From the NCBI GenBank assembly GCA_963765495.1, contig CAVXWP010000016.1:160001-224000 (forward strand): 64,000 nucleotides of DNA. The letters are read 5' to 3'. The notes under the pieces are model-generated. The model was not told where the DNA came from, ran no database searches, and saw nothing but the letters and a program-made list of their open reading frames with translations. A program made the position numbers and the translations under genes. Numbering within the stretch: position 1 is the stretch's first letter; the number at the start of each line of letters is the position of its first letter. The stretch is from Blastocatellia bacterium. GTDB lineage: Bacteria > Acidobacteriota > Blastocatellia > UBA7656. Of the stretch, positions 1-64,000 are shown piece after piece.

Positions 1-1
1 G

Positions 2-370
2 CCGGTTGACGATGCGAATGGAAAGTTTGCAAACGACATTATCGCTTTTCTCAAACTGGTAGGCACAAACGACACCAACATAAATATTCTGGCGAATGTC
101 GTGGTAATACACGGCGATTATCTTCGCCTCAACCTCGCCGTCCCCAACAGCGGATCGGGCGGCGGGACCAGCGCCGGAGCAGGTTATCCTAACGGGCGGC
201 GACCCGCTGATGATGTGGTTGACACGATCTTTTTCTTTGTGGCCAACCAGAATGTCTTCGGAGATTCCGTCCCGGCCAACGACGTTGCCTTTCTCGACAC
301 CTTTCCGTTTTTTGCGCCTCCTCATCAGCCGCGACCGGCGGGAACCTTAGATGACAGTACGCGCAACTGA
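2..370 (+). CDS. DUF4331-family protein, C-terminal part (5' end outside window)
   Basis: Frame is open from position 2. It carries the GYPNGRRPADDVVD and FPFFAPPH C-terminal motifs typical of DUF4331 proteins. Confidence 0.8.
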   Translation, partial: PVDDANGKFANDIIAFLKLVGTNDTNINILANVVVIHGDYLRLNLAVPNSGSGGGTSAGAGYPNGRRPADDVVDTIFFFVANQNVFGDSVPANDVAFLDTFPFFAPPHQPRPAGTLDDSTRN

Positions 371-380
371 CAAAAGACGT

Positions 381-419
381 ATAGACTACCATCCGTTCCG
401 GCACCGGATGGTAGTCTAT
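381..419 (+). terminator. Stem-loop, probable terminator
   Basis: Perfect 15-bp inverted repeat atagactaccatccg/cggatggtagtctat, starting 10 nt after the stop codon. Confidence 0.75.
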
Positions 420-478
420 TGCTGCTGCCCTGGCTTTGCGGGGCGCGATTCACATGAAAATCGGGCCGGATAAACTCG

Positions 479-507
479 TTGACTTTAAGTATGCTCTACT
501 ATAGAAT
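479..507 (+). promoter_or_regulatory. Sigma70-type promoter candidate
   Basis: TTGACT-N17-TAGAAT, near consensus, upstream of the globin gene. Confidence 0.55.
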
Positions 508-821
508 CGCGCTGGCTTGTTGGTAGGATACCCAAAAGGCAAGTAAATTCCTTTCGTGCAAAAACCAGCTTATGGTTGAGGTCATCTTCGATCAAATAAG
601 TTTCTTGCGGCTCAGGCATCCGAACTAATAATCGCAAGCGTATTTTTGCAGTCAAGTCATTCTTCAGGCGCGTCGGAGCAATATTCATACAAAAGATTGC
701 TCCGGGTTGAAATGTTGTGCAGATACAAACGAACCAAAACATCTATGAGGATATGACAAACCGATTTTCAGGCGGGACCCGAACCGCTTTGTTTTGAGAT
801 GAGAAAGGAGTGGATTCGCAC

Positions 822-1325
822 ATGCGAAAAAACCTGATCGTAGCAGCAATAGCTGTAGTCTTTGCATTCGGCTCATTCTCTGCCGCATTTGTTCGCGGGC
901 AAGAGATGAAGCACAACGACAAGAAAATGAAGCACAGCGACAAGAAGATGAAGGAAGAGTCGCTGTACAAGAGGCTGGGCGGAAAGAAATCCATTTCAGC
1001 CGTTGTGGACCAGTTTGTCGATAATGTCGCGCACGATGATCGAATCAACAAGTTTTTTGCGGACACCGCCAAAGATCCCAAACGACTGAAAAAGTTCAAA
1101 GGAAATCTGGTTGACCAGATTTGCCAGGCCAGCGGTGGACCGTGCAAGTATAAAGGCAAAAGCATGAAGGCGGCTCACGAAGGCATGGGCGTAACCGAAG
1201 CTGACTTCAACGCGCTGGTTGAAGATCTTGTTGCGGCGCTCGATAAATTCAAGGTGGGCGAAAAAGAGAAGGGCGAGCTACTGGGCGCGCTTGGACCGAT
1301 GAAGGGCGATATAGTCGAGCAATAA
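822..1325 (+). CDS. Group I truncated hemoglobin with N-terminal signal peptide
   Basis: [31 protein letters not shown] (proximal His) and [12 protein letters not shown] motifs. Hydrophobic leader; aaggag RBS upstream. Confidence 0.92.
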
Positions 1326-1427
1326 CCGGCTATTTGCCACATCGCCTCGGGGCGAATGGCAAAACAGAAAGCCTATCCCCTGATTGATCTGCTCGTTCGG
1401 TCTGGATGAGGGAATGATCGGGAAATG

Positions 1428-1465
1428 AAAGAGGAGTGAGGCGAAATCGTCTCACTCCTCTTTTT
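1428..1465. terminator. Bidirectional intrinsic terminator between convergent genes
   Basis: aaagaggagtgagg-cgaaatcg-tctcactcctcttttt hairpin with a T-tail. Confidence 0.8.
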
Positions 1466-1494
1466 GTATGGCAGCTTGATGCGCCGTCTTTTGC

Positions 1495-3555
1495 CTAGCG
1501 ATTCGGATGGCGCGGGAACTTTACAAAGGGCAATCTTATGCCGCGCACGAACACGCGGTCGGCGCGCATCTCAGGCGGAGACTCAAATCCCGTGCTTCCC
1601 ATGGTGGCTATGATGTCGTCCTGATCCACACCGTCGCCGCTCAACCCTATGCCCCCGGCGAGCTTTCCGTTTTTGTAAAGAGGCACGCTGCCCGGAAATA
1701 TCTGGTTTCCGTTTCCGAGATTGAAGAAAGATGTGCAAGGAAAGGCTACCGCGTTGAGCAGAGACCCGACATCCTGCCCGTTGGAATTGAGAAATCTCAG
1801 GATATTGCCGTAATACTCATCCAGCACGAGGTCGAGTTGCAGTCCATCGTGGAAAGGAGAGAAGTCTTCGATAGGCACGGAAAACGGTCCGTGCTCAGTT
1901 TCGTCAATACCGTCCGGGAAGAAAGGCCGGCTGAGGAATCCCCCCGCGCGGTCTGAAAAGGCCACAGTCCCGTCAAGACCAAGCCCGTCTGCGGCAGCCG
2001 CGTCAACATACCTGCCAAGTCCGGCCTGTCGTAGCGTTCGGCCCGCTACGGGGTTGCTGAAGAAGGCGGCTGTGCGCGCCTTTTGCGCCGAAACGTCGAA
2101 ACCGAATATAGGGGCGTCAATCGTGCTGAATATACCCAGTATGGTTCCATCGACATCAACGACGGTCATATTCACCTGTGTAGGGCTATTGAGCGGCTGG
2201 CGAATAGCCGCGCGCGTGATAAAGGCCTGGGCCGCCGCCTGGGTTATCACCTGCAATACGTCGTTGGCCGTAAGCACCGAGCCGTTCTTGAACGGGAAGA
2301 AGCGATTATCCACTCTGCCGGGCGGCACTTTATCAGGGTCTGCGCCGGGCAATGTGATGACTCTGAACCTGGACGGTTGAGCGGGCAGCACGGTTGCCGG
2401 GGCCAGAGGCAACCTGTCGGGATGAGCCGGGTCGGGGGCGTTTGTGCACGGGCCTATCAAAGAGCCGGGCAGATTATCAAACGCCTTGAGCGTAAGCGAG
2501 GCAGGCATCGGCGTGTTGACGTATGGAAACCTGATGCCGTTTACGACTATCTTGTCTCCGGTGATTGCGTCCGGGGCCTCGAAACCGCGCGATGCCGCCA
2601 CCGCTACCAGTTCTTCAACCGGCTGGTCTTTGTCTGTCGGGTCGGGGTCGAGGCTATAGACTCCGTCGCCCTCGATGCCGATTCCGCCGACCTTCAGCCC
2701 GTTCTTGTAAAGCGGTATCCCGCCCGCGTCTGCCGAGAGTCCAAGAGGCGCTCTGGCATTGACATCGCTACAGAGAAACTGCGAAAACTGCACGCCAAAC
2801 AGCGGGCCCCCGGGCTGAAAGTTTACGCCCGGAGGGAAATGCTCCTGTACGATAAAGCTTGCCGTGCGCGTGCTGAATGCGTGTCCGCCGCTGCTTAGAA
2901 ACGATCCCGTGACAGCCTTCGATATGGCAGCCGAGCAGGAAGGAACCTTGACACCCTCAAGCCCGCAATTGGGGAAATCTCCGAAACACCGGGTTCCTAT
3001 GCCTACCACTGTATTTTTGGGAGTGCCGTTCATGGTGAAGTTGGCCAGAATGTTGCCTTCCGCATCAACGACGGCTATCGAAGCTCTCAACCCGCTTGCT
3101 TCGGCCTGCGCCACGGCCTGCGCGATTATGGTCTTGACATCGCTTACGGTAAGGCGGGTGTCGTCGGCCACGCTCACGGCTATATGAGCCGTCACAAAGG
3201 AGCCGTTGGGGTTTGTGACCTTCACATCCACCCCATCGGCGATGTCGGCTTCGGCCACGCTCTTTATTACTATCTTGGTCTCGCCTTTGATCTTAGCATT
3301 GCTAAAGCTGATCGGCCCCGCCGCATTAGTGAGCGTCAGCGCCGCCCCTTTTTGAAAATTCTCTCCCTTGATCGTCAGAGCGCCTTTCCGTGGATTGAAA
3401 GAAGCTTTGTCGGAGAAGATGAGCGGAGTCGGTCCCGACTGCAACCAGGCAAGTGAATGTCCACTCAGGCACACCATACCAATCGCTAGAAAGCAACTCA
3501 GGACTATCAGCGCTCGTCTTCCTGAGCGTTTGCGCTTTACAACCATGTATCTCAT
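1495..3555 (-). CDS. Exported heme-binding protein with two GlcG/HbpS (Haem_degrading/DUF336)-like domains and an N-terminal Ig/IPT-like module
   Basis: Duplicated module: IAVVDAEG..AISKAVT..GGIPLYKNGLKVGGIGIEGDG and MTVVDVDG..SAQKARTA..GSVPLYKNGKLAGGIGLSGDG. Basic plus hydrophobic leader. Start uncertain (3558/3555/3546). Confidence 0.8.
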   Translation of the reverse strand: MRYMVVKRKRSGRRALIVLSCFLAIGMVCLSGHSLAWLQSGPTPLIFSDKASFNPRKGALTIKGENFQKGAALTLTNAAGPISFSNAKIKGETKIVIKSVAEADIADGVDVKVTNPNGSFVTAHIAVSVADDTRLTVSDVKTIIAQAVAQAEASGLRASIAVVDAEGNILANFTMNGTPKNTVVGIGTRCFGDFPNCGLEGVKVPSCSAAISKAVTGSFLSSGGHAFSTRTASFIVQEHFPPGVNFQPGGPLFGVQFSQFLCSDVNARAPLGLSADAGGIPLYKNGLKVGGIGIEGDGVYSLDPDPTDKDQPVEELVAVAASRGFEAPDAITGDKIVVNGIRFPYVNTPMPASLTLKAFDNLPGSLIGPCTNAPDPAHPDRLPLAPATVLPAQPSRFRVITLPGADPDKVPPGRVDNRFFPFKNGSVLTANDVLQVITQAAAQAFITRAAIRQPLNSPTQVNMTVVDVDGTILGIFSTIDAPIFGFDVSAQKARTAAFFSNPVAGRTLRQAGLGRYVDAAAADGLGLDGTVAFSDRAGGFLSRPFFPDGIDETEHGPFSVPIEDFSPFHDGLQLDLVLDEYYGNILRFLNSNGQDVGSLLNAVAFPCTSFFNLGNGNQIFPGSVPLYKNGKLAGGIGLSGDGVDQDDIIATMGSTGFESPPEMRADRVFVRGIRLPFVKFPRHPNR

Positions 3556-4000
3556 CATAACCTCCAAACCCGGTTTGCTTTGGTGGGTGCACTCAAGCCC
3601 CAACACAAAAGCGAGAAAATGCTTAAGGATTTTTAGCGCGGATTTTTGCCATAAGCTGTGTAACGAATCTTGAAGTCAAACGACCGCTTACTGCACCCAC
3701 TCCCTTGTTCGATTGTTCAAACGCGTTGGTTGATCAGCCTTTCTAGCCAAAAGCCTTTCGTGCAATAAGAGCCGAATATTATCTTCCTTAATACCTGCAC
3801 CGCCCAAATCCGGCTGCTTTTGGGCGGGAAGTATAGCTTATGAAAAAAAGCGTTGCAAGCGAAAAGACGAAACGCGTCTCTTTGGCCCTCGTGCGAGGTC
3901 TTTACACAGCCAAATAGACAAAGAATTTTTCTCAAAAATCTTTTCTCAGTGTTTTTGCGCAAAAGTAGCCTGTTTGGGTATTTGCGACGAACTTGCACTC

Positions 4001-4030
4001 TTGACTTTAGCTCTCCTCACATGTTATACC
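4001..4030 (+). promoter_or_regulatory. Sigma70-type promoter candidate for the cytochrome operon
   Basis: TTGACT followed 18 nt later by TATACC, with an extended -10 TG, in the AT-rich divergent intergenic region. Confidence 0.35.
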
Positions 4031-4196
4031 CTCGCCTATCGCGTTGGTTTTGACGTCAATATAGTGTTTGGATTTGCAAACGTACCGCTAAGAGTTGATT
4101 GGCCAATTGAGACAGGAACAGTTCTAACTAACCCCTTCAGTTTAGACCGCTTTGTTAAAGATAGACTCAGGGTTGGCATCTCAAGTGAGGGATCGA

Positions 4197-6551
4197 ATGA
4201 AACTGAAGCTATTCATCGTTGCACTCTATGGACTGACTATGCTCGCGCTCGCGGCCCTGTCTACGAGCACATTCGCTTATTCGGGACCGGATGAAGCGAT
4301 TCAAAGCGAGGGTGAGCGAGTCGCCGTCAGATTCGACATTACAGGCAGACGCGGGCTGGTCATGTTTGACCACAAGCAACACGAGGCCCTGATAAACCCC
4401 GATCCGATCTTCCCTCACAAGACGCCGACCGGAGTCGCATGCATTGGGTGTCATCACACGGTCAAGGACATCACAGATCCAAAAGATTTTCAAAAATGCA
4501 CAAATTGTCACAAAGACCCCGGCAATCCCATAAACCCCGATGACAAGGAAGGCTTTGACCTGAACTCGATGCAGGCGTTTCACCGCCTCTGCATCAGTTG
4601 TCACAGGGCCTCGGCGGATGAGGATTTCAGAGCCGCAAGCGACAGATTCAAAGCCAAGAACGTGCGATTTGCCAATGTCGAGCGAACCATCAAATTTACA
4701 AAGTGCGGCGAGTGCCACGACCGCGACGCCACCTTTACTCCTGTAGCCGGAGAGGTGCTCGCTCAGCCTTCGCCCGACGATTCGCCCGATTTCGCACTGA
4801 GACTGAATCGCGCTCCGGCCCCGAGCGAAATCTTTAAGACGCCCTCAAATCCGCAGCTTGGATTCTCAGGGCCGTCAAGCATCGACAGACAGGAACAGAC
4901 CTCGGCCGATGCCGTGCAGGTTCCCGACCGCTGGCGCATAGGCTTTCCCGATGACCCGCGCTACAAACGCGGCGCGTGGTATAACCCCTATCGCCAGAAC
5001 ATCCTCAAAGGCGATTACCCGATCTTCAAGCAGCACAATTTCATGGTTCTGACGCTTGAAAGCGAGACCCTCGTCACCGCCAGGCGCATCCCTGTTCCAA
5101 GCAACGTCAGCGCGCAGAGACCCGATTCCGAAGAGTTCTTTGGCCGGGGCGGGCAAATCTTTACCCGGGAAAATTTCGTCGCCTCGATAGAGATTTTCCA
5201 CGGCGACACCTCCTATAAGCCTATTGATTGGAGATTCCGCTTCACGCCAAACTTCAACATCAATCACCTGAACACGCAGGAGAACTCTCTGGTCAACATC
5301 AACCCGGCTTTTGGAGCAAATCGGCTTGACGGCTATGTGGGATTTCAAGAGCTTTTCGGTGAAATGAGGCTCGGAGACACGACCAAACTACTTCCGTTCC
5401 TCAGAGGCCGGGGAAGCCAGAAAGGCGAAAGCCCGTACTTCGACACCACGTTTATCCGAGTGGGTATACAACAGTTCCAGAGCGATTTCCGGGGATTCAT
5501 CTTCAACGATTTCAACCTCGGAGCGCGACTCTTCGGACAGGCGGCAAATAACCACTACAACTTCAACGCGGCCTATTTTTACCTGCTTGAGAAAGACACA
5601 AACAGCGAATTGAACACCCGCGTAAACCTCGGCGAGTTCAGAGACCAGTCGCTGTTTATCGCCAACGTCTACAAGCAGGACACGATCTGGAAAGGCTACC
5701 AGACACAATTCAGCTTTCACTTCAACAACGACCGCCCGAGCAGGCACTTCGACGAAAACGATTTCCTTGTGCGCCCCGCCCTTATCGGAGACGCGGCCCC
5801 GCACGGAATCAAGTCTTACTACCTGGGATTTACGGGCGACGGCCACATAGGAAAGCTCAACATAGATCACGCCTTCTATCAGGTTCTGGGCCACGACACG
5901 CGCAATCCGATTGCCGGGCGCGAGGTTGACATAAACGCTCAGATGGCCGCAGCCGAGCTTTCTATTGATCGAGACTGGCTCAGGTTCAAAGGGTCGCTCT
6001 TCTTCGCTTCGGGCGATAAGAAACCCTTTGACGGCACGGCCCGTGGCTTTGATTCGATTGTGGATTTGCCGGAATTTGCGGGAGGCAAATTCAGCTTCTG
6101 GCAATTCAACCCCATCCCCTTCACAAACACGGCTGTACTTTTGACCCAGCCCGAAAGCCTGCTGCCGAACCTTCGCAGCAGCAAGACCGAAGGACAATCC
6201 AACTTTGTCAACCCCGGCATCTTCATCTACAACGTGGGAATCGAGGCGGAGATGACGCCAAAGCTCCGGGGCATCCTGAACCTGAATTACTCGCATTTTC
6301 ATCACACCGAAACGCTCGAACAACTGGAATTCCAACCGGGCATCCGCCGCGACATAGGGATTGATTACGGCGTTGGGGTACTGTATCGCCCGCTTTTGAA
6401 CGAGAACATCGTCATTGCAGGCGGGTTCTCGTCGCTGATCCCCGGCAAGGGGTTCGAAGACATCTATAGCTCTAACTGTAGCGGACAAAATTGCGGGTTC
6501 GCCACGAAGACCCTGTTTTCGACCTTTGTGAAGGTGAAAGTCATTTACTGA
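4197..6551 (+). CDS. Tetraheme cytochrome c3-like domain fused to an outer-membrane beta-barrel
   Basis: Signal peptide; FDHKQH plus CIGCHH, CTNCH, CISCH, CGECH. Then about 500 aa of amphipathic alternating beta-strands ending in aromatic C-terminal VKVKVIY. Confidence 0.8.
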
Positions 6552-6594
6552 TTTCGACAAGGCGTTGTGTAGTCATTCGCGTTGGGAGATAGAG

Positions 6595-9500
6595 ATGAAC
6601 GTACGTACCAGTAGCGGTCTCAAACTGTCGTTGATCCTGTTGGCAGTCTGCCTTTACACCTTTATCAGTTTCGCCGACACAACCCCCTCTGCGCGGCCTG
6701 CTTCTCCGGCAAAAGAGACCGGCAAGACGAAGGCAACCGATACGAAAGCGACTGAGGCGAAGGCAACTGAGGCGAAGGCAACTGAGGCGAAGGCCGCGGC
6801 GAAGGATTCGGCCAGTAATTCTGCTTCGGCGAAAAAGGATACCGGGAAGGAGTCAAAAGCCCCGGCCTCTGCCGCGCAAAACGCAGGTGGCGCCAAACTC
6901 TGGGGCATGACCAAAGAAGAGGCCGACCGCCGCAGCGCGGGCTGCAATGACTGCCACACCGGTATCGAAGACATGCACAACGGGGCGATAAACCTCGGCT
7001 GCATTGACTGCCACGGCGGCAACGCGGATGTCCGGGCGCAGGGCCTCTCGATGGGGTCAGCCCCCTACAACGAGGCGAAAAAACAGGCGCACGTTCAGCC
7101 GCGCCTCCCCGATCTCTGGAAGACCTCCGCCAATCCCGAACGGTCTTATACAGCCATACTCAGAGAGAGCCAGGAGTATGTTCAGTTCGTCAACCCCGGC
7201 GATCTGCGCGTTGCGCGCCGAAGCTGCGGGGTAGCCGAATGCCACCCCGGCGATGTGCACAACGTCAAGAAGAGCATGATGACTACGGGCAGCATGCTCT
7301 GGGGCGCGGCGCTCTACAACAACGGGTCGTTCCCGTTCAAGGATGCTCAATACGGCGAAAGCTATGACGAGGACGGCAAGCCTCAACGCCTGCAAACGGT
7401 CCCTTCTCCCACGCCCGAAGAGACTCACAAAAAAGGCATTCTCCCCTTTATAGACCCGATGCCCAGATGGGAAGTCTCTCAGATGGGAAACATACTGAGG
7501 ACATTCGAGCGCGGCGGGCGCAAGTCCGCAGAGATAGGCAATCCCCAGCCGGAAGAGCCTCCGGGAAAGCCCACGCAAAACCTTCTGAGCCTCAGAGGGT
7601 TGGGAACCCTGCTCGCCACAGACCCGACCTTTATCGGTCTGCAAAAGACTCGCCTGCTCGACCCGACGCTTAATTTCATGGGGACCAATGACCAGCCGGG
7701 TGACTATCGCTCAAGCGGCTGCACCTCCTGTCACGTCATCTATGCCAATGACCGCGACCCTTACCATTCGGGGCCGTTCGCAAAATACGGCCACACAGGG
7801 TTAAGCGCCAGCGCCGACCCGACCATCCCGAAAAACGAATCGGGGCACCCGATAAAGCACCAGTTTACGCGAGCCATTCCGAGCAGCCAGTGCGTGGTCT
7901 GTCACATGCACCCCGGCACGCTCGTGCTGATGACCTACTACGGCACGATGTGGTGGGATCTTGAGACGGACGGCGAGAAGATGTATCCCAAAGAGCACAA
8001 AGAACTGAGCGCGGAAGAGGAACGAACCATCCTCCAGCGGAACCCGGAAGCGTCGTCGCTCAGGGGTAAATGGGGCGATCCCGAGTTTCTTAGGAACCTC
8101 CGCGAAGAGGTCAATCCCGATCTCAAACACACGCAGTTTGCCGACTTCAACGGTCACGGATGGGTCTATCGAACCACATTCAAAATGGACCGTAAGGGAA
8201 ATTATCTGGATGCCAACGGCGATATCGTCAAGGATGTAACATCGGAAAAACTCAAGAAGGCCGTCGAAGACCCTTATGATGAAAACGCCGATCGCTCAGG
8301 GATTCCCGTTCATCTGAAAGACATTCACCTCGAACGCGGGATGCACTGCATAGACTGTCACTTCCGACGCGACAGCCACGGGAACGGAAATCTCTACAGC
8401 GGGCCTCGCAACGCCATAGAGATTTCATGCGAAGACTGTCACGGCACTATAGACAAACGCGCCGACCCGACATCTCTTGATGCGCGAACATCGGCAGCCG
8501 CGGGCGGCAACCGCATGCTCGAATACCGCAAGGTCTCTCCGCTCGGCGATAACCCGGCCTTAAAGAAAGACAGGTTTTTCAAGAAAGACGGCAAGCTTTT
8601 CCAGCGATCGGCGGTCGAAGCCGACAAGACGTGGGAGGTTAAACAGCTTGTTGACATAATCACGCCGGGCAACCCCGAATACAACGAGAAGGCGGCGCTT
8701 GCCAAGACCGTGCTAAAGGACGGAAAGACCTGGGGCACGGTGCCCGCAGATGATCGCAATCTCGCGCACGCAAACAGCAAGATGACATGTTTTGCGTGTC
8801 ACATGTCGTGGACGCCAAGCTGTTTCGGATGTCACCTGAAGCAGACCGCAAATCAACAGCGCGCGATGCTGCACAACGAAGGCGATGAGGAACTGCGAAA
8901 TTATGTGACCTATAATTTCCAGACCCTCCGCGACGATGTCTTCATGCTTGGGAAAGACGGCACGGTAACAGGCAAACGGTTTGCGCCCATCAGATCGGCA
9001 TGCGCCGTTCTGGTCAGTTCCAGAAACGCCCTTCGCGAATACCTCTACTGGCAGCAGCAGACCGTATCTCAGGAAGGCTACAGCGGGCAGGCGTTCAGTT
9101 CTCACTTCCCGCACACGGTCAGGACCACCGAGACAAAAGGATGCACCGATTGCCATCTGTCTAAGGAAAATGACAACAACGCATACATGGCCATGGTGTT
9201 GATGCAGGGGACGAATTTCTATAACTGGATAGGGCGATACGTCTATGTCGCCACAGGCGAAGGCGGTTATTCGGCCATCGTCGCCACCGAGCGCGAGGAA
9301 CCGCAGGCCGTCATCGGCAGCCATCTGCATAAACTGGCCTTCCCCGAGGAGTACAAGAAACACCAGGAAGACCACGAGGAGCTTCACGAATTTTACGAGC
9401 ATCCGGGCAACGATATAGGCAACTCGCTCAAGCTTTTCGGCAAGGACAAGACCGAAGTGCAAAGCCTTCAGCTTCGCGGCGAATACCTTTATGCCGCGAC

Positions 9501-10944
9501 CGGAGAGGGTGGCTTCCGCATCTATGACGTTGCAAATATCGACCAGAAGGGATTCTCTGAAAGAATGACCACGGCTCCGTTCTCGCCGATGGGACAGAAA
9601 TTCTATATAAAGTCGAAGTACGCGACCGCCATCGCATCGCCGTCAACACTTGCGGTTGACCCGACGGCGACCGTGGGCGAAGTCCTGAAAGAGAAGACGC
9701 GCCGCATCTACCGGCCCGAAAACGACGAAGGAAAGTATCGCGACGACGGGCAGTTGATACCCGCGCTTTACGGCTTCCTCTACGGCACGGACAGGTACGA
9801 GGGGCTTGTGGTCATAGGCAACCCGCTCACCGAAAAGAAAAAAGGACCGGGCGTGGCCACATTGCTCGACGGCGACCCGAACAACAACTTTATCAAGCGC
9901 GCTCTGGCCTTCAATCCTGACGGCCTGCTCAACGGGGCCAACAACATCGTCATCGCGGGTTTCCACGCCTACATAACCTGCGATAAGGGGCTGGTTATCA
10001 TAGACCTTCACGACCCGCTCAAGCCAAAAGTTGTGGGGCAGATCGGAGAGCCGTTTATAAAGAAACCGCGAGCCGTGCAGATACAATTTCGCTACGGTTT
10101 CGTCTGCGACGAGGAAGGCGTAAAGGTCATTGACGTGACCGATCCCGATCACGTTCGTCCGGTCGAAGGCGCGGTCGTGCGGCTCGAAGATGCCCGAAAC
10201 ATCTACCCCGTCAGGACCTATGCTTACGTAGCAGGCGGCAAACAGGGGCTTGTCATTCTCGACATCGAAAACCCGGAAAAGCCGAAACTCGATCAGGTCT
10301 ATAACGCCGACGGGCAGATCAACGATACAAACGATGTGAAGGTGGGCATGACAAACGTGAGCCTGTTTGCTTATCTGGCCGATGGTCACAACGGGTTGCA
10401 GGTAGTTCAACTGATCTCGCCCGAAGATACGCCCGGCCATTACGGGTTCAGCCCCCGCCCGACCCCGCATCTGATCGCGCATCATCACACGCACGAACCG
10501 GCCCTCGCCATAAGCGAAGGGATAGACCGCGACCGCGCCGTGGATGAAAGCGGCAATCAGCTTTCCGTGTTTGGCCGCAGAGGCGCTCGTCCGATGAACC
10601 TCGAAGAACAGCATCGAATGTATATGAAAGACGGGAAGCTCTTTTCCTTCCCCGAAATCAAAGACAGCAACATCAAAAACAACAAAGACATCCGAGACTA
10701 CTTCGGGCCGCCGCCGCTAAACGAGTCGGCCGGTGGCAGCGGGTCGAAACCTGAGGCCCCGAAGGGTACTCAAAAAGAAGAGAAAAAATCGGAAGCCGCT
10801 TCCGGTCACAGTCCGGGACAGGCGCGCCTGGTCGAGCCTGACCAGATCAGGCCAAACGATTCAGCGGAATTGTTCGGGCTTGCGGGTCTGTTTTTGCCGC
10901 TGGCAATAACTCTGTTCCAACAGCGTAGGCGCAACAAAAAGTGA
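6595..10944 (+). CDS. Large exported multiheme cytochrome c (9 CXXCH + 1 CX4CH) with C-terminal LVIVD-repeat beta-propeller and C-terminal membrane anchor
   Basis: CNDCH, CIDCH, CGVAECH, CTSCH, CVVCH, CIDCH, CEDCH, CFACH, CFGCH, CTDCH. Repeats such as [22 protein letters not shown] and [13 protein letters not shown]. Tail [24 protein letters not shown]. Confidence 0.88.
6727..6795 (+). repeat. 15-bp coding tandem repeat (KATEA pentapeptide linker)
   Basis: About four copies of (a)aggcaactgaggcga encoding [10 protein letters not shown]. Confidence 0.85.
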
Positions 10945-11035
10945 CTCGTGATTCGTGATTGACCAAACTTGCAAGATGCCTTTGACATGCAGGCTTCTTA
11001 AAAGTCACGAATCACGAATCACTCTTCACGCATCA
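10941..11035. repeat. Inverted heptamer-array element, family A copy 1
   Basis: (tcgtga.)n-core-(tcacgaa)n. Overlaps the TGA stop at 10942-10944. Confidence 0.8.
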
Positions 11036-11050
11036 GATCGAGGGATTGAT

Positions 11051-11608
11051 ATGAGATTGAAGCTGGCTGTTCTTACGATATACGCGCTAGGCGTGATTAC
11101 GCCCGCGGCTTTGATGGCCGGACCCGCTGCCTCCGAGGATCAGGGCAACAGGGACAGCTATCAGAGTAAGAACCCCATTATCATGCTCAACACCAAGGGC
11201 GTGCGCACGCGCGGCCCTGTGCGCTTTGACCACGACGAACACGATTCGCTCATCAATCCCGACCCGAATAATCCTCACCCGGCTAAAGAGGGCGCGGCCT
11301 GCATAGGATGTCATCACACGGAGGACGCGCGCGGCATCGTGCAGTTGTGGAAATGCACTTCGTGCCACAAGACCGAAGGCGGGGGCGACGGGAAATTCAT
11401 AAACACAAAGAACAAGGACTGCGATCAATCGGGCAATCCCAAGAATCGCGAATGCGACGAGGTCTATTTCGAGCGGGCCTTTCACGACAAATGCATAAGC
11501 TGTCATATAGCGTCGAATAAAGAGTTCACCCTGAAGCAACCCGCGCCCGTGACGTGCGGCGGCTGCCACGAGTCTTTAGGAGCGAGCGCGGCCATGAATT
11601 CTAAATAG
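11051..11608 (+). CDS. Periplasmic tetraheme cytochrome c3-like protein
   Basis: Signal peptide; FDHDEH, CIGCHH, CTSCH, CISCH, CGGCH. Paralogous to the N-terminal domain of 4197..6551. Confidence 0.88.
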   Translation: MRLKLAVLTIYALGVITPAALMAGPAASEDQGNRDSYQSKNPIIMLNTKGVRTRGPVRFDHDEHDSLINPDPNNPHPAKEGAACIGCHHTEDARGIVQLWKCTSCHKTEGGGDGKFINTKNKDCDQSGNPKNRECDEVYFERAFHDKCISCHIASNKEFTLKQPAPVTCGGCHESLGASAAMNSK

Positions 11609-11709
11609 CACGAATTCTAAATAGGAAGTTGGACCGGATTTGAGGTGTAATTAGGGGCTGTCCGAATTTTGCTATGACAGGTGGCAGTCATCTGGAGGAT
11701 TACCAGACC

Positions 11710-12693
11710 ATGCTGGGAACGAAAAGGATAGTACTCGCTTTAGGCTGTCTGTTGTTGATGGGGGCGTATTTCGGATTTACGCCGTCCGAGGCTAGTGAAA
11801 CCGACGCGCTCGTTTCCCAGCCCGTTCAGGGCGCGAGGCGAAACGCCAGCTTTCCACACGAAAAACAGAAGCACTCCGAGCTCGATTGCTCGAAATGTCA
11901 CCGGGTCACAAATCAGCCGCCCTTCGATGTCAAATCTCCCACGAGCGGTTCGGTTTATCCGGGGCACGCAAGCTGCGCGGGGTGTCACAACTTTGCCCAG
12001 ATGTTTTTCACGCAGCCGCAGTTTTGCGCCATCTGTCACAACGGAAGAGCCGTATCCCGTTCACAGCCCGCGCTCTTTGACCGCATCCCCAAGGCCGACC
12101 GCCCGAGCGATTTCGGATTGGATTTTTCACACGTCAATCACAAAAAGTCGCTTCCGCAAAACATACAGATAGAGCGATTTGATGTTAAGCCGATCTCTCA
12201 TTTCGGAGACATGTTCCAGCCGGGCGACGCTCCTAAATGCACCGGCTGTCACGAACAGACCCGCCCCCTGCGCGACAACCCGGATGATATGCGGACGGCC
12301 ACGGGGCACACGGCCTGCTTTGTCTGCCACGGCGCAATTCCTTCGAGCGGACGGTTGAAAAGCGTAAAGGAATTTCCTTACATGAACGATTGCCGCGAGT
12401 GTCACGACCTGCGCGGAGGGCGCTCGCCGCATCTGTTTGCAAATTACCATATAATGGATTTCAGGCACGAGGACCACGATTACGACATACGCCCGAGAAC
12501 CAAACAGCAGATCCGCGAGATAAAAGCCGAGGATCGTTTGTGTTCCGAGTGCCACAAGTCTGCGGCTACGGCTGAAAGCCTCAATGCCATAAAGCTGCCG
12601 GAAGAAAATTACTGCAACCAGTGCCATAACGGTAAGATCGGGCTGCCCGATCCTCTGGCTCAGGATGTTATGGATACGCTTAGAAGGCGTTAA
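11710..12693 (+). CDS. Octaheme cytochrome c built of c7/c3-like repeats
   Basis: Signal peptide; 8 CXXCH arranged 3+3+2, each group preceded by an FxH..H segment. ggagg RBS before ATG 11710. Confidence 0.88.
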   Translation: MLGTKRIVLALGCLLLMGAYFGFTPSEASETDALVSQPVQGARRNASFPHEKQKHSELDCSKCHRVTNQPPFDVKSPTSGSVYPGHASCAGCHNFAQMFFTQPQFCAICHNGRAVSRSQPALFDRIPKADRPSDFGLDFSHVNHKKSLPQNIQIERFDVKPISHFGDMFQPGDAPKCTGCHEQTRPLRDNPDDMRTATGHTACFVCHGAIPSSGRLKSVKEFPYMNDCRECHDLRGGRSPHLFANYHIMDFRHEDHDYDIRPRTKQQIREIKAEDRLCSECHKSAATAESLNAIKLPEENYCNQCHNGKIGLPDPLAQDVMDTLRRR

Positions 12694-12713
12694 ACCGATA
12701 GGGCGGTAATGAC

Positions 12714-13724
12714 ATGAGAAACGATACAGCGACAAGGCTCAAGCAAATAGTTCTGGCGATAACCGTGACACTTCTCATAGCGGGGGTCGCCTGCCGCAGC
12801 ACACAGCAGAATTTGAATAAACCGCCCGAAAACACAAATGGAAACTCAAACACCGCAGCGCCCGTCGACACAGGCATAATCACGGCCGAATCGCCCGTGG
12901 TCCGCACCTCGACTTTTGACCATTTCAGGGCCGAGCACCGGGTGGGGGCTGATGCGAAGATAAAAGACTGCGCCGTCTGCCATAAGAGAGACACCGCCGC
13001 GCCCTCAGACCCGCAGGTAAAACAGCCGAACCGGGATGGCTGGACGCCTTATCACGATTCTTGCGAGGTCTGTCATAACAAAGAGAATTTCCGCGAAACA
13101 TCGGCAACCGTACTGAAAGAAAAACCCCTCTGCGCGGGGTGCCACAAGGCGGAGGGCAACCAGATCGCCATATCTTCGGGCGGCGGGTTGAAAGGCGTCG
13201 TGATCGATTACCCGAAAGTGGAGACCGAATTCGGCATCAAAGGCGGCGCGAAAGGCTTCTCTCATAAGACTCACATGGACCTGCAAAAGATGGCCAACGA
13301 AGGCCAGGAAGTCAAATGCGAGACCTGTCACCAGTTCGGCAACAGAGGCATTCAGGCCTCCTTCCCGGAGCACCCGAACTGCTTTGGCTGTCACAGCCAT
13401 CAGGCCGGGCAGAAATTCGGCTCCTGCGACGTTTGTCACGTAAAGGCGCAGATGGCCGTAAGCTTCAGCCCCGGGACGGGGACGGCAGCCCGGCTGTATA
13501 ATTTCAGACACAGCAACTCTCATTTGAAGGCGGCAAACTGCGACCGATGTCATAAGACGAGGGAGATAGAAGCTCAGGCTGAAACCGATACGAAACCTCC
13601 TACCGATATAATGCAAATCAGCACGGCGCGAGGACAACGACACACTTCAGCCTGCTGGAGTTGTCACAGCCAGGCGCGTGAAACCGTTTGTACGAAATGC
13701 CATGTCGGGTCCCTGCCATTCTAA
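12714..13724 (+). CDS. Nonaheme cytochrome c lipoprotein (3 x triheme c7-like repeats)
   Basis: Lipobox IAGVA-C; 9 CXXCH in three FxH..H-CXXCH..H..CXXCH..CXXCH units. Confidence 0.88.
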   Translation: MRNDTATRLKQIVLAITVTLLIAGVACRSTQQNLNKPPENTNGNSNTAAPVDTGIITAESPVVRTSTFDHFRAEHRVGADAKIKDCAVCHKRDTAAPSDPQVKQPNRDGWTPYHDSCEVCHNKENFRETSATVLKEKPLCAGCHKAEGNQIAISSGGGLKGVVIDYPKVETEFGIKGGAKGFSHKTHMDLQKMANEGQEVKCETCHQFGNRGIQASFPEHPNCFGCHSHQAGQKFGSCDVCHVKAQMAVSFSPGTGTAARLYNFRHSNSHLKAANCDRCHKTREIEAQAETDTKPPTDIMQISTARGQRHTSACWSCHSQARETVCTKCHVGSLPF

Positions 13725-13885
13725 ATTCAACAGGTCTTTTACGGCGCATCCTCGGCTAAGGGACGGGCCAGGCCAAACAACATTGACTCAAGAATGCCCG
13801 TGGTGTATCGTCCCTACCAAACCTTCCTGGTTTGATCCGGGGGATCATCAGGCTTGATTTCTTTTCCGAACAGAGGTGGTATTTT

Positions 13886-16324
13886 ATGGCGCAAGAACGC
13901 AAAAGCCGGCGCGAGGTACTCGACGCAATCAAAACCATCCCTTCGATAGCCGAGCTTTTATCGGCTCACGAAGGCCATTACGAACACGAGCTTGACCTTG
14001 AAGTCACCGTTTACGGGCGCAATTATGGCGGTAAGAAGGTCGGCCCCTATGTCCGCCTGCTCAGCTACGACCCGGGAGAGGCTGTGATTAAGGAAGGCGA
14101 CTGGGGCGGGAATACATTTTACATTGTAGCCGGCGGCCACGTGGATGTTTTTATAAATGCCCCCGGTCAGGGCGAAGTCAAAGTGGCGGAATTGCCCTCC
14201 GGCACTCAATTCGGAGAGATGAGCGTGCTTGCCGGTGTGCCTCGTAACGCCACGGTTAGGGCGCCTGCCGCGGGCCCCGCACAGGTGCTTGAAGTTCAGC
14301 GCCCGGCCCTGCGCCTGCTTCGCAAACTCCCAAAGTTCAGCGAGAGCCTCGATAAGACATATCGCTCGCACGGCAGAAATGCAACGATCGAAGATCTGAA
14401 GCTTCTCTTCGACATACCCGGAGAGCTTGCCGAGGACATCAAAAACATGTCGCTCTTCAGGGTCTTCTCAAAAAACCACGTCCTCTTCCGCGAAAACGCC
14501 GCCATCGACCGCATCTACGTGATAAAAGAGGGATGGATTCGCCGCAGCAAAGAGACGGGCGAAGTCGAAACGGAAGACTTCCTCGGCAAGGGCTATTGTC
14601 TGGGCGTAGAGGGGTTGTCGCAAAGCGCATCCTGGCCATACACCGTCACATTGCTCGGACGAACCGAGGTGCTTGAAATTTCGCTTCTCAGGCTTCGCCA
14701 GAACCCGGAACTCTTAAATGCCATTGCTAAAGGGATAGGCAGATTCGCGCCGCCGCCTTTTATGGCAAAGGTGAGCGAATTTAAGCCCGAAGTCCGCGAT
14801 AAGATTTTGGCCGCGCAGGAGAGCCTTATAGACACGGGCCTCGTCGATGGAAACAACCTGCTCGTCATGGACATGGACCTCTGCGTCAGATGCGGCAACT
14901 GCTCGCTTGCCTGTCACAAGATTCACGGCCAGTCGCGGCTGCTCAGAAGAGGCGTCCACGTGACCCGGCTCGACCGGCCGCGCCCGAGCGCCGTTCAAAG
15001 CATACTCTCTCCATCTGTCTGCATGCACTGCAAAGACCCCGAATGCCTGACCGGATGCCCTACGGGGTCGATAGGCAGGTTCGGCGCGGGGCAGGTAGAC
15101 ATCGACGCGAAGACCTGCATAGGCTGCGGCGATTGCGCCACCCAGTGCCCTTACAACGCCATCTCGCTGATTCCACGCAAACCGCCCGAAGCGGTAAAGA
15201 GCAACGGCGGATTTGCGGGTAAACTGCGCGATCTTTTAAGGCTTTCGCCCGACCCGCTCCCGCCCCCCGTAGAGACTACGGACAATCTGGTAGCCGTCAA
15301 ATGCAATCTCTGCAATAACACTCCGATAAATCCTCCGGGCAGCAAACGTCAGGCTTATAGCTGTGAAGAGAACTGCCCGACAGGGGCGCTTGCCCGCGTC
15401 AACCCGAGAGAGTATTTCAGCGAAATAGGCAATATCGAAGGGCTGATGTTGATGGATCAGACCCACGCTTACGGGCGCAATATTCATCAGTCCGATCCGC
15501 CAAAACGACTCACTCACATCGCAGGCATTCTGCTGACCGTGCTTCTGACTGCCGGAACCATATTGGGTATAGAACGCTACGGGCTTGGCGAACGTCTCTT
15601 CAGTTTCCTCAACATGCGCTGGATCACGGGGCTTGTCGGCCTCTTAGGCATCGCGGTCGTGATGACCTATCCCGTGCGCCGTCAGATGTACCGTCGCCGC
15701 GCGGGAGCCTTGCGTTACTGGATGCTCATACATTCTTATGTGGGAGTCATCGCGGGGCTTATGATACTGCTGCACGGCGGCACAAGTTCGGGCGGGTTGC
15801 TCACGACGGCGCTCATGATAAGCTGGGACCTCGTGATATTCACGGGTCTTTTTGGCATCTTCGCTTATCTGATCGGGCCTCGGATACTGACAAAGATCGA
15901 AGGCTCACCGCTTCTGATCGACGATCTGAAGACACGGCGCGAAGAGTTGCAAAAAGAGATAGCAACGATAGCAAGCTCGCCAAACGGGCAGCTTCACAAT
16001 CTGGTCAGAAACAAAGTCGTGCCGCACTTTGTCAACTTCGGATATCTGCTCAGACAGTATCTGAAGCGCGAGAACATTGATGAGATGCTTGAATCAGCCA
16101 AAGCCGAATTCAGTTCCGACGCCGCGACGCTTGCCGACGAAAAAGACCGGCGCAAGCTGCTGCGCGCAGTCGAAGCGGCGGCAACCCTGCGCAGAGTCGA
16201 CGCGCTCATCTACATCCATCGCGGTCTGAAGCTCTGGCTCATTCCACACGTAGCCTCAACTTCGCTAATGCTCGCGCTCATGACAGTTCACATAATACAG
16301 GTCATCTATTACGCATCGCGCTAG
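13886..16324 (+). CDS. Tandem cNMP-binding domains + DmsB/NrfC-like 4x[4Fe-4S] domain + multi-TM His-containing membrane domain
   Basis: FGEMSVLAGVPRNATV (phosphate-binding cassette). CVRCGNCSLAC, CMHCKDPECLTGCP, CIGCGDCATQCP, CNLC..CEENCP. TM helices with IHSYVG, LLHGG, PHVAS, TVHII. Confidence 0.85.
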   Translation: MAQERKSRREVLDAIKTIPSIAELLSAHEGHYEHELDLEVTVYGRNYGGKKVGPYVRLLSYDPGEAVIKEGDWGGNTFYIVAGGHVDVFINAPGQGEVKVAELPSGTQFGEMSVLAGVPRNATVRAPAAGPAQVLEVQRPALRLLRKLPKFSESLDKTYRSHGRNATIEDLKLLFDIPGELAEDIKNMSLFRVFSKNHVLFRENAAIDRIYVIKEGWIRRSKETGEVETEDFLGKGYCLGVEGLSQSASWPYTVTLLGRTEVLEISLLRLRQNPELLNAIAKGIGRFAPPPFMAKVSEFKPEVRDKILAAQESLIDTGLVDGNNLLVMDMDLCVRCGNCSLACHKIHGQSRLLRRGVHVTRLDRPRPSAVQSILSPSVCMHCKDPECLTGCPTGSIGRFGAGQVDIDAKTCIGCGDCATQCPYNAISLIPRKPPEAVKSNGGFAGKLRDLLRLSPDPLPPPVETTDNLVAVKCNLCNNTPINPPGSKRQAYSCEENCPTGALARVNPREYFSEIGNIEGLMLMDQTHAYGRNIHQSDPPKRLTHIAGILLTVLLTAGTILGIERYGLGERLFSFLNMRWITGLVGLLGIAVVMTYPVRRQMYRRRAGALRYWMLIHSYVGVIAGLMILLHGGTSSGGLLTTALMISWDLVIFTGLFGIFAYLIGPRILTKIEGSPLLIDDLKTRREELQKEIATIASSPNGQLHNLVRNKVVPHFVNFGYLLRQYLKRENIDEMLESAKAEFSSDAATLADEKDRRKLLRAVEAAATLRRVDALIYIHRGLKLWLIPHVASTSLMLALMTVHIIQVIYYASR

Positions 16325-16374
16325 GCTCGTCTGAAAGACGACCGGGCGAAGCAACAAGCCAGAGGATAGCCATC

Positions 16375-19300
16375 ATGGCCAAGAACATATTCATCATCAA
16401 AAGGACGGATAAGGATAGCGGCGTTGACGATGTCGTTATCGAAAGCGAAGGCTTAACCATAGGACGGCTCGTCGGTAACGACCTCGTCCTAAACCACAGG
16501 GCCGTGTCCAGAACCCACGCCGGGATAAAAGAGATCAACGGCGAATTCTGGATATTCAATCTCTCAACCTCTAACGGGACGGTGCTAAACGGCCAACTGG
16601 CTGACAAGACGCCGCTCGCCGACGGGGACGTGCTTCAGATAGGCCCTTATATGCTCGTGATTGAATACGGCAAGAACGCGCTCTCGATAATCGTTCAAAG
16701 AGAGATCGAGGTCAATCCGCTCGAGGCATATGGAGCGGCGCAGTCGGCAGGCGCGGACGAAACCGGAAAGACCATGATGATCCAGATACCGGGTCTTGCG
16801 GGCAAAATTCCGGGCGGCACAAAAAGCATCAGAGGCACAGGGCTTCTCGGCAATGTGCTTCCCTCGATGGATCAGGCGGCGCTCGATGTCTTCTGGGAGA
16901 AGAGAAAAAGAGAGGCAGGCAAGATCGCCGAAGTCACGCCGCTTCATCCGAAGGGGGGCGAACGACTCGGGAGAGCCAGAAACAACTGGCGTCCTACGGT
17001 TGATCTGCGGAGGCTGTGGCGCAAGTCTTACTTCTATCTTGGCGCGGCCGTCGTCGTGTTGCTTTCGATTATCGCGATAATCATCTATGAGAGCGCATAT
17101 TCGCCCGGCTCGCTGGCCGACCCGCACGTGCGCGCGATGGATCAGAGCGCGCTCTTTACGCGAAATATCGCCAGCCGCGAAAACGCCAATTCGTGCTCCA
17201 CGTGCCACGGCGTCACAACAGGTATGCTCGACAACTGCATAACCTGTCATACGACTACGACCACGGGCGCGAGCGGCGCGACGAAGGCCGGGTTTTTGCC
17301 CCGCACCCTGATCGCAGGGCACAATAATCAGAACCTCGTATGCACCGACTGCCACATCGAGCATCAGGGGAGAGATGTTACAGCGGGTCTTGTGAGCTAC
17401 CGCCTCTGCTACAACTGTCACAACGGCGTTTACACGATCAAGAACGCGGGCAAGATCGGGCCTGCCGGTTCTGTGCTCCCCATTCCGCACGGCGGCAAGA
17501 CCGGATACACGGAACTGAGCACCGAGACAAAAGGCGGAAAATACTGGCCGGGGCTTTCCGCCGCGAGATGGGAAAAATCTATCGCCCGGTGGAGGGCGAA
17601 AGACCCCAACATCATCGCCGACGCGAAGAGTCTGGAAAACAGCCCCTCAAATCAGCAGTTTCACAAACTGCACCTCGGCGGCATAGGAATAGAAGGCAAG
17701 CAGAACAACCAGATATGCGCCATATGCCACTTCGATCAAAGCGGCAAAAATCTCGACACACAGACCAATTACGGTTTGCACGAAGCGCCGCGCCTGTCCT
17801 GCGCCAAGTGCCATACGGTCTCATACACGGTCGCGGGGGCAGCAAGTCAGGTCCCGGCAAGTTGCGAGACCTGTCATCAACAGCACGGCGCTGACGAAGG
17901 CATCCTCAACACGGCAAAGATCGTAGCCGACCCCGGCAAAGAACAGGAGTTTCTGGCTTCGCTCAACAAACCCGCGGCGGGACTCGAAAGTGGATTCCTG
18001 CCCTCGGCCGGGGCCATTGGAAGCGCCGATGTGATAAGGCAGAACAGAGATGTGGTCAGCCTTTCAAGCGCCGCTTCCAGTTTCGGCGCGCTTCCCTGGT
18101 ACGGGTGGGTGGCGGTCATCGGCATCATCCCCATCGCGGGTCTCGTCTTTATGTTCACCGACACGGCCCGCCGCAAATCTTATTTGAAGACGACTAAAAT
18201 AGAGGTCAAACCCGAGGATGAGGCGGCACTTGCGCTGACGGGTCTGCTCGACCTCGACAAACTGAAAGAGCAGGGACCGGCCTATCCTCACCCGGTCATA
18301 AACCAAATGACGTGCATAGGCTGTCACGCCTGCGTTGATGCCTGCCCTCACGATGTACTGGCAATCGTCAACGGAAAGTCTACGCCCATCGCGCTCGATC
18401 AGTGTATGGAAGACACCGCCTGTCAGGTCGAGTGCCCTACAAGTCCAAAATCCTGCATAGTAGTAAACACCAAGAAAGTGATTCCGCCGCGCAAGGTCCC
18501 GGCTCGTGACGGGCGGTTGGAGACCAACGTGCCGGGCATATATATGACGGGAGACGTTTCGGGTACGCCGCTTATCAAGAACGCCATAAACGAAGGGCGG
18601 AGGGTGATCGATTCCGTCAAGGAAGACCTTGAAAAGAACGGGCGCGCTCCGGGGGCGGATTATGATGTGGCAATCGTAGGATGCGGTCCGGCGGGATTGT
18701 CTGCGACGGTCCTTGCCAAAATAGAGGGGCTGAGTTATATCGCGGTGGAACAGGATCGTCTGGCCGGAATGATTCAGGAAGTCTATCAGGCAGGCAAGTT
18801 TGTCTTTTACACACCCGCCGATAAAGAAGTGGTCGGCGGCGTCCCGCTCCTCCCAGACCCCGACAAGCCCGAAGGAAATCTGAAAGAGAACATGCTCAAG
18901 GGCTGGTTCGACGCGATGATGCAAAACGGCGTGGTTGTAAATGAAGAGGAAGGATGCCGGGCGGTCAAGAGCGAAAACGGGTACTTCGTTCTTTCGACCG
19001 AAAAGGGCAAGTCGAAACAGAAGGTGGAGTACAAGGCTCGCAAGGTGATTCTCTCCATCGGCAATCGCGGAGCACCGATGAAACTCGGCGTTCCGGGCGA
19101 AGACCTAAAGATAACCGTCACGCCTCCGCCACAGATCGCCAATCACTGCCCGAAATGCGGGATGGCCCGCAAAGGCACCCAGCTTTTCTGCGTTCAGTGC
19201 GGGCAGCAACTCCCTTCAAAGACCCTGCCGCCTTTCGAGGACGACAGAGTGCAATACAAGCTCTCTGACCCGAAAGACTATGTCAACCGCAAGTGCATAG

Positions 19301-19674
19301 TCGTGGGCGCGGGCAATTCGGCCATAGAGGTAGCCGTAGGTCTTACAGGGTTTGAGCGCGACGGAGACAAGATCAATTTCACAAGCGACAACGAAGTCAC
19401 TTTGATCGTCCGCTCGGATTTCAAAGGAGACCTCGCTTTAGGAAACAAGATGAACGTCTATGATTGCATAGACTCGGGCCGCATGAAGGCATATTTCGGA
19501 TGCGGGATCAAAGAGGTGCTGCCCGGCGAGGTAGTCATAATGAACGCTCGCACAAAAGAAGAGAAGGCCCGCATCCCGAACGACTATATCTTCGCCCTGA
19601 TCGGTGCCGAAAAACCCATAAAATTCCTCGAAAGCATGGGCGTAAAGATCGGCGCGGAGGCAAAAAAGGGATGA
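16375..19674 (+). CDS. FHA + TM + heptaheme cytochrome c + TM + ferredoxin + permuted FAD/NAD(P)H thioredoxin-reductase-like oxidoreductase with zinc-ribbon insert
   Basis: IGR..VSRTHA..STSNGT (FHA). 7 CXXCH between two TM helices. CIGCHACVDACP/CMEDTACQVECP. GDVSGTPLIKNA precedes YDVAIVGCGPAG; VVGAGNSA; CPKC..CVQC. Confidence 0.85.
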   Translation: MAKNIFIIKRTDKDSGVDDVVIESEGLTIGRLVGNDLVLNHRAVSRTHAGIKEINGEFWIFNLSTSNGTVLNGQLADKTPLADGDVLQIGPYMLVIEYGKNALSIIVQREIEVNPLEAYGAAQSAGADETGKTMMIQIPGLAGKIPGGTKSIRGTGLLGNVLPSMDQAALDVFWEKRKREAGKIAEVTPLHPKGGERLGRARNNWRPTVDLRRLWRKSYFYLGAAVVVLLSIIAIIIYESAYSPGSLADPHVRAMDQSALFTRNIASRENANSCSTCHGVTTGMLDNCITCHTTTTTGASGATKAGFLPRTLIAGHNNQNLVCTDCHIEHQGRDVTAGLVSYRLCYNCHNGVYTIKNAGKIGPAGSVLPIPHGGKTGYTELSTETKGGKYWPGLSAARWEKSIARWRAKDPNIIADAKSLENSPSNQQFHKLHLGGIGIEGKQNNQICAICHFDQSGKNLDTQTNYGLHEAPRLSCAKCHTVSYTVAGAASQVPASCETCHQQHGADEGILNTAKIVADPGKEQEFLASLNKPAAGLESGFLPSAGAIGSADVIRQNRDVVSLSSAASSFGALPWYGWVAVIGIIPIAGLVFMFTDTARRKSYLKTTKIEVKPEDEAALALTGLLDLDKLKEQGPAYPHPVINQMTCIGCHACVDACPHDVLAIVNGKSTPIALDQCMEDTACQVECPTSPKSCIVVNTKKVIPPRKVPARDGRLETNVPGIYMTGDVSGTPLIKNAINEGRRVIDSVKEDLEKNGRAPGADYDVAIVGCGPAGLSATVLAKIEGLSYIAVEQDRLAGMIQEVYQAGKFVFYTPADKEVVGGVPLLPDPDKPEGNLKENMLKGWFDAMMQNGVVVNEEEGCRAVKSENGYFVLSTEKGKSKQKVEYKARKVILSIGNRGAPMKLGVPGEDLKITVTPPPQIANHCPKCGMARKGTQLFCVQCGQQLPSKTLPPFEDDRVQYKLSDPKDYVNRKCIVVGAGNSAIEVAVGLTGFERDGDKINFTSDNEVTLIVRSDFKGDLALGNKMNVYDCIDSGRMKAYFGCGIKEVLPGEVVIMNARTKEEKARIPNDYIFALIGAEKPIKFLESMGVKIGAEAKKG

Positions 19675-19790
19675 GGGATGAGGGATGAGGGATGAAAAGG
19701 ACTGTAGGGAATTATGCTGATGAAATGGTGAGCGGCTTTTTATCAGGGTGTCGCGCTAAACTCTTTTCATCCCTCATCCCTCCTGAAATC
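19668..19790. repeat. Inverted heptamer-array element, family B copy 1
   Basis: (gggatga)x4-core-(tcatccc)x2-tcctgaaat. Supplies the TGA stop of the upstream gene. Confidence 0.8.
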
Positions 19791-19871
19791 CCTCCGAAGT
19801 TCCTTCATCCTTTCACTATATTGCTGTAGTATGTCAGGCAGGTTGAATCTGAGATAAAGGGAGGCAAAGGC

Positions 19872-20642
19872 TTGAAAGTCAGACTTCTGCCGAGCAGCGC
19901 GGGGCGACATTCCCAGGAGCAGTCGCTAACCAGTTTCCTCATAAACGATCTGGTTTCGATTGACGGCGGCAGCATTGGATTTGCCCTGACGCCACCTGAA
20001 ATGGGCAAGGTCCGAGACATCGTGATAACGCATACGCACAGCGATCATCACGCATCTTTGCCTATTTTCATAGCCGAAGCATTCACAATGCTCGACGGAC
20101 CCGTTACGATTTACGGCCTGCCGGAAGTGATCTCGGCGTTGAGGGAGTTTATATTCAACGACAAAATATGGCCGAACTTCGAAAAGATTCCGCTTATGAA
20201 CGGCAAATCTTCTACGATAGAGTTTCGCGTCTTAGAGCCGAGAGAGACGATCGAGATTGCGGGGCTGCGCGTGACGCCAATACCCGTAAATCACCTTGTT
20301 CCGACTATCGGATTGCTGGTCGAGGACGACGGGGCCGCCGTGATCTTCACCTCCGATACTTACGTGACGGACGAGATATGGCAGCGCGGCAGAGAGAGCG
20401 AAGAGCTAAAAGCCGTCTTTGTTGATATTTCATTTCCGAACGAGCTTGGCAAACTTGCTGCCGACTCCAAGCACCTGACCCCTGAGTTGCTTGCCGGAGA
20501 GCTGAAAAAACTGAACCGGGATGCCGAAGTCTTTGCGGTCCATATCAAGCCTACCAACAGGGATCAGGTAATTCACCAGCTTGGCCTGCTCGACAATCCG
20601 CTTGTTTCAGTGGCCGAAATCGGGCGGGTTTATGAGTGGTAA
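19872..20642 (+). CDS. 3',5'-cyclic-nucleotide phosphodiesterase (class II / metallo-beta-lactamase fold)
   Basis: THTHSDHH metal motif, FNDKIWPNF, PVNHLVP, FTSDT, SKHLTP, VHIKP. TTG start after ggagg. Confidence 0.85.
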   Translation: MKVRLLPSSAGRHSQEQSLTSFLINDLVSIDGGSIGFALTPPEMGKVRDIVITHTHSDHHASLPIFIAEAFTMLDGPVTIYGLPEVISALREFIFNDKIWPNFEKIPLMNGKSSTIEFRVLEPRETIEIAGLRVTPIPVNHLVPTIGLLVEDDGAAVIFTSDTYVTDEIWQRGRESEELKAVFVDISFPNELGKLAADSKHLTPELLAGELKKLNRDAEVFAVHIKPTNRDQVIHQLGLLDNPLVSVAEIGRVYEW

Positions 20643-20693
20643 CTGACGGGTGGTAATTGCCCCAGACCGGTCGCCGCAGAATTTGAAGATGTT

Positions 20694-22319
20694 ATGTCTC
20701 TAAAACTATTAATAAGAAACACCGAAACAGGACAGGTAACCGAGAACGTATTGTCTGCCCCCGAAGTGCGGATAGGCCGGTCAGCCGAATATAACGACAT
20801 AGTGCTTGACGACTCTCAGGTCTCGCGCCGACACGCGATGCTACAGCGACTGGGCAGTTCATACATGCTTGTGGACCTAAACAGCGCCAACGGCACCTTC
20901 GTTGACGGTGAGCGGATCAAAGACCGCATCCTCAACGACGGCAATTCGTTTTCAATCAGCAAGTACACGCTCACATACAAGAGCGAAGGAGCGGTTGCCG
21001 TCAAATTCGACAACCAGCGAATCGGCAACACCGTACTGCTGCGCAACCCGGAACAGGTCGCGGCAAGTATAGCGCAACTGGATAAGTCTGTTATCTCTGA
21101 AGCCGCGGTTGATTCCAAGGACTTGCTCGAAGACATAGAAGCGCTCAGGAAAAAAGCGGAAACGCTGTCGCGCCTCTACGAATTGAATCAGATGCTCGGG
21201 TCGGTCTTTTCGCTCGAAGACATATTCAAGAAAGTAAGCGAGATGTTGTTCCGTCTGACGCCGGCCGACCGTTTTCTGGTTCTGTTGAAAGACACGGGCA
21301 CGGGCAAGCTCTCTCCGGTAGCCACGGAATTCCGCATACAGGCGGGCCGGTTGATAGCCGGTGACATATCGGTCTCTCAGACTGTGATGGACCGCGTCTT
21401 AAACGAGCGAATGTCGCTGCTCTCCTTCGATGCGCAGGGCGATGAGAGGTTGAAATCGTCTCAGTCCATCATCATGCAGAATATCCATTCGGTTATGTGC
21501 GCTCCTTTGCTTGGCAAAAACGGCGTGCTGGGTGTCGTCTATGTCGATTGCCTGCAAATCATTCAGACCTTTAAGGAAGACGACCTTGAATTATTGAATG
21601 CGCTCGCGGCTGAGACCGCCATAGCCGTCGACAACGCCATAACACACGAGCAACTGGTCAGAGAAGCCCTGGCTCGCGCTACCTATGGCCGCTTCATGCC
21701 CAAGCACGTGGTTGATGCAATACTGGCCAACCCCGATCAGATAAGCATGGGAGGGTCAAACGCCCTCGTTACCATGCTCTTTTCCGACGTTCGCGGATTC
21801 ACAAGCATGTCTGAGAATCTGCCGCCTGAGACCGTAGTCCAGATGCTTAATGAGTATTTTGGCGATATGGCTCCAATTGTATTCGAGTATCAGGGTTTGC
21901 TCGACAAGTATATCGGAGACGGTTTGATGGCGCTCTTCGGCGTGCCTTATCAAAACGAAAAATCTGCCACAAACGCCGTGGCCGCCGCCGTAACCATGCA
22001 ACGCCAGATGGAAAAGGTAAACAAAGAACTAACGAATAGAGGGCTTGCTGAAATCGCCATCGGGATAGGCATAAACACTGGAACGGTGACGGTCGGCTAT
22101 ATAGGTTCGGAAGAGCGGACCGATTATACCGCGATTGGCGACGCGGTCAATCTGGCTGCGCGATTGGAAAAAGAAGCGGGCCGAGGTCAGATAATAATCA
22201 GTTATTCCACGCTCGAAGCAATCGGAGACGGCTTTCCCGTAAAGCCAAAAGGCGAAGTGCTTGTAAAGGGGAAGCGAGAAGCGGTTAAGATTTATGAGGT
22301 TCTCTGGCAGGAGGCCTGA
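20694..22319 (+). CDS. FHA-GAF-class III adenylate cyclase
   Basis: IGR..VSRRHA..SANGT; SVMCAPL..GVVYVD (GAF). FSDVRGFT, DKYIGDG and YTAIGDAVNLAARLE (Lys/Thr indicate ATP specificity). Confidence 0.92.
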   Translation: MSLKLLIRNTETGQVTENVLSAPEVRIGRSAEYNDIVLDDSQVSRRHAMLQRLGSSYMLVDLNSANGTFVDGERIKDRILNDGNSFSISKYTLTYKSEGAVAVKFDNQRIGNTVLLRNPEQVAASIAQLDKSVISEAAVDSKDLLEDIEALRKKAETLSRLYELNQMLGSVFSLEDIFKKVSEMLFRLTPADRFLVLLKDTGTGKLSPVATEFRIQAGRLIAGDISVSQTVMDRVLNERMSLLSFDAQGDERLKSSQSIIMQNIHSVMCAPLLGKNGVLGVVYVDCLQIIQTFKEDDLELLNALAAETAIAVDNAITHEQLVREALARATYGRFMPKHVVDAILANPDQISMGGSNALVTMLFSDVRGFTSMSENLPPETVVQMLNEYFGDMAPIVFEYQGLLDKYIGDGLMALFGVPYQNEKSATNAVAAAVTMQRQMEKVNKELTNRGLAEIAIGIGINTGTVTVGYIGSEERTDYTAIGDAVNLAARLEKEAGRGQIIISYSTLEAIGDGFPVKPKGEVLVKGKREAVKIYEVLWQEA

Positions 22320-22413
22320 TGAGTTTTGAGTTTTGAATTTTGAGTTTTGAGTTTTGAGTTTTGAGTTTTCCTGATTCACAGAATTCAAAACTCAAAATTC
22401 AAAACTCAAAACT
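22320..22413. repeat. Inverted heptamer arrays (tgagttt)x7 / (aaactca)x4 between convergent genes
   Basis: Directly visible tandem arrays in inverted orientation, filling the gap between the two stop codons. Confidence 0.85.
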
Positions 22414-22416
22414 ATT

Positions 22417-24045
22417 TCAAGCGCCGGCCGCGTTTCCCAGACCGAAGAATTTTATTATCCGGGCGAAGATGTCCTTCTGCGCGTGGCCCATGCGACTGGC
22501 CGTGGCTTCGGCATCAAGCCCGTCGCGGGCCGCTTCGTATTCCGTTCGGCGTCGCGCAAGCACATGAGATATATACTCGGCTATCTCGGGGCGCTTGAGC
22601 AGGATGTCGTGAAAGGCTTCTTTGTCCAGCCGGTAACATTCCACGTCTTCGAGCGCCATAACCGTAGCCGACCTCTTTTCCCCGGTCATCAAAGACATCT
22701 CTCCAAAAAAATCTCCGGGGTGCAAAACGGCAAGGCTGCGAGTCTGTCCGCTCTCAATCGAAAGAGTGACCTCCGCCACTCCTTCCGTGATGATGTAGAG
22801 CCAGTGTCCTTCGGCTCCCTGTCTGGTAATCGCCTCGCCCTTTGTGAACGGAGCGGGGACGAGTCGCTCGGCAAGCACCCGGCGCTCTTCATCGCTCAGA
22901 GTATGGAACAGGTCTACACCTGCAAGCGCGGCAAGACGACCCTCGATCTCGCGTTCCTGTTTTCTGCCCCTTCGCTTCTCGGTCTCTTCTGTGACAAAGA
23001 CGCTCTGCGCGGGGATAGAGAGCGGAATCCCGGCGCGTTTGAGCGCGAAATATATCCGCGTGCGAACTATGGAGTCGGTCGGGTCATCCACGGCCAGGTC
23101 GGTCAGCCAGTACCGCGCGGCATAGTAACAGAAACTCTCTTTGAAATCATAAAGTATGCAATGAATCTTAGGCTCGGCGGCGACCCGCTCTATCGGTTCG
23201 GCCTGGAGCGCCTCGTTTACTATCGAGATGACCTGGGTCGGCGGGACGCGAAAGTCCACGTTGAAATAGACCCACTGGCGATGCTGCGTAGCCTGCCCGG
23301 TCCTGCGGCCCAGCACCGTGACCTGCCCTTTCATCAACATGCTGTTTGGGAAAATGATCGTGTCCCAGTTGCGCGTCTCAATCGAAGTGTGCCGCCAGCG
23401 TATCTCTTTTACCTTCCCGACATTTTGATCAATCTTCACCCAGTCGCCGACGTTTATAGTCTTTTCCAGTTGCAGTGCCAGCCCGCCCATGATGTTGCCA
23501 AGCGTATCCTGAAGCGAAAAGGCGATCACAGCCGTCAGCACCGCCGATGTCGTGATTATGTCTGAAAGACTCAATCCCCCGTGCCAGAGCAACCCCATTC
23601 CAACCATGATATAGCCTAAGGCTACAAGCAGGTCGCGGAGTATTCGAGGCGTGTGAACATGGATCAGATTGAGCAGGATATCGAATATGAATATGCTCGC
23701 AAGATTTACGATTGCAATCCCGCCTATCAACAGCCCCGTGTTGAGAGTAAAGTTGCTGGACGATTTTGCTCCACTCGATTCGAACAGGCTCGATGCCGAA
23801 ATCAGCACAAGCGCCAGCAGGAAAAACCAGCTTGCCGCCCGAATGCGAGAGCGCGCGGCAGGCACATATTTCACAAGCAAGATCGCGACTACGGCAAACG
23901 TCGCGGTCACAGGCAATACGTTGTGTTTGGAATAGACGGCGCGCAAATCGTTCCAGAGGCTCGATAGATTCAGCCCTGCGGAGTCTTGCAGAACGGCAAT
24001 CGTAAGAAGGTAAAACGGTTTCTGAAGAGAGACGAAAAAATCCAT
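22417..24045 (-). CDS. MscS-family channel with C-terminal cNMP-binding domain (bCNG-like), extra N-terminal TMs
   Basis: VIAFSLQDTLGNIMGG, VGDWVKI, PNS motifs; GDFFGEMSLMTGEKRSATV. Confidence 0.92.
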   Translation of the reverse strand: MDFFVSLQKPFYLLTIAVLQDSAGLNLSSLWNDLRAVYSKHNVLPVTATFAVVAILLVKYVPAARSRIRAASWFFLLALVLISASSLFESSGAKSSSNFTLNTGLLIGGIAIVNLASIFIFDILLNLIHVHTPRILRDLLVALGYIMVGMGLLWHGGLSLSDIITTSAVLTAVIAFSLQDTLGNIMGGLALQLEKTINVGDWVKIDQNVGKVKEIRWRHTSIETRNWDTIIFPNSMLMKGQVTVLGRRTGQATQHRQWVYFNVDFRVPPTQVISIVNEALQAEPIERVAAEPKIHCILYDFKESFCYYAARYWLTDLAVDDPTDSIVRTRIYFALKRAGIPLSIPAQSVFVTEETEKRRGRKQEREIEGRLAALAGVDLFHTLSDEERRVLAERLVPAPFTKGEAITRQGAEGHWLYIITEGVAEVTLSIESGQTRSLAVLHPGDFFGEMSLMTGEKRSATVMALEDVECYRLDKEAFHDILLKRPEIAEYISHVLARRRTEYEAARDGLDAEATASRMGHAQKDIFARIIKFFGLGNAAGA

Positions 24046-24075
24046 CCGGGTCAGCCCCTTTGCCTGATCGTTTAA

Positions 24076-25509
24076 TTAACCGAGTTTGAAGAATCGCTGA
24101 ATGCGGCGCAACACGGTCTCTCTTTGCATGCGTTTTTCGCTTTCAGGGACACTGTGCGCATATTCGGCGAGACGCGCCTGCCGGTCGGCGATCTTGTGAG
24201 AGAAAGCCTCGACCAGTTTGTCATTCTCGTTGAACAACTGCTCGATGGCCTGCTTTCTTATTTCGAAGATCTCGACTTCTTCCAGGGCGTTGACATCCGC
24301 CGTCCTGGGTTCGCCCGTGAAAAGCGCCATCTCTCCAAAGAAATCGCCCGCTGCAAGCACGGCCACGCGCTGAGATTGACCATTCGAACCCGAGACTTTA
24401 ACCTCGGCCTTGCCTCGATAAATTATAAACATCGAATCGCCTTCATCGCCGCGATGCAGAATCTCTTCGCCGGGAGCATAAATGTATCTGGCCAGCGAAT
24501 GGGTCAGCACAGTCCTCTCTTCATCCGTGAGCGGCTCGAAAATTTCTACCGACCGGATCACCTTATCATAGTCGGTCTCGTCGCGCTTCACCTCTACCTT
24601 CTGCCTCTCAAACAGGACGTGCCGCACGGGGAAGGGGATATGCAGATCGTTGCGGCTGAAGAGATACCATATTCGCTCTCTGATTTGCGCATCCATATTC
24701 GGGGTCCACATATAATCCTTGACCCAGTAGAGGACTTCATAGGTTACGCTCGATTCCGAAAACTCGTGGATACGCACAACGGGGATTTTTTCAGGCGAAA
24801 CCCTCGGCATAGTGCGGACGGTTTCGCGCACAAGCGGGATCACCTTTTGCGGGGGGGTCGCATAAGGAGCCGGGAACCGCAGCACGCGCCGGTTGAGGCC
24901 GTGCAGCGGGTATATTTCAAGCGGCTCGCGCGCGATCTTGCTGTTTGGGAATATGATGACGCTGTTGTTGTTTGTGCGAATGGCGGTCGTGCGCCATGTT
25001 ACCGATTCCACCTTGCCGAGCATATCGCCCATTCGAATCGCGTCACCGATGTAATAAGGCTGCTCGACGTGCAACGACAACCCGGCAAAGAAATTTCCCA
25101 GCGTGTCCTGTAATGCGAGACCGATGATAACCGTGACGACAGCCGATGTTGCGAGCACTCCGCTCAGGTCTTTCTTAAAGACAAAGCTATAGATGACAAC
25201 AAAAAGCGCCGAATATCCGATTATCGAAATCACAAGGCGAAGCAGTGCGGGCGCTTCGCGTCCCTTTCGCTTCTGAAAGATTATGTCAAACAGCACATAG
25301 CTTACGGCTCGGACTACTGTCACGCCGATGCTTATGACCAGCACCGTTTGAAAGTACACATAGCCCTGGATATCCATCAAGCCGTGGGCAAAGAGTCTGA
25401 GGATGATATAGATCAGGCCCAGCAGCAGGCTGACGGTAGCCGTCACTGTCAGCCTTTTCAGCGCCGAATTAGAGTCTTCCATTGCCTGATTGCTCGTCAT
25501 CTCATTCAC
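24076..25509 (-). CDS. Second MscS-family channel with C-terminal cNMP-binding domain (bCNG-like)
   Basis: IGLALQDTLGNFFAG, IGDAIR, PNSKI; GDFFGEMALFTGEPRTADV. Start abuts or overlaps the glk stop. Confidence 0.92.
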   Translation of the reverse strand: MNEMTSNQAMEDSNSALKRLTVTATVSLLLGLIYIILRLFAHGLMDIQGYVYFQTVLVISIGVTVVRAVSYVLFDIIFQKRKGREAPALLRLVISIIGYSALFVVIYSFVFKKDLSGVLATSAVVTVIIGLALQDTLGNFFAGLSLHVEQPYYIGDAIRMGDMLGKVESVTWRTTAIRTNNNSVIIFPNSKIAREPLEIYPLHGLNRRVLRFPAPYATPPQKVIPLVRETVRTMPRVSPEKIPVVRIHEFSESSVTYEVLYWVKDYMWTPNMDAQIRERIWYLFSRNDLHIPFPVRHVLFERQKVEVKRDETDYDKVIRSVEIFEPLTDEERTVLTHSLARYIYAPGEEILHRGDEGDSMFIIYRGKAEVKVSGSNGQSQRVAVLAAGDFFGEMALFTGEPRTADVNALEEVEIFEIRKQAIEQLFNENDKLVEAFSHKIADRQARLAEYAHSVPESEKRMQRETVLRRIQRFFKLG

Positions 25510-26491
25510 AGGTTCCGGCTTTTAGCCGGGCCGCCACGCGCGCGGCTCCAAGAAGCGCCGTCTTGTCGTTCAAGATTACCTGCACGCGCATGCTGGCAAG
25601 CAGCGGAGTCAATCGCCCCTTTTCCATGAAGGCTCCGATAAAGGTCCCGTCCTTGATCTTTTCGATGAGTTTCGGAGCTATGCCTCCGCCGATGTAAACG
25701 CCTCCGACGGCCTTTAGCACCAGCGCCATATTGCCCGTAGTCGCCCCGTATATGCTGACGAATGTGTCGAGCGCCTTTACGCATAACTCGCATTCGTGAG
25801 CGAGGGCCGCGCTTGCGATGACGCCGCTCGGGTCTTCGCGCGTCATGCGCTCGTTTACAGCGGGCGATTCCTTGCCGTAATTCACGGATAAAAGGAACTG
25901 GTAGATGTTAAGCAGACCCGGACCCGAAAGCACTCGCTCTACGCTTACGCGCCCAAACCTCGTCATAAGGTAGCGGAGCAGTTCGATCTCTAAAGCATCG
26001 CGCGGCGAAAAATCTATATGCCCGCCTTCGGAGGCGGAAGGGTAGTAATTCTCTCCGTTCCAAAACAGGCTCGCCACACCAAGCCCCGTGCCCGCCGCCA
26101 CAAGCACCGCATTGCCCTTTATTGCCGCCCCCTCGTTGAGCGTGAGCATCTCTTCGGGTTTGACCGACGCTATCCCATAAGCGGTCGCCTCAAGATCGTT
26201 GATAAGTCCGACCGTTTCAAGATTCAGGCCCCGCGCCAGAGCGTGCGAATTGACTACCCAGGGCAGATTGGGCGTTATTGATTGCCCGTCCACCACGGGT
26301 CCGGCCACGCCGAAACATGCGTCCTGCATCTTTTCGCTCACGTCTGCCATAAACTCGCCGACTATCGCTTCGAGGCCGACATAATTCTTGCTTCGAAAAC
26401 TCTGTTGCCTTTGCAGACGCAGAGCCCCCGCCTCAACCTCAAACAAACCGAGGTTTGTCTTTGTGCCTCCAATGTCACCGGCCAGGATCAT
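25502..26491 (-). CDS. glk: Glucokinase
   Basis: AGDIGGT, GVAGPV, INDLEA, GTGLG, SEGGH, ERVLSGPG, YIGGGIAP. Confidence 0.95.
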   Translation of the reverse strand: MILAGDIGGTKTNLGLFEVEAGALRLQRQQSFRSKNYVGLEAIVGEFMADVSEKMQDACFGVAGPVVDGQSITPNLPWVVNSHALARGLNLETVGLINDLEATAYGIASVKPEEMLTLNEGAAIKGNAVLVAAGTGLGVASLFWNGENYYPSASEGGHIDFSPRDALEIELLRYLMTRFGRVSVERVLSGPGLLNIYQFLLSVNYGKESPAVNERMTREDPSGVIASAALAHECELCVKALDTFVSIYGATTGNMALVLKAVGGVYIGGGIAPKLIEKIKDGTFIGAFMEKGRLTPLLASMRVQVILNDKTALLGAARVAARLKAGTCE

Positions 26492-26663
26492 TCAAACTCT
26501 CCTAACAACAGCCAACAGCGCGCAGTTGGCTCGAAGTAGTAGTCTGAAAATCCACAACAAGAAAATAGCCACAACAAGAAAATAGCAGGGCTTTTCTTTT
26601 GACTTTGTCTACCACTACTTCTGACAGCCGACAACGCGCTGACAGCCGAATATTGTTTCTCGC

Positions 26664-27809
26664 TCAGGAGCGATTTAGCGCGCCAAAAAGCTCTCCGGCC
26701 GAAGTCACCGCCTGTTCATACACGCGGTCGTGGCCGAGAATTTCCAGCTCTCTTGCTATCAACGCGCTTTCGCTCCAATCATCATAATTGAGGACTCGTT
26801 GTATCTGCCTCTCCTCGCCGATGGCGGCAAGAGTCTCGATGCGGTTCCCATCGCCACTCCGCCTCACGACAAAGGAGGCCGATTCATCGGCCGCGCTCGA
26901 AAACGTAGCCCTGGCCAGACCCGGCTTGATACCGGGGTCGCTTATCGAAACAAACTCAATCGTGATGTTGCGCCCGTCTGCAACCATATTGTAGATGGTC
27001 GAGTTATCGCCCGATGTGGGTGCGCCGTCTGCCAGATGCCAGCCCAGACGGCTTGCGATCCACCCGGCCAGCAACGCCGCGCGGGGTGTCACTTGAGCGC
27101 TGTCCCCGGATGCAGGCGCGTATTCGATCACCACTCGATTCATCTGATCAAGCAGAGGCCGGTACTGAGGCACATCGTAAAAACTTGCGACCAGCGCCCG
27201 CCACGCAGTGAGTCTCGCCCAGTTCAAATCGCTGATTGCGGTCCAGCGCGGGCTGTCTCGCAAAACGGCCGCGAGACTCGCCATATCTTCCTGCGGATTT
27301 GCGAAATCCGCCGAATCGATGATCACCCGATCCGAAACCTCGACCAGACGTTTGAATATTCGATCCCCGAGTCGCGGGACCGCGTTCCACCACAGATAGA
27401 CAGGCAGATCCGAAAGCAGAAGCGGGACCACGACGCTCGGCACTTCATTGATCATCTCGCCCGTGGCAGTGATCGTGACCTGCTCGCAGCAGACCTGCTT
27501 CGAGCTTCCGGTAGGAATCGTACAGCGCGATGTCACCTGCGCGTTTATCGAAGAGTCTTCGCTTTCCCGGTCGCTGACGATCAGGATCGCCCGCGACGGA
27601 TGAGTGGCAGTGACATCTATAATACAGTCATCGGCCTTTGTGAGTTCAGCCTGACTGGGAACGTAAACCAGCAGGTTTAGCAGGCACGCTCGCGTAATCC
27701 CGCTATGCTCGTCTTCGCTCGCGGCTTTCCATAAAGAGGTCAACTCACGCTCGATGGTCGCTATGTTGACCCCGGAGGGTTGCTTTGGTTGTTCAGATAC
27801 CGTGTTCAT
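26664..27809 (-). CDS. opcA: Glucose-6-phosphate dehydrogenase assembly protein OpcA
   Basis: HPSRAI, CCEQV, LLLSDLPVYLWW, VIIDS, DLNWARL; directly downstream of zwf. Confidence 0.92.
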   Translation of the reverse strand: MNTVSEQPKQPSGVNIATIERELTSLWKAASEDEHSGITRACLLNLLVYVPSQAELTKADDCIIDVTATHPSRAILIVSDRESEDSSINAQVTSRCTIPTGSSKQVCCEQVTITATGEMINEVPSVVVPLLLSDLPVYLWWNAVPRLGDRIFKRLVEVSDRVIIDSADFANPQEDMASLAAVLRDSPRWTAISDLNWARLTAWRALVASFYDVPQYRPLLDQMNRVVIEYAPASGDSAQVTPRAALLAGWIASRLGWHLADGAPTSGDNSTIYNMVADGRNITIEFVSISDPGIKPGLARATFSSAADESASFVVRRSGDGNRIETLAAIGEERQIQRVLNYDDWSESALIARELEILGHDRVYEQAVTSAGELFGALNRS

Positions 27810-27823
27810 AACTCATCCCTTCG

Positions 27824-29362
27824 TTACGGTCTTCGCCATCGTCGTCCGTCTCGCTCCATAAGCTCATCCGAGGCAGCCGGTCCCCACGTGCCTGATTCAT
27901 AGTTTGGGAAGTCCGTCGGTTTTTGCTCTTGCCAGTGTTCGAGGATAGGCATGACGATCTCCCATCCGCGTTCGGTCATATCGCGGCGCGCATAGAGGGT
28001 CGAATCTCCGAGTATGCAATCGAGCAGGAGTCGCTCGTATGCTTCGGGAGATGCTACGCCAAACGATGCGCCGTAGCGGAAATCCATGTCGACCCATCGT
28101 ATGCGCGTGGCCTGGCCGGGAACCTTTGCGCCTATTCGCAGCGTGATTCCTTCGTCGGGTTGGACGCGGACTACCAGCACATTTGGCTCAAGCTGTTGCG
28201 TGGCCACATCTTTGAATAACAGGTGCGGCGCTTCTTTGAACTGGATGGCGATCTCGGTCACGCGCTTTGGCATGCGCTTGGCCGAGCGCAGGTAAAAAGG
28301 CACGCCCGCCCAGCGCCAGTTGTCGAAAAATAGCTTCACGGCGGCGTAGGTCTCGGTGCTCGACTCGGGGTTTACATCCTTCTCGTCGCGATATGCCTTG
28401 CCGGATTTGCCTCCGACCGAGCCTTCTCCATACTGGCCGCGCACTACGAATTCATCCACGCGGTCGCGCGGTATGGGCCGGACCGCCTGCATAACCTTTA
28501 TCTTTTCATCGCGCACGGCGTTTGCCGAAAGATCCATAGGCGGCTCCATCGCCACAAGCGACAGCACCTGAAAGACGTGATTTTGAATCATGTCGCGCAG
28601 GACGCCGCTCGTGTCATAGTACCCGCCGCGATCTTCGACGCCGATTGCCTCGGCATTTGTTATCTGAACATGGTCTATGTACTGCCGGTTCCATATAGGC
28701 TCGAATATGCCGTTTGCAAATCGGAAGACCATGAGGTTCTGCACCGTCTCTTTGCCGAGATAGTGGTCGATTCTATAGACCTGATCTTCATCGAATACCT
28801 CTCCCACTTCCTGATTCAGTTGTTTTGCGGATTCGAGATCGTGGCCAAACGGTTTTTCGATGATTATGTGGGTCCATCCCTTGCCTTCGGGTTTGGCAAG
28901 GCCGGCGGCACCAAGCTGGCGAACGGCCTCGCCGTAATGGCCCGGCGCGGTCGAAAGATAAAAGACGCGATTTCCGGCCGTGCCCCGGTCGCGGTCTATC
29001 TGGTCGAGCAGTTCGCTCATCTGGCGATACGCCTCTGCGTCGCTTATATCGCCGGCAATGTAATAGAGCCCTTGAGCAAAGCTCTCCCATACGGCCTCGT
29101 CAACGCTCTTGGCTTCGGAGTAGGTGGCAATGGCATCCTTCATTTTAGCCCGGAAGTCGTCGTGGCTCATCTTCGAGCGCGAGAATCCGACTATTGCAAA
29201 TTCTGCCGGCAGCAGCCTCTCTTGCGTCAGGCGATAAAGAGCCGGGACGAGCTTGCGTTTTGTCAGGTCGCCCGAAGCGCCAAAAATTATAACGGTGCAA
29301 GGGTCGGCCGTGCGTTCGAGCCTCACGCCTTCGCGCAGGGGATTATCATTTGTGCTAGACAT
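27824..29362 (-). CDS. zwf: Glucose-6-phosphate 1-dehydrogenase
   Basis: FGASGDL, EKPFG, YRIDHYLGKE, RDMIQNH, RWAGVPFYLR. Confidence 0.97.
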   Translation of the reverse strand: MSSTNDNPLREGVRLERTADPCTVIIFGASGDLTKRKLVPALYRLTQERLLPAEFAIVGFSRSKMSHDDFRAKMKDAIATYSEAKSVDEAVWESFAQGLYYIAGDISDAEAYRQMSELLDQIDRDRGTAGNRVFYLSTAPGHYGEAVRQLGAAGLAKPEGKGWTHIIIEKPFGHDLESAKQLNQEVGEVFDEDQVYRIDHYLGKETVQNLMVFRFANGIFEPIWNRQYIDHVQITNAEAIGVEDRGGYYDTSGVLRDMIQNHVFQVLSLVAMEPPMDLSANAVRDEKIKVMQAVRPIPRDRVDEFVVRGQYGEGSVGGKSGKAYRDEKDVNPESSTETYAAVKLFFDNWRWAGVPFYLRSAKRMPKRVTEIAIQFKEAPHLLFKDVATQQLEPNVLVVRVQPDEGITLRIGAKVPGQATRIRWVDMDFRYGASFGVASPEAYERLLLDCILGDSTLYARRDMTERGWEIVMPILEHWQEQKPTDFPNYESGTWGPAASDELMERDGRRWRRP

Positions 29363-29376
29363 TCTCTCACTCCCTC

Positions 29377-29474
29377 GATTTTGGATTTTAGATTTCCGAT
29401 TTTAGATCATAGGATTCCATCTCCTATAATCCTCGGTCGTCAATCTAAAATCCAAAATCCAAAATCTAAAATCT
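29377..29474. repeat. Inverted heptamer arrays (gattttr)n / (aaaatcy)n between gnd and zwf
   Basis: gattttggattttagatttccgattttagat ... aatctaaaatccaaaatccaaaatctaaaatcta. Abuts the gnd TAG stop. Confidence 0.8.
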
Positions 29475-30930
29475 ACTGTTGGGCCAGTTCTTCCCACTCC
29501 GTGTGGATAGGCTCGCCGCCGGGCTGATCCAGGCGCTGATAGGTGTGCGAGCCGAAGAAGTCGCGCTGCGCCTGCGTGAGGTTCAGCGGGAGGTTGGCCG
29601 TGCGATAGGCATCGAAATAGGCAAGGCTTGCAGACATTGCCGTCGCCGGAATGCCGCGCGATTGCGCTATGGTGACCGCCTGCCGCCAGCGCGGCTGCGC
29701 GTCGAGCACCCACGCCTTGAAATCATCGTCGAGCAGGAGGTTTGGCAGGTCGGGCCGGCGCTGATAGGCCTGCTTGATCTTGTCGAGGAACTGAGCCCGG
29801 ATGATGCATCCGCCTTTCCATATGCGGCTCACTTCGCCGAGATTTATGTCCCAGCCGTACTCCTCCGCGCCCCTGCGAATCACATTCATGCCTTGCGCGT
29901 AAGAGCAAATCTTCGACGCATAAAGCGCATCGTGAACCGCCTTTATAAACTCGTCGCGGTCGCCCGTATACTCGCTCACGTCGGGGCCGGGCAGATGTTT
30001 GCTCGCTTCGACGCGCTCGTCCTTGCGCATCGAAAGCACGCGCATATCGACCGCCGCCTGCATGGTCGGAATCACAATGCCCAGATTTAGCGCGACCTCA
30101 GATGTCCATCGCCCGGTTCCCTTCTGCGCCGCCGCGTCGAGTATCTGATCTACGAGCGGCTTGCCCGTTTGGGGATCGTTTACCGTAAAAATCTTTGCGG
30201 TGATTTCGATGAGGAACGAGTTGAGCGGGCCTTCATTCCATTTTGAGAACACCTCGGCAAGTTCCGGGGCCTGCATTCCGAGCACGTTTCTGAGAAGGTC
30301 GTAGCCTTCGGCTATAAGCTCCATATCGCCGTACTCGATGCCGTTGTGAACCATCTTGACGAAATGGCCTGCGCCGTCCGATCCGATATAGGTGACGCAC
30401 GGGCCGTCATCGACCTGCGCGGCTATCTTTTCCCAGATGGGTCTAAGATTTTCGTAGGCTTCGCGGTCCCCGCCCGGCATAAGCGACGGTCCCCACAGAG
30501 CGCCTTTCTCTCCGCCCGACACGCCGCAGCCTATAAAGTTGAAGCCTTCGGCCTTTAGGTCTTTTTCGCGCCTTCGAGTGTTCTCGAAGAAAGAGTTGCC
30601 TCCGTCAATGATGATGTCGCCCTGTTCGAGATGGGGCTTGAGTTGCTCGATTACGGCATCGACGGCCCCGCCCGCCTTGACCAGAAGGATGATCTTGCGC
30701 GGTTTCTCAAGCGAATTGACAAACTCTTCGATTGAGTAAGCGCCTATAACCTGCTGGCCTTCGGCATGGCTCTGGGCGCGGTTGAGGAACTTGTCTACCT
30801 TTGTCGTATCACGGTTGTAAACTGCTATAGGGTATCCGTTGCGCGCGATGTTCAGCGCGAGGTTTTCTCCCATCACGGCCAGTCCAACCATTCCTATTTT
30901 TGCTAGTTCAGCTTTGGTCGTTGCACTCAT
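29473..30930 (-). CDS. gnd: 6-phosphogluconate dehydrogenase, decarboxylating (long form), copy 1
   Basis: GLAVMG, NRD, IIDGGNS, VSGGE, VKMVHNGIEYGDM, QAQRDFFGSH. Confidence 0.96.
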   Translation of the reverse strand: MSATTKAELAKIGMVGLAVMGENLALNIARNGYPIAVYNRDTTKVDKFLNRAQSHAEGQQVIGAYSIEEFVNSLEKPRKIILLVKAGGAVDAVIEQLKPHLEQGDIIIDGGNSFFENTRRREKDLKAEGFNFIGCGVSGGEKGALWGPSLMPGGDREAYENLRPIWEKIAAQVDDGPCVTYIGSDGAGHFVKMVHNGIEYGDMELIAEGYDLLRNVLGMQAPELAEVFSKWNEGPLNSFLIEITAKIFTVNDPQTGKPLVDQILDAAAQKGTGRWTSEVALNLGIVIPTMQAAVDMRVLSMRKDERVEASKHLPGPDVSEYTGDRDEFIKAVHDALYASKICSYAQGMNVIRRGAEEYGWDINLGEVSRIWKGGCIIRAQFLDKIKQAYQRRPDLPNLLLDDDFKAWVLDAQPRWRQAVTIAQSRGIPATAMSASLAYFDAYRTANLPLNLTQAQRDFFGSHTYQRLDQPGGEPIHTEWEELAQQ

Positions 30931-31070
30931 GTGTTCTACCTCTGTGCCAAATGTGGCAATCTATAGTTAAAGACGCGCCTACCGGGGGCGCAGGATAAAT
31001 CATCGCTACCCAGAAAATCAGGGCGATAATCGCTTGAAATAACTCAGTGTTTCAATCTCTAATGCGCTCA

Positions 31071-31195
31071 CGTAATTCGTGAATCGTGAATCGTGATGCG
31101 TGAATCGTGAATCGTGATTCGTGACTTTTAGGCGGGTTGCAGGTTAAAGACAACTTGCAAGCCCGGTCAATCACGCATCACGCATCACGCATCAC
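31071..31195. repeat. Inverted heptamer-array element, family A copy 2
   Basis: (tcgtgaa)n-core-(tcacgca)n. Core is a reverse-complement homolog of 10955-11010. Contains the pgl stop codon. Confidence 0.8.
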
Positions 31196-31997
31196 TTTTC
31201 GTCTCGCTCAACTGGCTGGCGGCGGCTTCGTCCACCATCCAGAGCAGCGACCCGTTGCGCGGACGAATCATCTGGCTTGGATATAGGTCAGGCTGATACG
31301 GCCCTTCGAGCACGGCCTTGAGCGTTTCGGCCTTATCGCCTCCTCCGGCGACAAACGTCACATTGCGCGCATTGTTGATCGTGGCCGCCGTCAGGGTGAT
31401 TCGATATGCGTCGAACTTCTCTACAAAATTGGATACGGCGATCTGCTCGCCCGCGTGTAGAGCGGTCGTTCCCGGGAAAAGCGATGCCGTGTGCCCGTCA
31501 GGCCCCATCCCCAGAAACACCAGGTCGAATCGGGGCAGCAGGGCGAGCGGCGCGGTCCCGGTTCGCGAGGCTCCCGCGCCAGTCAGGAAAAAATTTCTGA
31601 GCGTGGTCGAATACTCTTCCGCCGCCGCTTCGTGGTCTTCCATCTCGGCCGGGATTCGAAATACGTTCTCTTCGGGGATCGCTACTTTTGAAAGCAGCGT
31701 CTCACGCGCCATGCGGTAATTGCTGTCCTGATGATCGGGCGGCACGCATCTTTCATCGCCCCAGAAGAAATAGATCGACGACCAGGGAACCGTTTCCGCA
31801 TAAGGCTCGGCGGCAAGCAGCGAAAACATCGCTCGCGGAGTAGAGCCGCCCGAAAGGGCCACGGTGAAATGACCGCAGCCGATCACATACTGGTCGGCCA
31901 GCCGCGCAAACGCCCGCGCAGCCTTAAGGGCCAGCTCGTTTGCGTCGCGGTAGACGCGCACCTGCGCATCGCTTTTGTTCAGCATCTTTGTTGACAT
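31185..31997 (-). CDS. pgl: 6-phosphogluconolactonase
   Basis: ALSGGSTP, FWGDERCVP, SNYRM, LGMGPDGHTASLFP, RITLT. Start approximate. Confidence 0.95.
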   Translation of the reverse strand: MSTKMLNKSDAQVRVYRDANELALKAARAFARLADQYVIGCGHFTVALSGGSTPRAMFSLLAAEPYAETVPWSSIYFFWGDERCVPPDHQDSNYRMARETLLSKVAIPEENVFRIPAEMEDHEAAAEEYSTTLRNFFLTGAGASRTGTAPLALLPRFDLVFLGMGPDGHTASLFPGTTALHAGEQIAVSNFVEKFDAYRITLTAATINNARNVTFVAGGGDKAETLKAVLEGPYQPDLYPSQMIRPRNGSLLWMVDEAAASQLSETKSDA

Positions 31998-32023
31998 ACT
32001 CATCCTTTCAATCGGCTTCGCCC

Positions 32024-32770
32024 TCAGTGCTGCTTCTGCCGCCAGAGCCACGCCCCGCCTTTTACCCCGCACTCGTTAGAGACTATCTTGATGTCGGGCG
32101 GCAGCTTGAAATCGAGCTTGCTGGCGTTGCCGCCTCCGATATAGAGCTTGTCGAAATTTGTCAGGATTCGGAGATTTTCTATGGCCTTCTGCACGCGGCG
32201 ATTCCATTTCTTGCGGCCTATCTTCTTCAAGGCTCTGGCTCCGAGTTGCTCGTCATAGGACTGCTCTTTGCGGAAAGGCGTATGCGAGATTTCAAGGTGC
32301 GGCCCCAGTTGACCCTCTACGAAAAGGGCTGAACCAAACCCGGTTCCGAGCGTTATGACCATCTCGACGCCCTCGCCTCCGATGGCTCCGAGCCCCTGCA
32401 TATCGGCATCGTTTACGGCGCGCACGGGTTTCCCGAGGCGAGCGGAAAGCTCGCCCGCCAGATCGAACCCTCTTAAAATTTCAGTCCCGAGATTAGGCGC
32501 GGTAATGATCTTTCCATTGCGCACGACGCCGGGAAATCCGACCGACACCATATCATAATTCTGGAGCGGCTCTACAAGCTCGACCAGTTTCTCAAGCAGA
32601 ACCTCGGGCAGGCAAGGGTGCGGGGTCTTGATCCTGACGCGCTCGGTCGTCATCTCGCCTTCGGAATTCAAAATAGCCGCTTTTAGTCCAGACCCTCCAA
32701 TATCAATAGCCAGAATGCCGGTATCGGGTTGCTCCTGATCTTCAGATACCGACTGTTGTTTTGTAGCCAT
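32024..32770 (-). CDS. ROK-family sugar kinase, polyphosphate glucokinase-like
   Basis: AIDIGGSGLK, GFPGVV, NDADMQG, TLGTGFGSA, HLEISH, YIGGGN. Confidence 0.8.
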   Translation of the reverse strand: MATKQQSVSEDQEQPDTGILAIDIGGSGLKAAILNSEGEMTTERVRIKTPHPCLPEVLLEKLVELVEPLQNYDMVSVGFPGVVRNGKIITAPNLGTEILRGFDLAGELSARLGKPVRAVNDADMQGLGAIGGEGVEMVITLGTGFGSALFVEGQLGPHLEISHTPFRKEQSYDEQLGARALKKIGRKKWNRRVQKAIENLRILTNFDKLYIGGGNASKLDFKLPPDIKIVSNECGVKGGAWLWRQKQH

Positions 32771-32813
32771 AGATTCTCCTTTCAGATTTCAGCGGCCGAA
32801 TCCGGTTGTTCTG

Positions 32814-34262
32814 TCATTTCAGTATAGATTCGGCCCATTCGGTATGTAAGTGCCCCCGTTCGGGATGATCTACGCGCTCGTATGTGTGAGCGCCAAAATA
32901 ATCTCGTTGCGCCTGCGTAAGATTTTGCGGCAGGTTGGCCGTGCGATAACTGTCAAAGTAGGCAAGGCTCGCCGACATCGCGGGCACAGGAATGCCCATA
33001 TTCACAGCCGTCTTTACGGCGAATCGCCAGTTAGCCTGAGACGATTGTATCCATCGGTTGAACTCGTCGTCTTGCAGCAGGTTGGGCAAATCCGGGCGGC
33101 GATTGTATGCGTTCATGATCGAGTCCAGGAATCGAGCGCGGATGATACACCCGCCTTTCCATATGCGCGCCATCTCGCTCAGGTTTACATCCCAGTTGTA
33201 CTCCTCAGACCCCCTGCGAATCAGGTTCAACCCTTGCGCGTAAGAGCAAATCTTTGACGCATAGAGCGCGTCGCGAACGGCGGTGATGAGTTTCGCCCGG
33301 TCACTTCGCGAGCGGCTCGTGCGCGGGCCTTTGATCTTTTTGCTCGCGATAACGCGCTCTTCTTTTATGCTCGAAAGCACGCGCGCGTCCAGCGCGGCGG
33401 CAATCGTAGGGATAGGTATTCCGAAATCGAGCGCCACCTGCGCCGTCCACTTGCCCGTGCCTTTCTGTTCGGCCTTGTCGAGCACGAGGTCAACGAGCGG
33501 ATTGCCGGTCTCTTCGTCTCTTGCTCGGAAAATCTTTGCGGTTATTTCAATCAGGAATGATTCGAGAAGCCCTTCGTTCCACTGCTCGAACACTTCGGCG
33601 AGTTCCGAAGCATTCATCCCGAGCCCGCGTCGAAGCATGTCGTAGGCTTCGGCGATCAACTGCATGTCGCCGTATTCGATGCCGTTGTGAACCATCTTGA
33701 CGAAATGGCCCGCGCCGTCCGGTCCGACGTATGTCACGCAGGGCCCCGAATCGGTCTTTGCCGCAATCGCTTCAAAGATATTGCGGACGTGCTCATATGC
33801 CTCGCGCGCCCCGCCGGGCATAAGCGAGGGTCCGTGGCGAGCGCCTTCTTCGCCGCCCGATACGCCCGACCCGAAGAAGTTCAAGCCCTCTTCACGAAGA
33901 GCGGCCTCGCGTCGCTGGGTGTCTTTAAAAAACGAGTTCCCGCCGTCAATCAGGATGTCGCCTTCGTCGAGCAACGATTTGATGTTGGCGATTGTAATGT
34001 CAACCGGCCCGCCCGCTTTGATCATCATCATTATACGGCGCGGTCGTTCGAGCGCGTCCGCGAAATCCGCGAGCGTCTTCGTGCCGATCAACTGTTTTTC
34101 CTGATTCTCGCTTATGAAACTGTCAACCCATTCGGGTTCGAGGTTCCAGACCGTAACCGGGAACCCGTGCTCTTCTACGTTCAAGGCGAGGTTTCGGCCC
34201 ATAACGCCGAGACCTATCATGCCGAATTGCCCCTGTTTTGCTTTGGCTAAACTCGTTGACAT
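32814..34262 (-). CDS. gnd: 6-phosphogluconate dehydrogenase, decarboxylating (long form), copy 2
   Basis: GLGVMG, IDGGNS, VSGGEEG, VKMVHNGIEYGDM, QAQRDYFGAH. NLE at the cofactor fingerprint. Confidence 0.95.
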   Translation of the reverse strand: MSTSLAKAKQGQFGMIGLGVMGRNLALNVEEHGFPVTVWNLEPEWVDSFISENQEKQLIGTKTLADFADALERPRRIMMMIKAGGPVDITIANIKSLLDEGDILIDGGNSFFKDTQRREAALREEGLNFFGSGVSGGEEGARHGPSLMPGGAREAYEHVRNIFEAIAAKTDSGPCVTYVGPDGAGHFVKMVHNGIEYGDMQLIAEAYDMLRRGLGMNASELAEVFEQWNEGLLESFLIEITAKIFRARDEETGNPLVDLVLDKAEQKGTGKWTAQVALDFGIPIPTIAAALDARVLSSIKEERVIASKKIKGPRTSRSRSDRAKLITAVRDALYASKICSYAQGLNLIRRGSEEYNWDVNLSEMARIWKGGCIIRARFLDSIMNAYNRRPDLPNLLQDDEFNRWIQSSQANWRFAVKTAVNMGIPVPAMSASLAYFDSYRTANLPQNLTQAQRDYFGAHTYERVDHPERGHLHTEWAESILK

Positions 34263-34288
34263 CTCTGTTTTCTCCCTCTCGCCCGGAT

Positions 34289-35107
34289 TCAAATTCCGGC
34301 TGATTGATATGCGCCCAGTACGTGTTTTTCGATCCCACGCGCCCAGCCTTCGTCGTCGTTGGAACTCGTGGTGCGGTTAGCCTGCGCGCGCACTTCGTCT
34401 ACGGCCTGTCCCATGGCTATGCTGAGGGCGGCCTCCCTGAACATCTCCACATCGTTTGGCCCGTCGCCAATGACGGCTATCTGCTCGGTCGGTATCCCAA
34501 AGACCTCAGACAACCGGACGATGACATTGCCTTTGTGCCAGCCGTAGGATGTTACATCAAGAAAGCGCGGCTTGGAACGCGATGCCGACACTTTGGCGTC
34601 GAGGTCGGCAAGCACGCGCTCTTCGGCGATGGCGACAAGCTCAGGCTTGCCGACCACGGTCAGCTTGTTGAGCGGTCCTGCTATTACTCGATTGTAGTCT
34701 TCCATATTTGGGCTGAAGCCCGACGTATGCTCTTCACGGTCCACAAAGGGGGTGCGCTCAGAGGCATACCATTCGGATTCGTCATAAAGCCAGACGCCGA
34801 TTCCAAGATCATCCGCTATCGCTTTTATGTGAGCGATCGTATCAGGCTCTATCTTTTTGCTTGCCATGACCTCCCCGTCAGATGTGATTACGAGCGCGCC
34901 GTTGAAGGCGGCAAAAGGCGAGTGAAGGTTGAGCGATTCGGCAAGCGGGCGGATGCTGCGCGGCGGGCGCGAACTGGCGAGCGAAAGCTTTATGCCCCGC
35001 TCGTACAGTTTCGCCGCCGTCTCCTTTGTGCGCTGAGTTATTTCGTGATTGGAAGTGATGAGTGTGCCATCAATGTCGGAAACGACAAGCGCGATATTAT
35101 TAGGCAT
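34289..35107 (-). CDS. Cof-type HAD-IIB hydrolase (sugar phosphatase)
   Basis: SDIDGTL, ASSRP, NGAL, HKG, IGDGPNDVEM. Confidence 0.9.
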   Translation of the reverse strand: MPNNIALVVSDIDGTLITSNHEITQRTKETAAKLYERGIKLSLASSRPPRSIRPLAESLNLHSPFAAFNGALVITSDGEVMASKKIEPDTIAHIKAIADDLGIGVWLYDESEWYASERTPFVDREEHTSGFSPNMEDYNRVIAGPLNKLTVVGKPELVAIAEERVLADLDAKVSASRSKPRFLDVTSYGWHKGNVIVRLSEVFGIPTEQIAVIGDGPNDVEMFREAALSIAMGQAVDEVRAQANRTTSSNDDEGWARGIEKHVLGAYQSAGI

Positions 35108-35129
35108 AAGTTTTATCCTGCGGTCGAAA

Positions 35130-35224
35130 CGTGATGCGTGATCGGTGACGCGTGATTTACCGGACTTGCAAGTCTGGTAACCTTGCGGTCTGGCCAAAAA
35201 TCACGCGTCACGCGTCACCGATCA
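35130..35224. repeat. Inverted heptamer-array element, family A copy 3
   Basis: gtgatgcgtgatcggtgacgcgtgatttaccggacttgcaag...aaaaatcacgcgtcacgcgtcaccgatca. Confidence 0.75.
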
Positions 35225-35262
35225 ATCTTAAATTCATTTTCACCAGCCTCTGACGGTCAGAT

Positions 35263-38181
35263 TCACCCGGCCTGCCCCGCCACGATTGGAAGCCCGTTCT
35301 GAACTATCTCTAAAATGGCCTTGAGCCCGGCCTCGGCATCCGTTCCCAGGTGAACGCGAATCGCCCTGCGATTGCGGCTCGCAAGCGAGTGGAAATCTCC
35401 GAGCGCCTGCGCCTGCTTGAGCACGCCGAACGTATAAGGCTCGCCCGGTATGGGCACATCCTTCTTCGCATCCGCAGTCAATTGAAGGAAGACCCCGCTT
35501 GCAGGCCCCCCCTTGTGCAATTGCCCTGTCGAATGCAGGAAGCGCGGGCCGTAACCTGTCGTGGTCGCAACTTTGAGCGCGTCGCGCAGATGCACGCGAA
35601 TCGCCTGAATCGCCGCCTCGTGTTCGGCGCTCTCTTGAATGTAATCGCATAAAGCGACGTAATCTCCTTCGCCCGCCCGTTTCAAATGAGCCACGATAAA
35701 GTCTGCAATCGAAAGACCTGCTCCAAGCTCTTGAATCGTGTCGCTGCTTGCAAGCGCAGTCAGCCCCCTTCCCTGTGCGGCTTCATCCTGTTCAGGGAGC
35801 GCGCCGTTGGTTTTATATTCTTCGAGCAAGTGACGTGTGTTGTCTTTGCTCTCCTGAACATTCGGCTGATCGAAGGCATCTATCCCGATTATCACCCCGG
35901 CTATGGCCGTCGAAAGCTCCCATACGTAAAACTCTTCGCCGAGATCGAGCGCGTCGTGAAGCGTACGGCGAACCACCGGATGGCCTGCTCCTTCCAGCGC
36001 CCGAAGCTTTGCATCGGTGTCGGGATCGGGCGGTCCCACACTGATATGCACAAAGAGCCGGTCATTGCCGTAAACCGAGGGCGCTCCAAGCGGCTCGCCC
36101 GCGATTGGTATAATGCCCTTGCCTTCTTTCCCCGTGCTTTCGGCTATCAACTGCTCGACCCAGAGCCCGAGCGATGAAATTTCAGGCGAGGTCGAAAGCG
36201 TCAGCTTATCGCGTCCGGCATCCGCGCAAACGCCCAGAATAGTGCCGAGCCTCACGGCCGGATTATCGGCGGCCGGGATGTAGTGGGCGCAGGCGTGAAC
36301 GGCGCGGTCGGCGCGGTCGAGAAGGGCTTTGAATCCAAACCCTTGCAAGGCCGCCGGCACCATGCCGAAATAGGTTAGCGCCGAATAACGCCCGCCTATG
36401 TCTGCCGGGTTCAGGAAGATTCGACGGAAGCCGTCGCCTTTGGCCATCTGCTCCATCAGTGTGTCCGGGTCGGTTATGGCGATGAAGTTTTCGCCCGCCC
36501 GCTCTCCCTTGATCCGGCGCACGCGATCAAAGAAGTATTTGTAAAAGACAAGCGGCTCGGTTGTCGTACCCGACTTGCTCGACACGATAAAGAGCGTATG
36601 CTCCATATCAATCCGGCTTTCAAAATCCGCCACCGTATCGGGGTCTGTGCTGTCGAGCACGTGTAGCTGCGGATAGTCTTCGCGTTTGCCGAATGTGCGG
36701 CGGAAGACTTCCGGGCAGAGACTGCTGCCGCCCATGCCTAAAAGCATTACGTGAGTAAACCCGTCGCCGCGCACGCGGTCGGCAAAAGCCGAAAGCTCGT
36801 CTGAGGCTTCAAGCATCTGGTCCACAACCGTTACCCACCCGAGAGCATTCTTGATGATCTTCTTATGCTGTTCGTCATCCTTCCACAGGGTCGCGTCTTT
36901 GTTCCAGATGCGGCGTACCCACTGCTCTTTTTCGGCTCGCTGAATCGCCCCCTGCACCTCCTCACCGTAGGCTCCAAGCGTCGCGGTCTGGCGTTCGAGC
37001 AGTCCGCTTGTGATGGCCGCCTGCTTTGAAGATATGCTGCCGATCAAGCCGCGAAATGCGTCAATAAATGCCTGGACCGCTTCCTCCTGTAATTTGCGCG
37101 TAACATCTTTGAGGTCGATTCCGATCTCGGTCAGCTTGTTGATAACGGCTCGCGCCCCGTCCACATCTTCTTCGAGGCTGAGGCGTGACTTGCCGTGATC
37201 GCGAAAGGCTGTGAAGGTGGCCGGAGGCACGGTGTTGACCGTTTTCGGCCCGATCAACTCCTCTACGTAATAGACGTCGCTGTAGGCGGGATTCTTTGTC
37301 CCGGTGCTTGCCCAAAGAGGCCGCTGGACCTGAGCGCCGCCCGCCCGCAGTTTTTCGAACCGCTCGCTTTCAAAGAGTTCTTTGAATCGCCGATAAAGCA
37401 GTTTCGTATTTGCAATCGCCGCCTTGCCAAGTAGCGCGGAAAGCGTGGCTTTCTCTTCTTCATCGCTTGAGCGGCGAATGCGGAATTCGAGTTGATTGTC
37501 TACGGCAGTGTCGACGCGGCTGACGAACACGGATGCGACCGAGGCTACGTGATCGAGAGGATCGCCTGCGGCGGCTCTCTCTTCAAGTCCGCTGATATAG
37601 GCTTCGGCCACTTCATCATAAGTCTCCTGAGAAAAGATCAGCGTGACGTTTATGTTTATGCCTGCGGCGATCAGGGCCTTGATTGCCGGGATGCCTTCCT
37701 TTGTGCCCGGAACTTTTATCATCGCGTTCCTGCGGTCGAGCGCCGCCCATAACCGCTTGGCCTCGGCTATCGTGCCTTCGGTGTCTTCGGCAAGTAACGG
37801 CGATACTTCGAGGCTCACGTATCCGTCTATCCTGTCGGTCATCGCATAGACGGGCGCGAACAGATCGGTGGTTCGCTGTATGTCTTCGATCACCAGAGCC
37901 TCATAGATCTCCTGCACATCCCTGCCTTCGGCTATAAGCCCGCGCATCGATTCGTCGTAGTCTGTGCTTCCGGCAATGGCTTTCTCGAAGATGGCCGGGT
38001 TCGAGGTTACGCCGCGCAGATCGTCTCCGCCGACTTTCTGCATAAGGTTCGATGTTACACCTTTAGGCAGACCGCCGATTTTGCGGGCAAGGTCGCCCGT
38101 ATCAATAAGGGCGCGGCGGATATTGTCATACCAGATGCTTTGCCCGAGCTTCTGTAGTTCGACCAGTGGATTCTCGCTCAT
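35263..38181 (-). CDS. tal-pgi: Bifunctional transaldolase / glucose-6-phosphate isomerase
   Basis: GQSIWYDN, GVTSNPAIF, SLEVSP, MIKVP, NVTLIFS, RPLWASTGTKNP; then GMGGSSL, SSKSGTTTE, GGRYS, EQLIAESTGK, HSTGQLHKGG. Confidence 0.93.
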   Translation of the reverse strand: MSENPLVELQKLGQSIWYDNIRRALIDTGDLARKIGGLPKGVTSNLMQKVGGDDLRGVTSNPAIFEKAIAGSTDYDESMRGLIAEGRDVQEIYEALVIEDIQRTTDLFAPVYAMTDRIDGYVSLEVSPLLAEDTEGTIAEAKRLWAALDRRNAMIKVPGTKEGIPAIKALIAAGININVTLIFSQETYDEVAEAYISGLEERAAAGDPLDHVASVASVFVSRVDTAVDNQLEFRIRRSSDEEEKATLSALLGKAAIANTKLLYRRFKELFESERFEKLRAGGAQVQRPLWASTGTKNPAYSDVYYVEELIGPKTVNTVPPATFTAFRDHGKSRLSLEEDVDGARAVINKLTEIGIDLKDVTRKLQEEAVQAFIDAFRGLIGSISSKQAAITSGLLERQTATLGAYGEEVQGAIQRAEKEQWVRRIWNKDATLWKDDEQHKKIIKNALGWVTVVDQMLEASDELSAFADRVRGDGFTHVMLLGMGGSSLCPEVFRRTFGKREDYPQLHVLDSTDPDTVADFESRIDMEHTLFIVSSKSGTTTEPLVFYKYFFDRVRRIKGERAGENFIAITDPDTLMEQMAKGDGFRRIFLNPADIGGRYSALTYFGMVPAALQGFGFKALLDRADRAVHACAHYIPAADNPAVRLGTILGVCADAGRDKLTLSTSPEISSLGLWVEQLIAESTGKEGKGIIPIAGEPLGAPSVYGNDRLFVHISVGPPDPDTDAKLRALEGAGHPVVRRTLHDALDLGEEFYVWELSTAIAGVIIGIDAFDQPNVQESKDNTRHLLEEYKTNGALPEQDEAAQGRGLTALASSDTIQELGAGLSIADFIVAHLKRAGEGDYVALCDYIQESAEHEAAIQAIRVHLRDALKVATTTGYGPRFLHSTGQLHKGGPASGVFLQLTADAKKDVPIPGEPYTFGVLKQAQALGDFHSLASRNRRAIRVHLGTDAEAGLKAILEIVQNGLPIVAGQAG

Positions 38182-38235
38182 AAGTCCTCCTCCTGCTGAC
38201 TGTTCTGAATGGTGAAAAGTTGAATCGTTCGACTA

Positions 38236-40296
38236 CTACGACTGCTGCGCCTTGACTCGTTCTATTGAGGCGCGAGCTTCGGCCACGACATTCTCGACAG
38301 TAAAGCCGAACTGTTTGAGCAATTCCTTGAGCGGGGCCGACGCGCCGAAATCGCGTCGCGCGATTATGCCGCCGTCAATGCCTACATACCGGCGCCAGCC
38401 CAGACTCGAACCGGCTTCGATTGCCACGCGCGCGCGCACCCCTGGCGGAAGCACGCTTGCGCGGTACTCCTCCGGCTGCCGCTCGAATATTTCATAGCTC
38501 GGTATGCTGACTACGCGAGACTTGATCCCTTCGGATGTAAGTTGCTCGTGAGCCGCCATACACCATTGAAGTTCGCTGCCTGTGCCCATCAGTATGACAT
38601 CCGGGGTCCCATCGGAATCGGCGACGATATAGGCACCCTTATGCACGCCTTCGGCCGAGCCGTATTTCTCGCGGTCAATGGTCGGAAGCGGCTGGCGGCT
38701 GAGTATGAGCGCAACGGGGTGATGTTTCTCGGTCATTATGAAGCGCCAGGCCTGGGCCACTTCGTTGCCGTCGGCGGGGCGCAGCACGATCAGTTGCGGA
38801 ATGGCGCGCAAGGAGATCAGATGTTCGATAGGCTGGTGAGTGGGTCCGTCTTCGCCTACGCCGATTGAATCGTGCGTAAAAATATAGGTGACGGGCAATT
38901 CCATAAGCGATGATAGCCGTATCGAAGCGCGCATGTAATCGGAGAAGATCAGGAAGCCCGATCCGTAAGCGCGCAGTTTGGCAAGCCCCATCCCGTTTAC
39001 CATCGAGCCCATAGCGTGTTCGCGAATTCCGAAGTGGAAATTGCGGCCCGAATAATCGTTTGCCTCGAAGTCTCCGCCATCGTTTAGACGGGTCTTGGTC
39101 GAAGGGGCAAGGTCGGCTGCGCCTCCGATGAGCCACGGCACATTTTTGGCGATGGCGTTGAGGACCTTCGCGCTCGCGTCGCGTCCGGCCACGCCTTTTT
39201 CATCGGTCGGGAAAACGGGGATGTCTTTGTCCCAGCCTTCGGGCAGATTGCCCGCCTGCATGGTTTCCCATTCCGAGGCAAGCTCGGGGTGCGCCTCTTT
39301 ATAAGCGGCGAATCGTTCGCTCCATTCGGCCTCGGCCTTCGCGCCACGATCTATGGCTCCCTGTGTCATGTATTGCGTGGTCTCGTCAGGCACGAGGAAT
39401 TTGGCATCGGGCGGCCAGCCGTAACGCTGCTTGGTTAATCGGATCTCTTCTTCGCCAAGCGGCTCGCCGTGCGCGGCTGATGTGTCCTGTTTGTTTGGCG
39501 CGCCCCAGGCGATGTGGCTGTCTACGATGATGAGCGTCGGGCGCTCGGTCTCTTTTTCGGCGGTGCGAAGCGCTTGATCCAGAAGTTCGAGATCGTTTGC
39601 ATCGCCTACGCGCAGAACGTTCCAGTGATAAGACATGAAGCGCGTGCCAACGTCGTCGCTAAATGCGAGCGCCGTATTTCCTTCGATGGTGATGTGGTTG
39701 TTGTCGTAAATCCAGACAAGATTACTGAGCTTTAGATGACCTGCAAGCGATGCCGCTTCCTGAGAGATGCCTTCCATCATGCAGCCGTCGCCCGCGATGG
39801 CATAGACGCGGTGATCGACTATCTCGTGGCCGGGGCGGTTATAGCGAGCCGCAAGCCATCGCTCGGCTATGGCCATGCCTACCGATGTAGCCACGCCCTG
39901 ACCGAGCGGGCCTGTGGTCGTCTCTATGCCCGGGGTCAATCCGTATTCGGGGTGGCCCGGCGTGAGCGATCCCCACTGGCGAAACCGCTTCAGCTCTTCG
40001 AGCGGAAGATCGTAACCCGACAGGTGAAGCATCGAGTAGAGCAGCATGGAGGCGTGGCCGGCCGAAAGCACAAAGCGGTCACGGTTTGGCCATTGCGGAT
40101 TGCGCGGGTTGTGGCGCAGGAAGCGATCCCACAAAACGTAGGCAACCGGCGCAAGCGCCATCGGAGTTCCGGGATGCCCGGAATTGGCCTGCTGCACCCC
40201 GTCCATCGCAAGCGTTCTTATAGTGTTTATACAAAGCTCGTCGAGCCTCTTATCATGGCTCGCGGAATCGTCGGCCGGCTTCATAGCATGACTCAT
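38236..40296 (-). CDS. tkt: Transketolase
   Basis: [52 protein letters not shown]. Confidence 0.97.
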
Positions 40297-40431
40297 AATA
40301 TCTATTTCTCCTTTTCCCAAGTATCATCACCCGCAGGTGTACTAATGAGAGGATTATTTCTCGACTGGCAGCCGTTCGGGCGGGCCGGACGGTTGCCGAA
40401 TTTCTGTCTGCGATGCTGATCGGCGCAGTCT

Positions 40432-40668
40432 CTATTCGGAGATGTCTTGAACAGTTTCGGATTTTGCGATCAACTCCTGCTCGGCCTGCAACCAATCATC
40501 AAGAGCGCTGCCGTGCGCGTCCCCACGCGCCATATAAATCTCGTAAGCTCGCCCGGCTATCGCTTCTTGCGCGGGATAGTTTTCGATGGCGGTCTCATCC
40601 GTTGCCGAAGAAGAAATCTCTTCGATTATACTGCTCTCTTTTTCTTCGCCTCTTGCTGTTTCTGCCAT
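40432..40668 (-). CDS. DUF2934-domain small acidic protein
   Basis: IAGRAYEIYMARG..HG..DDWLQAEQEL signature. Confidence 0.85.
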   Translation of the reverse strand: MAETARGEEKESSIIEEISSSATDETAIENYPAQEAIAGRAYEIYMARGDAHGSALDDWLQAEQELIAKSETVQDISE

Positions 40669-41022
40669 GGTGGCTCCCTCCTCACATTACAAATTCCCTA
40701 TGAGGGTTTTCCCTTTGGCCTGCTCGATTGAAGGGGTATCGAAGTGAAAGTGCTGCCTCCAGGAAGTCCAAAACCATTATGACTTATCCTTACTTACCTG
40801 ACGCGGAGTACGCCCTGACACAAAAAATATTATGATGGGAAACCGCCTTCAGCAGATGCCGCGAGATTATACCTTTTGAACAATTAAGTCAACAAAAAGC
40901 AGCGAAAAACGATGTCACGGTGAGGTGCTTCACAAAGTTTTCAGCTTGAAAGAAAACGCGAAGTGAGGTGAATGGCAACGGGCGTCTCTTCGGGCCATAT
41001 TCAGCATATCTTCGGTCCTGTT

Positions 41023-43725
41023 TCAGTCTCTCCATTCGTCTATCAATGAGGCCACGAGGCCGGTCCATCCGGTCTGGTGCGATGCGCCTATGCCTGCGCC
41101 GCTATCGCCGTGAAAGAACTCGTAAAAAAGAATATAATCGCGCCAGTGCGGGTCTTCTTGAAACTTGGGCGTCCCGCCGTAAACGGCTCGCCTGCCATCC
41201 TGGTCTCTCGTAAATATATTGATCATGCGGTTGGCTATACCCTCGGCCATCTCGGATAGAGTCACCTTTCGACCTTCGTCACCCGGCACAGCCACGCTGA
41301 AACTCGGGCCGTAGGCCTTGCCCAGTTTTCTGAGCGACTCGATGATCAAAAAGGTGGTCGGGAACCAGACAGGCCCGCGCCAGTTTGAATTCCCGCCCTT
41401 GATCTTATTGTCGGATTCGGCAGGCTCATAACGCACTTCGTTCGACCCGTAAATGAAAGGGTTGTGCTCGTGGAATTTCGACATGCTCCGAATCCCGTAA
41501 TCGGACAGGAATTCGTTCGGATCATAGAGTCGCTCAAGTATCCGCTTCATTTGATTGTCGTCTACTATCGCAAGGACATAGACATCCATATCGTCGTGCT
41601 TTATCAAATGGCAGCACCGCTGCACTATATCCTGCCGGTTTCTGACAAACCATTCGAGGTTGGACTGGAATTCGGCAAAGGGCTTTATCCAGTCCACTTC
41701 AAGCCGCTCGATTGCATAAATGGGGATAAGCCCGACCAGCGAGCGAACGCGGAACTTGTGAAAGCTTCCGTCCGGGTACCTGAGCACATCATAAAAGAAA
41801 CCGTCTCGCTCGTCCCACAAAGAGTAATCCCGCCCGCCCATGTGTTTCATCGCAGCGCCCACATAGATGTAGTGCTGGAAAAATTTCGTAGCCAGGCTCT
41901 CGTATACTTTATTCTCTTTGGCGAGTTCGAGCGCGATCCGCATGAGGTTCTGACAAAACATCCCCATCCAGCCCGTGGCGTCGGACTGTTCGAGCTTTAC
42001 GCCGCCCGGCAGTTTCTCGCTGCGGTCGATGACGGTGATGTTGTCGAGACCGAGGAATCCGCCTTCAAAGACGTTGTTACCTTCGCTGTCTACCTTGTTG
42101 ACCCACCACGCGAAATTTATAAGCAGCTTGTGAAAACATTTCTCAAGCCAGGCGCGGTCGGCCACGCCCGATCTTATGCGGTCCATGTTGTAGACACGCC
42201 AGCAGGCCCACGCGTGAACGGGCGGATTCAGATCCGAAAACTCCCACTCATAGGCCGGAATCTGTCCGTTGGGATGCTGGAACTGCTCGAATAGCATCAG
42301 CCATAGCTGCTCTTTTGCAAATTCGCCGTCAACAAGCGCAAGCGCCACACAATGAAATGCGAGGTCCCAGGCGGCAAACCACGGGTACTCCCACTTATCG
42401 GGCATCGAAAGTATCCGCATAGAGTTCAAATGACGCCAGTGAGCATTTCGAATATTTTGGCGCGATTCGGGCGGGGGGAAATTCGGATTATCGCCCTCAA
42501 GCCAGACGTCTACGTCGAACAGGTAGCTCTGTTTTGTCCAGAGCAATCCGGCGAACGCCTGCCGCTGGATTCGCCGCTCGTCTTCGCTCGCCTTTGCCGG
42601 ATGAATCGTCGCGTAAAACTCGTCGGCTTCCTCCCGTTGCCTCTCGACTATTTCGTCAACCTCACCAACAGCCGCATCCAGAGCCTCGGGAGCAAGTCTC
42701 AGCCTTATGACCACCGACCCGCCCGCAGGCACCATGCGCTCGTATCTGAGGCAGGCTTTCGTTCCTTCATTTGCCGGATTTGTCGCCTCTTCGCCGTCGA
42801 CTATGCGACGGTGGAACGCGTCCTTGACGTAAGGCTTGTTATTTACGGCCTGCGGCCCGTAGAGACGCTGGTTATTGCTCTCGTTATAGGTGAACATCAC
42901 TTCCGCGCCCGCTTCGGCGTAAAGGAACCGCTCGCCAAGGCGGTATTCAAACGGAAGGTTTGGAAGCATCTTTGCGGTTGAATCATCGGCCACGAGGCTT
43001 ATAAAGCCCTCGCCCGACGGACCCACGCGGATTTCAGGCTCCGGGCCGGGCGGATCGGTCCACGCCCAGGTGTTGCGAAACCACAGGTGCGGAATTATTT
43101 GAAGCATTGCTGCTTCCGGGCCGCGATTGAAGGCTTCGATTCGGATGGAGATATCGTCGGGCGAACTCTTTGCGTACTCTACAAAGACATCGAAATACCT
43201 GTCTTCATCGAATATGCCCGTATCGAGCAATTCGTATTCAAGCCCGCGCCCGCCCCGGCTGCGGTTCTCTTCGACGAGATGAGCGTAGGGGTACTCCGAC
43301 TGCGGATACTTGTAAAGATATTTCATGTAGGAGTGCGTAGGAGTGCTGTCGAGGTAGAAGTAATAATCCTTCACGTCCTCGCCGTGATTGGCTTCGCCCG
43401 GGGTGAGACCAAAAGGGCGCTCTTTCAATATGGGGTCGCGCCCGTTCCAGAGCGCAAGCGCGAAGGCCAGCAACTGGTAGCGATCCGAGATTCCGGCCAG
43501 CCCGTCTTCACCCCATCTGTATGTCTTGCTTCGGGCCTGGTCGTGCGTCAGGTAATCCCATGCACCGCCGTTCGGGCTATAATCTTCGCGCACAGTACCC
43601 CAGGCCCGCTCACTCAGGTACGGACCCCAGCGTCTCCAGGGAGGAATACCGCCGCCGGACTTCTGTTTTAATCTTTCGTGTTCTTTGGTTTGAGCAGGAG
43701 TCTCTTTCGCCTGATTATTTTCCAT
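41023..43725 (-). CDS. GH63 / MGH1-like glycoside hydrolase (glucosidase)
   Basis: [55 protein letters not shown]. Confidence 0.9.
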
Positions 43726-43750
43726 TGATCCTCGATGACGGAAGAAGGAA

Positions 43751-43894
43751 GGGATGAAGCATTTCAGGAGGGATGAGGGATGAGGGATGAAAAGGATTTT
43801 CAGGGATTCCCTGATAACAGCTTGAGTCGCTTTTCACCGAGTCCTCTCGCCACAATCCTTTTCATCCCTCATCCCTCATCCCTTATCCCTTATC
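43751..43894. repeat. Inverted heptamer-array element, family B copy 2
   Basis: atttcagga-(gggatga)x3-core-(tcatccc)x3. Reverse-complement homolog of 19668-19790; contains the PP2C stop codon. Confidence 0.8.
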
Positions 43895-45267
43895 GTATAC
43901 TCCACACGGCTGACAGGCGCTGTTGCATCAGGGGCGTTCTGTTGTTCCATGTGGGGCTTATAGTAGTAATAGTAATAAAAGAAAAAGGCGGCTCCGGCCA
44001 GAAGCAGCAACGATATAAAGGCTATAACGAAGATCGCCGTGTAATTCCTCCTTTTGGGCAACAACGGTTTTGAAACCGTTACCGGACGTTGGGCTTCCGT
44101 TTGCGGTGGGGCCTGCTGCACGGGTACGGGCTGAGTGGGGATGGATTCCTGATCCACAGTTGCCGGGGAGCCTGCGATTGCCGTCGAAGAGAGGAGCGCG
44201 GTTTCCGGCGAACTGCCTGAGGTTTCCGTAGCCAGTTCCCGCGTGCTCCGGTCTTGCGAGTCTGCCTCCGGGGATTCAACAGGCGATTGAGATTTTAATG
44301 CCTGCATCACCATCGTTGTGGGCGGGGCTGCTGATTCGGAAGGCTTGGGCGGCTCGTAATGGGCGGCAAGCCCGGAAGCTTTTTCGCTCAGATAATCTTC
44401 ACTTATGGCCATGAAGCTTCCGGTGATCGAGTTGGTGTCGGTGGCCGTGTGCAGCGCTTCCCCGTCGAATCGGGCTACGATGACCGTTATGTTGTCTTCG
44501 CCGCCCCGTTCGTTGGCAATCTCTACGAGTCGGCGGCAGGCGATGGTCAGACTGTCGGATTTTTCGACTATCTCGCGCATCTCGGGGGCTTTGATCTTGT
44601 TCGACAGCCCGTCGCTACAAACCAAAAGCGAGTCGTTGCGAAAGAGTTTGACGCCCGTGAGCGCGACCTTGACGGTCGGCTGAGTTCCGAGCGCCTGCAT
44701 TATGACATTCTGAGGCACGGAGCCGATCTGATCGGGCTGTATGGCTCCCGAATCGACGAGCATCTGGGCGAGAGACTGATCCTTGGTGAGTTGTTTGATC
44801 TGTGAGCCTCTCACCAGATAAGCGCGGGAATCACCTACCTGCGCGATATATGCGACCGTGTCGTGCGCAAGCACCGCCGTAAGAGTTGCGCCCATTCCAG
44901 AGAGTTCCGGGTTTTGCTGCGCGTGGTTCCATATGCGCTCGTTGGCGATCTCGGTCGCCATTCTGAGGCTGTCGGAGATGTTCAAATCGAGAGGCATCTC
45001 CATCAGAGAGTCTCGAATGGTCGTCACCGCAAGTTCTGAGGCTATCTCACCGGCGACAGCTCCGCCCATGCCGTCGGAAACAACCATGAGGCTTCCTCGT
45101 TCGCCTATGCGATGTTTGCTCATATCGGGTCCAAGCCCAACGTTGCCTGTAGTCAGGTCGGCGACCAGAAAGGCATCTTCGTTTCCGCTGCGTTGCATCC
45201 CTATATCTGTTCGAGCAAATACATGGAGTTGTATGTCATTCATCGGCGGTCTTAAAGATGTAGCCAC
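43876..45267 (-). CDS. PP2C/PPM Ser/Thr phosphatase (Stp1/PrpC-like) with C-terminal TM anchor
   Basis: TDIG..R..NED, VSDGMGG, MGATLT, VGDSRAY, CSDGL, GGEDNITV. Start approximate. Confidence 0.92.
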   Translation of the reverse strand: MATSLRPPMNDIQLHVFARTDIGMQRSGNEDAFLVADLTTGNVGLGPDMSKHRIGERGSLMVVSDGMGGAVAGEIASELAVTTIRDSLMEMPLDLNISDSLRMATEIANERIWNHAQQNPELSGMGATLTAVLAHDTVAYIAQVGDSRAYLVRGSQIKQLTKDQSLAQMLVDSGAIQPDQIGSVPQNVIMQALGTQPTVKVALTGVKLFRNDSLLVCSDGLSNKIKAPEMREIVEKSDSLTIACRRLVEIANERGGEDNITVIVARFDGEALHTATDTNSITGSFMAISEDYLSEKASGLAAHYEPPKPSESAAPPTTMVMQALKSQSPVESPEADSQDRSTRELATETSGSSPETALLSSTAIAGSPATVDQESIPTQPVPVQQAPPQTEAQRPVTVSKPLLPKRRNYTAIFVIAFISLLLLAGAAFFFYYYYYYKPHMEQQNAPDATAPVSRVEYTIRDKG

Positions 45268-45301
45268 GTACATCCCCTCCAAAGTTTCAGTAGCAATGCG
45301 C

Positions 45302-46399
45302 CTAAACCTCAAAACGAAATAGCTGTTTGCCAATAAGGATCATATCCCCGGGCTTTAGTTCTACCTCGCCTTTGATCCGAATAAAGGAGCCGTTGCGGCT
45401 GCCTTCATCTGTAAGTATAAATGAGGAGCCGCGCTGCACGATGCGAGCGTGTCGGCCCGACATGAAGCCGTCGTGCGGGAAAGAGATATCGCCAGCGGTC
45501 CGGCCTATCACCGTATCGTCTTTCAGTTCATATATCTCTCCCTGCTGGCCTCCCTCCATTATAAGATGAAGTCGGCCCTTTGGCTGCGCGGCAACCGAAG
45601 ACATTACTATAGTTTTGGCCACAGTCATAGGCGAACCGCAGGCGGCGCAAAATGAACTGCCGGGGTTGTTCTGATGACTGCACTGCGGACAGGGCACGGT
45701 CCCCTTGGCCGGAGGTGGCACGGATTGGCCTATCACGGTTTCCATGCCTCTTCCGGGCGGCTTATCGGCAGGCGGTTGAGAAGCGATAGTAGCACGCCCC
45801 TGTGTAATCTCATCATCCCTGACAGGCGTGCGTTCTACGACTGTGGGCTTCCCCGGCGGAAATCTCGGATCGGATACGGGTATTTGATTTGGAACCGTTG
45901 TCTTCCCGTGTTGGTACGGATCGTTTGCGGGCGGGCGCTGCGCGGGCGGCGACACCGGAGTGTTAGCCCTCTCTTCCATCGGCTGATTTGGTCTCAGTTG
46001 CGGCTGGTCCATAACCGTCGCCTGCCCCGGTTGAAATCTGGGATCATTTATAGGAGTTTGAGCGATGACGGTTCTCTGTTCCTCTTGAGCGCGCTGCTGT
46101 CCTGGGGGCGGAGAGATCGGAGCCGATTGCTGAAGCTTGCTCCCGCACTGCTGACAGAAGGCCCATCCCATTTCATTCATGGTCTGGCAGGTCGGGCACT
46201 GAATTCCCTGCGAATTTGACGAACCCGATTCGGATTGCCCGGAATTCTGTCCCGAGAAGACCACCGTAGGCGGCAGCGAGTCGGCTCTTTCCGGGCGCGG
46301 GCCGCCCGGCATGCTGGCCGCGCCCAGAGGGGTCGCGCACATGCGGCAGACCATAGCGGTCGGTTTGTTCTCAGCACCACACTTAGGACAGGTAATCAT
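45302..46399 (-). CDS. Zinc-ribbon repeats + Pro/Gln-rich linker + C-terminal FHA domain protein
   Basis: Three CxxC..CxxC ribbons; IGR..MSGRHA..GSRNGS FHA. Confidence 0.88.
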   Translation of the reverse strand: MITCPKCGAENKPTAMVCRMCATPLGAASMPGGPRPERADSLPPTVVFSGQNSGQSESGSSNSQGIQCPTCQTMNEMGWAFCQQCGSKLQQSAPISPPPGQQRAQEEQRTVIAQTPINDPRFQPGQATVMDQPQLRPNQPMEERANTPVSPPAQRPPANDPYQHGKTTVPNQIPVSDPRFPPGKPTVVERTPVRDDEITQGRATIASQPPADKPPGRGMETVIGQSVPPPAKGTVPCPQCSHQNNPGSSFCAACGSPMTVAKTIVMSSVAAQPKGRLHLIMEGGQQGEIYELKDDTVIGRTAGDISFPHDGFMSGRHARIVQRGSSFILTDEGSRNGSFIRIKGEVELKPGDMILIGKQLFRFEV

Positions 46400-46931
46400 T
46401 TTATAAGCACTCCTTAGATCATTGCCAGCCTAGCCATTATACGAAAAGGCAAACTTTATGAAAACATGAAAGTCATAGCAAAGCCATAGCAATGATTCCA
46501 TCGTAATAATCCATTTTATAGAATATATGCTATTTATTAAAGACTCCCAGATGTTAGCCAAGAATACAACGAAGCCGTGGATGAAGCAAGCGTGATTCTG
46601 AAACTACCTCTCATATGAATCCGCATTTACAAAGGCACTCCTTAAAGGGCTGTGATCGGGCATAAACGGTCATACTCGTTTCGGCAATCGCTATTTCCCG
46701 ATTATCTGCGCCCCCATTCGGTTTAAGAGACCAGTAAAGTCAGGGGCATTCGATTTTCAGGCAGTTGTTTGCTTATTCGGCAGCCCCCCTTTCTTCTGCC
46801 AGAGCCGAATGGTCCGAGAGTTAATGAAGAATTAATGATGAAGAATTAGAATAGTGATATTGCCTCTTACGGCGGTGTCGGGGCAAACCAATTCCAGAAA
46901 AGATGCGGTATATGTACAAGGAGGAAAATGC

Positions 46932-48050
46932 ATGAGGCAAAGTACCCGTACTGAAAAACTCAAAGGCTTCTTCACAGGAACAACCTTACTCGTCTTCGGT
47001 TTTGCCCCGGTCGTCACCTGGCTACAAGGACCGGAGAATTCCAAGGATAAAGCCGGTATAAAGGCGTCTTCGAATATGTCCGCTCCCGCAGTCGCAACCG
47101 TCTCGGCAATAGTTGAAACGGCTCCGGTCCCACATCCTGAGGATGCAGCCGATGATCCTGCCATCTGGATCAATCCTCTGGACCCGTCCAGAAGCACTAT
47201 AATCGGAACCGATAAGCAGGGCGGGCTTGGCGTATACGATCTCGATGGAAAAGAGATTCAATATGTGCCTGCCGGACGAGTCGACAATGTCGATATTCGC
47301 TCAGGCTTTCCGCTCTCGGGGCAGGCGGTGGATGTCGTCACGGCAAGCAACCGCACCAACAATACCATAGCGATCTACAAGGTTAATCCTTCTACGCGTA
47401 TGCTCGAAGAAGCGGCTGCTCGCCCTATAGAAACAGTCCTGGCTTACGGCGCTTGCATGTATCGAAGCGCGAAGACAAACAAATACTATTACTTCGTCAC
47501 AAGCAAGACCGGAGTGGTCGAACAGTGGGAATTGTTTGATAACAATAAGGGGAAGATTGACGCCAGAAAAGCGCGCAGTTTCAAGGTCGGGGGCAAGATA
47601 GAAGGCTGTGTGGCAGACGACGAACTCGATTATTTCTATGTGTCTGAAGAAGTATTAGGCATATGGAAATACGGCGCGGAACCCGACGCGGGCGAAGATC
47701 GCGCTATCGTGGACAGAGCGGGAGGGGGAGGACCCCTTGTTGCCGATATAGAAGGGCTGGCAATCGCCTATGGCAAAAATGGAACCGGCTATCTGATCGC
47801 TTCAAGTCAGGGCGACAACTCTTTTGCGATCTATCGCCGCGAAGGCAAAAACGAGTTTGTCAAATCATTCAGAATCGTCGCGGGCAAACAGACGGATGGC
47901 GTTGAAGAGACCGACGGCATTGATGTGACTACATTAAATCTGGGGCCGCGTTTCCCCTCGGGTCTCTTCGTAGCTCAGGACGGGATCAATGATAACGGCA
48001 ACCAGAATTTCAAGCTCGTCCCCTGGAATACGATCATAGAAGACAGATAA
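46932..48050 (+). CDS. phy: Beta-propeller (3-)phytase, exported
   Basis: [61 protein letters not shown]. Confidence 0.93.
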
Positions 48051-48104
48051 ATCTGACTCGCTTTAAGGCGCAGAGGACAAATCAAACGGAATACGAATCA
48101 AAGT

Positions 48105-48143
48105 ATAAGGCTCCGCTCCTAACTGTGGGAGCGGGGCCTTATT
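48105..48143. terminator. Hairpin terminator between convergent genes
   Basis: ataagggctccgctcc-taactgt-gggagcggggccttatt. Confidence 0.65.
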
Positions 48144-48210
48144 ACATGGGGCCTTATTACATGGGGCCTTGTTATATTGGCGCGCTTATATTGGCGCGAA
48201 AACTGGCGCG
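48133..48210. repeat. Short intergenic tandem repeats (15-bp ggggccttattacat, 13-bp ttatattggcgcg)
   Basis: Directly visible direct repeats extending from the hairpin arm. Confidence 0.75.
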
Positions 48211-48237
48211 CACCGATGAGCAATCAGAGCCGGTAGA

Positions 48238-49359
48238 TTATCTGGCCTGTTGACCGACCGAAGACTTCAACTCGTTGATCTTTTGAATTATGCGAGTCGA
48301 AAACCCGCTGATTTCATCCGGGGTTGCTCCGGCGGCCTTGAAGGCATCTCGTATCTGCTTATCAGAAAGCTGGCCGATTATCCCTGCAAACCATCTGGCA
48401 TGCTCGACCGGGACCGATTCCAGTGACGCAGACATCTTGCCCGAATAGTGCAGCTTTATTTTATTGCCCGAAACCCTGTCGATAAATGCCTGCTTGCTGA
48501 AATCTTTCAAATCCCATTTCGTATGAGAAAAGTATCCGCCCGATTTGCCGAGCGTGCCGCCCCAATCCGACACGATATACCAGTCCTTCACATTGTCGTC
48601 GTCGTCATACATTCCAAGAACATTGTTGTTGTCCGTCTTGGCGTCCCAGTTATTGAGAAGCACGATCAGGATTGCCAGCCCGGAAAGCTCCTTTGAACCG
48701 GCGAAAGGATTCCTGTCCCAAGACCACCTGACATTGCGCCGGGCTATCGAGTCGGGGCGCTTCTCAAACATCGCGTTTGTAAACGACCCGTCCGAGCCTA
48801 TAAACCTCTTTGCCCTGCCAAGCCCGGTCACCCCCGAAACCTTGCCGGAGGGAACAAAATAGCTCTCTTCAACCATATAGCCCGCGGCCCAGACGATACG
48901 GCTGGCGGCGACCTCGGCATTCACCTCTTCATCAAATTTCACATTCCATTTAACGCCGTCCGCATCAATCACTTTGATCTTCGGATTCGTCCCCGTAACA
49001 TCCTCTTTTTCAAAGGTAAAAGGAGGCTTGGGCGTAAGGTCCGGTCCGCCTATACCCCAGAAGAGGTCAAGCTGCGATATGTCGCCGCGATCCTCCCACA
49101 AAGCGGGAACGCCGTTTTCCGTAGGCGCTTCCGAATCTTCTCCCTTGTGCTTTTTCCCCTTTTTGCCTTTCTTGCCTTTCTTGCCTTTCTTATCCTTTTT
49201 CTGGATCGCTGTGAAGGCCGTCGCGCCGTTGGAATCGCCGGTCTTTATCCTCGACCTGCCTTCAACCGAAACGGGGGCGAACCCGACGGAGCCAATCATT
49301 AGGATCAAAGCAAGGATAGCCGACCCAAACCCTGAATTCTTGAATATGTTGATTCTCAT
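48238..49359 (-). CDS. Exported hypothetical protein with atypical protein-kinase-like motifs and a Lys-rich (KKG)n linker
   Basis: Signal peptide; NVKFDEE..AEVAA, NNWDAKTDNN, SDWG. Confidence 0.7.
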   Translation of the reverse strand: MRINIFKNSGFGSAILALILMIGSVGFAPVSVEGRSRIKTGDSNGATAFTAIQKKDKKGKKGKKGKKGKKHKGEDSEAPTENGVPALWEDRGDISQLDLFWGIGGPDLTPKPPFTFEKEDVTGTNPKIKVIDADGVKWNVKFDEEVNAEVAASRIVWAAGYMVEESYFVPSGKVSGVTGLGRAKRFIGSDGSFTNAMFEKRPDSIARRNVRWSWDRNPFAGSKELSGLAILIVLLNNWDAKTDNNNVLGMYDDDDNVKDWYIVSDWGGTLGKSGGYFSHTKWDLKDFSKQAFIDRVSGNKIKLHYSGKMSASLESVPVEHARWFAGIIGQLSDKQIRDAFKAAGATPDEISGFSTRIIQKINELKSSVGQQAR

Positions 49360-49613
49360 AAGTAACTCCTTCATTCCTTGTACGAAAGCCCAACCCTTAA
49401 GGGATTTGACCGAAAGGCGAATCAATTCTTGCGAGAGGCGGGATTCGCCGTTTCCTTACCCACTGCTCATCGCTTTTGATAGCGGATCGTTTAGCTGAGA
49501 CTAACCCGAGTGAGAGTCATTAAGAAATTTCAAACATGCCGAGTGGAAAAGATAAACCCACTTCTGCGGGGTGTCAAATACTTCTTCGATTTGGAGGCGG
49601 GCGGGTCGAAGGT

Positions 49614-50306
49614 TTATGACCCCCGGCTGATTCGGCCGTGGCCGTTGGTCTTCGCGCGTTCCTGTATACGCAATCGTTCGTCGTATTCGGCGAGCGCCGT
49701 TGTGACATAGCTCCTGAGTCTGGTGAGCCGCAATCTTGTAGAGGTCATTTCAAGCAATCGCTGTTTACGGTCGTTATCAATCGGCAGGGCCGAAGAGACG
49801 AGCAGCGAAAAGGCTTCGGGGTCGTCCGGCAGTTCCTGTGTGATGGGAGCGCCCAGTTCATTCAAAGTCTGAGCCGCGGCCAGAAATTTTTTACACGTCT
49901 CGGTCAGGTCTTCAAACAAGCGGTCGCTTGCGTCGTCAGGTTCCAGATCATCTATAAACGGCTCGACCTTTGCTATCAGGAAAGGCTCCACCTGATCAAA
50001 CTTGAGCAGGCGGTATCTGATTTCGCCAATCGAAACCAGATTCATCCGGCCTTCTTCTACGGGCACTAAGGCTTCGATCCTGGCTATCGTTCCTATGCTT
50101 CCTATATCGGGCGGGGTTTCGGCACCTACGTCGGCGTCCTTGCGATAGGAGAGTCCGAATCTCGCGCCGTTTTCCATCGCATAGCGCACCATCGCCTTAT
50201 AGCGTTCCTCGAATATGTGAAGCGGCAGGATTGCGCCGGGAAACAGCACGGTTGAAAGCGGAAATACGGCTATCGGTTCCGGCTCATTTATAGAATCTAA
50301 TTCCAT
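49614..50306 (-). CDS. LON peptidase substrate-binding (N-terminal) domain protein
   Basis: AVFPLSTVLFPG..LPLHIFEERYKAM; KQRLLE..R. No AAA or protease domain. Confidence 0.9.
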   Translation of the reverse strand: MELDSINEPEPIAVFPLSTVLFPGAILPLHIFEERYKAMVRYAMENGARFGLSYRKDADVGAETPPDIGSIGTIARIEALVPVEEGRMNLVSIGEIRYRLLKFDQVEPFLIAKVEPFIDDLEPDDASDRLFEDLTETCKKFLAAAQTLNELGAPITQELPDDPEAFSLLVSSALPIDNDRKQRLLEMTSTRLRLTRLRSYVTTALAEYDERLRIQERAKTNGHGRISRGS

Positions 50307-50313
50307 GACACAA

Positions 50314-50322
50314 ATTATAGCA
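50314..50322 (-). promoter_or_regulatory. Extended -10 promoter (TGcTATAAT) 7 nt upstream of the ATG
   Basis: Minus strand reads tgctataatttgtgtcATG; no Shine-Dalgarno. Confidence 0.6.
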
Positions 50323-50426
50323 TCCAATATGTGCGCCGCTAAGATGAAGTCGTTATGAAAGCGGTCGCCGCCGCCCCCTCTTCGCCCGAAAGCCTCTTTC
50401 GTAAAGAAGAAACCTGACCGGAACGG

Positions 50427-51689
50427 ATGAGCATTCACGTCTGGACGCAGGCAGTTATGCTCGGCTATAGTGATTTGACAGATCTGCATCGAAAGCTGAG
50501 GCATCCGTTGGCTCAGAGACGGCAAATATCGCTAGTTTTTCGCGATTCTCAGGCGAATAATTCTGACGATCAGAACTCGGCAGGATACAGCCACCTGTCG
50601 GAATCAAAATCGAAGACCCCGGCGAAAATCTCAGACGCCCTTAACTTGAAGGGCGTGCTTGTCTTTGTAATATGTATTCTGTTAAGCGGTTGCCGTTCGC
50701 CGGTAACAAACGCCGGGCAATCCATCGAATTCACAAGGGTTCCCGAGGCTTCCGAAGGCGGTTCGGATAAACTCGAAACCATTGAGGGCCGCGCTCTCGG
50801 CGCGCGCGCCGGACAGAAGATCGTTCTGTTTGCAAGGAGCGGCGTATGGTGGGTGCAGCCCTTCGCTGACCAGCCCTTCACAACCATTCAACCGGATTCG
50901 ACATGGAAAAGCCCGACACACCTTGGAACAGAGTACGCCGCCCTGCTTGTCGAATCGGGATACCAACCACAGCCAACTATGGATTCGCTGCCGACAGAAG
51001 GCGGTTCGGTCGTCGCCGTAGCAGTTGCGAAAGGCGAAGATCCTCCGCCCTCAAAGACGCTTCACTTCAGCGGGTATGAATGGAGGGTCCGCAGCACCGC
51101 AAGCGAGCGCGGCGGCAAGCTCAATACCTATGACCCTGCCAACGCCTGGATCGATGCAAACGGGTTTCTGCATCTTCGGGTAACTCAACGCTCCGGCCAG
51201 TGGACCTGCGCGGAAGTGCAGCTCACGCGCAGTCTCGGATATGGAACATATCTGTTTAAAGTGCGTGACACATCTCATCTTGAGCCCGCCGCGGTTCTTG
51301 GGCTGTTTACGTGGGATGGATCGGTGGCAGATCAGAATCACCGCGAAATAGACATTGAGATCACCCGCTGGGGAGACCCCGCAAGCAAAAACGCGCAGTA
51401 TGTGATCCAGCCTTATTATGTGCCTGCCAATGTTGACCGCTTTATGATACCGGCCGGGACATTTACCCATTCATTTCATTGGGAGCCGGGGCGGGTGGCA
51501 TTCAAAACCGTTCCTGCCAACTCGGACGATGCCGGATCACGCCCCATTTCCCGGCATGACTTTACCTCCGGGGTTCCTTCCCCGGGTGGCGAATCGATTC
51601 ATATCAATCTGTATGCCTTCGACAACCCAAAAAATCCTCTGCAAAATGATGCGGAGGTCGTCATTGAAAAATTCGAATACCTGCCCTGA
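50427..51689 (+). CDS. Lipoprotein with GH16-like C-terminal domain (true start probably near 50646)
   Basis: Lipobox LLSG-C; HREIDIE catalytic-type motif; LGYGTY. Confidence 0.7.
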   Translation: MSIHVWTQAVMLGYSDLTDLHRKLRHPLAQRRQISLVFRDSQANNSDDQNSAGYSHLSESKSKTPAKISDALNLKGVLVFVICILLSGCRSPVTNAGQSIEFTRVPEASEGGSDKLETIEGRALGARAGQKIVLFARSGVWWVQPFADQPFTTIQPDSTWKSPTHLGTEYAALLVESGYQPQPTMDSLPTEGGSVVAVAVAKGEDPPPSKTLHFSGYEWRVRSTASERGGKLNTYDPANAWIDANGFLHLRVTQRSGQWTCAEVQLTRSLGYGTYLFKVRDTSHLEPAAVLGLFTWDGSVADQNHREIDIEITRWGDPASKNAQYVIQPYYVPANVDRFMIPAGTFTHSFHWEPGRVAFKTVPANSDDAGSRPISRHDFTSGVPSPGGESIHINLYAFDNPKNPLQNDAEVVIEKFEYLP

Positions 51690-54600
51690 CCCGCGGGTTA
51701 AACACAAACAGGTTAGCCATCGCCTGAGACTCGGATTGCTGATAGGGTTTCTGGCGGTCCTGGCCTGCTGCGTCAACCGGGGCTATGCGATTGATCCAAA
51801 CAGAATGATGTCGCAGTACATACGCGATCAGTGGGGAACCGAAAAAGGATTTCCAGGCGGACTGGTTTACGCCATCACTCAGACGCCGGACGGCTATCTG
51901 TGGGTCGGAGCAGAGAAAGGGCTCGTTCGTTTCGACGGATTGAATTTCCATCTTTTCCAGCACGCGAATACGCCATCCCTGCCCGCAGGTCCCGTTCTCG
52001 GTCTGACGGCCGATGATGAGGGGAATCTGTGGATACGGATGCGAAGCCCGAATCTGCTGCGGTATCGCGACGGTAAATTTGTAGATATCCTGCCCGAACT
52101 CGAGCGACCGGAAGTCCACATCACAGCCATGTGCAAAGGGAAAGACGGGGAGATTCTGATTTCGGGACTCGTAAACGGCCCCCTCAGATACAGCGAAGGA
52201 AGGTTTGTAAAACTCGCATCCCTGGCCGGGCTGCCAAACTTTCTGGTCATCTCGATGGCGGAAACACCCGACGGCGACATATGGATGGGGACGCGCGATG
52301 CCGGTCTGTTTCGTCTGAGCGGGGGAACGGTTTCCGCGATTACAAAGGGGTTGCCTGACCGCAAGATCAACTCTCTTCTGCCGGATGGCGATAGAGATCT
52401 GTGGGTCGGCACGGACAACGGGATAGTGCAGGCGCGCTGGAACGGAACCGAGATGACAGGGTCGGGTGTGTCGGCGTCTCTCGATAATACTCAGGCTCTT
52501 GCTATGATCAGGGATCGCGAATCGAATATCTGGATCGGCACGGCCTCGCGAGGGCTTTTGCGGCTCAACACGAGCGGCATAAATTCACTCGAAGAGCACG
52601 GCAGGGCGGTGACCGCATTGTTTGAAGATCGGGAAGGAAATATCTGGGTAGGGAGCGCACAGGGAATCGAGCGATTGCGTGACAGCGTGTTTACGACATA
52701 TTTGCCTTCCGACGGCCTGCCCTCGGAAAGCAGCGGTCCCGTCTACGCCGACTCGGAAGGCCGCACATGGTTTGCTCCTTCAAGCGGTGGGCTCTACTGG
52801 ATAAAAGGGAACCGGATCGGGCGAGTAAGCGACGCGGGGCTGGATAAAGATGTGGTTTATTCGATAGCGGGCGGCAAAGGCGAATTGTGGGTCGGCAGGC
52901 AACGCGGCGGGCTGACCTGTCTGCGACCTGACGGGGAATCGTTCACGACCGAAACTTACACGCAGGCGGAAGGACTCGCTCAAAACAGCGTTTACGCGGT
53001 TCAGAAAAATCGTGACGGAACGGTGTGGGCCGGGACTCTTAGCGGTGGCGTGAGCCGATTTAAAGACGGCAAATTCACAACCTACACAAACGCGCAGGGA
53101 CTCGCCTCAAACACTGTCGCTTCGATTGTGGAAGCAAGCGACGGAACTATGTGGTTCGCAACGCCAAACGGGTTGAGCGCGATGTCGAATGATCGCTGGC
53201 AGGTCTATACGACCCGGGACCGCCTGCCTTCGGAAAACGTAAACTGCCTCCTTGAAGACTCAGCCGGCGTTCTATGGATAGGGACCGACGACGGCCTCGC
53301 CTTCCTCAGTTCAGGCCGTATCCAGCCCCTTTCCGAAGTCCCTGCCCTATTGCACGAACACATTCTGGGGGTTGCCGAAGACAGAAACGGATCGCTGTGG
53401 ATAGCGACTTCAAATCATGTGTTACGCGTAGACCGTGACAGGCTGCTCGGCGGACGGCTGGGCGACGAAGATATACACGAGTACGGGATTGCAGACGGTC
53501 TGGCCGGTATCGAAGGCGTAAAGCGGGACCGTACCGTCATAGCCGACCCGCTCGGGAGTATATGGTTTTCCATGAATCGCGGTCTTTCGGTAGTCAATCC
53601 GGCGCGGGCGATGACCAATTCAGCCCCGGCGAGAGTTGACGTTCAGGCGATTTCAGCCGACGGAGACCCTGTTGAGATGCAAGACCCCGTTCACATTCCG
53701 GCCGCTCGTCAGAGAATCACCTTCAGCTTTGTGGGTCTGAGCCTTTCGATTCCCGAACGGATCCGATTCCGTTATACGCTCGATGGATTCGATCACGGCT
53801 GGAGCGCGCCGGTCGCAACGCGCGAAGCCGTCTACACAAATCTCAGCCCGGGTTCGTATCGCTTCCGCGTGATGGCCTGTAACAGCAACGGTCTCTGGAA
53901 CGGGCCTGAAACCGTGATCGGGTTTGAAATAGAGCCGTTGTTCTGGCAGACCTGGTGGTTTCGGCTCGCGGGTGTAGCGGCTGCGGTGCTTGCGGCGCTG
54001 GCCTGGTATCAATTGCGCATGCGCCAGCTGGCCAGACAGCTTAATCTCCGCTTTGAAGAACGGCTCGCGGAGCGAACGCGCATCGCGCAGGAGCTTCACG
54101 ATACGCTGTTGCAGGGTTTTATCAGCGCAAATATGCAGCTTCACGTAGCGGCCGATCACCTGCCCGAGGATTCAAAAGCAAAGCCTATGCTCGGACGTGT
54201 TCTGCAATTGATGGGGCACGTAATAGAAGATGGCAGAAACGCGGTTCGCGGTCTGCGCTCATCTGAGAGCAACACCTGCGATCTGGAACAGGCATTTTCC
54301 CGAATCCAGCAGGAACTGGCCATCCACGAGCAGATGGGGTTTCGCGTAATCGTCGAGGGCCGCTCCCGGTCGCTTCACCCGATCATCCGCGATGAAGTCT
54401 ATCGCATAGGGCGCGAGGCACTGGTAAATGCGTTCCGCCACTCGCGGGCAAAGAGCATCGAAGTCGAACTGGAATATGCGGCCAACCACCTGCGCCTTCT
54501 CGTCCGAGATGACGGCTGCGGGATTGACCAGCAGGTGCTGCGGTCAGGACGAGATGGGCATTGGGGGCTTTCAGGAATGCGCGAACGGGCCGAAGGGATC

Positions 54601-54774
54601 GGCGCCAGGCTCAGTGTCTGGAGCCGCGCCTCGGCCGGGACGGAGGTCGAACTCTCCGTCCCCGGACATATAGCCTTTCAGTTTCAGCCTCCCGCGCAAT
54701 CATCAGGATGGTTTGCCAGATTGTATACACGAAAAGCCGGGCTTCGGAAGCTCGGAAGAGAGAACGATAAATGA
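51649..54774 (+). CDS. Sensor histidine kinase: periplasmic two-component regulator propellers + Y_Y_Y + TM + HisKA_3/HATPase
   Basis: Repeated D..G.LW.GT..GL; YTNLSPGSYRFRV; ERTRIAQELHDTLLQ; EALVNAFRH, DDGCG, GHWGLSGMRER. Start uncertain. Confidence 0.92.
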   Translation: MRRSSLKNSNTCPDPRVKHKQVSHRLRLGLLIGFLAVLACCVNRGYAIDPNRMMSQYIRDQWGTEKGFPGGLVYAITQTPDGYLWVGAEKGLVRFDGLNFHLFQHANTPSLPAGPVLGLTADDEGNLWIRMRSPNLLRYRDGKFVDILPELERPEVHITAMCKGKDGEILISGLVNGPLRYSEGRFVKLASLAGLPNFLVISMAETPDGDIWMGTRDAGLFRLSGGTVSAITKGLPDRKINSLLPDGDRDLWVGTDNGIVQARWNGTEMTGSGVSASLDNTQALAMIRDRESNIWIGTASRGLLRLNTSGINSLEEHGRAVTALFEDREGNIWVGSAQGIERLRDSVFTTYLPSDGLPSESSGPVYADSEGRTWFAPSSGGLYWIKGNRIGRVSDAGLDKDVVYSIAGGKGELWVGRQRGGLTCLRPDGESFTTETYTQAEGLAQNSVYAVQKNRDGTVWAGTLSGGVSRFKDGKFTTYTNAQGLASNTVASIVEASDGTMWFATPNGLSAMSNDRWQVYTTRDRLPSENVNCLLEDSAGVLWIGTDDGLAFLSSGRIQPLSEVPALLHEHILGVAEDRNGSLWIATSNHVLRVDRDRLLGGRLGDEDIHEYGIADGLAGIEGVKRDRTVIADPLGSIWFSMNRGLSVVNPARAMTNSAPARVDVQAISADGDPVEMQDPVHIPAARQRITFSFVGLSLSIPERIRFRYTLDGFDHGWSAPVATREAVYTNLSPGSYRFRVMACNSNGLWNGPETVIGFEIEPLFWQTWWFRLAGVAAAVLAALAWYQLRMRQLARQLNLRFEERLAERTRIAQELHDTLLQGFISANMQLHVAADHLPEDSKAKPMLGRVLQLMGHVIEDGRNAVRGLRSSESNTCDLEQAFSRIQQELAIHEQMGFRVIVEGRSRSLHPIIRDEVYRIGREALVNAFRHSRAKSIEVELEYAANHLRLLVRDDGCGIDQQVLRSGRDGHWGLSGMRERAEGIGARLSVWSRASAGTEVELSVPGHIAFQFQPPAQSSGWFARLYTRKAGLRKLGRENDK

Positions 54775-55400
54775 GCACCCCCACTACCATACGCATCCTC
54801 TGTGTTGACGACCACCCCCTGCTGCGCGAGGGAATCGCCGCCATCATAAACAATGAACCGGATATGCTGCTTGTGGGCGAAGCCGCTACAGGCTGCGAGG
54901 CCATTGAAAAGTTTCGAGAGCACAAGCCTGACATCACCCTCATGGACCTGAGACTCCCCGACATGAGCGGGATTGATTCGTTGATTGCCATCAGGACGGA
55001 ATTTCCCGAAGCCAGCATCATCATGTTGACAACCTTCGAAGGCGATGTGGAAATCCGCCGCGCTCTCGAGGCGGGAGCACGCGGCTATATGCTCAAGAGC
55101 ATGCCTCCAAAGGAACTGGTAGAAGTGATACAGCAGGCGCACGCGGGAAAGAAGCGTATCCCCGCCGAGGTAGCGGCGCATCTGGCCGAGTACTTCGGCG
55201 ATGATGCCCTGACCGAGCGCGAGATAGAGGTACTCCGACTCGTCGCCGAGGGAAACCGCAATCGCGACATCGCAGAACGGCTCTTTATCTCGGAGGAGAC
55301 GGTCAAGGTCCACGTCAAACACGTCATGGAAAAGCTCGCGGCCAACGACCGCACGCAGGCGGTTGCCATAGCCATACGCCGTGGAATAATCCAATTGTGA
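54771..55400 (+). CDS. NarL/LuxR-family response regulator
   Basis: VDDHPLLREG, LMDLRLP, LTEREIEVL..ISEETVKVH. ATAA/ATGA-type overlap with the kinase. Confidence 0.95.
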   Translation: MSTPTTIRILCVDDHPLLREGIAAIINNEPDMLLVGEAATGCEAIEKFREHKPDITLMDLRLPDMSGIDSLIAIRTEFPEASIIMLTTFEGDVEIRRALEAGARGYMLKSMPPKELVEVIQQAHAGKKRIPAEVAAHLAEYFGDDALTEREIEVLRLVAEGNRNRDIAERLFISEETVKVHVKHVMEKLAANDRTQAVAIAIRRGIIQL

Positions 55401-55428
55401 AGCCCACAATTCTCCTTGCTGAATAAAA

Positions 55429-55469
55429 TACTCAGGAAGTGGTCAGAAAAGATACCACGATCTAGGGAT
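55429..55469 (+). promoter_or_regulatory. Candidate response-regulator operator, copy 1
   Basis: tactcaggaagtggtcagaaaagataccacgatctagggat aligns with 57790-57830. Confidence 0.45.
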
Positions 55470-55548
55470 TCGCGCCGGGTCTCTATACATTATCATTCTG
55501 CCGTCAGATACGTGTATGAATACCAAAAAGACATGAAGGAGATGCAGA

Positions 55549-55971
55549 CTGCAAAGGCTATTTTCCACTTTTCCGGGCGGGTGGCCTGGCACAGGTTTGC
55601 TGCTGTTGCGAGCCGGGGTCGGAGCGACAGCGGTCGTCCAGGGAGGCATCTATCTGGCTGACCACAGCAATCCTGCACCGGCAATCTGGGCAATCGGCCT
55701 GCTTGCGGTCACAGGCGGCGTTCTGCTTCTGATCGGATTCCTGACGCCCGCTGCCGGTATCCTGATAGGGTTGGGCAGCCTGAGCCACGCGCTTCGCTGG
55801 CTTCCTGCTTCGACTCCGAATCTGTTCGACACTCCGTTGTCAATTATCTTTGTGATCATTATGGCCGCGGCACTTGTCTTTCTCGGCCCGGGAGCCTTTT
55901 CGCTCGATTCCCGTTTGTTCGGACGCCGCGAGATTATAATTCCTCACGCCTCCAGTTCTCCAAAACCCTGA
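55549..55971 (+). CDS. Small DoxX-like membrane protein, probable CTG start
   Basis: (M)QRLFSTFPGGWPGTGLLLLR...GFLTP...GPGAFSLDSRLFGRREI. aaggag lies 7 nt before the CTG; in-frame TGA at 55534. Confidence 0.75.
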   Translation: MQRLFSTFPGGWPGTGLLLLRAGVGATAVVQGGIYLADHSNPAPAIWAIGLLAVTGGVLLLIGFLTPAAGILIGLGSLSHALRWLPASTPNLFDTPLSIIFVIIMAAALVFLGPGAFSLDSRLFGRREIIIPHASSSPKP

Positions 55972-56083
55972 TCTGACAATCGATCATCTTCTGATATTCG
56001 AAAACGAAGCCCGGCAGTTCTCGATTACCAACCCGCACGTTCTCAGCAGTAGTACAAAAAATATTCGAGACTGAAGTCGTCAT

Positions 56084-56569
56084 TCAAATGGACTGGAACA
56101 AGATTGGGCGAACACGCTCGCGCAAACGCTGAAGTTCGCTTGCATTGTGGCGAAGGAGATCGTGTTCCCATGTTATATCAGTTTCTTCGCGGCAATCCCT
56201 GGCCAACTCTGAACCGATGGTTTCGTAAGAGCCGAGAGCGGTCTTGAGGTCTTCGGGTTCTGTCCAGGTGCCCAGAATAAAGACCCTGTCAGTCAAATCA
56301 GCTGGAACGGTGGCCTTCGCAGCATCCCCTCTATCTTGCCTACCATCAAAGTCAACCAACAGAACCATAAATCGATTAGGATATCGTTGCATTTCACTAA
56401 CATGCTCCGATTTGAAAAGACTCAGTACATTATGCCAGCCACCTGCCACCCGCAGCACTTGCATCTGCCGGGTCGAGTTAATCTCCAGATGAAAGCCGTT
56501 CGCCAACTCGCGATTGGCATCATCTTCGGGAAGCACATAAATGTGTGGCTTATTCTTGTTGACGCTCAT
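56084..56569 (-). CDS. Hypothetical partner of the ABC ATPase (TOPRIM/DUF4276-like acidic motifs)
   Basis: YVLPEDDAN and LLVDFDG motifs; ATGA overlap with the ATPase. Confidence 0.6.
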   Translation of the reverse strand: MSVNKNKPHIYVLPEDDANRELANGFHLEINSTRQMQVLRVAGGWHNVLSLFKSEHVSEMQRYPNRFMVLLVDFDGRQDRGDAAKATVPADLTDRVFILGTWTEPEDLKTALGSYETIGSELARDCREETDITWEHDLLRHNASELQRLRERVRPILFQSI

Positions 56570-57675
56570 GGTTCTATATCGCCACGAATAAGCGCGCTGA
56601 TAAGATCCCCGTTGTATTGGATGTCGTTTAACGGCTTGATGCGCGTAGGCTCAAGATGGTTATCCCTATAAAGAACAAATGTATTCTCGTCAGAAAAACG
56701 GCTGATCGCCTCTGGATTGTGCGAGGTCGCGATGAACTGGCCGCCGGATTGGAACGCTTTGCGAAGAGCCAATACAAAGTGTCCAACCTCATCCAGCGCA
56801 AGATAGTTGTCCGGCTCATCCCAAAAACAAAGCACCGGGCCGTATGCATAGTTCGCGGCGAGCACCAGGGCGCATATAGTGAAGCATTTCTCGCCGTCGG
56901 AAAGAGATTCGAAAGGGATGGTCAGACTTCCTTGAGTATTGGAAAAATGGACAGAAAGGCTTCGAGAATCTTTGCCTACCATCGGATTTCTGATGTCCTT
57001 CAGGTCGGGCATCACTTGCTTGAGATATTCATCAATTCTGGCATAAGCGGCTGGTGCGTAAGCGAGCAAACCTGAAAACCACTCGCCAAAGTCGGTGACC
57101 TGAATATTCGGCCACAGCGTCTCTTTTTCGGAGTCCCCTGGGATCAAACTGGGTATTGGCCGAAGGATGAGCATACGAGCGAGCCACTCCTTAAATATAA
57201 AAAGAGGAGCGTTCCTCGACTCTTCCTGAACTATCGGCAGAGCCACCAGTTGCAAGTTTACAGGGAAATTCGCCTCCTGCCTCCCGTTTGTTTTTGCAAG
57301 CCGCATCCGGCCCTGTTTTCGGGAGTAGACGGGCGTGCCGTCAATTGCGAGGTTCTCTTCAAGTACGACTGGTTCTTTGGCCGACCCCTGAATTCTAAAA
57401 GCGATGACATACTCGTATATCTTGGCGTCCAGATCGACCTCGATTTCAAATCGCATAGGCACGTCTACGCGCTCGCGAGTGAAATCACTCGACTTAATAA
57501 GGTCGCCTACCTTGTTCGTACCTCTGGCGATTCTCTGTAGAACTTCCAGCGCGAGCCCAATTGCTGTCTTGCCTGTGCCATTTTTCCCAATTAGCAGGAT
57601 GGACGAGTGGCCTGAGACTGGTAGCTCGAAGTTTTCCAGGGACCGGAAATTATGAATGTAAAACCGACGTATCAC
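56566..57675 (-). CDS. ABC/SMC-like ATPase (AAA_21 / AbiEii-like)
   Basis: IHNFRSL, LIGKNGTGKT (Walker A), LSDGEK signature, FWDEPDN (Walker B), TSHNP. GTG start inferred. Confidence 0.88.
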   Translation of the reverse strand: MIRRFYIHNFRSLENFELPVSGHSSILLIGKNGTGKTAIGLALEVLQRIARGTNKVGDLIKSSDFTRERVDVPMRFEIEVDLDAKIYEYVIAFRIQGSAKEPVVLEENLAIDGTPVYSRKQGRMRLAKTNGRQEANFPVNLQLVALPIVQEESRNAPLFIFKEWLARMLILRPIPSLIPGDSEKETLWPNIQVTDFGEWFSGLLAYAPAAYARIDEYLKQVMPDLKDIRNPMVGKDSRSLSVHFSNTQGSLTIPFESLSDGEKCFTICALVLAANYAYGPVLCFWDEPDNYLALDEVGHFVLALRKAFQSGGQFIATSHNPEAISRFSDENTFVLYRDNHLEPTRIKPLNDIQYNGDLISALIRGDIEP

Positions 57676-57789
57676 AAATGGATGATACTGCGCATCTGAG
57701 GGCAGGCTCAACCGGAATGTTACATTTTCCTGCCTGGACACACCGGCTATGAATTCCATCACACAAGGGCTTATCAAATAATTCTTGAT

Positions 57790-57830
57790 TACCACGATGG
57801 TGGTAGAAAAAAAACATTCGATCTCGTGAT
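57790..57830 (+). promoter_or_regulatory. Candidate response-regulator operator, copy 2 (7-2-7 inverted repeat)
   Basis: TACCACG-AT-GGTGGTA, followed by a weaker second site. Confidence 0.5.
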
Positions 57831-57964
57831 GTTTTATTTGCCCGCCTGCTTCATAGTGTGAGTCGAGGGGAACGATGAAGCTAGAGCGATCAATGGATTC
57901 ACCCAACTGCACAGGCAGGACCGGATGAAAAGAATTTCAAACTGATTAGCGAGGGAGACGCGTC

Positions 57965-58441
57965 ATGCTAAAGACTTTCACTTTGATACACGTCGTGATA
58001 AGCCTGATTGGGATCGGCTCTGGACTGGTAGTCTTATTCGGATTGCTCACCGGGAAACGATTCAACGGCTGGACGGCACTTTTTCTGGCAACCACTGTGG
58101 CGACGAGCGTAACCGGGTTTGGCTTTCCATTCCATAAACTCTTACCGTCACATATAGTCGGCATCATATCGCTCGTGGTGCTTGGGGCTGCAATCCTTGC
58201 GCGCTACGTTTATCACATGACAGGCGCGTGGCGATGGATATATGTGGTCGGCGCTATGATAGCCCTTTATCTGAATGTCTTTGTCGCGCTCGTGCAGGCA
58301 TTTCAGAAAATACCCGGCCTGAAAGCGGTGGCTCCGACGCAATCCGAACTACCGTTTTTGCTCACGCAGATAATCGTTCTGACGCTTTTCGTAGCGCTTG
58401 CCGTTATGGCTACAAAAAGGTTTCGAATCGCTCGCGCCTGA
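57965..58441 (+). CDS. Integral membrane hypothetical protein (about 5 TM)
   Basis: Hydrophobic ORF with RBS gaggga; IHVVISLIGI, TGFGFP, QAFQKIP. Confidence 0.8.
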   Translation: MLKTFTLIHVVISLIGIGSGLVVLFGLLTGKRFNGWTALFLATTVATSVTGFGFPFHKLLPSHIVGIISLVVLGAAILARYVYHMTGAWRWIYVVGAMIALYLNVFVALVQAFQKIPGLKAVAPTQSELPFLLTQIIVLTLFVALAVMATKRFRIARA

Positions 58442-58540
58442 TCTTCAGGCAGAGAGCCTTCACCCGGTCGTCACCAGAGCGAGAGGCTTTCGGCGGGTCG
58501 TTTTTCTAAGAATAAAGCACTGATTTCAAAAGGAGACAAC

Positions 58541-59296
58541 ATGTCCACAAACGGAAAGAAACTCACAGGCAAGGTCGCCGTCGTAACCGGCGCGTCGAAA
58601 GGCATAGGAGCAGCCATAGCCACAAATCTGGCCGACGAAGGCGCGGCTGTCGTCGTCAACTACGCCTCAAGCAAAGAGGGGGCTGATCGCGTTGTCAGCC
58701 AAATCACAGCCAGAGGCGGGAAGGCCGTAGCCGTGCAGGCAAACGTAGCCAATAAGACCGATATTGCGCGTCTGTTTTCAGCCACGGAAAAAGAATTCGG
58801 AAAGGTTGACATTCTGGTCAATAACGCCGGTGTTTATGAGATGTGGCCCATCGAGCAAATTACCGAAGAGCATTTTCACAAACAATTTGATCTGAATGTG
58901 CTCGGCCTGATTCTCACCGTTCAGGAAGCAATAAAGCACTTCGGTCCAGAGGGCGGAAGCATTATCAATCTCAGTTCGATAGTGAGCACGTTGAGCCCCG
59001 CCAATGCCCCGGTCTACAGCGCCACAAAGGCGGCGGTTGACGCCTTGACGAGGTCGTTTGCAAAAGAACTGGCGTCGCGGAAAATTCGCGTCAATTCCAT
59101 CAACCCGGGAATGATTGAAACGGAGGGCGTGCATTCGACGGGATTTATAGACCTGCGCGCGACTTTCGAAGCGATCACCCCGCTCGGTCGCATCGGCCAA
59201 CCGCAGGACATCGCGCCTGCGGCGGTCTTCCTCGCTTCCGCAGATTCGGCGTGGATGACAGGCGAAACCATGTTTATCACGGGCGGCTTGCGTTGA
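58541..59296 (+). CDS. Short-chain dehydrogenase/reductase
   Basis: TGASKGIG, NNAG, YSATK, NPG. Confidence 0.95.
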   Translation: MSTNGKKLTGKVAVVTGASKGIGAAIATNLADEGAAVVVNYASSKEGADRVVSQITARGGKAVAVQANVANKTDIARLFSATEKEFGKVDILVNNAGVYEMWPIEQITEEHFHKQFDLNVLGLILTVQEAIKHFGPEGGSIINLSSIVSTLSPANAPVYSATKAAVDALTRSFAKELASRKIRVNSINPGMIETEGVHSTGFIDLRATFEAITPLGRIGQPQDIAPAAVFLASADSAWMTGETMFITGGLR

Positions 59297-59318
59297 CCCT
59301 CTAAAGGTAGGAACTACT

Positions 59319-59780
59319 ATGACACTTCTGTTTGCTTTTCTGATAGGACTGTTTACGGGGTTGCGCTCGCTCACGCCACCAGCGGTGACTGCGTGGGCCG
59401 CGTATCTGGGATGGCTGAAACTCGACCGCCCGCTCTCTTTAATCGGCACGCTTCCTTCGGTAATAATCCTCACCTTGCTCGCAGTCATAGAGCTTGTGGC
59501 CGACAAGCTGCCGAAAACACCCAGCCGCACAGCGCCTCCGGGGCTGATCGCGCGGATCGTTATGGGCTCGCTCGCAGGCGCGTGCGTTGCCGCAGCCGCC
59601 GGGCAGGGCGCTGTTCCCGGCATTCTGCTTGGCGCTCTGGGCGCTGTTGTGGGATGTTTCGGAGGCTATCAGGCACGTAAGCGACTCGTCAAAGCGCTCG
59701 GCACACCCGACCTCTATATCGCCCTGCTTGAAGACATCGTAACCATTGGCGGCAGCCTCTGGATCGTTTCGCGGTTTTGA
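59319..59780 (+). CDS. DUF4126-like membrane protein
   Basis: GLRSLTPPA, ELVADKLPKTPSR, ALLED. Confidence 0.75.
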   Translation: MTLLFAFLIGLFTGLRSLTPPAVTAWAAYLGWLKLDRPLSLIGTLPSVIILTLLAVIELVADKLPKTPSRTAPPGLIARIVMGSLAGACVAAAAGQGAVPGILLGALGAVVGCFGGYQARKRLVKALGTPDLYIALLEDIVTIGGSLWIVSRF

Positions 59781-59906
59781 GCATCCCTTAGATATCAGGG
59801 GGCGAAAGACCTGTTTGATCGATTGAGGCTTGCCGCTTTTATAAACACAGGTGAAAACCACAAGATGAGCACATATACAAGATGAGCACATACAAAGGAG
59901 ATTCTT

Positions 59907-60899
59907 ATGTCAGATAATAAACAACCCGTTCTTGAACCGGCGACCCGCGCATTCATTGACGCCGTCAACGCGCAGGGAGGGACCCCGCTTTATGAGCTTC
60001 CCTACGCCGACGCCCGTCAGGTGCTGGAAAACGCGCAGAAGATAGAGGTCAACAAATTACCGGCCGATGTCGAAGAGCACGTTCTGCCGGTTGGCCCTGA
60101 CGGAGAGGTTTCGGTTCGCATTTACCGCCCGAAGGGGGCCGAAGGGCTTCTGCCTGTCGTGATGTATTTCCACGGCGGCGGCTGGATTTTGGGCAGCAAA
60201 GAGACGCACGACAGACTGCTGCGCGATCTGGTCAACGGGACCGAGGCGGCTTTCGTTTTTGTAAACTACACGCCCTCGCCCGAAGCGCAGTTTCCAGTGC
60301 CGCTCGAAGAGTGCTACGCGGCGACAAAATACATAGGCGAGCACGGCGATCAGTTTGGCTTTGATACCGGCAGGCTTGCTGTGGCCGGTGACAGCGCAGG
60401 CGGAGACTTGTGCGCAGTGGTCACGCATCTTGCCAAAGAGCGCGGAGGCCCGGCGATTCGTTATCAGGTGCTTCTCTATCCGGTGACCGATGGAAGCCTC
60501 TCTCAGAAATCCTATGAAGAGTTTGCAGAAGGTCTGTGGCTGTCGCGGGCTGCGATGGCATGGTTCTGGGACGCATACGCTCCCAATCTGGAAGACCGCA
60601 AGAAGAGCACGGCATCACCTCTACAGGCGACAGAAGAGCAGTTAAAGGGACTGCCTCCGGCGCTCATCATCGTAGACGAAAACGACATTCTGCGTGATGA
60701 AGGCGAAGAGTACGCAAGAAAGCTTATGAAGGCGGGCGTTGAGGTGACGGCGTTGCGGGCTCTTGCGACCCTTCACGATTTCGCGATGTTAAATGCTTTA
60801 GCCAATACGCCCGCAACCAGACTCGTCGTCGAACTGGCTTCGGAAAAGCTCAGATCCGCACTTGCGAGTGACGCTCGAACCACGGCAGCCGGGAAATAG
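59907..60899 (+). CDS. Alpha/beta hydrolase (HSL-family esterase/lipase)
   Basis: HGGGW, GDSAGG, DILRDEG, HDF. Confidence 0.93.
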   Translation: MSDNKQPVLEPATRAFIDAVNAQGGTPLYELPYADARQVLENAQKIEVNKLPADVEEHVLPVGPDGEVSVRIYRPKGAEGLLPVVMYFHGGGWILGSKETHDRLLRDLVNGTEAAFVFVNYTPSPEAQFPVPLEECYAATKYIGEHGDQFGFDTGRLAVAGDSAGGDLCAVVTHLAKERGGPAIRYQVLLYPVTDGSLSQKSYEEFAEGLWLSRAAMAWFWDAYAPNLEDRKKSTASPLQATEEQLKGLPPALIIVDENDILRDEGEEYARKLMKAGVEVTALRALATLHDFAMLNALANTPATRLVVELASEKLRSALASDARTTAAGK

Positions 60900-60968
60900 T
60901 GTCAACCGAAAGCGCCGAACGGAATAATAACCGGGGGACGGGGCATTAATGATCTGGGGGAATAAATC

Positions 60969-61622
60969 ATGAATATCGTCTCGATCAATGTGGGGCTGCC
61001 TCGCGAGGTCGTCTGGAAAGGTAAAAAGGTTGTGACCGGCATCTTCAAGGAGCCGGTCGCTGGAAACCTGCGTCTGCGCGCACTCAATTTCGACGGCGAC
61101 AGGCAGGCCGATTTATCGGTTCACGGCGGGCCGGAAAAAGCGGTCTACGCATATCCGGCGGAGCATTACGACTTCTGGCGAAGCGAATTGCCCGATATGA
61201 AACTGCCCTGGGGAATGTTTGGCGAGAATTTGACCACGACAGGTCTTGATGAAAGTGACCTCAACATCGGAGATCAGTTCCGCATCGGCTCGGCTGTCGT
61301 CAGGGTCACGCAGCCGCGAATGCCTTGCTACAAGCTCGCATTGAAATTCGGGCGTGACGACATCCTCAAGCGATTTCTCGATAGCGGACTAACCGGCTTT
61401 TACTTTGCCGTTCTGAAAGAGGGTGAAGTAAAAGCCGGTGACTCCATCGAACTGGTCGAGCGTGATTCGAGCGGTGTCACGGTGGCAGATATAACTCGAT
61501 TGTACGCGTTTGAGAAAAACAACCTGGACCTGTTGCGGCGAGCTATAAAGGTCGAAGCATTACCTGAAAGCTGGCGGGGTTACTTCGAGCACCGGCTTGA
61601 GAAAATCTCATCAGATCAGTAA
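60969..61622 (+). CDS. MOSC-domain protein (YiiM-like, with 3-alpha domain)
   Basis: GDRQAD..HGGPEKAV, FGENL, QPRMPCYK, TGFY..VL.EG. Confidence 0.92.
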   Translation: MNIVSINVGLPREVVWKGKKVVTGIFKEPVAGNLRLRALNFDGDRQADLSVHGGPEKAVYAYPAEHYDFWRSELPDMKLPWGMFGENLTTTGLDESDLNIGDQFRIGSAVVRVTQPRMPCYKLALKFGRDDILKRFLDSGLTGFYFAVLKEGEVKAGDSIELVERDSSGVTVADITRLYAFEKNNLDLLRRAIKVEALPESWRGYFEHRLEKISSDQ

Positions 61623-61678
61623 AGGCCATCTTAATTACGATAAGAAGCGGCACAAGAATTCATAAAAGGAGCAACACG

Positions 61679-62422
61679 ATGGAGAAAGCACTTACAGGAA
61701 AGGTTGTGCTTGTGACAGGCGGGTCGCGCGGCATAGGTAGGGCGATAGCCGAACGGCTGGCCGATGAAGGAGCGACGGTCGCCATCACATACGTCAATGG
61801 AAAAGAGAAGGCCGAAGAGGTTGTGCTCGCAATCCTTGCGGCGGGCGGGCGGGCGCGGGCCATCCGCGCTGACAGCGCAGACGCGGAGGCGGTCAGAAGC
61901 GCCGTTGCCGAGACGGTTCAAGCCTTTGACCGTCTGGATGTGCTGGTCAACAACGCGGGGATAGCAAAGATTGCGCCGCTTGACGAGTTTTCTCTCGACG
62001 ACTTTGACCGCATGATTTCTGTAAACGTCCGGGGCGTCTTTGCCGCCGCCAAGGAAGCATCCCGTCATATGGGTGAAGGCGGGCGCATCATCACGATAGG
62101 CAGCGTCAACGCCGGGTTCATGCCTTTCGCAGGCGGCAGCGTCTATGCCATGACAAAGGCCGCGGTTGCCGGTCTTACGCGCGGGCTGGCGCGCGACCTG
62201 GGGCCGCGCGGAATCACGGTCAACAACGTACAACCGGGCCCGGTTGACACCGACATGAACCCCGAGGACGGGCCGTTTGCCCCCACCTTGAAAGGTCTGA
62301 TCGCCGTAGGACGCTACGGCCGGGACAAGGAAATAGCCGGGCTGGTCGCCTATCTCGCCAGCCCCGAAGCCGGATACATCACAGGCGCGAGCCTCACCAT
62401 AGACGGCGGCTTCAGCGCCTGA
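61679..62422 (+). CDS. Short-chain dehydrogenase/reductase (BdcA-like)
   Basis: TGGSRGIG, NNAG, YAMTK, QPGPVDTDMNP. Confidence 0.93.
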   Translation: MEKALTGKVVLVTGGSRGIGRAIAERLADEGATVAITYVNGKEKAEEVVLAILAAGGRARAIRADSADAEAVRSAVAETVQAFDRLDVLVNNAGIAKIAPLDEFSLDDFDRMISVNVRGVFAAAKEASRHMGEGGRIITIGSVNAGFMPFAGGSVYAMTKAAVAGLTRGLARDLGPRGITVNNVQPGPVDTDMNPEDGPFAPTLKGLIAVGRYGRDKEIAGLVAYLASPEAGYITGASLTIDGGFSA

Positions 62423-62479
62423 TCGCTTTCGATATGAATTTATAGTTTCTGGTAAGAACGCTCAATAAGGAGTGACAGA

Positions 62480-62516
62480 GTGTCAAAGAGACTCGCGGGA
62501 AAAATCGCAGTCGTCA
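62480..62516 (+). pseudogene. 5' remnant of an SDR gene
   Basis: aaggag RBS, then GTG-SKRLAGKIAVV, breaking off just before the expected TGxxxGIG. Confidence 0.6.
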
Positions 62517-62600
62517 ATAACTCAGCAGGTTCGAATTGACCTGATCCTGATGCGTGGCGGTGATTCCATGCGGCGCTCCAGGATAGTAGATGTCCTTCGC
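62514..62600 (-). pseudogene. 3' remnant of a non-heme haloperoxidase-type alpha/beta hydrolase
   Basis: Minus strand reads AKDIYYPGAPHGITATHQDQVNSNLLSY*, a catalytic-His C-terminal segment with no upstream domain. Confidence 0.65.
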
Positions 62601-62621
62601 GCGGCTCATAAGCCGCGCGAA
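62596..62621. terminator. Perfect 11-bp hairpin at the remnant junction
   Basis: ttcgcgcggct-cata-agccgcgcgaa. Confidence 0.5.
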
Positions 62622-62692
62622 TTCTCAGCCTTCTCTTATTCAGTAACGTCTGCATTTCTCATTCGGTAATTGGCCCTCAGCGCATTCCGGCC

Positions 62693-63148
62693 TCATTTCA
62701 CCGGCACGAGTATCGGAGCCCCTTTGTCCTTGACCAAGATGGCCAATATTTTTGCCGGCCTGGTGTCGCTTGCGTTTCGGCCAACGACGTGAATATCATC
62801 GGGACCCTCGTAAAAGGTCTGTCCCGGTGTGAGCGTCACTTCTTGTCCGCCTTTCACTTGCATGACAACCGAGCCTTCCAGCACGTAAATAAATCCGTGC
62901 GCATTGTGCTTGTGCACGGGGTCTGCTCCACCCGGCGGAAACTCCACGGTAATCATCGAGACTTCCTTACCTGGAATGTCCGCCAGAGTTTTCGACATCA
63001 GCGTCACCACGTCAGGCTGTTGGGCTTTCGCCGTGCTGCTCGCGAGCCAAAGCGCAAGCGTTGAAATTAGACCGACAGCCATCAATGCAGCAAGGGTGCG
63101 CGTGACCTTATTGGTCATTGTCGTGATTCGTTTCTCTCTGCTTAACAT
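62693..63148 (-). CDS. Exported cupin-domain protein
   Basis: PVHKHNAHGFIYVLEG..FYEGPDDIH; signal peptide ending AKA-QQ. Confidence 0.9.
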   Translation of the reverse strand: MLSREKRITTMTNKVTRTLAALMAVGLISTLALWLASSTAKAQQPDVVTLMSKTLADIPGKEVSMITVEFPPGGADPVHKHNAHGFIYVLEGSVVMQVKGGQEVTLTPGQTFYEGPDDIHVVGRNASDTRPAKILAILVKDKGAPILVPVK

Positions 63149-63219
63149 AGCTTTTCTCCTTTCTGAGTTCGTCGGCTTCGCAATCTGAAACCTGCTGATG
63201 TATATCCATCCAATCACGG

Positions 63220-63999
63220 TTACTCAGGCCGCAGGTATTTCTTCAGTTCTGCGGCTGCATGTTCGAACAGGGAACGAACTGCCGGTTCCGTCGCTAAAGC
63301 ATTCAACAATCCGAAGTCGTGGATCATGCCGTTGTAACGCACAGTGGTGACCTTAACACCCGCTACGTCCAGCTTGCGGCCGTATGCTTCGCCTTCGTCG
63401 CGCAGGATATCGCTTTCCGCGACCTGGATCAGTGCCGGAGGCAGTCCCTTCAGTTGTTCGATCGATGCTTGCAAGGGCGATGCATAGATTTCTTTGCGTT
63501 GTTGAGGGTCAGTCGTGTAGAGGTCATACATCCACTTCATCAACGGCGTAGTGAGGAAACGCTTCTCGCCAAATTGTTTGTAAGACTCTGTCTCGAAATC
63601 GGCATCCACAATCGGCCACATCATTATCTGAAGTTTGATTTCCGGGCCGCCGTGTTCCTTAGCCTTCAGCGCGGTCACCGCGGTCATATTGCCGCCGACG
63701 CTGTTGCCCACGACAGCGAGGTTTTTCCCGTCCACCCCGATCTCCTCGCCGTGTTCGGCTACCCATTTAGTGGCTGCAAAGATTTCGTTTATCGCTTGCG
63801 GATATCTGGCGTCAGGGGTGCGCGTGTAGTTGACGAAGACTCCGGCAAAGCCTGTGAGGACAACAAGGTCCCGTACCATCCGCTTGTGTGTCGGGTAATC
63901 GCCCAGCACCCAGCCCCCGCCATGAATGAAGATGAAGACAGGCAGCTTACCTTCGACTCCTTCCGGGCGCACGATGTTCAGTTTGATCGTGTAACCATC
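63220..63999 (-). CDS. Alpha/beta hydrolase (HSL family), 5' end outside window
   Basis: HGGGW, GNSVGG, DILRDEG, HDF. Frame is open to the window edge. Confidence 0.9.
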   Translation of the reverse strand, partial: DGYTIKLNIVRPEGVEGKLPVFIFIHGGGWVLGDYPTHKRMVRDLVVLTGFAGVFVNYTRTPDARYPQAINEIFAATKWVAEHGEEIGVDGKNLAVVGNSVGGNMTAVTALKAKEHGGPEIKLQIMMWPIVDADFETESYKQFGEKRFLTTPLMKWMYDLYTTDPQQRKEIYASPLQASIEQLKGLPPALIQVAESDILRDEGEAYGRKLDVAGVKVTTVRYNGMIHDFGLLNALATEPAVRSLFEHAAAELKKYLRPE

Positions 64000-64000
64000 A

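Follow-up and report, generated by a model that had tools for sequence, protein, structure and literature searches.

The window analysed here, a 64,000-nucleotide stretch of DNA from a soil-type acidobacterium, contains a gene (16375..19674, + strand) for a 1099-residue protein that combines, from N to C terminus, an FHA domain, a transmembrane (TM) helix, a heptaheme cytochrome c domain, a second TM helix, a ferredoxin, and a circularly permuted flavoprotein, with the hemes on the outer face of the inner membrane and the flavoprotein on its cytoplasmic face. Together with the gene immediately upstream, this fusion gene probably specifies a regulated route that exports electrons. We lean towards a scheme in which NADPH would reduce FAD, from which electrons would travel by way of FeS clusters and two b hemes to the heptaheme c domain and then to ~35 further periplasmic or extracellular hemes, providing a NOX-like, quinone-independent outlet gated by cAMP and pThr signals.

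Module order and membrane topology of the fusion protein

The fusion gene starts with ATG and has full-length homologues, and the module order put forward in the original prediction is borne out by profile matches and motif positions. A search with the fusion protein retrieves 467 proteins at E ≤ 1e-3, the best 120 of which are 902–1142 residues long. In an alignment of 21 full-length homologues, all cofactor motifs are invariant, including all seven heme-binding CxxCH motifs, D680 of the ferredoxin, and, in the flavoprotein, T717, N718, G721, Y723, G726, D727, G769, G771, P772, G774, G978–S982, and R1013.

The FHA domain (residues 20–98; 16432..16668, +) is cytoplasmic and matches PF00498 at residues 28–90 with 54 bits against a cut-off of 20.7. 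Its residues G30, R31, S45, R46, H48, N67, G68, and T69 are invariant in 21 sequences, and the pThr-binding signature, which we take to be G-R ... S-x-x-H ... N-G, is intact. The intact signature suggests that the fusion protein may be regulated by pThr binding.

TM helix 1 (residues 217–245; 17023..17109, +; hydropathy 2.68) runs from inside to outside, while TM helix 2 (residues 570–598; 18082..18168, +; hydropathy 2.16) returns from outside to inside. Specifically, the 15 residues preceding TM helix 1 contain five K/R, compared with one on its heme side, and the 15 residues following TM helix 2 contain six, compared with two on its heme side; R599 and R600 are nearly invariant. By the positive-inside rule, this bias places the N terminus inside, the hemes outside, and the C terminus inside. 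The predicted placement of hemes and flavin on opposite sides of the membrane thus holds, and the alternative of a shared side, checked against the same topology, does not.

The periplasmic domain (residues 270–506; 17182..17892, +) carries seven CxxCH motifs between the two TM helices (residues 274, 288, 323, 345, 448, 476, and 497) and seven further invariant histidines in the same region (H251, H316, H330, H372, H430, H433, and H504). The several CxxCH motifs, the exported position, and matches to Cytochrome_C7 (PF14522, 30.7 bits versus a cut-off of 24.8) and Cytochrom_c3_2 (PF14537, 25.3 versus 25) assign it to the multiheme cytochromes c of the c3/c7 type. Among PDB sequences, no solved relative of the heme domain was found, the two matches having E values of 0.34 and 0.77.

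The ferredoxin (residues 638–700; 18286..18474, +) matches Fer4_7 with 28.5 bits against a cut-off of 27. Its first motif, CIGCHACVDACP, is a canonical CxxCxxCxxxCP, and an eighth CxxCH (residue 647) belongs to this motif. The second motif, CMEDTACQVECP, reads CxxDxxCxxxCP, so that the irregular motif noted originally is indeed present; this exceptional position is occupied by D in 25 of 43 family members, by H in 17, and by C in the remaining one. The second site may hold a 3Fe cluster, or a 4Fe cluster with an Asp or His ligand, the sequence alone being compatible with either.

The flavoprotein is circularly permuted and resembles NAD(P)H:FeS reductases

In the flavoprotein, the FAD 'GD' segment (residues 707–760; 18493..18654, +), composed of a strand, the motif ETNVPGIYMTGD (residues 716–727), and a long helix, lies ahead of the FAD Rossmann part (residues 763–915; 18661..19119, +; Pyr_redox_3, 89.5 bits), which contains the GxGxxG motif GCGPAG (residues 769–774) and E792. 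The protein terminates at ...FLESMGVKIGAEAKKG and has no second GD motif. This order, with the GD segment ahead of GxGxxG, defines a circularly permuted fold.

Three lines of evidence bear out the permutation. First, phmmer against the PDB aligns residues 765–913 to YpdA 6–148 and residues 968–1096 to YpdA 158–273 (the part encoded at 19282..19653, +), and, weakly, residues 713–730 to YpdA 281–298; the displaced segment also matches positions 432–476 of 485 in TIGR01317. Second, a profile of the 63-residue segment preceding GxGxxG, run against PDB sequences, matches 108 of them at E ≤ 1, and among the 60 of these listed the matched stretch lies past residue 280, downstream of the NAD(P) domain. 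The top match is trypanothione reductase (residues 313–351, E 1.5e-5), and others include GltD (446–482 of 524) and TrxR (298–317 of 343). Third, in an AlphaFold model of the flavoprotein (pLDDT 90), the displaced segment forms a strand (model residues 93–95) and a helix (105–126), with block pLDDT means of 85–96. In all 50 matches listed, the part of the model from 129–134 to its end at 464–470 corresponds to the part from residues 1–15 to 251–291 of the TrxR/YpdA/FNR/AhpF flavoprotein domain, leaving the C-terminal GD segment of those chains unmatched.

A CPKCG...CVQCG ribbon (residues 924–945; 19144..19209, +) is inserted before GAGNSA (residue 978), as predicted, with CPKC at residue 925 and CVQC at residue 939. 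It matches Zn_Ribbon_1 at E 0.0082, below the cut-off. Residues C925, C928, G929, C939, C942, and G943 are invariant in the 21 homologues, and the ribbon has no counterpart in distant relatives; it may constitute a Zn or Fe(Cys)4 site. No CxxC pair other than those of the ribbon was found in the flavoprotein part, in agreement with the predicted absence of a TrxR-type CxxC, and C770 is not conserved in the 21 homologues. Lacking a redox CxxC and a conserved C770, the flavoprotein resembles an FNR-like NAD(P)H:FeS reductase.

YpdA/Bdr (7a76, 7a7b) and the TrxR-type ferredoxin-NADP+ reductases (3lzw, 2zbw, 3ab1) are the best matches in both sequence (E 4e-13) and fold (Foldseek E 6.5e-21, Z 20.2 to 17). 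YpdA scores highest against the model (Z 20.2, rmsd 5.1, 264 residues aligned), and TrxR-type FNR and TrxR folds reach Z of about 17 (3lzw 17.2, 2zbw 18.3, 3ab1 17.0). Like YpdA and the TrxR-type FNRs, the flavoprotein has two Rossmann domains and an NADPH-type Arg but no active-site CxxC. It differs from both in being permuted, in its fusion to a ferredoxin and to a membrane anchor, and in containing a Cys4 ribbon. In TrxR-type ferredoxin-NADP+ reductases, a C-terminal extension stacks on FAD; the chain of the fusion protein ends early, and such an extension therefore cannot occupy the same place. The low-Mr thioredoxin reductase family (TIGR01292) was rejected at 43.3 bits versus 343.45, CxxC occurring only in the ribbon.

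Position 1013 is Arg in all but one of 43 sequences, and this residue lines up with the Arg of YpdA, an NADPH-dependent enzyme (10.1101/2020.12.02.408641). The GAGNSA motif, R1013, and the likeness to NADPH-dependent YpdA indicate that the flavoprotein probably uses NADPH rather than NADH.

The likeness to YpdA, a bacillithiol disulfide reductase and the closest solved relative, could also be read as a sign of inward flow, with external or periplasmic donors reducing the hemes and the flavoprotein reducing NAD(P)+ or a low-molecular-weight disulfide; the same source describes YpdA as having no redox Cys near the flavin. Membership of YpdA/Bdr (TIGR04018) was nevertheless rejected, the score being 121.5 bits in two stretches versus a cut-off of 339.9, with the GD segment preceding GxGxxG and the chain ending at about YpdA residue 270. 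The module is, moreover, invariably attached to a ferredoxin and to a membrane anchor, for which a soluble disulfide reductase would have no use, and judging from standard potentials, electron entry into a negative-inside cell up to about −320 mV would be doubly uphill in a system that lacks a coupling module. We consider inward flow very unlikely.

The upstream gene encodes a candidate membrane-spanning partner

The gene preceding the fusion gene (13832..16324, +), which ends 50 nt before it, encodes an 830-residue protein in which two cNMP-binding domains and four [4Fe-4S] sites accompany a five-helix TM domain, and we propose this protein as the partner subunit. With only two TM helices, the fusion protein could not transfer electrons across the membrane by itself. 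The original prediction held that the flavin/FeS side needs a His-bearing neighbour to reach its own hemes, and several observations support such a role. Specifically, of the 63 loci in which the ORF start is complete and the sequence extends 2.7 kb or more upstream, 53 have the partner gene no further than 3.5 kb upstream, and the other 10 do not have it within this distance. In 25 partner sequences, 16 Cys and four His (H634/H648 and H806/H820) are invariant, the histidines being located on two helices, two per helix, with a spacing of 14 residues. Furthermore, a partner-like TM domain is fused directly to the flavoprotein in the distant relatives P0223 (748 residues) and P0200 (746 residues), whose C-terminal TM domains align to partner residues 558–821 (E 2e-9) and 580–708 (E 4e-10), respectively, in BLASTP. 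This layout is seen by TM pattern in 8 of the 150 representatives listed, two of which were compared by alignment.

Adjacency of the two genes is not obligatory, since the same genome contains a second fused paralogue (1048 residues, 46% identity) whose surroundings, out to about 10 kb, have no partner gene, and a single partner gene was found in that genome.

The partner TM domain gave no significant family match in Pfam, NCBIfam, or the PDB; the best weak scores were PepSY_TM in Pfam (E 1.7) and nothing below E 0.26 in the PDB. Pfam scans of the fusion protein and the partner gave no match to Ferric_reduct or FAD_binding_8/NAD_binding_6. The AlphaFold model of the partner is poor, its overall pLDDT of 59 dropping to about 30 across the FeS part, and a fold search (VIA-align, 48,161 chains) returned just coiled-coil and helical-hairpin matches with Z ≤ 8.5, which are generic, and no fold was therefore assigned. 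DUF4405 (PF14358) matches the fused TM domains of P0200 (20.8 bits, E 5.7e-4) and P0223 (19.3 bits, E 1.6e-3) weakly, below the cut-off of 26.7; the partner itself gave no DUF4405 match in the Pfam scan, and a DUF4405 search of the same genome matched two other genes, not the partner. The DUF4405, PepSY-like (FoxB), and MsrQ-like diheme b cytochromes likewise place four His at the centre of a small, helical membrane domain and have a proposed role in transmembrane, extracytosolic electron transfer, but they are associated with flavinylated proteins, not with c hemes (PMC11334425).

The partner also bears on whether the complex works on the quinone pool. In that case, its diheme TM domain would provide a quinone/quinol site of the NarI, CbcL, or ImcH type, the periplasmic hemes would receive their electrons from menaquinol, and the arm formed by flavoprotein and FeS clusters would be an NAD(P)H:quinone reductase. 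The FeS part of the partner does resemble the four-cluster subunits ArrB, DsrO, NrfC, and DmsB (E 1e-13 to 1e-16, far below cut-offs), and the inner-membrane proteins known to feed extracellular electron transfer draw on quinols, being quinol oxidases. However, the partner TM domain showed no match to an NrfD, NarI, or cytochrome b family, and the Atlas clusters nearest to this domain are auto-named 'Ferric reductase like transmembrane component' (score 0.97). In addition, the FeS domain follows the cNMP domains in a protein without a signal peptide and is thus cytoplasmic, unlike the periplasmic NrfC or DsrO. A quinone-linked complex is unlikely in our assessment.

Linked genes encode multiheme cytochromes and signalling proteins

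Upstream of the partner gene, five genes (4152..13724, +) encode secreted or anchored multiheme proteins with 4, 9, 4, 8, and 9 CxxCH motifs, 34 in total, one of which contains LVIVD repeats; the five genes are syntenic in related loci. Downstream of the fusion gene, a domain scan identifies a class-II cAMP phosphodiesterase-like protein and an FHA-GAF-adenylate/guanylate cyclase (19872..22319, +), and both are encoded in 14 of the 25 fused loci whose sequence continues for 2.7 kb or more downstream.

The density of signalling modules, comprising the FHA domain of the fusion protein, the two cNMP domains of the partner, the phosphodiesterase, and the cyclase, could mean that the complex is a redox sensor, in which periplasmic hemes report the external redox state to the FeS/flavin part and FHA domain and thereby feed cAMP signalling. 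Two MscS-cNMP channels, PP2C and ZnR-FHA genes 25 kb away, and relatives with three or five FHA domains fit such a role. Yet FAD, six FeS clusters, two b hemes, and seven c hemes, beside 34 CxxCH motifs, would far exceed the needs of a sensor, and minimal family members of about 440 residues lack any signalling domain. We judge a sensor quite unlikely.

The oxidative pentose-phosphate genes zwf, gnd, and opcA occur within 10 kb downstream in 9 of the 16 fused loci with at least 7 kb of downstream sequence, and in 1 of 25 other loci, namely L007, a 5′-truncated locus that shares fused-type downstream genes. In L011, gnd-zwf-opcA, all on the same strand, separate the fusion gene from that for the phosphodiesterase. 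These genes hint at the source of NADPH; the linkage is confined to one subclade and could reflect inherited gene order.

Proposed route of electrons

In the outward scheme that we favour, the fusion gene product would be the subunit through which electrons both enter and leave an inner-membrane NAD(P)H:multiheme-cytochrome c oxidoreductase. The cytoplasmic flavoprotein would oxidise NAD(P)H, probably NADPH, and FAD would pass electrons to the two FeS clusters of the protein's own ferredoxin, from which they would be handed to the partner. There, four [4Fe-4S] clusters would lead to the membrane domain, in which two bis-His b hemes would be stacked across the bilayer. At the outside face, electrons would return to the heptaheme c domain of the fusion protein and could continue through the ~35 upstream-encoded c hemes to an extracellular or periplasmic acceptor. 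This route would skip quinones and move negative charge outward, and would thus dissipate rather than conserve energy, which would explain heavy gating by the FHA domain of the fusion subunit, the two cNMP domains of the partner, and the adjoining phosphodiesterase and cyclase.

The logic of NAD(P)H to flavin, to two bis-His b hemes, to an outside acceptor would be shared with NOX and ferric reductases, including the Fre-MsrQ pair, and the two helices of the partner, each with two His about 14 residues apart, are a NOX-like feature. NOX enzymes are regulated by phosphorylation or second messengers, which the proposed gating recalls. In contrast to NOX, the dehydrogenase here has a permuted TrxR/YpdA fold, not a plant-type FNR fold, six FeS clusters would be interposed, the acceptor would be a built-in heptaheme c rather than O2, and the system is encoded by two genes without a Ferric_reduct Pfam match. 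The Tmc/Hmc complexes of sulfate reducers resemble the proposed complex in their three-layer arrangement of periplasmic multiheme c, membrane cytochrome b, and cytoplasmic FeS, and weak NCBIfam matches to HmcA and HmcB were seen. Unlike the present pair, Tmc/Hmc have no flavoprotein or NAD(P)H site, contain other membrane and cytoplasmic subunits, and are proposed to carry electrons inward.

It is possible, and we advance this more tentatively, that the pair is a bacterial counterpart of NADPH oxidase built from unrelated parts, a cAMP/pThr-switched, quinone-independent valve carrying electrons from pentose-phosphate NADPH outward to ~40 hemes, and that its flavoprotein is the first example in nature of a circularly permuted two-dinucleotide-binding-domain fold. 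Our literature search, confined to openly accessible articles without their supplements, turned up no paper describing either this architecture or a TrxR-like flavoprotein with a permuted fold. In the available part of a preprint on extracellular electron transfer in peat (10.64898/2026.05.27.727921), the terms 'FHA', 'thioredoxin reductase', 'inner membrane', and 'NADH' are absent.

A complex that supplies periplasmic multiheme cytochromes straight from cytoplasmic NAD(P)H would be a solution unlike the quinol-fed entries, with relevance to redox balance, metals, and humic substances in abundant soil Acidobacteria. If the pair is a valve of the kind just described, aerobic soil Acidobacteria and other phyla with the minimal module would have a new way to reduce extracellular substrates or shed reducing power. 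The density of FHA, cNMP, cyclase, and phosphodiesterase modules suggests a controllable electron gate, which may interest bioelectrochemical engineering, and the permutation offers a clean natural example for the study of protein-fold evolution.

Fused, split, and stand-alone forms

The fused gene is present in 31 of 79 related loci, and its recurrence in 31 independent assemblies rules out an assembly artefact. A check for split homologues, as the original prediction had suggested, identified 40 of the 79 loci in which an FHA-TM-heptaheme gene and a 2TM-ferredoxin-flavoprotein gene are separate, in the order partner, FHA-TM-heptaheme, 2TM-ferredoxin-flavoprotein. An FHA/heme homologue was found in 36 of the 40 split loci, upstream of the flavoprotein gene in all 36.

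The ferredoxin and permuted flavoprotein together make up a module that forms a large, as yet unnamed family found in several phyla. A search yields 1979 representative clusters for it at E ≤ 1e-3, of which 323 reach E ≤ 1e-30; the commonest phyla among its Atlas clusters are Acidobacteriota, Gemmatimonadota, Pseudomonadota, and Myxococcota. Source annotations give just 'thioredoxin reductase' or 'NAD(P)-binding', and the function of the module is a directly testable question. One stand-alone form, P0185, comes from Kofleriaceae.

Module organization and conservation of the fusion protein

The fusion gene (window 16375..19674, + strand) starts with ATG and encodes a product of 1099 aa. Domain parsing with Pfam and NCBIfam, a check proposed with the original prediction, identifies an FHA domain (aa 28-90; 54 bits against a cut-off of 20.7), c3/c7-type cytochrome segments between two hydrophobic segments, TM1 (aa 217-245) and TM2 (aa 570-598), a 4Fe-4S dicluster domain (aa 638-700), Pyr_redox_3 and Pyr_redox_2 domains (aa 763-1093; 89.5 and 66.9 bits) and, as a weak match, a zinc ribbon (aa 924-945). 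A short stretch, aa 707-750, weakly resembles the extreme C-terminal end of the small subunit of glutamate synthase (TIGR01317 residues 432-476 of 485, E 4.2e-5). A sequence scan places seven CxxCH motifs (aa 274, 288, 323, 345, 448, 476 and 497), all between TM1 and TM2, followed by the ferredoxin motifs CIGCHACVDACP and CMEDTACQVECP, and by GCGPAG at aa 769 and GAGNSA at aa 978 in the flavoprotein part. The predicted order of FHA, TM, seven hemes, TM, ferredoxin and flavoprotein is therefore reproduced, with each element found at its predicted place. Five Lys/Arg residues precede TM1 and six follow TM2, while the heme side carries one and two; this distribution points to an N-in, hemes-out, C-in topology, in agreement with the prediction that the hemes and the flavin lie on opposite sides of the membrane. 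Specifically in the flavoprotein part, the Cys4 ribbon (CPKC at aa 925, CVQC at aa 939) precedes GAGNSA, as predicted, and its two pairs are the sole CxxC motifs found by the motif scan, consistent with the predicted absence of a TrxR-type CxxC.

A word-indexed search, in which 7999 candidates were scored, returned 467 relatives of the fusion at E<=1e-3. The best 120 of these 467 are 902-1142 aa long and 47-68% identical to the fusion; those with a source label all come from Blastocatellia or Acidobacteriota MAGs, and the only annotations are 'thioredoxin reductase', 'NAD(P)-binding domain-containing protein' and 'CXXCH cytochrome family protein'. In an alignment of 21 full-length homologues, the seven CxxCH motifs are invariant in all 21, as are seven additional histidines (H251, H316, H330, H372, H430, H433 and H504), which are candidate distal heme ligands. 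Also invariant in the same alignment are the FeS cysteines of the ferredoxin together with D680 and C694, the FAD motif (G769, G771, P772, G774) with E792, G978-S982 with R1013 and S1014, and the ribbon residues C925, C928, G929, C939, C942 and G943. Such conservation across homologous sequences indicates that the fusion is a real, conserved gene.

The flavoprotein is circularly permuted

Three independent computations (phmmer, a segment profile and comparison of an AlphaFold2 model) agree that the flavoprotein of the fusion is circularly permuted, with the normally C-terminal FAD segment ahead of GxGPAG, as the original prediction had it. In the phmmer search of PDB sequences, the top match of aa 630-1099 is YpdA/Bdr (7a76, E 4e-13). 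Fusion aa 765-913 align with YpdA 6-148 and aa 968-1096 with YpdA 158-273, while the stretch ahead of GxGxxG, aa 713-730, aligns with YpdA 281-298, a piece that is not significant alone.

A profile of the 63-aa segment preceding GxGxxG, built from 16 family members, matched 108 PDB sequences at E<=1. Among the 60 of these 108 that were listed, the match falls past residue 280, late in the chain, where these enzymes carry the FAD 'GD' segment, after the NAD(P) domain. The matched enzymes include trypanothione reductase (313-351, E 1.5e-5), dihydrolipoyl dehydrogenase (~305-345), glutathione reductase (320-350), the GltD small chain (446-482 of 524) and TrxR (298-317 of 343). Within the displaced segment, T717, N718, G721, Y723, G726 and D727 are invariant in the 21 full-length homologues.

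The AlphaFold2 model of aa 630-1099, computed from a 43-sequence alignment, has a mean pLDDT of 90. In it, the displaced segment folds into a strand (model residues 93-95) followed by a long helix (105-126), and the block pLDDT means are 85-96. Foldseek retrieves YpdA first (E 6.5e-21), then TrxR-like FNRs and TrxRs. VIA-align pairs model residues from 129-134 to 464-470 with a stretch of the flavoprotein domain that starts at residue 1-15 and ends at residue 251-291 in all 50 of the 50 alignments listed (in the AhpF and NTRC entries this domain is numbered from about 100-212 to 370-466); the YpdA alignment has Z 20.2 and rmsd 5.1 over 264 aligned residues. These end points imply that the model stops where the solved chains still have the GD motif and a final helix to come. 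From the profile matches, the confident model and the missing C-terminus, we infer that the displaced segment occupies the canonical GD position. YpdA and the TrxR-type FNRs are the closest known relatives of the fusion's flavoprotein, which falls outside the YpdA family on score and on domain order and departs from the TrxR-type FNRs in domain order. C770, at the position of YpdA Cys14, varies among the 21 homologues. Searches of the literature outside subscription journals, together with passages of a 2026 peat EET preprint, brought up neither an account of this inner-membrane module nor one of a permuted TrxR-like flavoprotein.

The ferredoxin-flavoprotein module belongs to a large family

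The ferredoxin and permuted flavoprotein make up a module that is a large family: when aa 630-1099 were compared by HMMER with 1.84 billion representatives, 1979 matched at E<=1e-3, of which 954 reached E<=1e-10 and 323 reached E<=1e-30. Judged from the best 150 of the 1979 matches, the common core is a TM anchor, Fer4, a ~65-aa segment and Pyr_redox_3 to the C-terminus; the minimal relatives are ~440 aa long with the TM at residues 1-27. The same 150 include proteins with 4-11 CxxCH between two TMs, with 1, 3 or 5 FHA domains (a three-FHA relative, P0185, comes from Kofleriaceae), with TPRs, or, at ~750 aa, with a C-terminal multi-TM domain, and the Cys4 ribbon is restricted to close relatives among them. 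Across 43 sequences, the aspartate of GD is D in 24 and E in 19, the latter in distant members, and the non-Cys position of the second FeS motif is occupied by D (25 sequences), H (17) or C (one). The commonest phyla in ESM Atlas clusters of the module are Acidobacteriota, Gemmatimonadota, Pseudomonadota and Myxococcota. In the window's own phylum the close family is patchy, being found at E<=1e-40 in 23 of 401 sampled genomes and 19 of 228 genera.

The modules occur in fused and split forms

A scan of species-representative genomes yielded 601 pattern matches, among them 168 stretches encoding a relative, from which 79 loci were retained for ORF analysis. The question raised with the original prediction, whether homologues are split into separate genes, is answered by both forms occurring: 31 of the 79 loci carry one fused gene (about 970-1110 aa, each with seven CxxCH and two TMs), and 40 encode the ferredoxin-flavoprotein as its own ORF of 516-724 aa; six loci are 5'-truncated and two broken or partial. 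The split-form flavoprotein ORFs have no CxxCH ahead of the ferredoxin domain and usually start with a hairpin of two TM helices (none is predicted in L071, one such locus). The counterpart of fusion aa about 1-510 (FHA, TM and seven hemes) is a gene of its own, with 25-46% identity, in 36 of the 40 split loci, and it lies upstream of the flavoprotein gene in all 36. For example, split locus L022 encodes, in order, an 816-aa homologue of the partner (the cNMP-FeS-TM protein encoded upstream of the fusion), an FHA-TM-heptaheme protein that stops just past the seventh heme (501 aa), a 335-aa ORF (11495-12502, + strand) and a 2TM-ferredoxin-flavoprotein with the ribbon (561 aa). Comparison of the two forms indicates that in the fusion the exported end of the heme protein takes the place of the hairpin's first helix, a replacement that topologically fits hemes outside and flavin inside.

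The proposed upstream partner and electron route

The partner ORF (13832..16324, same strand) ends 50 nt before the fusion gene. Its TTG start is probably too early (window 13832-13886), as an in-frame ATG 18 codons downstream (MAQERKS...) aligns with the start of the L022 homologue. Besides five hydrophobic helices, the partner contains a pair of cNMP-binding domains (92.8 bits) and a four-cluster FeS region. The FeS region resembles those of ArrB, DsrO and NrfC, with scores well below their cut-offs, and is thus similar to these families without being a member. All 16 cysteines and six histidines (H562, H634, H648, H796, H806 and H820) are invariant in 25 homologues. In each of the pairs H634/H648 and H806/H820, both histidines lie on one helix with a spacing of 14 residues, the arrangement characteristic of two stacked transmembrane bis-His hemes.

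Taking all lines together, NADPH would reduce FAD on the permuted flavoprotein, and electrons would pass to the two FeS clusters of the fusion, to the partner's four FeS clusters and two b hemes, and then to the fusion's heptaheme c domain and the upstream cytochromes. We lean modestly toward this quinone-independent outlet from NADPH to cytochromes; it would depolarise the membrane and would therefore be tightly gated. The proposed working mode is like that of NOX and Fre-MsrQ, but their dehydrogenase fold is not shared at all.

Gene fusions link the flavoprotein module to the partner's membrane domain: the C-terminal TM domains of two ~750-aa flavoprotein relatives align with partner aa 558-821, covering both His helices (P0223; E 2e-9, 23% identity), and with aa 580-708 (P0200; E 4e-10). 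Atlas neighbours of the partner TM domain are ~280-300-aa proteins auto-named 'Ferric reductase like transmembrane component' (score 0.97). The TM domain of the fused relatives gives weak, below-cut-off matches to DUF4405 (E 5.7e-4 and 1.6e-3), a family shown to bind heme b and proposed to carry electrons across the membrane in the manner of PepSY-like and MsrQ proteins (PMC11334425). The membrane domain of the window's own partner has no significant family match in NCBIfam, PDB, Pfam or a DUF4405 genome search, and the partner model is poor and its fold search uninformative. This lack of an assigned family counts against the proposed route, to which a quinone-linked complex is a rival.

Of the 63 loci whose ORF start is complete and which have 2.7 kb or more of sequence upstream, 53 encode a partner homologue no more than 3.5 kb upstream and 10 lack one there; these 10 also argue against the proposed route. 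So does a second fused paralogue in the same genome (G000:C1:861810-864956, locus L084 11811-14957; 1048 aa, 46% identity, eight CxxCH including the ferredoxin one). No gene for a cNMP-FeS-TM partner lies closer than about 10 kb to this paralogue, and a single partner gene was found genome-wide. A redox-signalling device and inward electron flow are further rivals to the outlet.

Genomic neighbourhood

Upstream of the partner, five genes encode secreted or anchored multiheme proteins with 4, 9, 4, 8 and 9 CxxCH and are syntenic in related fused loci. One, of 1459 aa (window 6565-10944, + strand), combines nine CxxCH and one Cx3-4CH with LVIVD repeats and, near its C-terminus, a hydrophobic segment (aa 1433-1452). 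The gene before it encodes a 799-aa protein whose four CxxCH are followed by about 600 aa with no Pfam match at E<=1. At the left edge of this cluster (window 810-3606) lie a truncated-globin-type gene (Bac_globin, +) and a 702-aa HbpS-like (heme-degrading-like) gene (-).

Downstream of the fusion are genes for a class-II cAMP phosphodiesterase-like protein and an FHA-GAF-cyclase; of the 25 fused loci whose sequence extends far enough downstream, 14 have both. Tandem MscS-like channels (22417-24045 and 24076-25509, - strand), each with a C-terminal cyclic-nucleotide-binding domain, separate the cyclase gene from a pentose-phosphate cluster; the pair is conserved in about 10 related loci. The cluster (window 25502-40320, - strand) is a complete oxidative one (glk, opcA, zwf, two gnd, pgl, tal-pgi encoding a 971-aa transaldolase-PGI fusion, and tkt) and also holds ROK and HAD hydrolase genes. 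Furthermore, among the 16 fused loci with 7 kb or more downstream, nine have zwf, gnd or opcA no further than 10 kb away, versus 1 of 25 other loci, the exception (L007) being 5'-truncated with fused-type downstream genes. In fused locus L011, gnd-zwf-opcA lie on the same strand and separate the fusion gene from that of the phosphodiesterase. The linkage hints that NADPH is the donor; gene order inherited in a single subclade may explain it just as well.

Pfam scans of hand-picked ORFs of at least 150-200 aa in the window, a set without six of at least 200 aa near 54.7-63.9 kb and without overlapping and smaller ORFs, gave no Pkinase-family match. At window 43876-46399 (- strand), a PP2C-type phosphatase gene overlaps a gene whose product combines two zinc ribbons with a C-terminal FHA domain; these Ser/Thr phospho-signalling components lie some 25 kb away from the fusion, which has an FHA domain too.
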